Numbered from the stretch's first letter, positions 1-64,000 are shown. The stretch: DNA of 64,000 bases from Prorocentrum cordatum (GCA_963575745.1 CAUYUJ010000004.1:496001-560000), one strand, 5' to 3'. Program-made: numbers and translations. Notes: generated by a model from the letters alone, not told the origin.

Positions 1-1
1 C

Positions 2-3000
2 GCTGCTCGACCTGGTACGCCCAAGGGGGACGCTCACCCCGTCTCGCTTCTGTCGGAGGCGAACGGCTCGGCTCCAGCTTCGTTGGGGGGTCTTCTGGGT
101 CGTCCGTCCGTCACGACTCAGACTCGCCACCGCCAAGATCGTGCCGCCAAACTTGTTGCCGCGCTCGATTTGCTCCACCTGGAGCGCGGTGCGACCACTG
201 ATCGCGTGAACGCTCAGTTTCGACGGATGGGTTGGGCCTGCCATCCCGACCGCGATAAGTCGATCGAGGCCAGCAGGAAATGGCGTGCTCTCTGTGACGC
301 CAAAGCCTTCCTCCTCGGGCCTGGGCGCGATGTTACCGGCCCCGATGCCCCGGCCTCTGGCGGCGCTACTCGCCGTGCTTTGGGCAGAGGGCTCTTGGCG
401 GCGGGAAGGCGTGACGACGCGAACCGCTCGCGCGGGGTCGCCACTCGGGATTCGGCTCTCGACGCCTCCCTCGGTGCTCGCCTCCGCGGCATGCCGGGGG
501 AGCGTCGGAGCGCCCCTGGCGCGTCTCCAGACGCAGAGCCGAGCGCGGTCGCTAGCTGCAGCGACCCAGGGTCGCGGGCTGCGCCACGTTGTACGGTGCA
601 GACCCCCGCGATGCCTACTGCCGCCATGCGACGCACGCAAGCTCGCCCGGAGGCCGACCTGGGGGCCGCCCGTACCGCGGCCGCGGTGCTCCCGCCCTTT
701 CGAGCCAGCACCCTGCCCCCCCTGCCAGGGTGCCGCGCCGACGCCCATAGCGTCGCGCCGCGCGCCAGCTCTGCACCTGCCCTGCTGGCCGGGCGCTCGC
801 TGGGCGCAGCGGCTATGCTGCGTGCTACCCGCGAGCGGACTGCCAGTGCGGCCACCGCCGGGGCGGCACATCACAGGGCCGTGCTTCCGTGGGGCCACAG
901 CGCAGAGCGCAGCGAGGTGTCGCCGGCTCCCAGCTTTGCCGACTCCTGCTGCGCCGGCCAGCGTGCCGACTCTTGCGCCGCCCAGCTCACCGCGTCCCGC
1001 GGCGACCAGCTCACTGACTTGCAGCCCTCCCAGCTCACCGACTCCCGCACCGACCAGCTCGCCGACTCCCGCGCCGACCAGATCGCCGACTCGCGTGCCG
1101 AGGGGCTCGCCGACGCCCGCACCGACCAGCTCGCTGACGCCTTCACCCGTTCCGACTCCCGTGCCGATCCTCTCACCGGATTAGCATTGCGCACCAGCCG
1201 GGTCGTTGGCCCGACGGCCACGGTTGCGAGGCGCGTGCGTGACGAACGGCGCGCTCTGGCGCGGTTCCGTGCCTCGGTCGATGTTCTCGACGCCGCTCTT
1301 ACCGAAGTTGAATTCGGTCGAGGCGCGGAGGCTTGGGGTCCAAGTGCAGGAGAGCTGGCTGAGCTTTTGCAGACGACACTGGCCGAGCTCGAGCGCCAGA
1401 AGGCTGCGTTGCGCATCGCCCGCTCTCGCACTGCCGAGTGCGTCAGAGGGTCCGCTTCCGCCTCGGGCTTTTCGGGTGGAGGCGCCGCCGCAGCCGCTGC
1501 CGGCGCACCCCCGAGAGCTCCCGCCACGGCTGGTAGCGCTACTTTTGCAGCTCAAGCGAAGGAGCGTGCGGATAAGCACACGGCTAGCTATCGCGACGTG
1601 GTCGAGGCTAGGGCTCATTCGGGCGCCCAGGCGTCGCATCCGCGCAAGCGCCGTGGCGTCGGGCGCCCGTGCTCTGCGGCGCCCGTCACGCCACGGACCG
1701 CCATTAGTTGCGATGAGCGCTCCCGCTCCGCAGCACCTGCCGCCACCCGCTCGGCCGCGTTTTCCGAGACGCTGTGCGCTGTTGACCGCAGGCGGCGCGA
1801 GCACTCCCCAGGACTCAGGCCTCTGATCCTGGACGGCACGGACCGCCAGCCGGAAGCCGCGCCGAGCACCGGCGAGGTCGTCGAGGCCCCCCGCGCCGAG
1901 CAACGCGGCCGCACCTCGCGTCGCAAGCGCAGGCGTGTTCGGGCTTCCGCCGGAGCGGCAGCTACCACTCCTGCCAATCCCTCTGGTCAAGAGCCGCCCG
2001 CGTCAGCCTTCGTGGCAGGGCGCCAGGACTGGCCTGCCTCTCTGGAGCCTGCCCTTCCCGAGGGGGCTTCCGAGGCCCTCGGGGTGAAGGTGGAGAGCCA
2101 CTCTCGGCGCGTCCCCTCTTGCGGCGACCAGCGCACTCGTTCGCTTAAGGCGTTTGACGTGTGGTGCGCCGAGCACACAGGAGTGGCACTTGCCACATGG
2201 GCTCGCAGCGGCATCTTGCTCGGGAGAGCGCTCGCGACCTTCGGCGTGTGGTTGTACGATGCTGGCTTCCCCCGCCTCGTCCTCGTGAATGCGATCCGGG
2301 GAGCACAGGCCCTTCAGCCCCACTGGAGGGGCTTCCTCACCGAGGCGTGGGATGTGGCGGAGCGGTGGATCCCTTCCAAGCCTCCCTGTCCCCTCCCACC
2401 GCTACCGCGTGCTCTGCTGCGCGCCATGGTAGCGTTGTGCCTCGCATGGGACTGGCCGGATATGGCCACCCTGCTGCTTGCCGGGTTCACTATGTCCGTG
2501 AGGCCTGGTGAGTTGGCAACCGCCCGCCGGAGCGACCTCACTCTGCCCATTGACCGCCGTGAGTCCACGGGCGACGCTTTGCTGAGCATCTCTGTTCCGG
2601 AGGCCCGGGGGTCTGGCGGAGAGCGTCAACACGCTCGGTGCTCCGATCGTGCTGTGGTCAGGATGATGGAGCTGGTCTTTAGAGATTTGAGTCCCACCGA
2701 TCCCCTATTGACCTTCGGTCAAAGCGGCTTCCGCACTCGGTGGCTCGATCTTCTTTCGGCGCTGGGCGTCCCGCTCGCCAGAGCGCCATCGGGGTTCGAT
2801 CTGTCCCCTGCGCTGCGCTTCAGAACCGATATTTCGGACGGCATTAATCGCGTCTTCTGGCGTGATCGCTGGCGGCTAGCTTCCAGTACAGAGCGCTATC
2901 TCCACGATGCTGCCGCCTCTGCAGTCCTCCCATCATTGGCTGAAGCCGCTCGGGACCGCGTTTCTTACCTCGCCGAAGCAAGCGACCTCCTCGTCGCATC

Positions 3001-3082
3001 CTTTCTGAATGTTGGCCCAGCTGTGTGGCCCATTCAGCTCGCGGCCGCCCGCCGAAACCTTGTCACTTCGCAAGGGCTTTGA
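2..3082 (+). CDS. J-domain / tyrosine recombinase fusion ORF of a DIRS/PAT/Ngaro-like element; frame open off the left edge
   Basis: The N-terminal LDLLHLERGATTDRVNAQFRRMGWACHPDRDKSIEASRKWRALCDAKAFL is a J-domain with HPD (242-250). The C-terminal ~330 aa carry phage-integrase-like motifs: SVRPGELATARRSDL (R at 2501), PALR, WRDRW, TERYLH (Y at 2897). There is no stop in this frame between position 2 and 83. Confidence 0.8.
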   Translation, partial: AARPGTPKGDAHPVSLLSEANGSAPASLGGLLGRPSVTTQTRHRQDRAAKLVAALDLLHLERGATTDRVNAQFRRMGWACHPDRDKSIEASRKWRALCDAKAFLLGPGRDVTGPDAPASGGATRRALGRGLLAAGRRDDANRSRGVATRDSALDASLGARLRGMPGERRSAPGASPDAEPSAVASCSDPGSRAAPRCTVQTPAMPTAAMRRTQARPEADLGAARTAAAVLPPFRASTLPPLPGCRADAHSVAPRASSAPALLAGRSLGAAAMLRATRERTASAATAGAAHHRAVLPWGHSAERSEVSPAPSFADSCCAGQRADSCAAQLTASRGDQLTDLQPSQLTDSRTDQLADSRADQIADSRAEGLADARTDQLADAFTRSDSRADPLTGLALRTSRVVGPTATVARRVRDERRALARFRASVDVLDAALTEVEFGRGAEAWGPSAGELAELLQTTLAELERQKAALRIARSRTAECVRGSASASGFSGGGAAAAAAGAPPRAPATAGSATFAAQAKERADKHTASYRDVVEARAHSGAQASHPRKRRGVGRPCSAAPVTPRTAISCDERSRSAAPAATRSAAFSETLCAVDRRRREHSPGLRPLILDGTDRQPEAAPSTGEVVEAPRAEQRGRTSRRKRRRVRASAGAAATTPANPSGQEPPASAFVAGRQDWPASLEPALPEGASEALGVKVESHSRRVPSCGDQRTRSLKAFDVWCAEHTGVALATWARSGILLGRALATFGVWLYDAGFPRLVLVNAIRGAQALQPHWRGFLTEAWDVAERWIPSKPPCPLPPLPRALLRAMVALCLAWDWPDMATLLLAGFTMSVRPGELATARRSDLTLPIDRRESTGDALLSISVPEARGSGGERQHARCSDRAVVRMMELVFRDLSPTDPLLTFGQSGFRTRWLDLLSALGVPLARAPSGFDLSPALRFRTDISDGINRVFWRDRWRLASSTERYLHDAAASAVLPSLAEAARDRVSYLAEASDLLVASFLNVGPAVWPIQLAAARRNLVTSQGL
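961..1170 (+). repeat. 24-bp coding tandem repeat (DSRADQLA-like units) in the linker of the J/YR ORF
   Basis: Repeated gactcccgc(g/a)ccgaccagctcgcc units; the translation shows DSRTDQLA DSRADQIA DSRAEGLA DARTDQLA. Confidence 0.85.
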
Positions 3083-3093
3083 GCCTGGGTATG

Positions 3094-3527
3094 GCTGCTG
3101 CGGCCTCCCTTGGCCGCCCGGGTGCCCTCGTTGGACGAGGCCGCCTGAGAGCGTCGCACGGCCCGCCCGCGTAGGCCTGTCCCGCTTTACGGGCCGCCGC
3201 GGGCGCGCGCCGCGCGTTCGCCCTGAGACGACTGCTCACTTGCGCAGCGTGCGGGGATGCTCCTTCTTATCCCCATCGCGCCCGCTGATTGCAGTCGTCT
3301 GCAGCTTCTCGGCCCCCTCCCTCTCTCCTCCCTCCTTCTTCGAAGGCTGACCTGCGGCGCTGCTGCGGCCTCCCTTGGCCGCCCGGGTGCCCTCGTTGGA
3401 CGAGGCCGCCTGAGAGCGTCGCACGGCCCGCCCGCGTAGGCCTGTCCCGCTTTACGGGCCGCCGCGGGCGCGCGCCGCGCGTTCGCCCTGAGACGACTGC
3501 TCACTTGCGCAGCGTGCGGGGATGCTC
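3094..3527 (+). repeat. 169-bp direct repeat pair (3094-3262, 3359-3527) separated by 96 bp; split-direct-repeat 3' terminus
   Basis: Both copies read gctgctgcggcctcccttggccgccc...gcagcgtgcggggatgctc. The first starts 12 bp after the recombinase stop. Confidence 0.9.
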
Positions 3528-3613
3528 ATCCTCCTCATCATCCTACCCATCCTCCTCCTCGCCCTCATAGTCCTCATCCTCACCTCCATATGCCGACAGT
3601 GCCCGTTGCGCGC

Positions 3614-5475
3614 TCACGGCTTGCCGCGACGGCCAGTGAAGTTCGGGTCGCGGCACGTGCCGCAGCCATTCGGCAGGTGGCGGCATTTGCTGCGCCCGAG
3701 TGCCATTTGGCCCCGTTTGGCTGCCGCCTTGCCCTTGGGCTTGGCCTTGGCCTTGGCTTTGGCCTTCCCTTTGCCCTTGGCCTTCGGTTTGGCCGTGCCC
3801 TTGGCCGCCGTCTTGCCCTTGCCAGCGCCTGTCTTGCTCTTGCCCTTGATCGCGCTCTTGCCCTTGCCCTTCTTGCCCTTGCCCTTGCCCTTGCCCTTGC
3901 GAGGCAGCTCGCCTTTCGCGCTGCCCGCAGCCAAGGTCTCGATCGCCTGCAGCACAGCATCCTCGTCTCCGTCTGCTGCTGCAGCAGCATCTTCGTTTGG
4001 CGGCGTTGGCGCTGCTGCAGCAGCATCTGGCGCCGCCGCTGACAATGCTGGCCCAGCTGGCGAATCACCAATCGCGGGGGGACTCGCGGGGGGGCTCGCC
4101 GTGGGCGCCGCAGGGCGGCGCGGGAAGAGCTGCAGCTGCAGCTCGTTGGGCGGCGATGGCGGTGGCGCAAACGCTGCCAGCATTTGCTGCATCGCGGCCG
4201 TCGCGTCCATGGGTTGCATTGGCGCTGCAGGCGGCGCGGAGGGTGACCCCGATGGTGTCCATGGCACAATGGCAGTGCTCGGCTGATGCGGTGGGGCGGC
4301 AGCCCGCAAGCCCTTGTTGGTCAGCCTGAGAGGCACGCGGGCCTTGATGGCGTTGAGACCCGCAGGCCGCTTCAGCGGCGCACGCGTAGCATGAAACCTA
4401 TCATGCTCTATGCGAGGTGGACCTAAAGGACCGAGCTCACCGAAGCACCCAATACATCCAGAACAATCAGCGCTGCAGCGCATGACGGGGTGGCAGCAGC
4501 CTCGTAGATGCGATACCACGTTGGCGAGGTCGCGCGTCACATCGATCGGCGGGCCCGCATCGGCGTACGCCGCGTCGAAGATGTGCTGAGGGAGCTGCCG
4601 AGGATCTGCTGGGAAATTCCAAGTCACTGTCGCCGCTTGCCCCGTCGCGCCCCTGCGGCTCGCCAAGAACTGACCCTGTAAAGGGCGACTCGTCGGGAAA
4701 CCCTAACGCTGACGCGCCGCATCGCATTGGCTGCAGTCAGTGCGATATGATGCGTCTGCGTTAGGCGTTCCCGCCGAATCCCAAACCTTCATCTCCGTCA
4801 CGATCCCGTAGAGCTGCCCAGGGTTTGCGTCTGGAAGATGGGCGCATGCCATCAACGCCGCCAACTCTTTCAGCGTGTTCTCGCTCGGAACCGTCAAGCC
4901 GATGGCACCGCAACGTTTGATCAACGCGCGCACCTTCGCGACGATGCTCTGGCTGGGGTCGCGAAATAAACCCCAGTCCTGCATGGTAAAGTCCACCAGC
5001 CTACGAATCGACGCAGGCATGCTGCAGCATGCTAACATAAGTACATTTGAAAAATGAACATGGTAACATACATAAAGTACAGAACAAACAATTAAACCAT
5101 ACATGTGAATAACACTTCGGCTGTCCGATGTGCAAAGCACGATGGATAGCACCGCCCTGACGCGAGCGTCTGCACGCGCATCTGGAGCGCGGGCGTCGCC
5201 GTGCCCACGCGCGCGGCCAGCGCGGCGCTGAGGCGCGCCTTGTGGCTGTCCGCGAAGCCCGACGCGGTGATTCGATTCTGCAGGGTAGCTGCTTGGGCAG
5301 CCCCGATCGTCCCCAAGTTGTGAAGCTGCAGCTGCACGCTCATGGACAAGGCGGACTGGCTCTGCGCCATCGCGTCGGCGGCGATGACGCCGATCTGCGA
5401 TGCGAAGAAGGCGTCGCAGCTGTCCAGGTTATCCAGGATGTGGTTGATGGGTGTGGCCGCAGCCGCGGCAGACAT
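3614..5475 (-). CDS. Multi-exon hypothetical protein with a Lys/Gly/Ala-rich (H1-like) tail and a C-terminal Cys cluster
   Basis: Coding-like segments in ORFs 5092..5640 (MSAAAAATPINHIL..), 4703..5152 (..QDWGLFRDPSQSIVAKVRALIKRCGAIGLTVPSENTLK..) and 3614..4666 (..KGKGKGKK..AKAKAKPK..LGRSKCRHLPNGCGTCRDPNFTGRRG). Exact splice sites were not resolved. Confidence 0.6.
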
Positions 5476-5789
5476 GATGCCCTCCGCGAGGGCGAGGGGG
5501 TGCGCGGACGCTCCGAGGGGAAGCGCGAGGGAGGGCCTCCCACACTGCGAGAGCTGAAGCACTCGGCTGCTGAGGTGGAAGAGAGGCCACAACAGTACAG
5601 ATGCGCTGCAGCGCAACGATCGCATGCAATTAAGGAACACACGTGAGCGCTGCAGCGCTCAGCAGAAATCATCGTCACAAAGTAACATGAAGCGCTGCAG
5701 CGCTATGCATGCGCACCATGATGGAACGCATGGTAGTGGGCAATAGGGAGAGAGATATAGAGTGATGGAAAGGAGAGGAGGGAGATAAT

Positions 5790-6200
5790 GAGGGACACGG
5801 GGGGGAGGGGGGGGGGGGGGGCGGGGGGAGATGCGAGGAGACACGGGAGGGAAGGACACGAGCGCGGGCGGGCGGGCGGGCAGGACACGGGGGGGGGATG
5901 CATGATCATTTGAGGAACACGGAAGGGACGGTGCGAAAGACACGGAGGGGTGGGAGGGACATGGGAGAAACACGGGGGGGGGGCACGGAAGAGACACGGG
6001 AGGGACACGGGAGTTCGGGGGCGAGCGGGCGGACGGACGCGGAAGCGGTGCGGAGGGACACGGGCGGGAGCGCACGGAAGGCACGTGGAGACACGGAAGG
6101 GGCACGGGAGAGACGCGGGAGAGACACGGGAGACGGATAGGTATACACGGGAGCTCGGGAGCGGGCGGGCGGGCAGACACAGGAGGGACACGGAAGGTGT
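5790..6200. repeat. Degenerate G-rich minisatellite (GACACGGG-based)
   Basis: Many gacacggg/ggcacgga units. Confidence 0.8.
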
Positions 6201-6302
6201 CCGAGGAGGGCGCGGGACGGATTCAGGAGATGCGCGAAGTGTGATCAGGAGCAAATACCGAAGCGATCTGGGAGCCTCGAAGGCAGCTGGGACATCGACA
6301 GA

Positions 6303-6455
6303 GGCGTGTCTGTTCAATAGAGGGGGCTATTGAACAGACACGGGCGTGGCTGTTCAATAGAGGGGGCTATTGAACATGGCATGTTCAATAGAGGGGGCTA
6401 TTGAACAGACACGGGCGTGGCTGTTCAATAGAGGGGGCTATTGAACAGACACGCC
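6303..6455. repeat. Array of four identical hairpins TGTTCAATAG-AGGGGG-CTATTGAACA
   Basis: Cores lie at 6311, 6351, 6382 and 6422. The array ends ggcgtgtctgttcaatag / ctattgaacagacacgcc are mutual reverse complements. Confidence 0.95.
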
Positions 6456-7619
6456 GCTGTCAGACAGCATCACCTCTGCAGAGGGGCACCGACGCTCTCA
6501 GATCGCTTCACCCGAAGCTCCCGTTCGACCTCAGATCAGCCATCCTGATGCCAACATCCAGCACTCCAGCCCACCCCAACGCCCACCCACGCAGTCCCAG
6601 AACACTGTCCACACTGCTGATTTCGAGGTGGGAGTGAAACTAAGAGAGGCGCGAAGTACATCACGCGGCGCTGCTGCAGCAGCGTCGCGACGAGGTTGAC
6701 GATGCCGACACCGCTGTCAACTGCAAAGATTTACGCTCACGGCTCTGCTGCAGCAGCGTCGCGATGGCTCGAGACTGCTGAGGACAAGGCTGATGGGAGC
6801 TGGTGAGGCTGCCAGGAGGCCATGGGGGGAGCTACTCGGCGGCGCAACGAACTGTGCTGAAGGGGGGCAGGGAGAGTGGCGAAGGGCGATGCGATGCGAG
6901 ACTGTTTGCCATCTGAAGTGCCCCAGGACCCCCCCAAGTGCCCCCAAACTTTCCTGGCCAATCCAAGGCCGACCCCTGGCACATCAGCCCATGCAAAAAA
7001 TGTCAGCGGATCAGGATGTGAACGTCGACGATGGCAGATAGATGTGATGAGGATATCGGAGCGCCTTTCTGGGCGACAGCGCGGGCGCACCACGCGATCT
7101 GGCGCACGAAATATAACCTGGCCTAAAACACATGCATGCGTCGGCAGGCTATGCTCGCGAACTGATCCAATCCACCCCCCCATTGCTCCCATTGATCTTA
7201 CATGTTGGGTTGCTACAGCATGTATCCTATCACTATGCGTCGTTGTCCCCCTCGCTCACGGGAGAGTGGATACCCGCTGCAGCGGGCATCCTGTCTACCG
7301 TCTCTCTCCAATGTGTCTTCACTCCACCCCCACGCTGCGTCTCCATCGTCCCCCTCGCATTCCCTATGTATATCACGTCTCCCCCCTGTCTACCTCTACT
7401 ATAGTCCCCCCTCTCCCCCTGTCTACCTCTACTGAGTTACCGTCCCATTCCGTCGCCCATGTAGTGGAATGCTCCGCGGCGGCCCCCCATGCCCCGCGGT
7501 GGCGCGCCGCGGCTCTCATGTGGGCGCTGCAGCGCCGAGGGCGTCTCCGCCTCCGCGGCCTCCGCCTCCGCCGCCGAGCGCCTCCGCCTCCGCGGCCTCA
7601 TCCGCGGCCTCCTCCCTCC

Positions 7620-8267
7620 TCATGAGGCGCCCCTCGGCGCCTGCGCCTCCTCGGCGGCCTCCTCGCCGACGCCGCCGCCCTGGCCGACCCAGACCTCTGC
7701 TGGGCCAGCGTAGTACTCCTCGGCCAGGGCGGCGGCGTCGGCGTACTCGCCCGCCAGCAGCAGCTCGCAGAGCTGCTGCGCCCTGTTGAACCAGCCGCCC
7801 CGCCGCCCTTGCCCTTGCCCTTGCCCTTGGACAAGTTTGCCGCCCTTGCTCTTGTCCTTGCCCTTGCCCTTGCAAGGTGGGCCGCCGCCGTCCTTGTCCT
7901 TGTCCTTGCCCTTGCCCTTGCAAGGTGGGCCGCCGACGTCCTTGTCCTTGTCCTTGCCCTTGCCCTTTCTGCAAGGTGGGCCGCCGACGTCCTTGTCCTT
8001 GTCCTTGCCCTTGCCCAAGGCGCAAGGTGGGCCGCCGACGTTGTCCTTGTCCTTGTCCTTGCCCTTGCCCAAGGCGCGGCCGACGCTGCCATGCGGGGCG
8101 GCGCGCGACGGCCGCGGCCGCGCCTTGGCCGCGGCCGCGGCCGCGAGCAGCGCGCCTGGCGGCGGCGCCGCAGGCGGCGTCGGCCGCATGCGGCCGACGC
8201 CGCCGTCGTCGCTGTCGAACTCCTCGAAGTCCTCGTCGTAGCTGTCGAACTCCTCGAGCGACGCCAT
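7620..8267 (-). CDS. Small protein: acidic N-terminus, KGKGKDKDKDVGGPPC repeats, C-terminal helical motif
   Basis: ATG at 8267 (MASLEEFDSYDEDFEEF), then four to five tandem Lys/Asp/Gly repeats, then GGWFNRAQQLCELLLAGEYADAAALAEEYYAG. Confidence 0.6.
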   Translation of the reverse strand: MASLEEFDSYDEDFEEFDSDDGGVGRMRPTPPAAPPPGALLAAAAAAKARPRPSRAAPHGSVGRALGKGKDKDKDNVGGPPCALGKGKDKDKDVGGPPCRKGKGKDKDKDVGGPPCKGKGKDKDKDGGGPPCKGKGKDKSKGGKLVQGQGQGQGRRGGWFNRAQQLCELLLAGEYADAAALAEEYYAGPAEVWVGQGGGVGEEAAEEAQAPRGAS

Positions 8268-8300
8268 CGCTGCAGCGAGGCTGCAGCTCGCCAAGCTGCA

Positions 8301-8424
8301 TGATGGGCTTGGTTTCCACCACCAGTACCATAAGTTGGAGGGAGAGGTCCTCCTCCTCCTCTTCTTTCTCCTCCTCCTCCTTCTCCAACATATGGTATAG
8401 TGGTGGTGGAAACCAGTCCCATCA
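8301..8424. mobile_element. 124-bp TG...CA miniature element with ~40-bp imperfect TIRs and a 5-bp target-site duplication CTGCA
   Basis: Left end tgatgggcttggtttccaccaccagtaccataagttggag versus right-end reverse complement tgatgggactggtttccaccaccactataccatatgttggag. CTGCA occurs at 8296-8300 and 8425-8429. Confidence 0.75.
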
Positions 8425-8679
8425 CTGCAGCTGAAGCTGCACTCGGGCGCGCGGGCGCGCGACGCTGCAGCGCGCGAAGCTGCAGCTGCAGCTGCGCGGA
8501 ACAAAAACAGCGGCGGTGCCAACGACGAATACGATGGCGACGACGCTGACGACGATGGACCCCTGCTAACCAATCGACTGACCCCCCAAAGTAACATCAC
8601 CCCGCAAAGTAACATCACCCCCAACTGAACCTCCGAAGGCCAACGACTGGATTGACCTCCCCAGGGCTGCCCCCTCAGG

Positions 8680-9200
8680 ATAGGAGGAGGAGGGGGAGGA
8701 GGATGAGGGGGAGGAGGAGGATTGGAGGGAGAGGAGGAGGGGGGGGAGGAGGGGGGGCAGGAGAAGGAGGAGGAGGAGGAGGAGGAGGACACTGATGAGG
8801 AGGAGAAGAAGGAGAGGGAGGAGGAGGAGAAGGAGGAGGAGAAGGAGGAGTAGGAGAATGAGAGGGAGGATGAGGAGGAGGAGGAGGAGGAGGAGGAGGA
8901 GGAGGAGGGAGTATGCGGAGGCAGGAATAGGCAGAAGGATCGGGGGGGCGGGGCATGGGTGCCAACTGGTTGTCTTCCTCCTCCTCCTCCTCGTCATACT
9001 CCTCGTCCTCGGCCTCCTTCTCCTCCTCCTCCTCATCATCATCATCATCCTGCTCCCCCTTCCCCTGCTCCGAGGTGCTGGCAGCGAGCGGTGGGAACCT
9101 GTGAAAATGAGGGCGTTCCAGAACGTCGTCCTCAATGTCGTCGTCCTCCTGATCACCCTCCTCCTCCTCATCATCATCCTCCCTCCACCTTCTTCTCCTG
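8680..9200. repeat. (GGA)n / (CCT)n / (CAT)n microsatellite tracts
   Basis: Direct reading. Confidence 0.9.
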
Positions 9201-9332
9201 CATGCACTGCTCTGAATTACGTCGTCTTTAACGCCGTCGTCGTTGTCTCTGTCGCCGTCGCCGCCGTCGCGATGCTGTATCCGACTGAAACAGTGGTGCT
9301 GCAGCACTGACCGCGCGCGCGCCGCGCGCCCG

Positions 9333-9686
9333 TCACTTCCGCGGCTTCTTCGCGACGTGGTATTGGACTGCCAGCGCAAACGCTGCCTCGCGGTCCCCGC
9401 GCTGAAGCGCTTCCCGAATCATGTCGCACACAAGCTTCCACATGCCAACCTTGGTATCAGCATCGCGCTTGCGCGCGGCTGCAGCCGCGCGCGGGGCTGG
9501 CACATCACTGGCGGCTGCAGCCGCGGTCCTCGTCGACGTCGGAGGCGGCGGTGGCGGCGGCGGCGGCGGAGGAGGGGGAGTAGCCGCATATGTCGCATCC
9601 GATGCAGCGGACTTCGCCTTCGGCGGCGGCACTGGCTCCGAGGGAAGCCGCCATGGCGGCGTCGCTGCACTCATGTTGGCAGCCAT
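9333..9686 (-). CDS. Small Pro/Ala-rich protein with a C-terminal helical motif related to that of 7620-8267
   Basis: MAANMSAATPPWRLP...GMWKLVCDMIREALQRGDREAAFALAVQYH. Confidence 0.5.
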   Translation of the reverse strand: MAANMSAATPPWRLPSEPVPPPKAKSAASDATYAATPPPPPPPPPPPPPTSTRTAAAAASDVPAPRAAAAARKRDADTKVGMWKLVCDMIREALQRGDREAAFALAVQYHVAKKPRK

Positions 9687-10196
9687 TGATGTTCTGATCA
9701 CAGGTGGCTGCGAACCACATGCAATAACATAAAGCGAACATGCGGGCTGCAAGCGCGATCGAAGCGCTACATCAACACGCCAGACACACAAAATGTAAGT
9801 CAGCGCTGCAGCGCGACGCAAAAATCTGATATCGGCACGCCAGACACCCGAACGTAAATCAGCGCTGCAGCACGATGGACTCCAAACACACGAAACGTAA
9901 GTCAGCGCTGCAGCGCCGTGAGGTCACACATCGACGGCGGCAACGCGTGAGAGGCACACTTGATCGTAGTGTCGTCGTGCTGCAGCACGCTTGATCATAC
10001 CAACGATTCGCAATGACACCAACAGTAGCGAACATTGGGGGGATCCACCAACAATCCGCAATTATTATCCCAATCCTCCTCTTCCTTCTCCTCCTCGCCC
10101 TCGTCCTCGTGCTCGTCCTCCTCGCTGCCATTCTCAATCGCACTGCCGACCGTGATCGCACGCCCCAGCGATGCGGTCGACCGAGCGCGCCGCAGC

Positions 10197-10961
10197 TCAG
10201 TCCGAGTCGGCCTCCTCCTCCTCCGCATCGCCCTCCGCCTCCGCTTCCATCTCCTGGAGCTCATCCGCTTCGCAATCCTTGAGTTCGGCGGTGCACCACT
10301 TCGCCGCGGCCGCTTCAGCGTCATCCTTGCTGCAGCCGCGGTTTGTGCGGAACAAGGCCGTCCTGCTGCAACCGCAGTCTGTGCGGACGGCCCGCCAAGC
10401 TTGGAGCCGCTGCACCCAATAGATGCGGGTGCCGCAAGGAACGTCGGTCTCGTGGCGCCGCGGGCGCTTCAGCACCGTGCTCGCCTCTGCCGCCTCCGCC
10501 GCCTCCTGAAGCAATTTGGCCTTGATGTACTCTACGCCCTTCTCGTGCAGCACCACCTGCAGCTTGTCCCTCCCCCCCCTATGAGGTGGGGGAATGACAA
10601 TCTGCAGCTCTGTTGCCTCAGTATCGCCAAACGGCGGCAGCTGCACTGTCTTGAAGCACTTGTCCACTGGAACCTGGCGACTGGCGCGGCCGGACCGCGT
10701 GGTCGGGCGGCGGCCTGGCTCCGCTGCAGCGAAGAGCGTCGTCGGCGCCGTTGGCCCCGACGACGCGGTGCGCTGATTTTTCAGCCACGTTAGGAACATC
10801 GTGCCTCGCAAGCCCTGAGCCTTGCCGCACACCCACTTGCTCCAACCTGCGGTGGTCACGGTGATACACTCGCGGTCTCCGATGACCTCGACGGCCGCGA
10901 CCAGCTCGCGCCCCGTACGGTTGTCGTGCAACACGACGCAGTCGCGCTTGATCGTCGTCAT
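10197..10961 (-). CDS. 254-aa intronless protein with a C-terminal AP2-like DNA-binding domain and an acidic tail
   Basis: Complex, globular-looking composition. KRPRR (NLS-like) is followed by RIYWVQRLQAWRAVRTD..RTALFRT..SKDDAEAAAAKW, matching the three-strand-plus-helix AP2 pattern (GVxW..xWxA..xF..xAxxxA). Confidence 0.6.
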   Translation of the reverse strand: MTTIKRDCVVLHDNRTGRELVAAVEVIGDRECITVTTAGWSKWVCGKAQGLRGTMFLTWLKNQRTASSGPTAPTTLFAAAEPGRRPTTRSGRASRQVPVDKCFKTVQLPPFGDTEATELQIVIPPPHRGGRDKLQVVLHEKGVEYIKAKLLQEAAEAAEASTVLKRPRRHETDVPCGTRIYWVQRLQAWRAVRTDCGCSRTALFRTNRGCSKDDAEAAAAKWCTAELKDCEADELQEMEAEAEGDAEEEEADSD

Positions 10962-11458
10962 CGCGCGCGCGGCGCGCCGAGGCTGCAGCCCGAGCGCGGT
11001 CGCACTTCAGCGCCAAAATTGCTGCGATGGAGTGATGAGGCAACATGTGCGCGGACGAGGTGCTCATGATGAGGTGCGCTGCAGCGCATGTGAAAGATGA
11101 AGCGAAGAGCAACGATCACATCGAGCACAACAGTGATGACGAAGCCGCTGCAGCGGCATGTCTGTGGGAAAGGCTGATGTCAGCACCAATATTGTACAGT
11201 CGCTGCAGCGACGATGCTGGCGCAACGAATCGTTCCGCGCGCTGCAGCGCCGCGGCAAGTATCGCACTTCGCACCAACCCGCACACTGTTTACACCAATC
11301 GGAGGGCCACGCTCGGTGCCGTCATGTGCGCTCGCCGCTCCTTAAGCCCCCTCATCCTCCTCCCTATGCCAAACCTTACCCTGCCTCCTCCTCCTCCTCC
11401 TCCGCATCACCCCTCCCTCCTGCCTCATCCTCCCGCGTGGTCCCTCTATATCGCCAGC

Positions 11459-14366
11459 TCAGGCCGTCCTGAGCTTCTTGGCTGGCCGCGGCTGCAGCCG
11501 CGGCCACGGCTTCACCACCAGGAAGTCGCCCGCGGACAGGGCGCAAGTGTTATGCATCTGGGGCACCCCCACCTGCACCTTGTTGACGCCTGTCCCGAAC
11601 GTCACGGTCTCCTTTCGGAGCTCCATGTTGGGCTCTGAGTCGGACTTTGCCACCACCCAGAAGGGGCTGACAAAGGCGTCGGGGCCCCGCGACCCCTCAG
11701 CGGGGGGCCCTGCGAACTGCGGGCCCACGAAGAACTCGTAGAGGCCAACCTTCCCCAACGAGATGCTCTCCGCAACGCAGCCCGTGCTGACCCGCGTGGA
11801 CGAGGCTGAAATGCGACCACTCCCACCGCGTGGAGCTACATGGCGCGCAGTCGGTAACATCACTGACCTCGTCGCTACGGCCTGACGTGCCCCGAAATCC
11901 TCGCTACCTCGTGCTCAGCGCAGCGCTGCAGCGCGGCGTCGTCGGAGGGGGGCGCGGACGATTGCGGAAGCACAAGTCTGACGAGCTCACCCACTTTGAA
12001 CGCTCGCTTGCAGCGCACGGCAGGTGGGTCCTGCAGGATCTCCAAGTGCAAAATGTTCGCCTGGTACTTCAGCGCTTGGAGCCGCAGCGCCATGTTGCAT
12101 GCCCCCTTGAACGCGTCCATCGCCCAACCCTCGTGGGCTGGCGGCAAGTGCTCCTTCGTGAACGGCAACTGCTCCTGCACCCTGGACGTCAACTTGTAAT
12201 TCTCGAGCAATATGTTTACTTCAATCCGCCCGCTCGGCTAACTGCTCCGTGCGCTGCAGCGCATCGACCAACCCATTGCAACTTAAGTACAGGAAATACA
12301 ATATCGCAGTTACTACCTCCTCCTCCCCCCTCCCTGCTCCCTGCACGGGCGGCGGGGTGGCTGCAGCCACGCAATGGAGATCTCTTCGCCCACCAGGTCG
12401 CCGTGCAACTTCTTCTGAGCGGTGATCCCATTCTCCGAGATGGAGAGCACCTCGAAGACGTCATCCACCTCCTTCTTCTGGACGATGTGCTTCCCCACGT
12501 CGAACCCTGCACGCCGCATGCGGAAGACGTTGCTCTTCAACTCAGCGGCCGACGACGCTGCCGCGCGCGGCGCGTCTGCATCGGCGCTCGCTGGGAACTC
12601 GGGTGCGCCATCGCCTTGCTTGTCGGTCTGCACCGCCTTGCCGAACTCGATCCCCAAGCTCTTCATCTGCAGCTGGGCTGGCTCCCCGAGCTCATGGAGG
12701 AAGACCTCTCTGGAGGGTCGCTGCAGCGACATTGAATGGCGAAAAGCAGGGAGGGAGGGAAACAAGGAGCACACGAAAGGTGGCGTGAGAAGATACCTGT
12801 GCTATATCTGCTACGCATCCGAAAGTGCGGTCTCCTGGCGCTCGCTTCTTCACCAGGTACATGGCACAGCGGACATCCAACTTTGTGATGTGCAAGAAGC
12901 CCTGCTCCGCTCCGATATCCAACCTCTTCACGAGCGACCTTGCGTCGGCCATGAGGTTGTCGGCCGCAGCCACGTCCGCCTTGCGGGACGCGACGTGGAC
13001 GATCTCGTTTGCCTTGATCCGCCCATCGCTTCAGCGATTGCGTTTGGGAATAAAGCAATGTAACGGTGCGTGTGTGTGTGTGGGGAGGGGGGAGGGGTGG
13101 GTACGCAGTTCTAACAATGCAGCGCAATGCATAGATGCGCTGCAGCGCATGTCACTACAAGGGGGCGCCGACAAGCTTATGGATGGTCCTGCACATGCTA
13201 TCCACCACGTGCTCGCCTGAATAGTTGGCCTTCACGAGCGCCGCTACGACATACGGGTACGACTCCTGGTGCTTCCCCCATTTAATCGAATTCAACTTGC
13301 GCCAAAATTCAGAGCCGCACATCAAAGTTTGCCCCGAGACGTCCACATTCGTGAAGGTCTTGAGGGCTTCATCTATTTCACGGAGAAGTTCTCCGTTTTG
13401 TGGCCCGAGCTCAACAAACTTGCACAAGTCAGCGATCCACGCCTTGCAAGGTGGGTTCGCGTGGCCCGCTTGCTCGGCGATGTCGCGCCAATCGGGCTTG
13501 CTGGAACCCTCAGCGAGGCTGTGTGCCAAGAGCATCCGCCCACCTGCCTGCAGCAAGCGCCGAGCCGATCAAGTGCTGCAGCACTGTAAGATATAATGCT
13601 CCTGCTCCTCGTTCTCACCTCCTCCCCAACGCGCTCCCACTCATCACCCTCCTCGTGCATCATCCTGGTCCTTACTACATACCGTTATATACTATAGTGG
13701 GGATAGGCTGCAGCCTGACCGAATGATCTCGGTCTCGTGAACCGCCTCCCTGACGTCGGCGTCCAAAGCCCTCTGCACGAAGTTCTTGGGGCCCTTCACT
13801 TTGGCCACCGCGTGCTTGATGATCAACCACGTCAGGCCCTTTTTGACTGCCGTCGCAAGTTGCGGATGCAACGCGCACAGCTTTTCGGAGTCGATGTTGT
13901 CCCGAGAGTCTGCCAGCGCCTTCACTGTGGTCGGCGCCTTGGCCAGCACGCAGCGGAGGAAGACGTTCGTGTGGGAGCCGCCCACTGACGTATACCGCAA
14001 TGAGTCCAGCGGGGGGCACCGACCCCCGCTGAGCCGCGAAAGGCGGTCGTTCGCCATCGCGGTCTCTTCCAACTGCGCCCCCTGCGGGGCCTCGAAGGCA
14101 GTGGCTGCAGCCGTCTTGGCCAAGACGAAGCCCTGGGCGCAAATCTTCGCGCCTAAATTGTGAGCCCGCGCAGGGTTCACTAACGAACCGCTGCGGTTCC
14201 GAATGTCGATGCCCATCTGGTTCGGTGGGACCTGCTGGTAATACGCTAGCCCCTCCGCCAGCAGGAACTCCTTCAGTTGATCCCACCCCGATGCCAACCT
14301 CCCCGAGGAATTGCTTTCCTCGATGTACTGCAAGATCTGCTCCTCCTGACGCGCCTGCAGCGCCAT
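11459..14366 (-). CDS. Multi-exon (~6 exons) protein: N-terminal ParB/Srx-like domain, C-terminal divergent SET-like domain
   Basis: Exon 1 from ATG 14366 contains VPPNQMGIDIRNRSG, HNLGAKICAQGF and YTSVGGSHTNVFLR. Further coding segments lie in ORFs 13155..13556, 12692..12973, 12313..12774, 11875..12210 (VRCKRAFKVGELV) and 11459..11863 (FWVVAKSDSEPNMEL..VPQMHNTCALSAGDFLVV). Confidence 0.6.
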
Positions 14367-15069
14367 GCCAGCGCTATATATAGCGCCGAATGCAACGCGC
14401 GAGCCCGCGGGCGCGACGGCGGATGCGGCGCGCGGCCGCAGCTTGAGACAAGCTGTCGCGCGGCGTGCGCGTGAACATCGACTTGCATGGACATGCAACT
14501 TGCGAGCAAAAATGTTGATCTGGGCTGCAGCCCGAGGCCCATGAAGCACGAGCGCGCACGCGCTGCAGCGCGATGCGACATCACGACGACAACCATTTTT
14601 TTGCGCTGCAGCGCAAAGTAACATACGTGCTATCAAATTTGGAGCGCTGCAGCGCTCAATGCGACCATTGAAAAACAACGAATACAACAAAACATAATTG
14701 ACATGTGCATTCAAATTCCTTGCAAACGGAGCTGGGCGAAAATGAAGATCCGAACAACGCGCAACTAGAAAACATGCATTTAACTCAACATTCAGCGCTG
14801 CAGCGCTTCATCTTCATGTTCATATAAATCCATGTTCATGTTCATATAAATGTTCATATAAATCCGAAGGCAGCGCTTCATGTTCATATAAATCCGAAGG
14901 CAGCGCTGCAGCGCTTCTCATATTTAAAGCAAAAATCCAGGACACCGACTCCAAATCAAAATGCAAAATTTGTAGCGCTGCAGCGCTCAACGAACAAACT
15001 CAGCTCTTTCAAGACGTGGATTTACCTTTTTTCCCTGTGCATGGCCCTTGGATAACAAGTGCAATGTAA

Positions 15070-15296
15070 CCGCTAAGTCACTTATAACCTACTTAGCAAA
15101 CTAGCTATAAGCGGTTATAAGTGGTTAGCTAAGTGCGCTAAGCACTTAGCTAACTGGTTATAAGTGGATAGCTAAGTACTTACTAAGTCATTACTAAGTG
15201 GGCCACTTAGTAATGACTGAGTAAGTACTTAGCTAAGTCCGCTAACTACTTACTAAGTACTTAACTTAGCGTAGTAAGTATGTTAAGTACTTAGCA
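15070..15296. repeat. AT-rich CTAAG/CTTAG palindromic segment
   Basis: Dense taagt/actta words. Perfect 16-bp arms at 15186-15218 (AGTCATTACTAAGTGG-G-CCACTTAGTAATGACT). Confidence 0.85.
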
Positions 15297-15314
15297 ACCG
15301 CCGCGGCCATCCAA

Positions 15315-16150
15315 GCAGGGGAAGGCCCGGTTGGTTTGGGAAGGCCCGGTCGGTTCGGGATGGCCCAGTGGTTTGGGGGGACGATGGTCTGGGAAGACCC
15401 AGTTGTTCCGGGAAGACCCGGGGTTTCTGGCGTGGGAAGACCCGGTCGGTTCGGGAAGATACAGGGGCTTGGTTTGGGAAGGCCCGCTCGGTTCGGGAAA
15501 ACGCGGCCGGTTCGCCGAAGCCCAGGGCCTCGGTCAGCCAAGAAACATTTGGTTCGGGTGCAACCGTCCGAACGAAGGCGAGAACGGGGCGGGGGCGAAA
15601 ACGGAAACGAGGACCAAACGAAGGCGAAACGAAAGCGAGATCAAGGCAAAAACGCGAGCGGAAATCAAAGCGAAACGAAAGTGAAACGAATCAAAGGGAA
15701 AGAGGCGGGCACGACCGCGAAACGAAGGCAAAACGGAGGCGAGAGCGATGGCGAGACCATGAGCGGAGACGACGCGAAACGAATGCGAAATGAGGGCGAG
15801 GCGAAAGCGGGACACGAGGACGGACACAAAGACGCAGACGAGACGACGGCGAGAACGATGGCGAAACCGAGGGCGAGACGAAACGAAGACGATGCGAAGA
15901 CGAAAACGAAAGCGAATGCGGGATCGGAAACGAAGGCGAAACAACGCGGACACGAAGGCGAACACGAAGGCAATAGTGAGACCGGAAGAACAGCGAAACG
16001 AAGGCGATAATGAAGGCGAGAACAAGAGCGGACACGAGGGCGAAACGAAACGAAGGCGACGGCGAAAACGAAAAACGAGAGCGGAGACGAAGGCGAGAAC
16101 GAGGGCGGAAACGAAAGCGAAACACCAACGAAACGAAGCGAGAACGAAGC
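15315..16150. repeat. Two adjacent degenerate satellites: ggtt(t/c)gggaag(a/g)cccggtc (~15315-15510) and acgaaggcgaaacga (~15570-16150)
   Basis: Direct reading. Confidence 0.8.
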
Positions 16151-17459
16151 GAATTTCTCGTCGTGGCGGTCCTCCTGACAGCGTTCGTCCTGGTGTGCCT
16201 CCTCCTCCTCCTCCTCCCCTACCCCCCCCCCAGCCGCGTGCCTGGTGGAAGACGTCGCCCCCCCCCCCCCCGCGCGCCCCCTCGCCGAGCCGCGCCCAGA
16301 TGAAACCTGCGGGGGCGAACCAAATGCCATGAATCTCGCAATTGCCCCCCGGATCAGCGCGCCCAACCGCGGCCTCGAGAAGCCGTCTGCGCCCGCCGGC
16401 CCCCGTCGTCGCGCCCCCTTTACGCGCGGGCTGGCCTGCCTCGCGCTCCGCTCAGAGGAGCGCAAAAGACATAAAAAATGTGAACGAGACAGAGAGAGAA
16501 ATGATAAAGAAGTGCACTAGAAGGATGATAGCGCAGAGCACGGATATTGAATCTAGCGAGTGACATTAACGGATGGCAGCAGGCGAAGCTGTTTTCTTCT
16601 GTCCTGTGGCTGGTTGGCCAGCCGTGTAAACGCACGCACGCGCAGGCGCGGCCTGCTTTGTGCCGCTGAGACCACCACCGAACGCCGATGCAACCCAGGC
16701 TGCGTCAGCGACGACAGCCTCGCAGCAGCCTGCGCGCGCGTTTCCGAGCAGGGCGCCGGGCCCCCGAGCAACACACGCTGATAATGCTGGGTGGGCGGGT
16801 CGACCTGCGCGGGCGCGCGTCGGGCCAGATTGTCACCCGACCGGTCGATGTTGCGCTGGGCCAGGTCCGCCACCTGGACGTCCAAGTGTATATCCGCGCT
16901 ACCCTGACGCGCGCCGCTCGCGGCGCCCGCGCCCGCCCCCTCCGCGCGCCCTGGCGGCCCGTCACTGGCGAGCGGCGCGCGGGCGGCTCTGGTCAGCGCA
17001 GCAGACGCAGCCCCGCCGCCGAGCTCGGCGAGCCGGTCGCTGGCGCCGTCGGCGACAGCGCCCACAGCCCAACCGCCGAAATATATGGTGCGAGCGTAGC
17101 GCACTGAAGCAGGCGGCACTGACGATGCTGACACTCCTCGGCCGCCAGCGCTACCGAAGCCGCCTGGTCCGCGCCTGGGTGACTCGCGCGAACGTCTGGG
17201 ACCGCGAGCCCGCTCGTCGACTGCCTGCTGCAACCTTGGAATGGCTCCCGAACCCGTTTGCAGAACCACTCCCGGCGCGCGCGGCCCGCAGATTTTCCCG
17301 CAGCCGCGCGGAGGCCGACCGCGCAATGGGCAGGACCGCAGCCTATCATTCATCGCCGCGCGGGCGCCCCCGTCGCAAGCGCGAAACGCAGTGGGGGGGG
17401 GGCCAAAACAGCGGCGGGAAATCTGTCACAACAGCACCTTGGGCGTGAGCGGCGTTCGC

Positions 17460-18195
17460 CCATAGTCTGCCGCGCTGCTGCGTGCTCCTGCGTGGTCTGC
17501 CGTGCCCCTGCGTGGTCAACCGTGCGCCTGCGTGGTCTGCCGTGCTCCCGCATGCTCTGCCGTGCTGCTGCGTGGTCCGCCGTGCTCCTCAGTGACTGCC
17601 GTGCTGCTGTGTGTTCTGCGCTGCTCCTGCGTGGTCTGTCGTGCGCCTGTCTGGTCCGCAGTGTTCCCGCGTGGTCCGCCATTCTGTCGCGCGGTCTGCC
17701 GCGTTCCTGCGAGTTCCGCCGCGCCCCTGCCCCCCCAAACCGGTAGTGAGGGCGGAAACGAGAGCGAGAATGAAGGCGCGAAGGATTCCGGAACGAGGGC
17801 GGAAATGAGAACGAGAACGCGGGCGGATCGGGTCGAACGGGCGGGCCCTAACTTGCGGGTCGGGCCGGGCGGGCGTGACGCGCAAGTATCATGCGCCATC
17901 GAGTTGGCGCGATCATAGCCTAGCGGGCGGGTCGCTCGGGAGGGCCAGTTGAGTCTGGCGGGCGGGCCCCGGCGGGCAGATCAGATCGGGCAGGCGGGCC
18001 CTGGCGGGCGGGTCGGGCCGGGCTGGCGGGGCGTTGAAGTATCGTGCATCATCGAGTTGGCACGCGCGCGCCCTTGCGGGCGGGTCGGTCGGGCGGGCGG
18101 GTCGGGCCGGGCGGGCGGGCCCTGGCGGGCGGATTGGATCGAGCGGGCGGACCATTAACCTGTGATGCGTCATCGAGTTGGCACGCGCGCGCCCG
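17460..18195. repeat. 20-bp tandem cgtgctcctgcgtggtctgc (17460-17710) followed by GGGCGGGTC repeats with three copies of catcgagttggc
   Basis: Direct reading; catcgagttggc occurs near 17898, 18050 and 18171. Confidence 0.75.
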
Positions 18196-20907
18196 GCTTC
18201 CGGGAGACCCTAACAAGCCCTGGGGCCGTGAAAAAAGATGCGACGGAAAGCCAGCCTTAGGGCAGGGGTCCAGACCCCCGGGTGCCCAATTCGCCAAACA
18301 GGCAACGCTGGATGCTGGTCGGAACGAAAAGCAAGGATGCAAGGGTACCCTTGGGAAGGCGGCCCATCCCTACTATGCGGGCTGACTGTGCAATTCCTCG
18401 CTCTGAAGAGGGGCTGCGTCCCCCCGGCGCCGCCTGGGCTGAGTGGCGGGTGCGGCGCGCAGGAAACGTTGCAACGATTGGCGCGAAGATCGGCTGACCC
18501 CTGAGCGGGACGGCGATGTCGTGGCTGAGTCTGCGGGGAGACACGGGGCGGGAATTGAGGACGCGCCGCGGGGCGGACACGGGGGCCTGCCCAGCCCGAG
18601 GCCTGTTGGAGGTCCGCCCCTTCTTCCAAGCGGCTTCTCCTCTTCTCAAGCGGGGCAGGCGCAGGGGTGGAAGAGCGCTCGGCTGCAACGCCGTCGAGAG
18701 GTCTGCTGGCTGACTTCCTCTTCCCTAGAATGCGAGGGCGCCCATCGAAGCAGGGATAGAAACGCTAGGGGAATGCCGAGCTGACCTGTCGATGGTGCGG
18801 ACTACTGCACCAGCCGGCCGCGGGGGGTGGGCTTCTCTGCGCGAGCAGGCTTCGATGCGCGAGCACGGGCGTCCCGAACTGCGCCAGCATCCGGAAAAAC
18901 TTGAGCAGAGTCCTTGGCTCTATTGGCGTAGTGCCTGTGCCTGCTCTTTCTCTCTCTCTCTCTCTTTTTCTCTCTATCTCTCTCTCTCTCTCTCTCTTTT
19001 GTTGTTATCTTTCTCTTTTTTTTTCTCTCTCTCTCTCTCTCTCTCTATCTATATATATGTATCATCCGAGCCCCGCCTGCCCCTGGAGGAGGAGGGGAAG
19101 GATGATGAAGATCGCGTCGTGCTCCGTCCTTCGGCGGCCGCCCTCGCCACAAGCTCGACTTGGCGCATTCGCCTGAGGTCGGCGCGGCGAACCGACCGAT
19201 CGAGCAGCAGCCGCGGCCGCCAAGTGACGCAACCAATTATCGAGGCAGCAGGACGAGAGACTTGCACAGGATACCGTGATCGGCGGAGACGCCCGCGCCA
19301 GAGAAAGCCATGATACAGACACGCAGCAGATACGCCCGGACGACATGAGATTGCAATTGCTGCTGGCAGGACAGCAGCACGGCTTCAGCAACACGTGCCA
19401 AGCGCACCCCGCCTGGAAAGAAAAGGGGCTAGTCCGACACAGGGAACATGGGAGCATTAGGATGCTCTTGTGTCGGGCTCGCGGTGTTTTCGACAGGCTG
19501 AAAACCCAGCCGTGCTCGAGGCTGCTTGTGCACCCGTGGCGGCATCCCTGCATTCGCGTGAGATTTCGGGGTGATTACATCCTGCATGCCGACGGCGGCC
19601 GTGGATGAGTTTTTGTTGCATACCGCCACGTTTGCTGCTGTGTGCTGGACGCATGCAGCTCGGACATTGCAGATCCTGTCTCTGCTGTGAGTCCCAGTGC
19701 CGGCGGTTGTTTATGTGCTGCGCTATGCACCAACTTAGTGGCTTGTCTGGCCTGCTGTGCTGATTGCACGCAGGCTAGTCCGCCTGACCAGACTCGCCAC
19801 CTGGTCAGGTGTATCATGGCTGCTGCCCGTGTATCTTGGAGATTCCTCCTCCTCCTCCTCCTCCTCCTCCTCCTCCTCGTACCTCTTCTCCTCTTCCTCC
19901 TCCTCCTCCTTCTCCTCCGCCCCCCTCTGTTCCCTCCCTTTCCTTTGTCCGCGGCAGGGCGAGCACTTTTCGGAGTTCACAGTGAGCCTTGGGGCCATGC
20001 CCGTGCAGGAGCTCGAAAAGGACTGCCCGCTCCCACGTTCGCCCCCCCCCCCCCCCCCGCTCTCCCCCTCCCTCCCCCTCCCCCCTGGTACTCGTACTCG
20101 TCGTCGTCGTCGTCGTCGTCCTCCTCCTCCTCCTCCTCCTCCTCCTCCTGACTGACTGACTCAAGGCGGTCTATCCTGAGGATGAAGCCTGCACACCTTT
20201 CCAGCCCCGAGTCCGCGTGACTTGGGGGGGCTCACTCGGGAAAAACATACACATCGCTGCCTGCTGCGTCTGGACCCCCCCGCCGTCGTCATCGTCACCC
20301 TCGTCGTCAAGATCCCCCCCCCCTGCCCCATGGCGCGGCGCCAGAAAGCGCGGGCTCGGCGCTGAGGCGGCTGGCCTGATGAATTGGTTGCCTCAGGTCG
20401 GGTTGAATCCTCCTGGGCGTGTCACCGGGGTCCGACCTAGGGCGGTTGGGAAATCCGGCGGTTGGGAAAACGTGCGAGGGAGGTGACGGCGTGTTCTGAG
20501 CCTACGGCTCTGCCGTCTGGAGAGGCACGCGGGGGCAGAGGGCGACAATTCGGGTTCCCAGGGCCTCTCGCTGCAGTTGGCTTGCTCTTGAATTTCTTTT
20601 CGGTTGCTAGGGGCTTCTGATGGCCCCGTCACCCTCTTCATGCCAAAGGACCGCAGCGCAGGCGAGGGGAGGTCAGGTCGATGGCGAGGCAAGGGGGGTA
20701 GCTGCTGTCGGGAAGGCGGTGCGTGGTTGGCGTCGGCGCGGGCTGACAATTGGCACGCGCCTGGGGCGATGGCGTGACATGCTCCCAATCCCAATCCAGC
20801 CTCACCCACTCCCGCATATCCCAACTCCCACCCAATCCAATTTACGACCAACCCTCATGTCTTCGCTGGGCGCCTTGGCTAAAGTGTGAGGCGCAAGCTG
20901 GGGCTTC

Positions 20908-22148
20908 TCAGGTGCTCAGAGTGGTGTCCTCGTCGGGATCCCTGGAAGCTGCGTCGAGGATTTCGCCGACGTGGTCTTCAAATGTCTCCCACGGTCTGCG
21001 GATGGAGGTGGGCACGGATCGGTCGTCCCAGCTGGTGTCGCCGACCACCATCTGAGCGTCCTCGAGGCTCTTGGGCATCCATCGCATCTTCTCTTGGTTG
21101 TGGAGGGCATTCCAAGCAGAGGTGACCTGTCCAGGGAGGAGCCCTTGTTGTCCCCGCGCCCTCGCGAACTGCAGGTAGGATGCAATCTCGAAGTTGGCAC
21201 AGTTGACGTAATCCTGCTGCTCCGCCGAGGTGAGCTCATCGAAGACTGCTCGAGCGCCTCTGCATTGAACGTCTGCGGCGATACTGTCGACGTCGCGCTC
21301 GTGGTGCAGCCCGCTCGGGTATGCAGGGTCGTTGTAGTTGTTGGCGCTGAAGCCGTCGGCGGCAGGGTCCTCGTAGTTGTCCCCCTGGTCGTCGCTGGCA
21401 GCGGTGGTGGTGGTCTCCATGGCCGCGTCGATTGCCACGGTGACGACGACGCCGCGGACGCTGCATGCGTCCCAGCAGAGGCAGTGGAGGACGGGCCGTC
21501 GCTCCTGCCAGCTGCCGGCTCCCCTTTTCCTCCGTCTGGAGGGGCGGTGAGCTGGACCCCCGCTCTCCTGTACCTCCAACCTATGGTCGTTCTCTGTGTG
21601 GCTGGCGGTGTTTATCAAATCGTTATGAGCAAGATTGGCCGGTCTGGCATTGCTCGCTGAAGAGAAGTGGTATTGCTTCTTGCCGCGATTGCACTCTGCG
21701 CAGAAGGGCACGTCATCTGGCTTGTTCTGGTCAGCTGGCTCCAGCGGGATGGCGAAATTGCCCTCCTCGATCAGCAAGGCAGCGCTGGGGTCAGCAAAGT
21801 ATGGGTGATCGTGGTATTCTTCCTCGTTCGGCAGGGCCACGGTGGAGCTACACGCAAGGCTCCGATACTTTCCCTTCTGGTGTTCGTTGATAATGTTGGT
21901 GGACGGGATACTGGGCGGACAACCTTTCGGCACAAACATCTTCGCGTACGGGTTGAGGGTGGCATGGGCAAGGGTAGCGTGGTTTTGCCAACCTCCACAA
22001 CGATGTACCTGGTCTCGATGATCGGGCGATCGGTCTCTGGCATGATGTGCCTCCGGATTGCTGCCTCGGCAGTCTCAGTTCTTCTGGCTCTGGCAGCCCT
22101 CTGGGCAGCCGTGGGTCCCAGCGATTGGATCTCCAGGGTCCGCATCAT
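20908..22148 (-). pseudogene. Probable frameshifted gene of unknown function (CxxC-K-FS zinc knuckle; HMG-box-like segment)
   Basis: ORF 20908..21939 has CAECNRGKKQYHFS and ASYLQFARARG..GQVTSAWNALHNQEKMRW. The overlapping upstream ORF 21771..22148 looks coding until it changes frame. Confidence 0.4.
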
Positions 22149-22462
22149 GCTGCTCGATTTTGATGACTTGCTGTGTTTGATGGGAGAGATGGGAACGATG
22201 CGTACGCATCGGGCCGCTTTGCACTCGGGCAGCCCCCCGTGGCCTTGGCCTACGTGTTCATGATTTCACCTGCAGCGGAGAAAGGCGCGGGCGGGGCCGG
22301 AGGGACCGCGGGCGCCATGGCGTCGGCGCCGCGCCTGGGCGTCGCCGCGAGCTGAGGGGGATGGCGCGCACCCAATCGTTCGGGCGGAGACGCCTCTCCT
22401 CCTCCTCCTCCTCCTCCTCCTCCTCCTCCTCCTCCTCCTCCTCCTCCTCCTCTTCCTTCCCC

Positions 22463-22484
22463 TCCGTAGACGTTTTGGCTCAAG
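22463..22484 (+). other. Relict dinoflagellate spliced leader (DinoSL)
   Basis: TCCGTAGACGTTTTGGCTCAAG versus DCCGTAGCCATTTTGGCTCAAG: 20/22 identical. Confidence 0.9.
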
Positions 22485-22489
22485 TCTCC

Positions 22490-23010
22490 ATGTCGCCCAG
22501 CGGCAGCGTGGAGACCGCTTGTCCGCCGCCATACAATCTTGCGCGATCAACTATTTTGTCCTCGGCGCGCGCGCGTCGGGTCCTTGGATGCCCGCTGATG
22601 CACTGGTTCTCAAAACTGATGCGAGGAAGAAAGCGAGGAATGAACTCAAGGCGGCCCGTCCCAAGAGCTGATTGTGAGTCCGGTGATGACGATATTCCTG
22701 ACGCTGCAGCCGTTCCAGCCAATGCCCGCGCTGCTGAACGCGATCTTGGTGCTGTCGCCCTTCCTGCTTCTGGCGGCCCCGCTGGTGAAGCTATGGGTGA
22801 GTGGGAAGAGGTGGATGAAGAGCATGATGAATATGTTCGGCTCGTCGCCAAGGAGTTCACCAATCTGCTCAAATAATATAAGGAGTCCATGCTGGAGACC
22901 ATCTCTGCCTCGGTCGCTGCCGCTGTCCGCCCCTTCGCGGAGCAGTTCGAGACCCGCGGCAAGAGTGCTGCCGTTCTGGCGGCGGGTGTCCGCGACATTC
23001 CCATTTGTTT
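22490..23010 (+). pseudogene. Decayed retroposed ORF (possibly LINE ORF1-like) behind the relict SL
   Basis: An ATG lies 6 nt after the SL. A coiled-coil-like segment EYVRLVAKEFTNLLK*YKESMLETISASV is interrupted by an in-frame stop. Confidence 0.4.
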
Positions 23011-23259
23011 TTTCTTTTTTTCCGCGGGGGGTCAACCTTCGCGGCGACCCGTTAAGCCCGGGACCCTTGGCGGCGCATGGATTTATTTCCTTCTTCCGCG
23101 CGCGAGTTGCCATTGGAAGCCTTGAGCCCCTCCGACTACCGTACAATTAATACTTGAGCACGACTGGTACTATCGTATACTAACGTGCAGTTGTTCCTAG
23201 AGAGCACAGTGTCTTGCTGTGCAAGTGTTATTGTGGAATTGGTATCAGATTACAACTGG

Positions 23260-23660
23260 TAAAACTGTGCGCCCTAGTACAACTCCCTGGTACAATGCCC
23301 TAATACTGGTACAACTCCCTGATACATCTCCCTAGTGCAACTCCCTGGTACAATTCTCTAGCACAAATCGTACCAGTGCATCTCTTCGATGCAATTCCCG
23401 AGTGCTAGTACAACTCGCTAGGACAAGTCCTTAGTGCAAATCCCAGGTACAACTGCCTAGTCGTAACACAAGTTATAATACAACTCCGTAGTGCAACCTA
23501 GCGATATAATGTACTCGTACAGCTCCCAATTGAAACCTCCTAAACAATTAATTCTCAAGTCCAAGCAGTATTCGTACAACTCCCTAGCACAAGTCCCTCG
23601 CACAATTCCTTAGTATTAGTGCATCTCCGGAACACAAATCCTTCATTACCAGCACAACTG
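23260..23660. repeat. Degenerate ~18-19-bp tandem repeat (ctagtacaactcc)
   Basis: Recurrent ctggtacaactccct / ctagtgcaactcc / ctagcacaagtcc units. Confidence 0.75.
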
Positions 23661-23939
23661 TCTATTGCAACCACTATACTCGAATGTTGCTGCATTGCAC
23701 TTACAGTCTGGGCTCTCGCGCTTTTTGTCTCCTGGTTGCGCCGGGGTGGGTGGGGCCCCTCGCGCGGGCGCCCCCGCGGCTGAGAATTCATTCTTCTTCC
23801 AGAATTTGAGGCGGGGGTAACCCCCGTGTTCGAACCCTTCGCCAGGGATTTTTGCCCTCCGCGGAAACCGGACCCCCTGGGTTCCTGGGGGCGCCCCAGA
23901 AGTTTTCTCTTTCCGGATAGGTCCCCACGGGTCCTTTAT

Positions 23940-26700
23940 TGGAGTCGCTGCTTCGCTGCACGTCGCCCCCGACGCGAACGCGCGACATATTCGCATGGAT
24001 GCGCAGGAAGTGAGCGACCGCTAGGCTCGTGTCTGCCCCCTCGCACAGCGGGCGGAGAAGCCGGCTGGTCGCCGAAAGATCCCGCGCCGTACCTTCGAGT
24101 CGAAGGCCCCTCAAGAGTTGCTGCGCAAGGTCGCGGACAGGCTGAATTTTCAGGGCCGCTTGCCCCCGCGCCAAGTTGAGCCATTCATTTGGGCCTTTCG
24201 TAGTCGCACGCGAAGTCCGCGATCGTCTTCTTCCAGGTGCGACGGGGGATCTGGGATCCCAGCTGGCGGTCCCTCGTCAGATATCGCGCGCGTTCTGGTG
24301 TAATGACGTCGCACTTGCGGTTCGCCTGCGTGGGGCCCATCCTGCGGCGACTGAATTTCAATCGATCTCGACTGGCGCGGCCACGCTTGTTGACGCGCCG
24401 CCCTTCCAGCGGTGGAGTGAGCGCATAGCGACGGCGCGCCGACCTTCGCCGTCGGCAGCACGAGGCTGGCCTTGCCCATTGCCGCCCTAAGCAGAAACTT
24501 CGCCATCAACTCCAAGCTCTCGAGCGGCGCGCTACCACGTGGCCACCGTTGTCCAGGCGCGCGGTCTTGCAAGGCATCCGAGCCACTGCAGGCGGTGGCG
24601 ACGCGGCGACGGACAGACTGCGCATGCGCGCCCGTCTCGTCGAGCACTGGGAGCCATTCGCGCGGCTCAGCGCGCTGCCGATCGCGCGGCTCAGCGCGCT
24701 CGGCCGCCGGACTACAGCGCGGTTGACCCTCCGACCCCTGGTCTTTCCCAATCGGTCGCGCGACGCCTTCGTCGCTGGGGGCCGGGGCTAGATGGCGCCC
24801 CGCGCTCGGCGCATCAGTCCTCTGAGCTGGGCTTGACATCCTCTCCGATGAGATGATGTGGGCCCTCCCTGGTAAGTCGTTATTCAAGTCCTCGAATGAC
24901 ACGTCGCAGGTCTAGCTGCCCGAGGGCGAGGAGGCCTCTGACTCTGTCGCGGCAGGCTGCACGCGCACTCCCTCCGCTGCCAGGGTGCCGGGCCTGCGCG
25001 ACGCCGACCTGGAGATCGCCGCCGCGACGGTCGACGTCTGCTCTTCACCTTTCTTGCGCGACTGGGCGCCTCGTTCGCAGAGGGGCTTCGCTCCCCCCAG
25101 GAGCTGCGGGATCAACGTCCCAGAGTTAGACGCGCTGAGAAGGGCCCTCCACAATGCTCCTCGCGCTCGCGAGGAACTTCCCGCGCTAGTGGTTTTCGAT
25201 TACGGCGCGGCGTGCCCGAGTCTGCCCCTAGAGTTTATCTACCTTGTCTTTCGTGCGATGCGCGCCCTTCGCGCTTTCCTCGCTGTCATCGACCAGCTGC
25301 ATTTGGAGCTTGAGGCCCTTGCGCTGGCGCGGGAGAGGCCGACGCGTTCGCGGTGGGCCCCCTCAGGCTCCGCGCAGGGTCGCGCGCTCAGTGGCTCGAT
25401 GTACGCCGCTGCCACTTCGCCCTTCTTCGTTGACCTGCAAGCGCGCGGGGGCCCCTCGGCGTCGCGCGAGAGCGCGCAGACGACGTAGGCAGTCAGTTAT
25501 GCGAAGCGTCTCGCCTCCCTCGCCGCCCTCGCGGAGGGCGTGGCCATGGCTGAGCTCATCGCAGCGCTCGAGCTCTCAGGATCGACAAATGCAAGTTGGT
25601 TATTCTACGCTGCGCCTTCTCTGAGGAAGTGGCCCTGGAGGTTCGCGCGGCGCCTCGTCGTCTTGCGCCGTGTTATGCCAGCGCTGCGATTGCCGAGTCG
25701 CCGAGGACGGTCGGGCACAGCAATATTCGCGCCTCGCGTTTGCCCGCGTCGCCGCTGTCCTCTCATGCGCGGCGAAATATCGGAACATGCCGCGATGGTT
25801 GCTTAGGGAGGCGTGTGTCGCCTTGGCTCGCTCGTTTCACCTGCCGGCCTGGCTCCGACTGCGCTCAGCTGGTGGCCCGGCGATATCATGTTGTTTGGCG
25901 CTCAGTGCGGCCGCGCTTCTTCGCGGGGCCCACCGCATTCTTCCTGAGTCCACTCGGCTCCACGACCAGCTTTATCGGCAACGTGACAGATTGGGAGACA
26001 ATCGGCCCCAGGCTCAGGCTGGCTCTTCGAGACCTTGCCCGCGCTTCTGGCGCAGCGAGGCCTTCGTCGAGACTCTCGTCAACATGCACGGTTGCGCCGC
26101 CTCGCCCGCCCACCCACTGGACCTCCAGCTGGCCGCCCGGGCCTCCGCGCAGACAGCGCGCGAGAGCCCTCGCCAGGGCAAGGGCGCGCGGCGCATCGTC
26201 GCCCAAGCGGCGAAGCACTACTTCAACCCGCGCCCGATCTGGAAGCGCGTCGAGGCGCGCCTGGTCGCCGCCTTCCCCGACATGGGCATGCGCATCGCTT
26301 CTGAGCGACCGGGGACGAGGTGGAAGGACATGCGCAGGCACCTTCGTGGCTGCTCGTTTCCCCGATCGATCCTATCTCAGCCTGGTGGGCCACTTCTCAC
26401 CGCGTTATTGGCGATCGCGGGCGGCTTCCGCGCCGCTTCGGCTGCCCTGGCGGCAGTGATCGCCTGCCTTGCTTGCGGGGCCCGAGCTTCCATCGCCGCG
26501 TTGAACATGTCGCGGGCTACTCGCGCCCGGCGCACCCACTTGGAAGACTTGGTCTTGCTGACAGCGCCGTTGACCTCAATCAGATTGCCTAGGCATCGCC
26601 ATCGTGCACTTCGCCTACCACGCAGCGCCCCGCGAGGCATCGCTAGGTATCCGGTCGCCTGCCTTTGCCCGCCTTGGCGCGCTGGCTGCTCTCAGGGCCG
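23940..26700 (+). mobile_element. Degenerate non-LTR retrotransposon (LINE) reverse transcriptase
   Basis: ORF 24985..25488 has GLRDADLEIAA, QRGFAPPRSCGINVPELD, VFDYGAACPSL and SGSAQGRALSGSMY. A frameshifted RERADDVG (YADD box) lies at ~25465-25490. Many stops and frameshifts. Confidence 0.85.
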
Positions 26701-27039
26701 CCCCCTTTTTTGTTCCAAGTTGCGGGGCCGGCTTCCTTTCGGAGCTCAGAAGCGGCAGCCGCGGCCACCGACCAAGCCGGCGCTCTCTCCCACTGCGGCG
26801 GATTCCTCCTGCATCCCCCCCCCTCCATCGAGCTACCGCCCCTCGAGCTCGAGCAGCTCGTCTAGCTCGCGCGGGCCTTGGCCCCTCCTTGGCATCATCG
26901 ACATGGCTTTCGAGTTGGCGGAGTTCGACCACGAGAGCGAAAGCAGTGAGTCAAACGCCGCGCCGACATTTGCCACGCCTACAGGTCCCGAGCACCCGCG
27001 TGTATATGATCCTCTTGCTGGCACGGGTCTTCCACTTGT

Positions 27040-30000
27040 TCCTCATTGCCCTCCTGTGCTGGATCATCCTCCTGCGCGGGGCTATCCACCCGGGCTGGGC
27101 CCTCCATCTGCTCTGGGTCATCCACTCGCGCTGGGTATTCCACCTGCGCTGGTTCCTCTCGCTGCAGCAGCGGCATGCCACCGGCCCAATGCGATGGCGG
27201 CGCTGCTGGAAGCTAACGGCGCTCTATCCCGAGCTGCTGGCGTTCCCCCGCTTTGGTCTCCCTGTCCACATTCATGGCGCGGCCAACGTCATTGTGGATC
27301 ACCCCCTTGGCCTTCCCAACGTCCTTCCGCCGCCTGCTGGGCCGCCGCCCTTCGTCAACGACGGACATCTGAAACGCGCGCTCGCTCTCGTGGATGTCCG
27401 GGCTCCTTCGCCAGGTCGTCGTGGATTCGCCCGCTGGGTGCCCGTGAACCTCGACCAGGTCTTCGAGCAAGGCCCGTCTGGCGCTGGTTCTCGACACGGG
27501 TGGCCCGCTCTTCCTGGAGCTGGCAATTCTGGGGGGCGCCGCCTCGGACCCCTTCCCCAGCGGATATGGCTCCGGTGCTTTTGCCGACGCATGCCCTGGC
27601 CTCTGCCCGAAGAGCGAATCCTCACTCACCGCGTTGTTTCGAGGCGTCTCTTCCGGCAACATCACGAGGGGCAGCGTCGTCCCCAGCGAGGTTGGGCGCG
27701 TGCGCATTGGGCGCGCAATCGCACGTCCCTATCGATAACGTCGGGGGCGACGAGCCGCTTGACCAGGCGCTCAATGGGCCCCCCAGAACATGGGGCTTCC
27801 TCCAGCGGGCCTCCCACCTGTTGTGAATTCTCTAGCTGACTGCCCCAAATGCGAGAAACCCTTGGGCGGCGGGCCGCGATCTGGTTCGATGACACGAACG
27901 TGATCTCCTCCAACGCCAGCTGGATGCAGCGGCGCGTTCCTCCTTGGAAGGAATACCCCTTCACTCGGGAATGAGGGCCCGCGACGTTTGCCCCAGCGGC
28001 GGTGGCCAGGCAGGCCCAGTAGAGAAACGACCCAGGAATTGGCTAGCCTGGCCAACCTATCTACCAGTAAGCGGTGCCGCCAGGAGATGGAGCACTTGCG
28101 TGCGCTTGCTGATCTGCGAAGCACGTTCAGAAGGGCGCCTGGAGATCACGCACCTCGCGCGACTCAGCCCCAACGGCCTGGCAAGGCTCAAGCGGAAGAT
28201 GGAGAGGCCGATGGAGAGGACCAAGTTAATGGAGAGGCTCAAGCGGACGATCCATTGGAAGAAGACTTCGGCGTTTGCTTGATTGGCGTCTGCTCGCAAA
28301 TCCTCGAGATGGCCTCCCAGGTTGCCTCGCCCGCTGCTGGGCCTTTGGGCGATCAGCCGCCATGCTGTGGTGGAGGGGGCGAGCTGGCCGTGCCTGGCGT
28401 TGGGGCGCAAATCCCGATGGTGCATTCAGGTTCTGGTCGCATCACGTTTTGCTACGGTTCGGGAAGTAGTGGTCCTGGAGATGGCCTCCCAGGCTCGTCG
28501 TCACCGCGTCCGCTCCTGCTGGATCGCTGCGGTTCTGGTCCTCGCACTCCTCGACGAGATGCCCGCCGTCGACGGCAAGAGCCCACCGACTGCGTTTCCA
28601 TGTGGGCGTCGGGTTGGTTGCCATCCGTCGTCTGCCCCTAGCCTGGGGGCAACTTCAGCACCTGGCTCGATTGGTGTGTCGACCATGTCTTTGGAGCGCC
28701 CCACTACGAAGGTTTCGCCCCCGCCTTTGCCGGCGGGACCGCGGGCCTCACTGCGGCGATGAGACAGGCGGCCGAGGAGATATGCTTAGCTGTCTGGTAC
28801 AACTCTGCTCCCAACCGTGAGAGACTGCGACAGCTCTTCATCGCGCGATGCCGCTGCGTGACCACGACGCCCTCAAGGCCGCTTGGCACTGGCTCCAAAT
28901 CCACATTCGCATGCTGACGTGGAAGCCTGACCCGCCCCGCGTGGACTCCGATGCGAGGGTGCGGTTCCTTGAATAGGTTGCTTCGACAGGAACCTGGCGC
29001 CGTGGCGGGGGGCCTTGCTGCTCCCGAGCCGAACCCGCTGATCTGGTTCCACGAGAACTCCCCCGAGGTCATGGACACCGACCCACATGGGCCCAAGCTT
29101 CGCTTGTTGCCATCATCTTCCGATTCCGATGCGCAACCGCCCAACAAGAGCGATGTGCAGCTCCACGTCGAATGCCCGTCGTTCGACGACCGACAGAGGA
29201 TCGGCGCCGTGCGTCCTCCACCCCTCGAGGACGACGCAATGAGCGATTGCGAATTCGGTTGCGTCTTCGGTCCGCAGGTACTTTCGCCTTCCGATCCCGA
29301 CTGGCGCGCCCAGCCTCTTGCGCCCAACCTTGGCACGATTGCCGGAGCCGCTTCGGCGACGCGCCCCTCGCGGCCCGCCGGCGGCTCATCCAACCCCCAT
29401 ACCGCCCGGCGGTGATGCGGATGTCCTTCGCTGGCTTGTTCCGCCACCGGCGGGCCCCGCTGCGCTTGCCCGCGTCGAAGTTCCTTCTCGAGCAACTCAG
29501 CTCATGGTGCTTGCGCGGAATGATACCCTGGGCGGCGCTGCCACATGGTTGACGCGGTGGTCTCCGATGACTGGCTGCGAGCAACCTCCTCGGCTTCGCC
29601 GGCTGCTTCTCATCCGCCGCTTCCTGTGCTTGAGCCCCCTCATGGGCTGGGCGCCCATGCTGGCGCGAGCCCTGCGCCCGAAAGTCCTCAACCACCTAAG
29701 CTCGAGCGCCCTGGCTTCTGCGGGCGACGCCGATTGCAGAGCGCCGACTACGACATGGCGCGTGCTGCGTGCGGCGAGCTGCTCGATGACCGCGCGCCAC
29801 AACCGCTGCCGTTGGACTATCCTCCTGGACGACCAGCCCCCCCCTGTGCCTGAGCGCCCTCGCAGGCTGGGCCCTCATGCTGGTTCGAGACCCGTGCCTG
29901 AGGATCCTCGACCGCCTGAGCCCGATCCTCCTCCTGCGATAGATCATCCACCTGAACGCGGCCCCCCCCTTGCCTTGGGTCTTCATCCTGCACTGGGTCC

Positions 30001-30480
30001 TCCACCTGCGCTGGGTCACCCACCTGCGCTGGTTCTTCCACCTGACCTTGCTGCGCACCAGGGGAGATGCGAGGTGGCTCTGCCGCTGCTGACGCGGACC
30101 TCGTGGCGCCTCGTTCGGCGGCCGAAGTTCCATGCCTCCTGCCGACGACGATGGCGGCGCTGCATGGCGTCATTATTTTTGTTGCCCGAGCGGCTGGCGT
30201 TCCCCCACTTCTTCTTCTTCTTCTTGGCCACGCGCATGGCGCTGCTGAAGATCTCGCCGAATGCCTTCCTGGCCTTCCCGATGCTGTTCAGCATCCTGTC
30301 GGGCCGCCGACACTCCCCAATGACGAGCAACTCGCCTGTGCGCTTGCGCATTTTTATCGTCGAGCCTTTTTTCCTGATCAGCGCGAGCACGTCCGCTGGA
30401 TGCTCGCGAGCCCTGGCAGCGTCTTCGAGCTGGGCCCGTCTGCTCATGCCCACGGGACCGGCCCGCTCTTTCTGGAGCTG
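27040..30480 (+). repeat. Diverged duplicated segment (~27040-27520 and ~29920-30480) with 18-bp ALGHPP-type repeats
   Basis: Shared gatcatcc(t/a)cctg..ctgggtca(t/c)ccac..ctgcgctggttc, gatggcggcgctgc, cccgagc(t/g)gctggcgttccccc and tcttcgagc..ggcccgtctg. Confidence 0.65.
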
Positions 30481-32447
30481 GCTGACCTCGAGGGCGCGGC
30501 GGCGGACCTCAACATCGATGGCTATGACTTCGGCACCGCTGCCGCCGCCTTCCCCGACTTCTGCCCGTCGGACGCCGACCACTTACCCGAGCCTCTCGAG
30601 TACGACTCCACCGACCAGAACAACATCGACTACGCCGTCCCCGACGCCGGCGACCGCCTGGACAATTTCAACGCGAGCCTGAGAGGCTCGGCGCAGGCTC
30701 GGCCGTGGGCGAGGAGGGGCCGCGCTGGGATGCTCGCTCCTCCTTTTTCTTTCCTTCATCCTCCTTCTCCTACTCGTCGTCCTCTGCTTTTCCCTCCCCC
30801 CCCTCCTCCCCTCCTCTCTCCCCTTTCCCCCCACTCCGCTGTCTTCCTCCTCCTCCGCTTCCTTCTTTTTCTCCTTTCCCTTTCCCTTCCCCTCTTCCCC
30901 CTTTCCCCTTCCCCCCCTCTTTCCTCTTCCCCCCGCTCCACCGTTTTCGTCGTCATCGCCCTTCCCCCCCTCCTCATCTTCCTTCCCTTCCTCCATCCAT
31001 ATCCCTTATAACTAATATTTCCCTGTTGCCCCCCCGATTGACGTGTCGGCGGGGCGGGCTGGGCGTTTCGCCTGGCAGTTCTCCACTTTTGTATGATCCC
31101 GAAGGTAGATGTTTTAGCAGTTTCAGGCATGGGGAGCGGGGCTTTCTCAGCATGTGGATCTCGCCTTTTGGCCTCGCGCATCGTCGCCAACGCTTGCAAC
31201 CGCAAGTATGGATGCAGGACGAGCCGTTTTCAAACTATGGCCCTCGCCTCAGCGCCGTGCATGCTCGTTTCAACAGTAACAACAAATTCAAGGACGGATG
31301 GCGGGCCGTTTCCAAAGTATGGCCCTCGCCTCGGCGCCGCGCGCGATCGTCGTAAACGTGTGCAGCAATTTCATAGATGGAAAATGGTTCCTTTTTCGAA
31401 AAGTGGCGCCCTTGTGCCCCGCATGTTTGCACTAAATGTATGCAGCCGTTTCAAGGGTTCCTACGGTCGCAGTTCGAATGTCCGGGCGCCACAGCCACGT
31501 TAATTCGCAGCGATGAAGACCCGGGAGTGATGTTTTGGCACGACTGAGGAATATCAGATGGTTGTTTTCCAATGGGGCACGTCCCACAATAAAAACCAAT
31601 TCCTGCAGGGACCGGTGACAAAAGGAAACTTGGCGAGAGGGTTCATTCAACATCGTCGACGCGCCTTGGGTTTACACAGGTCCTTCTCCTCTTCCTCTCC
31701 TTCCTTGAGGGCTCCTCCTCCTCCTCCTCCTCCTCTTCCTCCTCCTCCTCATACTCCTCCCCCACAGTCCTTTTCCGTTTCTTCCTCCTTCCCCTCCCCC
31801 TCCTTTTTCCCCTCATTTTTTATTTTCCTTCGTCCTCCGCCCATTCCAATGTTTGCTTTCGCTCATGCGCGTTTCTGTGCACTGCGCGCGCGTTAGCGCG
31901 TTAGCACGCGTCCTTGTCTTTCGAAGTCCAGTCGAGACTCTCGTCTGCGCTTCGGCATTCCTCCATTACTCCTCATCGTCCTCCCCCTCGTTCCCCCCTC
32001 TTCCTCTCAAGTATCATATCTGGTCAAGGTAGCGCTGGTTCCTGCCAGTTGCTCGCCCCGGATGCCCACAGGGCTGTATCATTTTGTGTGCATGTTCGAG
32101 CGCCCATTCGGAGATTTTCTTCATGGAGGTAAAAGCTGGGGCGGGCTGGTCTCAGCATTTCTCGCGACACTGTTCGTGGTCTTTTGTTGACCGTTCATCG
32201 CGCGTACTTGAGGCTGTTTTTTTATCCCAGGGTCTGGAAGTCACATCGTGCTAGCTGAGGTCTCTTTAATTGGCGTGTGTGTCTCTGGTATCGCTGGGCG
32301 TAACTGTCATCACCTTGGGCGTGTTGCTATCCTGCATGCTCGGCTCCGTCGGCGGGCTATGCCGTTTGCCTATGGGATACCCCTTGAGGGTCTTGCGTTA
32401 CGTCGGCTTGGTGTCGTTGTGGCGGCGCGAGGTGTGTTAGTTGTAAT

Positions 32448-32909
32448 GGCCTCTGGCCAGTGCCGCCGATCCGGGGGGCTCCGGCTTCGGTGATCTTCGC
32501 GACTCTGTGGCCTCCTCCCTCCTCGATTGTTTTGGTCCTCTTTCTTCTCCTTTGGGGGGGTGCCTGGAGCGGTCCCGGGGGGGGTCCGGGGAGGGTTTCG
32601 AGGGGAGGGTCCCGGGGGCGGTAGCGGCTAGATCAGAGGGGAGGTCCCTGGGACCCCCCGAAACGTTTTGGGGATGCGCAAATCAGTAAGAAAACGCCAG
32701 ATGGGGGACCGCCCCCCCCCCTCTCCCCCCCTTCCTTGGGGTGGGTCCGGATGCGCAAATCATGCCAGATGCCCCCCCCCTTCCTCCCCCCCTTCCCTGG
32801 CAGAGCCACCCGGGCGACCCCTTCCAAGCAGAGCTGAAGCTCTTGCTTAGGCTCAGAGCTGAAGCTTTTGCTGAGGCTCCTTGTAGCTCACACGCCGGAT
32901 CGGCGGATT
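32448..32909 (-). mobile_element. Non-autonomous Helentron/Helitron2-like element
   Basis: GGCC-TCT-GGCC hairpin (32448-32458), subterminal CCGCCGATCCGG (32463-32474) and its reverse complement CCGGATCGGCGG (32895-32906). The same ends recur at 38663-40307. Confidence 0.65.
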
Positions 32910-34695
32910 TGGCATGTTTACAAGGGTTGTTGATGTTATTCCCTGCACATCCTTTACAGGTATGGGGTGCCGTGTTTCTTGTTCTCGCCTCCAGGGGGGA
33001 TGTTCCAGTTTTTGGCTTGCGGGCATTCTGGGTGTAGGGTGACGCCTTTTATCTACGGTCGCTATGCGGTGCTGGGGGTCGCACGCACAATATGTACTCG
33101 GTAGCGTTGGCCTTTGTCATTGTGGCATGTGTGTTCGGTGTGTGCTTGGGTTTGCAAAGGTGGTCATTACGCGGGCCATTGAGCGCCTGCGTGCCCGTGC
33201 TGCTCGAGGTGGGCGTCGTTATACACCCCTGCTTAGACTCCAGAAAGTGCTAAGCTAAGAACAGAGAGTTCGCTCCACCAGTTCTCTTAAACAGTCCAGG
33301 TTCAGATATACTAAACGTGGACGAAAAGCAAGCTCCACCAAGACGCCCAGGGTCCAGTCCAGACTCGTTCTTTTTTAACCAGGATATGTAGTCTATAGAA
33401 GCGGATGCCTTCTATTCGAACCAAAACTATGATAGGGGTACAGTGCCGTTTTTAATACATGCTCCGCGTGCGGATTATGTATTACAAATGCAGGGATGTA
33501 GCATTAAAAACAATGATGACTTTATGCGCTGATTTATTCATACATTGATCATGTATTAAAAATCATATATGCTTAAACATCCTGTGTATTAAAAACTGCC
33601 CTGTAGAGTCCCCTCGTGTATGGTGCTGATTATTGGGTGGGTCGGCATCTTCCTCGTTTGGAAGTGGGGGGGGGCGCCCGCCTGCCCCGCGCTGCGGTGA
33701 GTCGCATGTGCGGGTACACCACGGCTCCTCCCTCCTCTCTCGGGCTGCGCGGTTCTCTGTCGGTGAGCTTGCATCGCAGGAGATCGCGAGAAGTTCTCTA
33801 GCAGATGCGACAGGGCGAATTTCAACGCGGGTCGAGCGTCGTGCCGGCATCCTTGCCCAGATGCTCCTGGCATGTCCGTTTCAAACCTAGTGCCGCTCGA
33901 GCGGCCTTCCGCTGCAGATGGGGAAACCACCCTGGAATCAAGATCTGTCGTTGCAGGTGTGGTGTGGGGATTTCCCTGTCTACATTATTGCTTCAGGGGG
34001 TTCCCACCGCCCCCTTGAGTGTATCGTGTGTTGTTTCGTTGATGATCTAGACGCCTCTCCTCGCGCCCTCTTGCTCACCCCCGTGTCCTCCCTTCCTTTT
34101 CCCTTCCTCTTATCCCCACTCGTCCTCCTCGTCCTCCCACGTTCATCGTCCGCCGCTCCTCCCCATTCTCTAATTTTGCACTGCTTTGATTCGCAAGAGC
34201 AGTCGCGTCTGACAGATATGATGTTTGCGATGCGGCCTTAGCCGCAAGTCTGGAACGGCTAGTCGCAAGTAGAGGTGGTGCAAGCAGACTAGCCCGCACG
34301 GGCACTGAGCAAATCAAGCCATCTGCGCGTGGAAGTGAGGGCGGCACAGCAAACACGCCATGACCGTAGACCAGGCGGATGCCGTAGGTAGAGTGGAACG
34401 ACATATCATATGAATGACGGCGGTTCAAAGTGGATGGCAGTGTGTGGCTACTGGAACGGCTGCAAGTGAGAGCCAGAACACCTCCTCCCTCCAGCTACCC
34501 CAACAACAACAGCTCCCCAACTCGATGGGTGTCTGGCTGGCTCTTGCAGCAACCTGGGGCGGTGTTGAACTGGTAGGACATGGGCGGTGATGAACCGGGA
34601 CACTGGGCACGTGTAGAGGGTGCTAGGTCAGGAAGCGAAGGCCGATGATGGATACGCTTTACCAAGTCAGGGAACACCCTCACGATACATTAATA

Positions 34696-34890
34696 GGGGA
34701 ACAAAGCGTGACATAAACATAAAAACTCGGAGGTCCTCGCGGATTTCTCGGATCGGCGCTGGACCCCCCTCCCTGGCGCGCGGAGTGCGCCAGGGGCGGC
34801 GCCGGAGGCGCCGCCAGGGGGCCCCAGCGCCGATCCGAGAAATCTGCGCGGACCTCCGAGTTTTTATGTTTACGTCGCTTTTTGTTCCCC
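34696..34890. mobile_element. MITE copy 1 (~195 bp, ~65-bp TIRs GGGGAACAAA...TTTGTTCCCC)
   Basis: Arms aaaactcggaggtc..ttctcggatcggcgctgg / ccagcgccgatccgagaaatc..gacctccgagtttt. TA on the left flank, GA on the right. Confidence 0.85.
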
Positions 34891-35060
34891 GAATTCACGG
34901 GTGAGGCATGCAGTCCAAGATGGGGTGCTTGTGCGTGACGGTCTGCGGGCGCCGTCGAAGTTCCGCGCCGATGGGCGACAGTAGAAGTTTGTTGCTCACT
35001 ACCGCCGTTGGTGTAAGCACACGCCCACCAGGCACAGTGAACAACGCTGCTGCGTTCATA

Positions 35061-35267
35061 GGGGAGCAAAAAGTGGCATAAACAGAAAAACTCGGAGGTC
35101 CGCGCAGATTTCTCGGATCGGCGCTGGGGCCCCCCGGCGGCGCCTCCGGCGCCGCCCCTGGCGCCGCCCCTGGCGCGCTCCGCGCGCCAGGGAGGGGGGT
35201 CCAGCGCCGATCCGAGAAATCCGCGCGGACCTCCGAGTTTTTATGTTTATGTCGCTTTTTGTTCCCC
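35061..35267. mobile_element. MITE copy 2, opposite orientation, flanked by TA...TA
   Basis: Same TIRs as copy 1; the internal GC-rich core is the reverse complement of that in copy 1. Confidence 0.85.
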
Positions 35268-36196
35268 TAGTTCAGAACCCCCGTGCCCACGTGGCACATC
35301 ATTTTCACAACACTGGATGATGCTCTGCATGCGCTAAGTTCATCTGTGCACGAACCTTCGCACTCTAGGCCTGATAAGGGCCGTCGCAGCGGCCTTGCAC
35401 CCCAAAGTCCTGCGTCGCTGCCCTCCTCCCCCCGGTGTTGTCCCCCTTCCCTCTCCCTGCCAGGGCCTGTTGCGCCTGCTCGCTCCCCGCGTTCGGCGCC
35501 CCCTCTTGCTCCCCTTCGTGCCAGCGGGAGGACCACGAGCACCTCGCGGAGGCGCACCGCCACACCGATGTGCGCCTCTCGGACCCCGTCCGTCCCCTTG
35601 ACTTCTTCCCCTGAGGAGAGCAAGGAGGAGGAAGAGGAGGGGCAGGAGGAGGAGGAAGCGGAAGCGGAGGAGGAGGAGAAGGACCAGTGTACACCCAAGA
35701 CTCATCAACCATGTTGGAATAGACCCTTTCTCCGAGCTCCCTTTTCATAGGCCCCTACAAGGGCTCATCCCTCAGTCCAGGATCCTTTCTCTCTTGGGAG
35801 CCCCGCTCGGCTGCATATCCTGTCGCGGTTGGCTCTTGCAGCCTCGCTCTGCTCTTTCTCCTTACGCGCCGCCTACCCTCATCTGCTCTGCATGGGTTGC
35901 GGCTGTCTGCCCGCCACCGACCGACCGACCGACCGATCGACCGTCGGAAGAGGAGGAGGTGGAGGAGGAGGAGGAGGAGGTGGTGGAGGAGGAGGAGGAG
36001 GAGGAGGAGCGAGGTGCAAGGAGCAAGGAGCAAGGAGCGAGGAGCGATGACGAGGACGAGGACGAGGACGAGGAGGAGGAGGAGGAGGAGGAGAAGGAGG
36101 GGTTGGAAGAGGAGGAGAAGGAAGAGGAAAGGGAGGACCTTTCGCACCTTTCCTACGATGGGACCCCTGAGTGCAAGCTCAGCCCCACCATCCACA

Positions 36197-37985
36197 TCAC
36201 TTGCCAGGGAACTCCATGCCATACTTAGGTGGGAGTCCCCTGCTCATCCTACTCGAGTTCTGCCTCCCAGTGGCAGCCATCTCGGGAGGGCAGGGTTTGG
36301 CAATATTCACCGGATGTTGTGCACAAACATTCCCACTAAGCTTGCAAAACACAATTCCCCGAAACACTCGAAGGGAATGAGTGGGGTGCATCTTGACCAG
36401 GAGAGGATGATCAGTCACGGCCTCTCCAGGAAGACCGCCAGCGGAGCAGTCCGCGGCGACGGGCCCAACTTGCTCAACGGTACCCAACACAGCGCACCCT
36501 GCACATTGGGAAGGCTTAAAATGATCTCACTTGCCCTTGAGGGCTGGGAACTTACAAAAGCATCTCTGGACTCAACTGAGCTCCCACTTTCAAGATGTCA
36601 GGTCCCTGTGCCAGCAGACGGAGCTTGCGCTGGTTCAGGGACGTGATCACATTCTTGATTCGGTGTTGCTCTCGGCCTAGGCGATCGTCTCTGGACCTCA
36701 AACACGTCAGCACAGCATGACGACTGATCGCCGAGAGCCGTCGGAGCACTAAAAACTTGCGGTGATCCTCTTTCCCGCAGCCACTTATACACTGAGGATC
36801 TAGGGCACCCCAGCCCGCAGCAACTCCTGCAAAATGTCTGCCACTGCATTCTCAACTAAGCTGCGGGCGTCGGGGCGGTTCTCTCCGAGATGGCGCTCGG
36901 CGGGGTTGCTCTTGACCCAAAGGGCCGATACAGTGCCGTCTCTGGTGCTGAGCTGGTCCCACACTTCTTGCCATATACCGAGCATCACAGGCGTGTCAAC
37001 AGGGGCTCGGGGCCCTCTGTTGAAAGCATCGGCGATTGGCCTGCAGTCGGTACAGAACGCGATTCGGCCAGCCGTGAGACTTAGCAGAAGAAACAGCGGC
37101 AAGCCCGGCACGGGGCGAACTCTGATGGGGGCATGCCAGGGTACCACACAGAGCTCCTTCTGCTTCCAATGATCCAGGCCGAAAGTGAACGGCACACCAC
37201 CCAGATCTCCTCATCCTCCAATCCTTGGCACAATCTCTTCCAGACCCATCGGTACCGAAAAGGCCGTTCACGATCTGCCCATCGCCATTAAGAGCTTCCA
37301 GGAACTATCCCCACCTCCAAACTGTCAGCGAGGCCTCAGGAAGGGGACCCAAGGACTAACCAGGGGGAACAAGCCCACGGAGCCAGAAGCACGGGGCATC
37401 CTCAGTCCTTTGGATGGCTTCGGGAGCCATACATTGGGTTTGGGCAGTGTGGGGATCATCCAGCTCTCGGTTACAAATACACTCCCCAAATCTGTGCATA
37501 GGCGTCTCGGCCTGAAGCCCGCATCTGGGACATAGCCCATTCGAGTCATATCCTCCGTCTTTCAAACGCTGCTCTGGCCACTGTGCTCCAATCGTAAGAT
37601 TGTGGAGGACGCCTACGCCCTGCGTGTCTCCGTCTTTGTGCAACTGCTTGCGGAGCCTACGGTACACGGTCAAATCAACAGTTCTTTGCAGGCCATCTCC
37701 ACAAGAATGCTCAGCGGTCTTTAGCCATTGTCATTGTGAAACGCAAGCATCAACAGCGTACCACCAGGAACAACGGAAATCTTTGCGACCGACCCGAACG
37801 ATGCTTCCAGGAAGCTCCCAGCGAATGGGGCTCTTCGGCATGCCTCCCAAGCCCAAGATGGTAGCTATAACCGCACACACGGGTCCCCTAGCCAGGCGCC
37901 ACATATGATCAGGCCCAGCTCCACGCATTTTCCGCACAAGGGGATCCCAAATCTGCAGAATATGCATTTTGAATTTGTCATCAAG
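36197..37985 (-). mobile_element. 5'-truncated LINE fragment with a CCHC zinc finger and RNase H
   Basis: CPRCGLQAETPMHRFGEC (37356..37673); GTDGSG..RRSGW..QSSPRAGLAA (36996..37271); FCTDC..WVKSNP..ENAVAD (36800..37195); C-terminal HPTHSLRVFRGIVFCKLSG. Frameshifted. Confidence 0.8.
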
Positions 37986-37994
37986 GTGAGGCCA

Positions 37995-38655
37995 GGAGAA
38001 GGAGGAGGAGGAGGAGGAGGAGCGAGGAGAGAGGAGCGAGGAACGAGGAACGAGGAACGAGGAACGAGGAGGAGGCGGAGGAGGAGGAGGAGGAAGAGAA
38101 GGAGCAGGAGCAGGAGCAGGAGGAGCGAGGAACGATGAATGAGGAGCGAGGAACGAGGAGCGAGGAACGATTTCGAGAGGGAGGAGGAGGAGGAGGAGGA
38201 GGAGGAGGAGGAGGAGGAGGAGGAGAAGGAGGAGGAGGAGGAGGAGCGCGGAGCGCGGAGCGAGGAACGAGGAATGCGGAGCGAGGGGCGAGGAGCGAGG
38301 AACGAGGAATGAGGAGCGAGGAGCGACGAGCGACCTCCTTTCGCCGCGCCCTCCGCCAAAGGACCTCTGCGTGCGCGCGGGGGTCGAGGGGAGCCTGTTG
38401 AAGCGGGCAGAGCTCCACCGGCAGGCTGGCCTGCCGTTCCCGCCGGCCGCGGCCGCCGCCGCCGGTTGCCGCAGGAACAGGAGGGAGGACCGATGAGAAG
38501 GGAGGGGAAGGAGGATGGGGGGGAGGAGGACAAAGAGGTGGAGGAGGAGGAGGAGGAGGAGGAGGAGGAGGAAGAGGAGAGAAGGGAAAGGATGATGATG
38601 ACGATGACGATGATGACGATGATGACGATGGTGACGATGATGCTGATGATGAATA
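37995..38655. repeat. (GGA)n, GAGGAAC and (GAT)n microsatellites
   Basis: Direct reading. Confidence 0.9.
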
Positions 38656-38662
38656 TTGTAGT

Positions 38663-40307
38663 GGCCTTCGGCCAGTGCCGCCGATCCGGGGCGCTCCGAC
38701 TGATGTGATCCTTCTTCGCCCTCGTCCCTCCTCTCTTTTTCCCTCCCCTCCTCTCACTCAGCATTTATCGAAGACGCCTACGGCGAATCACCGCCGCCCC
38801 CTGCCTTTGTGGAAGCGCCTATGTGGCCGAACGTTGAGGCCAGACCTGCCAAGCCATCGGACCATGTGTTCCCCGAATCGGTTTGGAAAGCCTTCGGGGA
38901 ACACGTGGGCGTCTTGATGGTCATCATCGCCGTCTTGGAGGCCTCTTGGGCGATCTTTCGGCGATCTTTGGGGGCTCTTGGGCCGTCTCGGGCCGTCGGA
39001 AGGCCGAAAGAAGGGAAATGCCCAAATCCATCAAAAACCTTGGGAAAATCAGTGATTTTGGCATCTTTTGGCCTTCCTGGAGGCCCTCTTGGGGGCCTCT
39101 TGGGCCCTTTTGGGCCAGCTTCGAGCCAACTTCGGCCATCTTGGTGGGTTCCTGGCACGTCTGACGCCGTCGGGAGCCGTTTTGGGGGCCTTTCTGGGCC
39201 AACGGGGGACCCTCTTGGGGCGCTCCAGGGCCGTCTTGGAGGCCATCTTGGGCGTCTTGGAGGCCATCTTGGGCGTGTTGGAGGCCTCTTGGGCCGTCTT
39301 GGGGCCCTCTAGGGGCCATCTTGGAGGCCACTTGGGCCATCAGGGGGCTCTCTTGGGGGCCTCTTGGGCGATCTTGGGGGCTTCTTGGGCCGTCTTGAGC
39401 CGTCGGAGAGCCGAAAAGGCGCAAATGCCAAAATCCTTCAAAAACCAAGGGAAAATCAATGATTTTGGCCTCTTCGGACTCTCCTGGAGGACCTCTTGGA
39501 GGCCTCTTGGGCCGTCTGGGAGGCCTCTGGGGGGCCTCTTGGGCCGTCTTGGGCCGTCTTGGACTCTCTTGGGCCGTTTTGGAGGCCGTCTTGGACCATC
39601 TCGGGCGGACTTGGAGGCCATCTTGGGCCATCTTCGCGATTTTTTGAGGATGTCCCGAGCGAAACGGCCGTTTTTTGGAGGATTTTTTGCGGTCGTTGAG
39701 CACGTTTGGGGATTTTCCGGGTGGCCGGCGGGTTCTGCCGGAGCCCACTGGGGAGTTCTTTTGGAAAAAGAACCAAAACCAAAACCTAACAGCTCGTCCA
39801 GCACGCCGTGCACCCCTGCAAGCAGGGGGCGGCGGATCCAGTGGCCGTCGGCCTATCCCGCCACCGTGCGTGGGTGGTGGGTCAGAGGCCTCATGGATGC
39901 TGGTTGGGATCTCGTGGTTGGCTGGGACTTCTGGGGGCCTCTTGGGCGCCTCTTGGGGCTTCTTGGGGGCCTCTTGGGCCTCTTGGGGCCACTAGAGGGC
40001 CTCTTGGGGGTCTCTTGGGAGCCTCTTGGGGCTTCTTGGGGGCCTCTTCTGCGCCCCTTGGGGCCTCTTGGAGGCCTCCTCGGAGCCTCTTGGTGCGGGA
40101 GGGGTGGTACTCGAGTTCGGAACCCCCTCGGAGGCCACGATCCTTGTGAGGGGTGTCAAAAAACGCATCCGCCGGAAACTCGCACCCCCCCCCCACCCAC
40201 CCCCCCTTCCCCGGCAGAGCCACCCCGGCAACCCCCCCAGAGGCTGAGGCTCAGCCTCGAGGTTGTGGCTGAGACTCCTTGAAACTCACACGCCGGATCG
40301 GCGGATT
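38663..40307 (-). mobile_element. Helentron/Helitron2-like element, same family ends as 32448-32909, containing nested insertions
   Basis: GGCCTTCGGCC (38663-38673), CCGCCGATCCGG (38678-38689) and CCGGATCGGCGG (40293-40304). Shares ggcagagccaccc..ctcacacgccggatcggcggatt with the 32.8-kb copy. Confidence 0.65.
38775..39837 (-). mobile_element. Nested element of the same architecture, with internal GGCCTCTTGG repeats
   Basis: CGCC-TAC-GGCG hairpin (38775-38785), CCGCCGCCCCCTGC (38791-38804) and its reverse complement GCAGGGGGCGGCGG (39822-39835). Confidence 0.65.
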
Positions 40308-40901
40308 AATATGATTATGATGATGCTGATGCTGATGCTGATGCTGATGATAATAGAGCGGGCTCGGTTTGCAGCTGGGGTTGAGAGAGTCTCAGGAATG
40401 TTGGACGCAGGTTTCAGACAGCCCTGCGGCATCACATTTTCCATCGTCTCTCTGGGTCCAGCGTGTGCAGCCACACGCCCAGGCCTTTGTTCTCGCGGTG
40501 CTGTGAGCACTCTCGAACCTGTACTGGGCTGGGCTGCGATCGGCGGAGCCGAGCCGCCCCGTCAAGCTCGACGAGCCGCTGGACGCTGCGGCGGCTGCCT
40601 TGGGGGCCGCGGACGCGGCGGAGCGGCGGAGGCCGCCTCGGGCGAGGCAGGCGCCGTGTGCGTGAGGACCGGCGCCCGCTTCGACCTGATCGAGGCCCGC
40701 GTCTCCGAGCTCGCCGAGCTGCTCAGGGCGCGGGCGGCCGCTCCCGAGTCTCGCCCCCGCCGCCCCCCGAACCGACGGCGGCTGCTTCGGCCGCGGTCTC
40801 GGCGGTGGTCTCCGTGCTCCTGGGCGGCTGCTTGCTGGAGCTGCTGAGGGCGGGAGCGTACTGCTGCCTCGGTCCCGTGTGCTGCCCGAGCAGGCGGCGC
40901 G

Positions 40902-41693
40902 ATGGCGACGGCTCTGCGACTGCTGGCCGCAGCTCGGGGGGTGTACTTCAGCCAGGGCGGCCAGGCCGGCGCGGCGGCGGAGTGGTACGGTAAGATGCTC
41001 TTTGGCCTCCACGTGGCGATCTTCCCTGCGGCCGACCCCGGTTATTGGCACGAGCGGGTCCTGTTGTGGCCTACCAGTCCCGACCTTCCCCCTAGGAGAT
41101 GGTTCGTGGCTTCACCTGACGGAGACATATACGCCGAGCCGATCAGGGCTGGCATGGGATGGGGATCCCGCTTCGCCATCCTCGACTACGCGGGCGGCAA
41201 TGCGGACATCCCGTCGGGAACGTGGTACGCCCTTGAGCCGCTGCCCAGCGACGATGACCTCGCGCGGCACACCACCGAGGCTATCGAGGAGGCAGCGCTG
41301 GACGGGATCCGCATCGCCGCGCAGGTTGAGCGGAGGTACCTTCGTCGTGATGGTCGAGAGGTGCCGCTAGCGGACCTCGTGCCGCTACCGCCCCCGCTGC
41401 AGACGACCGAGCCCCTGGTGGAGGGGCCTCCCGCGGGAGATGCGGCCCAGCCTGCGCTGGGGTCGGACACGCCGCGCGGTGGCCACGTGCCCGAGCCTGG
41501 GCGTGCATGGGTCAGCCTCGAGACGGCGCCGGGCCAGATCGCCCGCGACGATGAGGTGGAGCTCAGTGAGACCGCCCTTGCGCAGCGCTCCCAGCGTTCT
41601 GGCATCCCTCAGGCCCGTCTCGTCAATCAGCGGTTCCACGGGGAGGTCGGCCAGACGTGCGGTGGTGCGCTTGATTTCGACCTCCACTCTTGA
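40902..41693 (+). CDS. Truncated ORF resembling the first (gag-like) ORF of dinoflagellate tyrosine-recombinase retroelements
   Basis: The motif WHERVLLWP..RWFVASPDGDIYAE and a later WVSLE are recalled from such elements, not verified. Base composition changes abruptly near 41650-41700. Confidence 0.45.
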   Translation: MATALRLLAAARGVYFSQGGQAGAAAEWYGKMLFGLHVAIFPAADPGYWHERVLLWPTSPDLPPRRWFVASPDGDIYAEPIRAGMGWGSRFAILDYAGGNADIPSGTWYALEPLPSDDDLARHTTEAIEEAALDGIRIAAQVERRYLRRDGREVPLADLVPLPPPLQTTEPLVEGPPAGDAAQPALGSDTPRGGHVPEPGRAWVSLETAPGQIARDDEVELSETALAQRSQRSGIPQARLVNQRFHGEVGQTCGGALDFDLHS

Positions 41694-44600
41694 CAGCCGT
41701 CACAGAATCGCGGGCCTTCACACAGGCTAAAGAGATCATGGACGCTCTCCACTTCTGCGAGAAAACGACTACCGAGTGGAAAAGGCATCGCAGCCTCACG
41801 ACGCTGATGAACCAGACTGCAGGGGAAATGGCTCATTGCGCTTGGATGGCTTCCTGCGCCAGTGGCACGCTACCGCAACTCATGCCGCTGGCAACCAGCG
41901 ATCCATATATGCCAATCCCTTGGATCACAAACGAGCCGCCGCCAGCGACTCCAGCGCAATCCAATCAAGATGATGATCCTTGGGCATCCTACAACTCGGG
42001 CGAAAAACAGGAGCTCCTGCACCCTACAATAGTGCAAAATGCCAAGGATGCGCATGCTCTCACTTGGATTGTATACGAGCAGCTCGTGATCCAGATCAAT
42101 GATACTGCTGGGGCTAGCGATGCAAATAAGTCGCGTATCATTGCAGGGCGTAATGTACTGAGCTCTCATCGTGTCGGACCTCGCATTGACAACTCAGATA
42201 CCATCCTGGCATGCAAAGGTTTCTACACCCGGACTGCCTTGGATGGCATCGAGGTACAACCTGAGCCGCCGGAGCCGGCCGCCAGGCCTGCTGTAGCACC
42301 AGCTCAGGCCCGCTCCCGACCGCCACGCCAGCTGCGCCCCCAGACATGGGTTCGCATATTGCCTCGGACGAGGACGCTGACATGGCTGCGGAGCTGGACG
42401 TAATTCCTGCTGACAATGCGCCTACGCTTGGTCAGCAATTGGAAACTATGCATATACTATCGTGACAGGACTGCTGCGAGCGATCTTACCCTGAGGACAC
42501 GAGCCAGATACTTACATTCAACAATGCATACACTCCTCGCGCGTACAAGCTCCAGGCTGGTCTTACGGACGATCATCCATACGCACCGCCTCCGTTGAGG
42601 GGCACATCCGCACACAATGGCATGGACTGCATTTTGAACGACGACTGTGCGTCTCAATTGGCCTACGACGACTGCGTGATTACCCGCGCGCCCGACATTG
42701 CCCAATCCGGCTGTTTCTCAGAATTGAAGTGGATGTCACTTCCGCCATACGAGCAGACCCGTTACGGACCCGACTTGCTCACGCAAGAGTGGCTTGGCGA
42801 TCCTACATACATGAGCAAGGATATCACGACCATGCTCCGCCATGCGAACCACAACAAACCTTTCAATATTGACCAATTGACTGACCGACGGGTCAACATA
42901 AGGTCGATGAAGGCACAGCAGTCCTGGGCGATTTCCAGCCGTTGGAAATCTTTCCAGGAAATGGCTCAATGGAAATTCAACGAGCGTCGTGGCCAATCCA
43001 ACGGACCATCCACTGAAGCGGCCGTGGCACACTTTCGTAAAGATGGCGAACCAACTGGATACGATTGCTGGACTGATTGCTACCCGATCTTCGTCCTTCG
43101 TGCGATCCAGAAGCACATCGACCCGGAGAAGAATCGGACCGAGGTATATGCCAAATCAGTCCCTGCCGAGAGTGATCCCAGCTGCTTCGATTGGAGCAGC
43201 GTCATTGCTATCCGATGCGTTGGAGGACACAGTTCGGTCAATCCACTCTCCAGGCCATGGAATATGGGCTGGGAGAGCTTACAATGGACGGACGTCAAAT
43301 ACCTCCACCACGGCACGACATTTCGCGCCTGGAGAAACATCCTCAAGACAGGGATCATTTCTGGCTACGTCGATCAGTCTCAGAGAGACAGACGGCAAAA
43401 AGGATCACAGCGTTCGGAGGCATTCTACAGTTCAAGCACCTACGCACACATCGCCAAAACGAATCCTCACACCTCTGTTCAACCGTACAAGTTCAAGCAC
43501 TACAGGGACGAGGTGGAGCTCGTGATCGACATGGAGTTTGCCGCGAAATCTGGTTGCAGATTTTGGCTTGGCGCACAGGGCGCTATCATGACTGAGGACG
43601 TGGTTCCAGCCGCTGCAGTCCTTGCCGTTCGCCGTATCACAGGGCACCGCGAAGCAGGCAAGCAGCCGTGGCCAGAGAAGGGCCCCTGCTGGGACTATCC
43701 GCCGCTGGCTCAGATACCACCATTGAGCAAATACGAGATTTGCGCTATTACTCAGCAACAACCACGACAAGAACAAATGGCACAGGAGTTCGAGGCGGAT
43801 ACGATCGCCGACCCTCCTGGGATCGCGCAGACACTGCCGAGTGCAGCCCCAACTGCGAAGGCGTGCGCCACGGCCCCGCCGCCGCGGACACAGTCTGCCT
43901 CAGCATCATCGGCACAGCAACCTATCGCCCCTTCGCTGGGGACGACCCCTGCTGGCCATACTGCTGACGCCGACGCCTTAGATGAGGCCATCGTCCGCGA
44001 GATGGTCAGCAGTTGTGGGCACAACACACAGGATAAGAACTGGTTGATTGCAATGTCGCGATGCAGAGAGGCCCTCAGACCCATCACAGCAAATATTACA
44101 CAGAAAGACTGGGATCGACGGCCTATCTTCAATGACGTCCGCATGGGAGACTTCATGATCGTCAAAAATTGGGGATCAATCAATTGCTACCACTACGACA
44201 ATCACTACCCAAGGGCGACTACAACACGAGAGCTCGTATGAACAAGGGCCATACATACGGACCAGCCATGCATTTCGGAGTCTTCGAGAAGTTCGTATCA
44301 CTACACATACTTATAGTCAACTACGGCCTACGATGGGTAAACATATGGTATTGCGACAAAAACCTGCCTCTCAAGGGCATTGTCTTCGCTTTGCCAGTGC
44401 GCGCTGACATCGACCCTGTCCACTTGAATGTGGCGATGGAGGGCCCGTCTTCGTGCAGTGATGAGATCGCAGAATTCGCCAGTACAGGTGCTCTGCCGTA
44501 TCTTGGACTCCCGACCATCGACAAGCCGCGCATCCCACGTGCGCCGACCAGACGCCCCGCTCCTCAGACACCCGGTCCCGACAAGGAGCTGGCGGCGACA

Positions 44601-47057
44601 CCCGCCGACGATCCTGTGGCGGGCGACGAGGGAACGCCACGCGAAGCGGGTGAATCCACCGACGCTCCAGTCACTGTCATCATTGGCACTTCTACCATAA
44701 CACTGACAGACGAGGAGCAGCCAGCCAATGATGCCATGAGGGCAGAAATGACGGCGGAAATTCATGCAGATGAAGATACCGGATCTTCCATCCTCGATAA
44801 CATCATCGATCCGCCCGATAATTTCCTCAACCACCCCGATTACGACCCAGAAGAACCTACTAAATGGATTCTTCCTTCTTACGACCACCGAGTGTATTAC
44901 TGGACATCCGCACCACTGGTGGCCTCACCGATGATCCAGGTTAAACAAATTATTGGGTTACACGCTGGCAGGACCAGCCTTGTAGTGGACGAGATAGGGT
45001 CATACTTGCGATTTGAGTTCCGATTCGGGACCAATACAGAGGCATACCAGATGGACTACGACCACACTCATACATGGGCACGCGATTTGCCAATATGCAG
45101 CGCAGATCATTTCTTCAAGAAGATGGTACTTTTCCTCGACCCTGAAGTTATTCAGGAATCAACTACAGGGATCTTTCAATGGATTTCCAAAGTGTACCAG
45201 ACTTTCTTGTTGGATGGTATCAAGGAGCTACATCAATTCACCAACGTTTCCATCAGCAAGAACCATCCTGCTCTTACTGCGTTGCGAGCACTCTTCACAG
45301 AGTGCAAAAAGACACACGGAGACCCAGGCTCCCCCGTATGGGAGGAGCCGGCGGCGACGCCTGCCGCGCCTGACCAGGACGACCCAGGCGCCAAACAGGA
45401 TATTGCCCAGGACCCAGGTAGCGTCGCTTCAGCAGCCCCAGATCAAGAGACCATGGTGCAGGTCCTGGCTGAAATGCAGAAAATTGACCGCGAGGTGGGC
45501 GACAACGAGACCACCCTGCAGGCAGAGGCCACTCGCATTCGTGCGGACATGGCCGGATCCTACGATCAGACGGACTCCATGGATATCGACACTTCCGAGT
45601 ACACAGGACTACCGGGAGAAAGGCTATCGCCGACCGAGATCGAGGGGATCGGACGATCGATCGCTTCTCGTGCCACCGCTGAGCTCAATCGTGAGGCTAT
45701 GAACCAGCTTGGTCATTCCCTCGCGTCAGCAGCTGGTGGCAACACTCGCTGGGGCTCTCTCAGGGACCTCGCCACGTCTGGGGCCCCCGAAGGACTCCAG
45801 CAAGATATCCCGCGATGTCGGAATTGCGATCGCCTCCTATCTTTGGGGATTGTCACCGATGATGGGACACTTTGCGATATCTGCTGGCAATGCAGTGTCT
45901 CTGTAGGCGCCGCAGGCAAAGGTGGAGCCGAGGCGAACGACTTGGCGCACCTCCAGCAGCTCAACAACTGGATCAGGACCAACCTCTTTGAGGACAGCGT
46001 CAGGCGCTACATGACAGATGGAGCGCGCGTCTACATGACGGGCAAACGGTCCAAGCACGGAGAAGAAAAGGATAGCTTGAGGAAACTAGCGAAGAAGGCG
46101 GGAGAGAGGTACCAGAAGTGGCTCGATGCAGGTTCCCCTCCTGCGAGTGCGTGCAGGATGATGAGCGAATCTGACGATGAGCGTCCTCTGTACCACCCTT
46201 ACCGCACTGTTGTCCAGCGCTTCCTCAACGACCCACGGTTCCACCGCCAGATGACTGCCGCCCGCGTGGAAACTGGCAAGAATGCCTGGACCGTCGAGGA
46301 CATGCGCGATGCCTGCGACATCCATGCTCGCAGTGTAGCGCTTGGCCTCGCCGGTCGCAGGAACTGGTGGCTTAACGAAGGTAGGATGGACAGCGGCACC
46401 AGGCAAGAACGTGGTCTCATCACAATTGCGGCGCCCCGCGGGGGCGGCACTTGTGAAAAGGTCACGCAGCGTAAGCCTTCCAAGCTTGCTTCTGTCGAAC
46501 CTGCCATGGGATCTGCCGATGCAAGGGGGGCGAGTTCAGGAGATAGAACCGATCCTACTGCCCCCCACACGCACTCCTCTGACGCACATGGCGCCATGGA
46601 GCTGCGGCTTCCTCCGCTGCCGCCTCGCGCTGCCCATGGCGATGCTGCTGGGGGCCGCGCCTCAGGCGCAGTGGCAGGCGCGCCCGCAGGGCGCAGCGGC
46701 GCTGCTGCAGCGCCACAGTATGGCGGGCAGTCGGACCCGACTGGCGGCAGCAGTCGCGGGCCGACGACACCCCCGCGTGCCGAGCGGGCACGTGCGACAG
46801 AGGACTATGCAACGTGGTGGCGCCACAACCTTGAGGGCAGCCGTTGGGGCCCAAGGTACTGGAGCTACTACATCAAGTGCTGGATTTACATCGCGGAGAA
46901 CAATGACGAGTTCGTGTACATCAGCGACTTACAGTACAACGACCGGTTCCGCAACTGGATCCCAAGTACACCTTGGGCGACATATGCGACGAGCTTCGTC
47001 GGGGCCGACGGCTACCGGGTGTGGGACCACAGGTTCTACATGACAGGCACCTCCTAG
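41690..47057 (+). pseudogene. ~1,800-codon ORF broken by ~2 frameshifts and a stop, containing a Tpt1/KptA domain, a CxxC..CxxC finger and a Trp-rich C-terminus
   Basis: Consecutive intronless ORFs 41690..42403, 42595..44241 (frame continues upstream past one TGA near 42462) and 44169..47057 share uniform composition. Confidence 0.75.
42811..43640 (+). CDS. kptA: Tpt1/KptA (RNA 2'-phosphotransferase, ART-fold) domain
   Basis: Motifs in the correct order: MSKDITTMLRH, EKNRTEV, IRCVGGHS, YLHHGTT..WRNILKTGI, LVIDMEFAAKSGCRFWLGAQGAIMTEDVVP. Confidence 0.8.
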
Positions 47058-47848
47058 TTTTGTTGGCCGCAAGGCCCACTGCTCGATTGGCTTGAACTTC
47101 ATCCTTGCAAAAGTTCGCCTCGGGCAGTGAATGCTCATATAATATTTGGCCACTTCGCTATACAAGAAAAGTGGCCATTCATACATACCTTGTGAAACCC
47201 AAGGCAGACTCCTATGGGGCATCGCCGATGGGGAGTAACTAATTGCAGAATTTGTTAATGCAGCTTTTCGCGTTTATCAACGCGGCTCTACGTCTGGCCA
47301 GACATTTGCTTGATTGATTTTGACGTGCTTCTTAACGCGATCGTGTTTCTCAACGCGACTTGATATCGCATTCTTTTGCTTGTTCTATACAGTGCAATTT
47401 GAATATACTCTTGCGCTGAGAATGATCTGATGCCCAGCTTTAGTATGAAAGCTGGTGGCAACACCTGCCGCGTATAGACGCGGCAGCTTCTGATGTTGCT
47501 TTAATTTACTCAGACCCTCTTGATCCGCCCACCCGTGCCTCATTCTTCTCCGCCCTCGAGCGCCGAAGCGTTTTTTTGGGGGCGCACCGAGGGGGCGCCA
47601 AAGCGTGCTTGGCGAAGATGCAGAGGCCCTGGGTGTCCCTGCTTTCCCTCGCTTGCCCGATCACGCCAGCTTCTGTGCTGCGCTTCCCTTTTGCGCACTG
47701 CTGTCGTGGTCGGGGCACAGCTGCAACGATGCAGCTTTTCCGCTCAGCTGCCTATCTGTGCTAAGGGTTTGAGGAGTAAATGGGTGACAGGTTCTTTTGT
47801 CCTTTTCCCGAATCCTGCCCTCGCGGGCGGGATTCGGGACGGGGGGCG

Positions 47849-47998
47849 TGCATAGAACCCGTGTGTTACCCTCATATATACTCCTTATCCTGACTCTCTT
47901 GATCCTGGCCGTTTGGGCTCAGGCATTGGATTGGATCGATCAGACCTTTGATCGTGCAGGAGGAAAAGATATCCATCTTCCCCTCCTTACCTCTACCA
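47849..47998 (+). mobile_element. Putative 3' LTR (TG...CA, 150 bp) preceded by a G-rich polypurine tract
   Basis: gggacggggggcg|TGCATAG...CTCTACCA. It contains a TATA-like catatatact and a degenerate SL-like cctggccgtttgggctcagg. No partner LTR is seen in the window. Confidence 0.5.
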
Positions 47999-48395
47999 AC
48001 GGATCAGGGGTTCTGTGCCTTTGTATTCCAACCCCATACACACTGGGGGCCCGCTTCACTCCGCGCGAGGCAATATCCTTCACCGCGCCCGCGATGGCCG
48101 TCTGGGGGGCGGGGTCTCCATGAGCCTCCGAGAAGCGAGTTCGCTTGCGAGGCGCGAAGCGCGTTGGAGCGCCCTCGGCCTCCCGAGCGGCCTCCCGACT
48201 CCGCGAGGCCGCCGAGGGAGAAATGAAGGGGAAGGAGAGGAGGAGGCTCCGAAAGAGGGACCGATGGAGGCGAGAGAGACATGTCCCTGGAGGAGGAGGA
48301 AGAGGAGGAGGGGGAGGTGGAGGAGGAGGAGGAGGAACAGGAGGGAGGAGGAGGGGGAAGAAGAGGAGGCGGATGATGATGATGATGATGATGAT

Positions 48396-48495
48396 NNNNN
48401 NNNNNNNNNNNNNNNNNNNNNNNNNNNNNNNNNNNNNNNNNNNNNNNNNNNNNNNNNNNNNNNNNNNNNNNNNNNNNNNNNNNNNNNNNNNNNNN
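48396..48495. other. Assembly gap (100 N)
   Basis: Run of n. Confidence 1.
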
Positions 48496-49004
48496 CCTGC
48501 AGCGGCCACTATAGCGACAGCGAGCTGGACTCGCAGCATCTCGCCACGCGCTCTGCTTGCCGACGCCCGCCGGCACGCAGAGGACGTACGTGTCGGTGGT
48601 GTGCAGGGGGGGGAGGACTATGGGGGTGGTGCAGACGTTACGGCCAGGGCCACACGGTGCCTCCCAGATGTCATGACCCCGTCTCCAGCTGTCAAGACGT
48701 GCCCTGGGTCCCCGTCGTCCTGCGCATGCCTCGGCCGATGATGCGCACCAACTCCTCTTCCTGCCCCCCCCCCTCTTCTTCGGCGCACCCGAGCGTGACG
48801 GCACAGTAATGTTGCTTCTCCTCTCCGCCGCGACGGCGGCGGCCATCGGCACGCAGAGGTTGCTGACGGCGAATGCGTGAAAGTGCAGTGGTGTTCTTCG
48901 AGGGCGCAGTGGCAGGAGGGCCAGCGGCAATTGTTGCAATTGATGGCGGTCGCCGATGCACCCGTCGACCAGACCGGGGCGGATTGGTCTGGGCTGGAGC
49001 ATTG

Positions 49005-50005
49005 GGAGAAGGAGGAGGAGGAGGAGGAGGAGGAGGAGGAGGAGGAGGAGGAGGAGGAGGAGGAGGAGGAGGAGGAGGAGGAGGAGGAGGAGGAGGGGAG
49101 GAGGAGGAGGAGGAGGAGAGGAGGAGGAGGAGGAGGAGGAGGAGGAGGAGTTGGAGGAGGAGGAGGAGGAGGAGGAGGAGGAGGAGGAGGAGGGAGAGGA
49201 GGAGGGGAGGAGGAGGGGGAGGAGGAGGAGGAGGAGGAGGAGGAGGAGGAGGCGGGGGAGGAGGAGGAGGAGGAGGAGGAGGATGAGGAGGAGGAGGAGG
49301 AGGAGGAGGAGGGGAGGGGACGAGGAGGCCAGCAGCGACGAATTACGAATTTGCGGCGGCAGCAGGTACTTACACCATCATTGAGCACATCGTTGCCACA
49401 GTTGATTATTTGTTTCGACCTCTGAGCTAAGTAGCAGCTAGCATTAATAGCAGTTGGAATTCAGCCGACGGACAAACGTCTCGCCCCCCCTCCTCTCCCT
49501 TCCCCTCGCCCTCTTCGTCCTCTTCCCGCTCCGCTCCTGAACCTCCCCCTCCCCTCCCCCCCCCTTGAACCTTCTCCTTCCCCTCCCCTCCCCCTCCCCC
49601 TCCCCTCCTGAACCTCCTCCTCCTCTCCCTCCTCCTCCTCCTCCTCCTCCTCCTCCTCCTCCTCCTCCTCCTCCCCCCTCCCGGAGCAAGAGGGAGGAAG
49701 GCGGCGGCCGCCATCGCGCCGCAGGCCGCCCGCCTCGCCTCCTTCGAGGCCGAGATCGCCAGCGAGCTCAGCGACCCCGCGGGCGCCGTCGCCGCCAGCG
49801 GCTGAGTCGCGGGTGCGCGCGCGCGCGGAGCGGCGAAAATGCGGTGGCGGTGACGTCAGCGTTTGCGGCGACGACGACGCGGAGGGGATGGGGGACGACG
49901 ACAATAAGGAGGGGGAGGAAGAGGAGGAGGAGGTGGAGGAGGAGGAGGAGGAGGAGGAGGAGGGAGGAGGGAGGAGGGAGGGGGGGGAGAAGGGAGGAGG
50001 GAGGT
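49005..50005. repeat. Long (GGA)n / (CCT)n microsatellites
   Basis: Direct reading. Confidence 0.95.
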
Positions 50006-50619
50006 TGATGATGCGACGCGCGGCTTCGCCGGGTGCGCGCTCGATGATGGCTTGATAGGTCAAGCAAACAGAGAAGAAGCCCCGCCGCCAAAATGGCGTC
50101 CCTCCAGGCTGCTCCCAGCCTGCGGGATGAAGGAGCCTCGTGGGACGCCTCCAGCGGTCCAAAGACCTCGGGCAGCGAGATCCCTGCGGGCGCGGGCTTC
50201 CCTGCGGGCGCGGGCAAGGGCATGGTTGGCCTCGATCCGAGTGCGCTGCTCCTCGGTCAAGGCTGGAAGGGGAGGAGGGGGAGAGGGACAAACGACGGCG
50301 ACAACGACGGGTCGAGGGGAACGGAAGGAGCGGGGTGAACGGGGCTGGCCAAAAAGGCCAAAGCATCCACGCTTTGCATATCAAGATATGCCTGTTCGTC
50401 AACCGTTTCAGTACAATCTTGCTCATCGGGCCTCGGAGCAAGACTGTGGGCAGCGCAAACGCTATCCTCCTGACCAGAGGTATCTTCAGCCTCTGGAAGA
50501 AGCCCGTGAGACTCGGGATCGACCTTACTGCGGCAACTCTTGCCAGCAAAGTCGGGTGGGATCAGGAACCTCTTGTTGGCTTCCACGCTCCACGGAACAT
50601 AGAAACACTAGAGACCTTT

Positions 50620-53600
50620 TGTTAAGACTCCCTGATAATCTGGTGGGCAAACCACATCTGGGTCCTCATCGGGACTAGGAAGGAAAGACAAAATCGAGGA
50701 GTAGACAGCACGAGCAATGGCCTGACAGAGGCCCACAGGATAAACCTTTTTGCGAGCAGTTTTGAAAAGCGATGGCCTACCCTTACCGAGCAGAGTCATG
50801 TAAACAGACCGTCCATGGGAACGCCGTCCACCTCCAGGGGTGGACGTCAACTGAACAGGTAATGCTGGCATTATGATGCCTACAGTGCGCGTGGGCGCTC
50901 TGCCGACCGAGGACCAGACAGTGTCGGGGGCCATGCGTTCGCATTGATCAACAAATCCGTGGCCGACGAACGGGCAGCCGAAACCAACGCGATGAGCGGG
51001 GGCCAACGAAGGAGGAGGGAGCGTGGGGGAGCCAGTCGCGAGGAACGGGGTGCTCACCCCACCCAGACGTGCCAGCACGTAGGTGTTCGGCAAGGAGTGT
51101 GACCAGGGCAAGAAGCAATGGAGGTCCAACTTGCAGCTGCCCTCCCTGCCTGGGGGTACAGTCGGACACTCCCCAGACACGCGAGGTAGTCCTGAGCGGT
51201 GGGGGGCCCCCTTCGTACTACCTCGCAGCCTGCCAAGTCTCACAAGGGTGCCCCCCACCTGAGTTGAAAATCCTCCTAGTTCGTATGTGCTCGACCCACA
51301 CTTCTAGGGCGCTATCACTGGTCAGATCCCCGCGGGTGGCGTCGATAGCAACATCTAACGACAAACAATATAGTTCGAAACCAGAGCCAGCGTGAGCAAA
51401 TTCAATATTCAAGATTCCAATGGCTGTCTCCGGATCGCCTCAAGTCAGAACAAATATTCAAGACAAAAATGGAAGAGCGTCGGATTTTGTAGGGTTAGAT
51501 AATCGCAGCGACGCCTTGGAAATCCTGCGGCCTGAACGGCCAGAATCTGTCATCCAGAGTCTCGGGGCCAGCAGCGGCCAACGGCTCAGTAGCCTCAGGG
51601 CCCGACAGGGCAACCGTGGCCCGAACGGCGTCTTCAGAGAAATCGTTATCATATTCAACAACGAGGGAACGGGCCTCAGAAACACTCAGAAGAGGAAGAA
51701 CTTGCTGCTCAAAGTCTGTAGTTTGCCTGCTCGGGTTCCATTGAAGGCTGGATGTTCTTGTCTCCATCTTCCCAGACCTGCCTTGCGGTGCGCCACAGCA
51801 TCTGCGGCGGCCTTCGCGTTCAACGAGGCAAACTCGTCGGCACTGATACAAGGTCCGTGCACTAGAACTGCGACTGCACAAGTAGGGGACTTCTTGGCTA
51901 GGTGTTCCAGTAGACCACGACGATTGGCGAAAACCGTGTGACAGTATGTGCAAGCATTGCCAGGCCCTAGGGCATTACGCATGAGCTTGAGAGCGGTGCG
52001 TGCAGGCAATATGTTGACGGAGTCCGCGCATCAAAGAGAAGACCGGTGGACACCACATACATATGTACTTGGGAGCCTCCGAAGCCTTCTGAGCATGTAG
52101 GGGTGTAAGGAATCGGAGACGGGTCTAGGAACACCAGGATCGTACAATATCGGAAAAATCGCGTCCTTGGCACTATCCGCCAGAATGTTGCGTCGGTGGT
52201 AGGAAAGAGCACTTGTGAGAGCAGCGCGGTTCAGCTGCTTCCACTTAGCTAAACAGCGACGGACAAACGCTTCCCATGGCACCAGGTCATCCCGGGGACC
52301 AGGTAAATCTTGAACGATTTTGTATACTTGCGAAGCCATACAAGATCCTCCACCATCTGTCTGACCCAAGAATTCTGTGTATGTGCGGTCTCTCGGTAAT
52401 CAGCTCCTGCTAGTGCCATGAGATGGAAGGGACCGTTGCAAAGCAAACGGCCGAATCAGCGTAAGCGATGGGCAGTTAAACACATGTCCAGCGACAGTCT
52501 GGAAACCATGCCCAGCACCTATGCATTGATCAAGACGGTGTCGTCCGTGCGCGGCTTACATATGACAGCACGATACATGCGCACGATGTCGTCCGCAAGG
52601 CTGGCGTGTTGCGCTGCTGTGAGAGTGGGCCAGATATTTGAGTTATACAAACGGCCCGAGAACATCAAACAATCCACCAGGGTAAAACCAATCTGCTCCT
52701 CCAGCATGGGCCCCCTGAGAACCTTGCGCAAAGTGGACCAGGATCCCGAAGAACATTGGGCCCGATGGCCCAGCTCTGGCCCCATGCTGCCCCCCTCATC
52801 CAAGACCGTGCCCAAAAGTGTGCACTGTCTGACCGCGTGGAAAGCGAACGTGCCGCATGCCTGCGTGCTGACATTGATGACACCCTCGGCCTCCCTCCAA
52901 AGAGCCAGTTTGGCACGATGGGAACTGGGGCCACGAAATTGGAGCAAAACTGCGGGCTGGCCTTTGCCTGCGCGCAGCGTCGTGCCTCTCCCAGCGAAAG
53001 AATCGAAAATCATACCGGCAACGCAGGGGGCGAGGGCTAGCAACGTCTGGGCCTTGCCCGTGGACATGGACAAGGAGTCATCAAAAGAGGCCATGTCCAG
53101 ACTGTGCTCCATATAGACCGCCTCTGCGTGATCAACTTGCTGCGCGATGGAGTGAGACTGAGAGGTAGGACAACGTCATTCGAGGCCTAGCTCTAGTAAT
53201 CGACTTCGCACGAGAGCCATGGTGGACGACATCGCAAAATTATATACGATATCCCCTAGTTGCTGACCTGACCCGGAGCCAATAGCTGGAAACGCAATAT
53301 CATCACTGCCCGGAAACACGAACCAAGAGCCATGATAAGCGTCGGCCACGAGTGCCTGTAGTCTCTTTGGTAAACCTAGAGCATGGAACATGGGCCCTTG
53401 TCTAACCACACACTGAGCAAGCTCATTAGCCACCTCCCAAGATAAACCAGCCAATGCGAGCAGCCTAGAAATATCAGTAGGAGAGGAGGAAGGGGTGGTA
53501 GTAACGATCAGCTTTCTGAGGCTCGTTTGAAAAGGCCTGCACCGCATCCAACGGCACGAACATGGCAGAAAGACCTCGCGCTTGCGCGAGCTGCTGGTAG

Positions 53601-56600
53601 AGGCGTAGCTCCGACGCTGCATGGTCTGCGCCTACGCCTGGTATGCCCCCATACTGGCGTGGTCCTGCTGTTTTGGGGAGTTGCGGGGCCAACTGAGCTC
53701 CCAAAAAGGATCTAGAACGTTTGCCGAGCTGAGATGGGCCCATAATAGATCGGTAACAGTTGCGACCCCCAGGGGCCACTTTCTTGAACAATGACCGATG
53801 ATGTCCTCCCTTCCACTGGGTGGGCCCCTGATCTCCGAGGAAAACCTTGGTGGTGAAAGGGGAAAGAGGAGGCTGGCACTAGGGCGGTAAAGCTTGGCGA
53901 GCATTCGCCTTGCGACGCCGTCGGGGCCCGCGGCGGCATTCCTGGTGCGTTTGCAACTTCTCTCCAGCTGACTGGTATGTGGCAGGCCCTGAATGGCGCA
54001 ATCCAAATCGAATGTGAATGAGCCTGGGAGAGCAGGGATGAACTTGGACAGCCATTCCAAGTCTGCACGTGGGATGACTGCCGCGGCCTCGTTGGACGCA
54101 AAGCGACGGGCCCATGCAGGCGCCCTTTCGCCCTCCGCCGCGAGCGGGATGCCATTGAAACCTCGCAGCATGGACAATCGCTTGGAGCGCACCTGCTTGT
54201 GCGAGCAAGCTCCGATGCGCTTCGAATGTGAGTTGGCCCTCGAGTGATCTCTGACCGACCAGGTGCTGGTGACTTCACTGGCAACGTCCGAGCAATGTGC
54301 ACTAACGTCCGCCCGTACTTGAAGACTGACGTAGTGGGTGGAGGCCGTCGACGCAGGGCGTCTGCGCGCGTGCGCGCGAGCAGCCAGATGATAAACCCCA
54401 AGCAGCCACTCGCCAACACACGTAAAGAAAGCGAAACCCGATTGGACCCAATTGAAGCCCGTAGTTAAGCCCGTAGTAGAAGCCTTGACACTGTTGCCCT
54501 CCAGGTGCAACCATTTGACCCTGGGGGTGCCCCAGCGAGATTCCCCAAGCTTGCCCCGAAGAGGGTCAGTAAGGATCCCTCGAAGCAGGTCCTGCAGGGA
54601 CATCCAAGCCCCATGGGAGAGCGCAGAAGCCTTTTAGGAGCCACATAGACCATGTCGGAGCATGGGTGGACGGCGTCAGCCCGCGCGAACTGGCAACCCA
54701 AGACTGACTCCTCTTAGAGACCCATGGGGCACGCGAAGGGATGGCCCAGACACGAGAACACATGGCTAGGTAGACCTCGCGCCAATGTGCGTGCACTCCG
54801 CGAAATCGCCGCAATACGTTGACCCGAACGTCCACGCGCTCGAGCGAAGCTTGAGACATCCACGCCTGCCCCAGCGAGCGCCCTCTAAGCAGAGCGCTTG
54901 GGCGGGAAGAACTTGGGAAGGGAGCAGCGGAGGTAGCCGACTAGCATCTGGCAACGATCGTTGGGGTGAATTGACAAATCAAGGCATGTTGCGAATTGGG
55001 CGGCGTGGTCTGCGAGTTTTTGCACTGCTTGCGGATCGGCAAAGGCTGACGGGCCACATTTGATCTAGGGGTACTCCGTGACTTGGTGATTCTTAGGAAA
55101 GGAAAGCGGGATGTGGGGCAAAACCCCCGCAGTTTTGTGATCCACTATGGAAATAGCCAAGTCGATATCGCCCTTGACTTCCGTCTGTAATACTAATATC
55201 ACGCGGGCATGCGATGTAGTCGAGCCTTCGACCTTTCGTGAGATTGGGGCCTGCAGGGGCAAACCAGGTGGCCCCACTAGCACTCGAGGAAAGAAAGGTA
55301 GCCAGCAACCAAAGCCGTCGTTCCAAGAGGGCCTCGTGAAAACATTGACCAGTATAGTTTTGAGGTTCTGGGCGAATGCTGCCGATGGCCTCTGAAACGC
55401 CGGGCCCAACTCTAGCGTTAGCGTCAAGTAGGTGCATCTCCGGGATATCTGGATCGAGAAGGTGCCGTAAACACGAGGACAAGGAGGCCCGCCAATCATC
55501 GGCGGACGCCTTGCGAGCTGCACTGTCGGGCGCGCGCTTAATGATCACATTCAAATTGGAAGTGCCATGGCAGATGGCCACTATGAGCATGCGAGGAGAT
55601 GCGTAAAGAGTCGTGCAATGCTTGGCAGTGAGCCGGCAAGATCCACTGCACGTGCACTTCGCATTGGTCCATAAAGAACAACCATAGCGGCGCTGATCGT
55701 CAGCGCTGGCGTGGATAACGTGGTGATCGCCCACTGCAGAATAACCGTCACGTTGGAATCGAGTCTCCAGGGTGAACGAATTCAAGCTTAGCGCCTGCTC
55801 CGAAAGCTGGTGGTCGTGCCAGGCAAAAGACAAGTGCGGTGTGAAGTCAGTCAGCTGCATTGAAACAAGTGTGGCTTGCTTGTCGGTAAACTAGTTCCAT
55901 GGGTCTGCTGAGGGCCCTGACACATGCTGGGTTCTGAAAGCGTCGACGCTGCCATGAAACATGATGCGCGACAAGCTGTCGAGCACTATTCTTTCCTCGG
56001 CTACACTGCCGCATGTGGCTCCATCCTGGATGATAGAAACTACCTCGAGGCTATCACAGTACATGTCCACGTGGATGTTTTTGGGATCCCGGATATCATG
56101 CCATTGGATGATCCATGCCATGGCCCATTGGGCCGCGAAAAGCTCCGAGAGGAACGAGTGATGCTCGGGCGGAGTGTCCCCTGGGTCGAAGGAGCTAGCC
56201 AAAAAGCAGAGGAGGGCGACATTGTCGGAGACGTCTTCCTCTAGAATCAAGAACCCCCAACTGGGTAACCCTTTGGACCTCTGTGAAAACCCATCCAGTG
56301 ATACGACATGCTTGCCTCCACCTGTACTGTCCGTGTAGATGAGGAGTCCACGATGCTCACCAATGTCCCCAATGGACGAAAGACCAGAAAAGGGCTTGAA
56401 TATCTGAAGAATGTATGTACTGGGCGGCAGGGAGCAAGTCCTCGGGGAGCTGGCGGCCCCACGGGGCCCGCAACTTCTGGATCAAAGTTCGGGGGTGAGG
56501 GAGAGGGCTGGCCGAACATCCACGAATCGGGGCAATATGCGGTTCTGAGGTGTGGAAATGTCCAGAGTGGCGTTGGCTTGGCATGCCCGCGTCAGAGTCC

Positions 56601-56930
56601 TGCACCTCGTGCATCTCGGGATTAATCCCTCCCCCACCGGTCGGTTCCTGAAAACTCTTGTTGGTGACGTCCTCGCTGCCGATCATTTGGAAATTGGGGT
56701 CTGGTTCGCCGACGGGAGGAGCTTCTGCCGCGCGCCATAGCGACGCTGCAATACCGAGCTGGCCTGGCAGAGAGCCCGCCTGCTGCTGCCACTTGGTGCG
56801 ATCCGCTGGCTTACGCCCTCCGATGCCGAGCTGCAATGGCCGCGGGGGCGGGGTGCTGCTGGCGCTGTTGCCAACCGCGACGTTGGACGTGGCTGAAGCA
56901 CCTGCTACCCTGAATGCTGCCAGCCCCTCC
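50620..56930 (-). mobile_element. Degenerate LINE with domain order RNase H - AP endonuclease - RT - C2H2 finger - C5 cytosine methyltransferase
   Basis: RNase H: SELFAAQWAM..MYCDS..HVSGPSADPWN (55891..56250). Endonuclease: LETR, LLDANARVG, RLDYIACP (55093..55860). RT: AAGPDGV, QYGG, LDAVQAF, GSGSGQQLGDIVYN, SFDD, LLGTVL (54000-52500). Finger: CTYCHTVF..LLEHL. MTase as in the next feature. Confidence 0.85.
50630..51480 (-). pseudogene. C5 DNA methyltransferase domain at the LINE C-terminus
   Basis: Motif I-like VLNICSDLRRSGD, SLDVAIDATRGDL, catalytic GGHPCETWQAAR (~51220-51257), motif VI-like GEHP, motif X-like KVYPVGLCQAIA; frameshifted. Confidence 0.75.
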
Positions 56931-56979
56931 TCTGCGTCACGTGGTAGGCCGTCTGGTGCGGGAGAGAGATGAAGAGAAA

Positions 56980-56983
<4 letters not shown>

Positions 56984-57030
<47 letters not shown>

Positions 57031-57079
57031 TACATAGATAAAGAGAGAGAGAGAGAGAGATAACGAAAGACATATATAT

Positions 57080-57122
<43 letters not shown>
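56984..57122. repeat. (GA)n microsatellite
   Basis: Direct reading; a similar (CT)n tract lies at 18946-19060. Confidence 0.95.
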
Positions 57123-57128
<6 letters not shown>

Positions 57129-58403
57129 CCGCGCGGATCCCAACTCCATCTCAAGCGTCTGCTTATGCTGCTGCTGCTGGGGTAGCTGGCTCCACTAGCT
57201 CCGCTGCTGTGCTGACCGCTGCCGCTACTGAGGGCTTCTGCGGGCGATCCTTGGGCTGCGTCGCAGCCTGCGTGGCTGGCGATGGGGCTGGATGCTGCCC
57301 ACTTTGTACCGCATGTGCTGGGGTGGCCAACTGCGGGAGCATTGCGTGCATCCATAATTACAACGTCGCGAACGTGCGCGCCAATGATGAAAGCTGCTGA
57401 GCGAGCGCTTGCTGGCCAGCGGGACCTCGGTGATGAGAGCGGGCAAAGAGATAGCTTGTGGGGGGTCGATGGGACATGGTCGCGGAGGCGGCGGCGGAGC
57501 AGGTGGCCTGGCACTGGGAGGTGGCGTGTCGATCTCCATAGGACTAGGGCCAAGTTGAAGTGAGCGACCCTCTGCTTCTGCGCTGACTGTCGACTGAGCT
57601 TCCTCTGCGCGGGGGGCTGCCGCTGCTGCTGCATCCGCCTCTTCCTGGCGCTGAGGGTCTTGAAGTAGGCCAGCAAGTCTGCCGCGTGGTCGAAGTCCTT
57701 CTGCAAGGCCTCGCGCATGGCGGTGGCCTTGGTGAGGTCGATTGGCTGTCTCCTCCGCGGACTTGGCATATGATAGACGCCGCTTGACTCTGTCCGAGTA
57801 CTTCTGCTGATTCGCTACACGATCCCGTGCCCCGTAAGCATGGACGCGCACGGAGAGAAACATTGCGTACTTTGTCTCGAGTGGTCTAAATTGATCTGGA
57901 GTGGTGCACAACGCACGTCGGCTGAGAATGCGGCTCTCCAGCGCAGAGGAGAAAATCTGCCCCCCTCCGCCTCATTATGCACCTGCCTCTTCTGCTGCCT
58001 GCCCTGTCCTACCTTGGCACTGATATGCAGCTGTTTGCTGCTCAAGCGTGGAAAGGAGCGCGCCAGCCTTCGGCCTGCGCCCGTCGTCGGTCGTCGGACG
58101 GCCGGACCTCCTCCCTTCCTATACTTGAGTGCAGTTGCTTACCGGATAGTTTCATCGATGTCTCATCCCGTATCCTCTGCCACTGAGCAGAGTCAGAATG
58201 AGACTTTAGTTCCTTTGGCATCTTACCCCGATTCTCAGAGGAAAGACTGGCTATCAGCCGAAACCCGCGACCAAGTCGCAACAGGAATGAGCTATGATGA
58301 GACAGCCGAATTGCCCGCCGGATTTTAAGTTGCACAACGTGACGGGCAAGAACAACAGGACAGCTGCCCGGGAGGGGCCGCCTTCCCTCTTCTTCTAATA
58401 CCA

Positions 58404-61400
58404 CCCGGATTTCTCGTGGAAGGGGTAGGGGAGAAGTTATAGATTTGTCAATGGATGATTCTCCCAATCGAATTCCGATCGGCGATCGTGAACAGACCCC
58501 AGACCCGACGAGGCGGGATGGCACAGCAGCAAATGTCAGACGAGGGGCCTTTTCATTTTGGATTGCCGAATCCTCTGAGACAGTACGTTCCAGCCCGATT
58601 GCCATGCGGACTATCGTGCCGGCCGCTGGCCAACCCAGTGGGTCGCAAGAAGCTGAGGAGTCCGGCGGCGTGTACCCCGCCGTCCCAGACGGATGGGGGA
58701 ACGCCCAAGGGACTCACCCCACCCCGATAGCCTTGAACGGACAAGCCGGCCAAGATAGTGACGAACAGTTGGATGGTGAAGACGATATAAACTCCATGGA
58801 GGAAGACATTGAATATGCCAATTATCAAGTGTCACTAAGCCGAGATTCGTCGTCGATAACTACTGCTGATCACCCCGTCCAGGACGGGGGATCATCCCCA
58901 GGGCAGGAGACGATTGATCACGATCAATTGGAGGCCCTTGGGAAAGCGCTCGCAGAACCAGACTCAGATACCATGAAAAGTGACCTGCCGCCCAAGGCGG
59001 TCGAGGTTGAAATAGGGTATCAGTCTTATGCGAAGCACGACCGGGAGATCACGGGACGAACTCCCGCTCCTCAACTCAAGAAGCACAGGAATGAAGATTG
59101 CGACTTGAATGATCCCCCTCTTCAGGAAGGGTTCTATCGACCTGCCGTCGTCGCAGGCGATTGGCAACCGTCGATGCCCGCTGCAATTGAGGATGATAAA
59201 ATGCTACCCCCCCCGGCTGCGCTAATTGAGTTGGTTAGACAAGACGAACGGGGTGGGGAGCTTCGAGAGGTGGCCGAGCCACCTGAGGGCACGCACGTTC
59301 GTCTTCGATCGTCTGCTTCGAGCAGGGGAAGGCCCAAGATGCCACGATCTGGTGCCCGATGCACTTCGAGGAGCAACAGTGCAGCATCCACGCGCGAGGC
59401 ACGCTGGAACCGGGGCCCCAACTGCCCGCCCCAGGCGGAAAGCAGATGCCCGGGGATAACCCGCAAACAGGAAAGACCCTGTAAGCGCCCGGCGTGTGGA
59501 AGTTGTTCTGATGTGTGTCACAATTGTGGCAATCAATGGTTGTGTGAGGATTGCTTCCAGATGGAAGAACATAACTGCTCGTACCTTCTCATCCAAGCTA
59601 TGCAGGATCAGGCTTGATCTGTTGAAGCCACGGCTCAGCAAGAAATTGTGGCCCTTGAAACCAAGAGGGCCGAGCAGGCCCGACTGGACAGAAGAAATGA
59701 ATGCAGTTATTGAGGACGTTCGGAAGAAGTTCGAGGCTGAAAGACTCGCTCTGGCCCAAGCTGCCAGAAAGCGGGAACAAGAGCTGATGGAACAAATGCC
59801 CCATCAAACCGCGGCTGCCCAGCAGCGCGCGGCAGAAGAAGCCGACAACATAATTGCTGAGACGATATCCTCCGAACGACAGGCCGCAATGACGGCGAAC
59901 AGTCAGTCTGTTGATGCCAAGACCGCATCCGCCGCTGTTGCGGTGGCGAGAATAGAAGGAGAGAGGGCCGCCGCAGCCAGGGCAGAACATGAAAAGGAGC
60001 TCCAATAACAACTTCACACTGCCAGGTTGGAAGCGGCCAATGCCCAGATTGTAGCTGCGACGATAGCTGATCATAATAATCAGTATCGAGAAGAGCTCAA
60101 GTTACATGAAAACGCCAGAGCATCTCTTGAGTGTATGCAGTTAGGCGACAATATGTGCCCACCGGCTAAGCCGGCTGGGGCGAGTAGACGACCATCGCCG
60201 GCGGCCCAGCCGTCCGGCGCAACGTCCTCGCAGGCCCAGCCTGGCTTGGCGACCATGGGGGGCGGGATGCCGCCAATGCTGCGAGTAAGGGCTGCGCAGC
60301 AGCCACAGCCCGCGAGATAGGCTGACGAAGAGAGTTGCTCGATCTGCTCGAATCCGAAAGTTGGAGAATGCGCCACTTGTGGGTTGCCAAGCTCTAAAGA
60401 CCAATTCAATACGAACACCAGGCGGTGTTTCACGTGTACTCAACGAAAGAGTTTGCCAGCGGAACAGGAGCAGTGGGACGAGCAATGGCAAAGACACAGT
60501 GCTGACCATAACTTCCGGGCTCAACAGCAGAAGCCCCTCGATGAATTTAGTGCTGATAAACTTAACGTACAGCGGATAACGAGGCAGGCTGAGGAGCATA
60601 TTATAATGAGCTCAGAAAGGTCAGTTGCCAACATTCGGGAGAAGGATGAGGCTCTGGCACGCGCAGATGCACCAGAGAAAGAGCTGATGGAGCTCAAAGC
60701 TATCATCAACGAGTCCTTGAGAGAGAAATGGCAGAACGCGCAGCACTCGCTGCAACTTGCCGACCGTGAAGCGGCCATAATCGTAAGAACGAAAGAGATG
60801 ACGAGGTCAATTGGACTGGATACTTTTCCAAATATCGAGAAAGAATTTGATACATTGCCTAAGTTCAGTCCACTTGATATGCCTTTGCTTTCACAGAAGA
60901 CGCCTGTGAGGCCTACCATGCAACCCCATTATATTGTTCCTGGCCCCGTGACCGAAGGTCCGGCCAAGCCTGGTACCTCCGGGAACGGCGTGCCCATCAA
61001 CGCGGATTTGACAGGTACCACCGATAACATGACCTTCGTCAACTATCACCCCTTCACTAAGGAAGGGCCAGCAAAACCGCTAACGGCCCAGCCGCCTGGC
61101 GGAGATAAAGGTCATGCGCCGGCGGCCACGCCGCCAGGCGGGGCAGGGCAAGAGAAGGATGGGGGCGGTCATAGTACCGCACCAAGTGCCGAGGTTTTGT
61201 CGACACTCGCTAGCGCCATTCCAGACCAGTCGGATAAGCCGCCTCCGGGGGGTCCGGGGGGTCCTGGATCCCCAGGCGGTGGAGGTGGTCGCGGCGGACC
61301 TCAGGGTCCGGGAGGGCCACGTGACCCGGGAGGTCTTGATGAGAGTACCCCTTTAGATCAGTGGAGACAGGTTGGAAACAATCAGAAGGTTGACCGGATG

Positions 61401-64000
61401 GACATTTCTGATGTTACAAGCATACTGGAGTGGCAGATGCATACGGTTCGTGCTGTTGCTGGCTCGTCTCCTGAGATTCGAGAAGCACAGCTCTGGATCA
61501 TGGAAGCAATGGACCCATCTGTGGATAACGAACAGCTCAGAAACCCAGGTCGCTTCCAACGTCTGGACATTATGATCGCCACTAACTTGATTGAGAAGTT
61601 CAACAAAATGCGTAGGAATCGCGGTCTTTCCACTCATCACATGCATTTCCTTCAACAGATCAATCGAATGGAATATGGCGCCCAGAAAGAGCAGAGGCTT
61701 TTGACGGGGCGCGAAATGATACGAGCCATTTGTTACTGGTGTTTCGTCAGGTCGGAGTTAGGTCAACATCGCATTTCGCGTGATATCTTTAAGGTAGTCA
61801 TTGACCCCCAATCGCCCAGACGCTGATGTATACCATTTCTATAATGAGTGGACAGATGTTTATCAACAACTTTACGGCGTACGACCCCCATCTGGCGAGA
61901 TGAGAGCTTCGATCCATGCACACTTCATCGAGCAATGCAGGAAGCCGAAGAAGTTGGAGCTTGCTTGCCAACTTTATGATTTGTCCACGGACAAGCTAGG
62001 AGAGGGCGTAAGAACCTACGAATGGCTCATATCTCAAATTGAATGGATGATGTTGCGTGAGAAGGAAGAATGGAACATCAGTATGCATGAGGGTACTTTG
62101 AACCAACGTGCTTGACAGACGCGGTTAGGCGGTGGTGGAGGCAACGGCAATGACAATCGTCGAGGTGCCAACGGCAAAGCCGCTGCGGCAGAAGTGGCAG
62201 CCCGTCTCGGGAAGTCCACGGATCTCATGAAGAGCGGATTGACCAAGGGCGAGACGACGTGCAAATTTGTACGTAAGGGAGACACCTGCCCATATGCAGG
62301 TCAGGGATGCCCGTTTAATCACAAGAAGCCCGAAGCCGCCGCACCGGCCCAGCCGGGTGCGGGGGCTAAGTCGAATGCTGCCCAGGTTCCGAAGTCGAGT
62401 CCCAGAGGGAGGTTTGAGAAACCGAAAGGCGGAGGCCGAAAGGCCCAGAGCCGGTCACAGACCCCGACAGGTAGCCGTAGAAAGGTGCGCAGCAACGGAA
62501 TAGGAGTCAATCCGACCGTTCAGGTAGAAAACAGAGCAAGATGCTGTGTTACCCTTACTCACGGGATCCCAAGAACTGCCGTGGACCTCCTGACGGTTGC
62601 TACAGGGAACACAGAGCCTTGACCGACGCAGAAAAATTCAAGCGAGACAAGTATGAACAAGCGAAGCTTAATGCAGGTCAGACTCTAAAGTATGAGCGCA
62701 CAATCAAACAGGCCAATGCCGCTGCCGCAAATGTTGCTTCGTCTGCAGGTGGCGGTGGCTCTAGGGCCTCCAGCACCAGTTCGGAAACACGAGAGAAAGA
62801 TGGAGACAATAACAAAGGCAGAGGCAAAGGTAAAGCATGCTATGTCGCTCTTTCAAGGAAACGGGAAAGTGCACGCGTGGAAAGGAGTGTTGGTTCGCTC
62901 AGACCACACCCAACCATCCGTGACACTGGCTCCGCACTGGCGGCCCAGCCGCCAGTGCAGGAATATTGATAGGAATAATTGTGTTAGGGGTGCTCTTTCT
63001 TGCCTTCCTCGCTAGACGGTTGCGGCGACGCCCGCGTCGGTCAAACCGAAAGTGGGGGGGCAGGGAGGTGCCCGCTGACCCAGTTAGCTTGGGCGTGATA
63101 GCATGCCCCGCCCCGTTCGTTCGGGGCCTCCCTGGGCAGAAGCAGGCCAGCCCACATTTTCCAAAGGCCTCTATAAATATAAATGGAGGAGTTGAAACAC
63201 GCCCCTCCGATGGAGAGCCCCTCCACGAGTGCAGGCAGCAAGTTGGAAGTCTTGTAAATATTGTCAATTTCCTGCATCCTCTTTCTCGGGGCGCTATCAA
63301 GATGCATTGGAGCGAGTCCCCTAACAAGAGTTGCATTCGATCTCAGACGAAGGATCGGTGCAAATTCCGCGTCCGATTTCACCCCTCGACTGCAGAGCCC
63401 GCCATCACTTGTAGGAAGGCGCGTCGCCACGACCTAAAAGAGTTGCCCTCAAGTGACGAAGACAAATGGAGGCCCCCAGCTAAAATGCGCCAGCAGTTGT
63501 CCACTCAGTGGAGAGCGTCTGCGGCGGAGGCCCTGATCAGGGCGTCAGACCTGCAAGATGACGTCTGGCACCTTTGGTTGAGGACTGAGGAGGGGGAAGA
63601 GGGCCCACGCGGATCTGGAGCGTATCTTGGAGCGCTGAGCTTTATAATTGATACAGGGTGTGGGTATAACCTCATAGCGGAAATGTATATTAAGAGTACA
63701 GGTGCAATGAGACTGATTCGAAAGCTTCCGCAATCGATCACTCTGAATACTGCCGGGGGAGAATCAAAAGCCTTCGGTTCAGTTCGCATCGCATTCCCTA
63801 AATTTAAGGGTGGTAGTTTTAACGCTTTGGTCATGCCGGAGACTCCGTGCGTGATCTCGGTAGAAGAGTGGTGCATGGACCACGGCTTTAGTTTCTTCTG
63901 GCCAGCAGGCCGAAGGCCCTACCTTTTGCTGCCGAACGGTCAAAGAGTGGACCTGATCGTTGAGGGCAAGATCCCATAATTGACCCTTTCAGGCAAAGAA
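58404..64000 (+). mobile_element. LTR retrotransposon (probably Copia-like) gag-protease region, inactivated, continuing beyond the window
   Basis: Chain of ORFs 58445..59617, 59496..60320, 60384..61826, 61801..62115, 62194..62969 and 62966..63979. Includes a coiled coil, a capsid-like LLTGREMIRAI segment, CCCH fingers and an aspartic protease FIIDTGCGYNLI..LNTAGG..TPCVISV..FSFFWP. Confidence 0.8.

What the first reader, a model, noticed from the sequence alone, without database searches (positions are those of the whole stretch)
3970..14990. Dozens of GCTGCAGC-centred palindromes with different but self-complementary arms, confined to the cassette
Seen in sequence: GCGCTGCAGCGC at about 4470, 5603, 5647, 5692, 7524, 9803, 9905, 11076, 11239, 11923, 12251, 13137, 14560, 14603, 14644, 14795, 14903 and 14975. 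Variants have other arms that are still perfect palindromes: TGGCCGCGGCTGCAGCCGCGGCCA (11483-11506, 24 bp), GCGCGCGGCTGCAGCCGCGCGC (9471-9492), GTCGCTGCAGCGAC (11199, 12717), GCCGCTGCAGCGGC (11144), GTGCTGCAGCAC (9296, 9977, 13573). I saw essentially none of the long forms beyond 15 kb. They fall mostly in putative introns and intergenic DNA. Inference: varying arms with retained symmetry suggest a process that builds or repairs palindromes around CTGCAG, or selection for dimeric binding sites (e.g. parS-like sites for the ParB-like protein, or AP2 sites). Analogues are cyanobacterial HIP1 and the Neurospora mitochondrial PstI palindromes.
Basis: partly seen in the sequence, partly recalled or inferred. 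Interest (0 to 1): 0.8.

Follow-up and report, generated by a model that had tools for sequence, protein, structure and literature searches.

The report
Covarying CTGCAG palindromes mark selfish element
An 11-kb stretch of a marine protist's DNA carries about fifty short mirror-image DNA words built around CTGCAG; they appear to be the signature of an undescribed family of selfish genetic elements whose main gene looks like a bacterial plasmid-partition (ParB) protein fused to a histone-methylase-like (SET) domain.

Summary
The cassette (3970-14990) holds 60 CTGCAG sites, and 48 of them are perfect palindromes of 10-24 bp. The other 53 kb hold 25 sites, none longer than 8 bp. Markov models of order 5 and 7, trained on the cassette itself, never reach these counts. 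The arms truly covary. Beyond the core GCTGCAGC, three flanking pairs stay complementary far above what column frequencies predict; the fifth flanking position is at chance. The unit is therefore a 14-bp dyad, NNNG-CTGCAG-CNNN.

The cassette is a multi-gene, intron-bearing element. Its largest gene (11462-14366, minus strand, six exons) belongs to a large unnamed family: 1781 cluster representatives, none of the 17 scanned has a Pfam domain. The predicted fold is a ParB/Srx-like N-terminal part plus a C-terminal SET-like domain. A relative from a metagenome (27-39% protein identity) also carries varied-arm CTGCAG palindromes, including the canonical 12-mer in tandem units upstream of the gene.

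My best reading, at about 0.4, is that these are element-wide dyad sites for the element's own ParB-like protein. KorB operators, sopC and EBV FR are analogues. The arm symmetry would reflect a hairpin stage. RNA hairpins, template-switch mutation and methylation-linked origins are not excluded. The AP2 claim is unsupported.

The parts
3970..14990 (.). Palindrome-rich cassette: 60 CTGCAG sites, 48 of them perfect palindromes of 10-24 bp. The modal unit is 14 bp, NNNG-CTGCAG-CNNN.
   Evidence: counts; Markov controls; arm covariation.
11462..14366 (-). Gene A, the hallmark gene of the element family. It has six exons whose aligned parts are 14366-13722, 13514-13176, 12988-12797, 12702-12400, 12225-11980 and 11815-11468. 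The predicted protein has a ParB/Srx-like N-terminal part, a helical middle and a SET-like C-terminal domain.
   Evidence: A family HMM built from alignment A1 hits six colinear minus-strand pieces that cover HMM positions 14-745. Relatives: 1781 representatives. Folds. All five intron gaps hold at least one CTGCAG palindrome.
14525..14991 (.). Array upstream of gene A, in A+T-richer DNA. It holds 7 palindromes, with CTGCAG starting at 14525, 14563, 14606, 14647, 14798, 14906 and 14978. Spacing is 43 and 41 bp in one triplet. CATATAAAT-containing tandem units lie among them.
   Evidence: L009 has two 56-bp tandem units with the same 12-mer in the equivalent place. Other strains carry a 53-64-bp indel at 14816-14881.
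11076..11253 (.). Array of 4 palindromes between the end of gene A and the start of gene B (CTGCAG at 11079, 11148, 11203, 11242). A further one at 10983 lies just upstream of gene B's ATG.
9803..9993 (.). Array between gene B and the next minus-strand gene. Palindromes at 9806, 9908 and 9980, plus an 8-bp form at 9865, sit inside degenerate repeat units of about 50 bp.
5603..5708 (.). Array of 3 palindromes (5606, 5650, 5695; spacing 44 and 45 bp) upstream of a minus-strand gene whose coding starts near 5470.
11483..11506 (-). 24-bp perfect palindrome inside the last codons of gene A. The L009 homologue has a 10-bp CTGCAG palindrome at the same family-profile position (about 735-742).
   Evidence: the coordinate mapping is my own arithmetic.
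12717..12730 (-). 14-bp palindrome whose central CTGCAG is an in-frame candidate 3' splice site of gene A intron 3. This intron position is shared with L009.
   Evidence: Splicing is inferred; no RNA data.
10200..10961 (-).
   Evidence: ORF. No Pfam hit, no solved-structure hit. The only relative found is a near-identical fragment.
15050..15300 (.). Boundary block rich in TAAGT/ACTTA and TTAGCTAA words, with hairpins having 13- and 16-bp stems. It is unique in the window. Look-alike blocks lie upstream of gene A in L009 and in L027.
   Evidence: Whether it is the true element end is not settled.

Best explanation
The palindromes are the cis-acting signature of an undescribed eukaryotic selfish or mobile element, here about 11-12 kb with at least five minus-strand genes.

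Most likely mechanism:
- The invariant 8-bp dyad GCTGCAGC (canonical form GCGCTGCAGCGC) is the recognition or loading site of an element-encoded dimeric DNA-binding protein. The best candidate is gene A, a ParB-like protein with a C-terminal SET-like domain.
- Sites are arrayed upstream of each gene and scattered through the element wherever coding allows: introns, UTRs, and Ala or Leu-Gln codons. The whole element can then be bound or coated for partition or tethering, for control of its own transcription, or for SET-mediated chromatin marking in cis.
- The three covarying arm pairs show that at some stage the site exists or arises as an intrastrand hairpin or cruciform. That stage is either the form that is recognised, or the product of template switching at the self-complementary core.

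Shown: the enrichment, its confinement to the cassette, the covariation, the association with the gene A family, and the ParB-like and SET-like folds.

Inferred: that gene A binds the sites, what binding achieves, and why the arms are symmetric.
For: - Enrichment and confinement: 48 palindromes inside against 0 outside, above Markov order-5 and order-7 controls.
- Conserved core with covarying arms.
- The trait persists across deep divergence. L009's gene A is 27-39% identical, yet among its sites not used to select the locus, 7 of 16 CTGCAG sites are palindromes of at least 10 bp. They prefer different arms, and covariation is seen at flank position 2 (8/16 against 3.9) and position 3 (9/16 against 4.4). 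Control loci chosen by the same pattern give 25 of 410.
- Positions are conserved between the window and L009: the canonical 12-mer in tandem units upstream of gene A, a palindrome at the C-terminal codons, and one in the shared intron.
- Gene A has a ParB/Srx-like fold with a helical region that aligns to pNOB8 ParB-N. KorB, which binds dispersed palindromic operators, is among the top structural neighbours.
- Density is threefold higher in non-coding than in coding DNA, and coding copies fall in Ala or Leu-Gln runs. That fits a DNA-level, element-wide motif under coding constraint.
- There is no sense-strand G.U tolerance and no strand-specific flank (small n).
- A separate lower-GC repeat family ends in two 18-bp versions of the palindrome beside a similar TAAGT-type terminus. 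Non-coding ends that keep the motif suggest a cis role.
Against: - A dimer that reads two half-sites does not by itself predict covarying arms. Known parS and KorB operators are conserved in sequence, not merely symmetric.
- Binding was not tested and could not be; complex prediction takes no DNA and was unavailable.
- The ParB-like Z scores are moderate (4.7-7.7), Foldseek was not significant, and no Pfam ParB model matches.
- A 14-bp palindrome is short for cruciform extrusion in duplex DNA (general knowledge).
- In four other strains or runs, the two SNPs seen in arms (12369, 13585) are one-sided, so no rapid re-symmetrisation is visible.
- Other hairpins with different centres are also about 2.9-fold enriched in the cassette, including a 32-bp palindrome at 8173. 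One CTGCAG-specific binder does not explain that.
- Only three DNA contexts of the family could be examined, and two of them were found through the palindrome pattern itself.
Confidence: 0.4

Rival explanations
1. RNA-level stem-loops. The sites act in the element's transcripts as 5-bp stems closed on a UGCA loop. They could guide splicing, since several sit at or near intron ends and CTGCAG is a good 3' splice site. They could also guide trans-splicing or 3'-end processing between genes, or RNA-RNA pairing through the self-complementary core.
For: - Stem covariation with an invariant loop is the classic signature of a functional hairpin.
- All 5 intron gaps of gene A hold at least one palindrome: 7 in about 830 bp, against 3 in about 2240 bp of aligned exon.
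- In-frame GT..AG solutions place the acceptor on the palindrome centre in gene A intron 3, and possibly in the intron at 5022.
- Arrays lie between consecutive same-strand genes.
- An earlier, unchecked note reports another transposon of this assembly studded with small hairpins.
Against: - An RNA loop need not be self-complementary, yet the centre is invariably a perfect DNA dyad.
- There is no excess of G.U-compatible mismatches on the sense strand: of 15 single-mismatch 14-mers, 9 are other mismatches, 4 are G.T on the plus strand and 2 on the minus strand. Flanks show no strand-specific bias.
- Seven copies lie upstream of the first gene, where a transcript is not expected.
- No RNA data could be obtained.
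Confidence: 0.2
2. Mutational by-product. An 8-bp self-complementary core, kept for some other reason, nucleates intrastrand template switching during replication or repair. This copies one flank onto the other and so builds perfect palindromes with locally derived arms. On this reading the arms themselves have no function.
For: - Arms are diverse, with 14 distinct symmetric 4-nt arms, as if taken from local sequence.
- Complementarity decays outward: 51, 52, 44, 35 and 20 of 60 at flank positions 1 to 5.
- The cassette is enriched in palindromes and hairpins with other centres as well: 2.74 against 0.95 per kb. It includes a 32-bp perfect palindrome inside a coding region.
- SNPs in arms are one-sided, as expected for neutral decay after birth.
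Against: - It does not explain why the core is 17-fold denser than in flanking DNA, nor why the core and its positions persist in a relative with 27-39% protein identity.
- The sharp fall to chance after the fourth flank position suggests a unit of defined size, not open-ended extension.
- The flanking 53 kb of the same genome, replicated by the same machinery, shows none.
Confidence: 0.15
3. A methylation-linked iterated palindrome, HIP1-like. The core, which overlaps CTGCAG, two GCWGC words and GCGC in the arms, is the target of a DNA methyltransferase associated with the element. Its abundance is driven by modification-dependent repair or by selection.
For: The 3' end of a C-5 cytosine methylase gene lies directly upstream of the gene A region in L009 (Pfam PF00145, E 1.7e-07, 31.4 bits against a cut-off of 22). 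The motif is made of restriction-type palindromes (seen directly in the sequence).
Against: - No methylase gene was found in the window: Pfam on six-frame ORFs and tblastn with L009 ORFs.
- A methylase target does not predict covarying arms.
- Whether the L009 methylase belongs to the element is unknown.
Confidence: 0.08
4. Binding sites for a host transcription factor, used by transposons as promoter or enhancer modules.
For: Arrays sit upstream of each gene. An unrelated low-GC retrotransposon family (L022 and relatives) carries an array of 11-14 GCTGCAGCGC words upstream of its gag gene.
Against: - The 53 kb of flanking host DNA holds no long forms.
- Many copies lie in introns and coding DNA.
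- Covarying arms remain unexplained.
Confidence: 0.08
5. Chance or a composition artefact of GC-rich, Ala-rich coding DNA.
For: A few copies lie in GCTGCAGC-type Ala or Leu-Gln codon runs, for example 3979, 4015, 4130, 4136, 9479 and 9515.
Against: The counts exceed every one of 200 order-5 and order-7 Markov simulations. 37 of 48 are non-coding. None occur in the other 53 kb, which have similar GC.
Confidence: 0.01

Closest known systems
KorB operators (OB) of plasmid RK2 and ParB-parS / SopB-sopC centromeres (recalled from general knowledge; KorB structure 8qa8 is a top structural neighbour)
   Same: Short dyad-symmetric sites occur on the replicon that encodes a ParB-family protein. Some lie in promoter regions and some inside genes. 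Some form arrays with spacing of about 43 bp, as in sopC; the triplets here are spaced 41-45 bp.
   Different: This is a eukaryotic, intron-bearing element with about 50 sites in 11 kb. Only the 8-bp core is fixed, and the arms covary instead of being conserved. The protein carries a SET-like domain and matches no Pfam ParB model. Binding is untested.
Episome-maintenance repeats of eukaryotic DNA viruses (EBV FR/DS sites for EBNA1, papillomavirus E2 sites; recalled)
   Same: Arrays of palindromic sites for a dimeric, element-encoded protein inside a eukaryotic nucleus.
   Different: No viral genes were recognised here, there are no relatives in IMG/VR, and the sites are spread through genes and introns.
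HIP1 (GCGATCGC) of cyanobacteria (recalled)
   Same: An 8-bp GC-rich palindrome greatly over-represented in coding and non-coding DNA, often extended by a few symmetric bases. A link to methyltransferases has been proposed.
   Different: HIP1 is genome-wide and prokaryotic. Here the motif is confined to one element, and no methylase lies in the window.
REP/BIME elements with RAYT transposases (recalled)
   Same: Short hairpin-capable repeats with variable but paired stems, clustered in intergenic DNA, and tied to a dedicated protein.
   Different: REPs are longer, imperfect, have a conserved GTAG head and are bacterial. No HUH/RAYT gene was found by Pfam. The palindromes here are perfect, including the loop.
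PstI palindromes of Neurospora mitochondrial DNA (recalled)
   Same: CTGCAG-containing GC-rich palindromes scattered in non-coding DNA and occasionally in coding DNA.
   Different: Those carry two PstI sites flanked by C and G runs, and are mitochondrial. Here there is a single central site with variable arms in nuclear-type, intron-bearing genes. Only two places have adjacent double sites (4130/4136 and 8480/8486).
Introner elements (Micromonas, Aureococcus, dinoflagellates; passages of PMC7789003 read)
   Same: Hairpin-capable sequence associated with intron ends in marine protists.
   Different: Introners are whole repeated introns whose two ends pair with each other. Here the intron gaps share only the 12-16-nt palindrome and a short low-complexity run.

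Membership tests
ParB/Srx superfamily (gene A, N-terminal part) | ParB/Srx fold of the N-terminal domain | tested here: met
   Model of the window's own exon-1 domain has pLDDT 92. The top 8 VIA-align rows are all ParB/Srx members: PadC Z 6.8 (rmsd 3.3, 109 aligned), KorB Z 6.7, pNOB8 ParB-N Z 5.9, sulfiredoxin Z 5.7, SerK, Atu1540, SbnI and Srx. Unrelated rows score 3.4 or less. The Z values are moderate, and Foldseek was not significant.
ParB/Srx superfamily (gene A, N-terminal part) | Sequence membership (Pfam ParBc or related models) | tested here: not met
   No Pfam family at E <= 0.01 for the window exons, for L009, or for any of 17 of 17 full-length relatives scanned. No solved-structure sequence match at E <= 0.1.
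ParB/Srx superfamily (gene A, N-terminal part) | Helix-turn-helix DNA-binding domain after the N domain, and dimerisation | tested here: inconclusive
   pNOB8 ParB-N (N domain plus HTH) aligns over 210 residues of model residues 39-385, with Z 7.7 and rmsd 5.1.
parS / KorB-operator-type sites | Dyad-symmetric site on the same replicon as the ParB-family gene | tested here: met
   48 dyads in the cassette that encodes gene A. The same association is seen in L009 and in L027/L048.
parS / KorB-operator-type sites | Half-site sequence conserved because it is read base by base | tested here: not met
   Beyond the 8-bp core the arms vary (14 distinct symmetric 4-nt arms) and covary.
parS / KorB-operator-type sites | Direct binding by the cognate protein | not testable with these tools
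   Needs EMSA, DAP-seq or ChIP.
SET-domain methyltransferases (gene A, C-terminal part) | SET/PR fold | tested here: met
   Model residues about 570-730: Z up to 10.4 (rmsd 2.8, 114 aligned). 25 chains score Z >= 8; the 26 listed rows at Z >= 8 are all SET or PR domains. Foldseek gave weak hits to the same fold, E 0.014-0.09.
SET-domain methyltransferases (gene A, C-terminal part) | Catalytic and SAM-binding sequence motifs; Pfam SET | tested here: inconclusive
   No Pfam SET hit. The family consensus shows conserved PFW, ANM, VP...N and G..L but no obvious canonical motifs. The canonical motifs are recalled, not aligned.
AP2/ERF DNA-binding domain (gene B) | AP2 domain detectable by profile or by similarity to solved AP2 domains | tested here: not met
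   No Pfam hit for window gene B or for L009 gene B. No AP2 chain appears among solved-structure hits at E <= 5. The fold was not predicted.
HIP1-type highly iterated palindromes | Genome-wide over-representation | tested here: not met
   0 long forms in the other 53 kb of the window. The whole genome is not held.
HIP1-type highly iterated palindromes | Associated site-specific DNA methyltransferase | tested here: inconclusive
   A C-5 methylase fragment lies next to L009's gene A region. None is found in the window.
REP/RAYT | HUH (Y1) transposase gene and imperfect 20-40-nt REP with a conserved head | tested here: not met
   No Pfam transposase among the cassette's six-frame ORFs of at least 70 aa. 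The units are perfect dyads of 10-24 bp.
Introner elements | The whole intron is a copy of a repeated element with terminal inverted repeats | tested here: not met
   The intron gaps of gene A and the 5019-5115 gap share only the 12-16-nt palindrome and an 11-13-nt low-complexity run.
Replitrons / Helitron-type HUH transposons | Rep HUH endonuclease with HUH and GYxxK motifs | tested here: not met
   Passages of PMC10288648 were read. Gene A folds as ParB-like plus SET-like, not as a Rep. No Rep was found by Pfam.

The most novel reading that the evidence does not exclude
A previously unrecognised class of eukaryotic selfish DNA element runs on bacterial-plasmid logic. It encodes a ParB-type DNA clamp fused to a SET-type methyltransferase and scatters about fifty hairpin-capable loading sites over its own body. 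The element could then coat itself and write its own chromatin state, or tether and partition itself, inside a protist nucleus. The covarying arms would show that loading uses an extruded hairpin or cruciform form of the site.
Probability: 0.22. Interest if true: 0.9.

Novelty: new variant of a known kind. Interest (0 to 1): 0.72.

Why it matters
Short, over-represented palindromes (HIP1, REP, PstI palindromes, parS or operator sites) are known mainly from prokaryotes and organelles, and their origin is often disputed. Here a eukaryotic element offers a clean, bounded case: 48 palindromes against 0 in the flanks, a fixed core with covarying arms, a candidate cognate protein, and a relative that kept the trait at 27-39% protein identity.

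It also exposes a large protein family, with 1781 cluster representatives, no Pfam domain in the 17 members scanned and no informative name in the clusters looked up. The family joins a ParB-like module to a SET-like module. If the protein binds the sites, this would be an element that targets a chromatin-modifying or partition activity to itself. That would give a direct handle on how transposons or episomes manage their own state in marine protists, and a test bed for separating selection from template-switch mutation in the making of palindromes.

Tried and rejected
- No whole genome is held for the window, so genome-wide density could not be computed.
- Earlier-findings look-ups near the place, by sequence and by relatives returned nothing.
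- Pfam on all six-frame ORFs of at least 70 aa in 3-16.5 kb gave only sub-threshold noise.
- The search for homologous proteins gave nothing for exon 1 among longer proteins, one near-identical fragment for gene B, and nothing longer for P0004. All three are weak negatives.
- The ESM Atlas gave only 0.75-score leads to HTH_Tnp_Tc5 clusters, which I did not use.
- IMG/VR viral contigs held no relative of exon 1 or of P0004 and no paired-palindrome pattern.
- Most of the 120 metagenome loci matched by the paired 12-mer pattern are ordinary high-GC DNA with only the two selecting sites.
- Sequencing runs: no RNA holder is listed, so expression and splicing are untested.
- In the four DNA runs laid, no well-supported contig joins across the whole cassette, so no empty site was seen; this proves nothing.
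- Foldseek against PDB was not significant for either model.
- Rfam gave no family at gathering score in 3000-16500.
- Profile search of PDB sequences with the N domain gave nothing meaningful.
- Complex prediction for a gene A homodimer met a full queue and was then declared unavailable.
- The G.U-wobble and flank-asymmetry tests for an RNA role showed no signal with n = 15 and n = 39.
- Literature: the 12-mer occurs in six papers, listed with titles and abstract starts that look unrelated; I did not open them. Searches for palindrome/CTGCAG/transposon/alga, for ParB-like/transposon/dinoflagellate and for ParB/SET domain/selfish/eukaryote surfaced no description of this element or motif (listings only, plus passages of PMC10288648, PMC7789003 and PMC4738411).
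- Rejected readings: introner copies, Replitron or REP-type elements (no HUH gene), and tandem 8-bp duplication as a general origin. The last fits the 14868-14920 pair of units seen but not arms such as GTCG or GTGG.
Full report
**1. The observation.** The window is 64 kb with about 61% G+C and 100 N at 48396-48495. It holds 85 CTGCAG sites, and 60 of them lie in 3970-14990. Perfect palindromes centred on CTGCAG number 48, 39, 28 and 9 at lengths of at least 10, 12, 14 and 16 bp inside the cassette. There are none outside it; the 25 outside sites are at most 8 bp.

Markov chains trained on the cassette itself already contain the motif's own k-mers. In 200 simulations they gave on average 12.3 (maximum 22) palindromes of at least 10 bp at order 5, and 16.8 (maximum 28) at order 7. 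For 14 bp or more they gave at most 7-8, against 28 observed.

**2. The symmetry is real covariation.** If the sites were degenerate copies of one consensus, the two arms would match only as often as the column frequencies allow. Instead:
- At the second position outside the hexamer the left base is C27/T10/G9/A5, and 48 of 51 pairs are complementary against 17.9 expected.
- At the third position 39 of 48 are complementary against 17.5.
- At the fourth position 28 of 39 are complementary against 10.2. Each of these three was reached in 0 of 5000 permutations.
- At the fifth position 9 of 28 are complementary against 6.7, which is chance.

Counting each of the 44 distinct arm pairs once gives the same result. 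There are 14 different symmetric 4-nt arms. The unit is therefore a 14-bp dyad, NNNG-CTGCAG-CNNN, with an invariant 8-bp core and three covarying pairs. As single strands the sites fold into 5-10-bp stems closed on a TGCA loop.

**3. What the cassette is.** No Pfam domain is detectable in any six-frame ORF of at least 70 aa. GC3 periodicity and ORFs nonetheless show a series of minus-strand genes separated by A+T-richer spacers.

The metagenome scan for two 12-mers 20-50 bp apart returned 120 loci. Most are ordinary high-GC DNA. One of them, L009 (6250 bp), has colinear matches to three exons of the cassette's largest gene.

The L009 protein finds 1781 cluster representatives at E <= 0.001, of which 965 are at <= 1e-10. 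Full-length members have about 720-790 residues. All 17 of 17 members scanned lack Pfam domains. In the six clusters looked up, the only name given is 'hypothetical protein', and the contigs are at most 6.2 kb.

A profile of 31 members (A1) hits the window in six colinear minus-strand pieces that cover profile positions 14-745. The window's gene A (11462-14366) is therefore complete and split by five introns. The profile also hits L009 in two pieces, broken at the same profile position (427-430) as the window's intron 3. It hits an N-terminal fragment at the edge of L027/L048 as well, two further palindrome-dense loci.

**4. Folds.**
- AlphaFold2 models are confident: pLDDT 83 for P0004 and 92 for the window's own exon-1 domain.
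- For the N domain, the eight best VIA-align rows all belong to the ParB/Srx superfamily: PadC Z 6.8, KorB Z 6.7, pNOB8 ParB-N Z 5.9, sulfiredoxin Z 5.7, SerK, Atu1540, SbnI and Srx. Unrelated rows score 3.4 or less.
- In the full model, pNOB8 ParB-N aligns over 210 residues (39-385, Z 7.7). Residues of about 570-730 have a SET/PR fold: Z up to 10.4, with 25 chains at Z >= 8.
- Foldseek alone was not significant, and the Z values for the ParB part are moderate.

I therefore call gene A ParB-like and SET-like at the level of fold, not a family member by sequence. The window and L009 versions barely resemble each other (E 0.003 over 69 residues).

**5. The palindromes travel with the family.** I set aside the two 12-mers in L009 that selected the locus. 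Of its 16 other CTGCAG sites, 7 are palindromes of at least 10 bp. They prefer other arms (T or A at the second flank position), and covariation is again seen: 8/16 against 3.9 at position 2 (61 of 5000 permutations) and 9/16 against 4.4 at position 3 (36 of 5000). In the remaining pattern-selected loci only 25 of 410 other CTGCAG sites are such palindromes.

Three positions are shared between the window and L009 (the mapping is my arithmetic):
- The canonical 12-mer lies in tandem units upstream of gene A. L009 has two 56-bp units. The window has seven palindromes in 14525-14991 next to CATATAAAT units.
- A palindrome sits in the last codons of gene A. It is 24 bp in the window and 10 bp in L009, in different reading frames.
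- A palindrome lies at the 3' side of the shared intron.

A TAAGT/TTAGCTAA-rich block at 15050-15300 has look-alikes upstream of gene A in L009 and in L027. A separate repeat family with about 44% G+C ends in two 18-bp versions of the palindrome beside a similar terminus, after which the copies diverge.

**6. Where the sites lie.** On a rough exon map, 11 of 48 palindromes fall in 5207 bp of coding DNA, mostly in Ala or Leu-Gln runs. The other 37 of 48 fall in 5814 bp of non-coding DNA. They form arrays upstream of, or between, consecutive genes, at 5603-5708, 9803-9993, 11076-11253 and 14525-14991. Spacing is 41-45 bp in two triplets.

Every one of the five intron gaps of gene A carries at least one palindrome. 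The gaps share nothing else, so they are not introner copies. For intron 3, and possibly for the intron at 5022, an in-frame GT..AG solution puts the acceptor on the palindrome's CTGCAG. This is inference, without RNA data.

**7. Other evidence.**
- The stretch is held nearly identically by 8 public runs, labelled as three coded organisms and as marine and other metagenomes.
- Contigs of four of these runs were laid on it. They cover it with roughly 0.3-0.5% differences.
- The two differences that fall in palindrome arms (12369 and 13585) are one-sided. A 53-64-bp indel lies in the upstream tandem units.
- Single mismatches in 14-mers show no G.U bias on the sense strand.
- Hairpins with other centres are also enriched in the cassette, at 2.74 against 0.95 per kb. 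They include four copies of a 10-16-bp-stem hairpin at 6305-6447 and a 32-bp perfect palindrome inside a coding region at 8173.
- Unchecked earlier notes on other pieces of the same assembly call it a dinoflagellate rich in transposons, one of them studded with small hairpins. I did not test this.

**8. Interpretation.** The fixed dyad core, its confinement to the element, its persistence across deep divergence and its arrays in front of genes point to a cis-acting DNA site read by a dimeric factor of the element. Gene A is the obvious candidate because of its ParB-like architecture. ParB relatives such as KorB use palindromic sites dispersed over their replicon; this last point is recalled, not tested. 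A DNA-level, element-wide motif under coding constraint also explains why introns and spacers hold most copies.

What simple dimer binding does not explain is the arm covariation, which needs intrastrand pairing. Either the site is used as a hairpin or cruciform, or the self-complementary core promotes template switching that copies one arm onto the other. I put about 0.4 on the combined reading of 'binding or loading sites for the element's ParB-like/SET-like protein, with a hairpin stage'. The rivals are:
- RNA stem-loops, about 0.2.
- Palindrome-building mutation with a non-functional arm, about 0.15.
- A methylation-linked HIP-like motif, about 0.08. A C-5 methylase fragment flanks L009, but none is in the window.
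- Host-factor enhancer sites, about 0.08.
- Chance, excluded.

**9. Novelty.** Three literature searches and passages of three papers surfaced no description of this motif, of a ParB-SET protein family, or of such an element. Subscription journals and supplements were not seen.

The phenomenon belongs with dispersed short palindromes (HIP1, REP, PstI palindromes, parS or operator sites). It differs in three ways: it is restricted to an element in a eukaryote, it has a fixed core with covarying arms, and it is linked to a new protein family. I rate it a new variant of a known kind, with interest 0.72.

Noticed in passing
window 6305-6447: Four tandem copies of a hairpin unit, TGTTCAATAG-AGGGGG-CTATTGAACA, with stems of 10-16 bp and a 6-nt loop. 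They lie in a non-coding part of the cassette. It is a second, unrelated hairpin type.
   Followed up: partly
window 8173-8204: A 32-bp perfect palindrome centred on GCATGC, inside what looks like coding DNA of the minus-strand gene at 7626-8260. It is far too long for chance.
   Followed up: no
window 14371-14386: A 16-bp palindrome, GCGCTATATATAGCGC, starts 5 nt upstream of gene A's ATG at 14366. It has the same GCGC arms as the canonical CTGCAG palindrome but a TATA-like centre.
   Followed up: no
window 5679, 8588, 8606, 14615: The 10-mer AAAGTAACAT recurs four times, only inside the cassette. Two copies are directly beside CTGCAG palindromes.
   Followed up: no
window 15300-16150: A long array of degenerate short tandem repeats (GGGAAGGCCCGG-type, then GAAACGAAGGCGA-type) lies directly right of the TAAGT-rich block. 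Short similarity to L009 and L027 continues a little past the block, so the element may extend beyond 15.3 kb.
   Followed up: partly
L009 5482-6249 (minus strand): The 3' end of a C-5 cytosine DNA methylase gene (PF00145, E 1.7e-07) lies directly upstream of the gene A region of the related element. It is unknown whether it belongs to the element.
   Followed up: partly
L022, L032, L057, L061, L073, L114: Low-GC (0.40-0.51) metagenome contigs carry a dense array of 11-14 GCTGCAGCGC words within about 400 bp. In L022 the array lies upstream of a retrotransposon gag ORF (PF03732, E 4.2e-07). The arms there are often asymmetric.
   Followed up: partly
L004, L005, L020, L025, L056, L063, L068, L070 and about 35 more loci: A multicopy repeat family with about 44% G+C. 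Its conserved end carries two 18-bp GAAGCGCTGCAGCGCTTC palindromes and nested AAGCGCTT dyads, and stops at ...AACTTAACGCGCCCC, after which the flanks differ between copies.
   Followed up: partly
window 3094-3277 and 3359-3542: A 184-nt direct repeat, 97% identical and 265 bp apart, lies just left of the cassette. Several laid contigs break there.
   Followed up: no
window 42466-44238 (plus strand): The only Pfam hit passing its cut-off outside the cassette is Tpt1/KptA RNA 2'-phosphotransferase (E 6.9e-07), inside a 591-aa ORF. Most long ORFs of the window have no Pfam family.
   Followed up: no
window 14860-14925: Two neighbouring repeat units differ by 8 bp...GGCAGCGCTTCAT... against ...GGCAGCGCTGCAGCGCTTCTCAT.... 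One unit therefore has a half-site and the other the full palindrome. This could be gain by 8-bp duplication or loss by slippage.
   Followed up: partly
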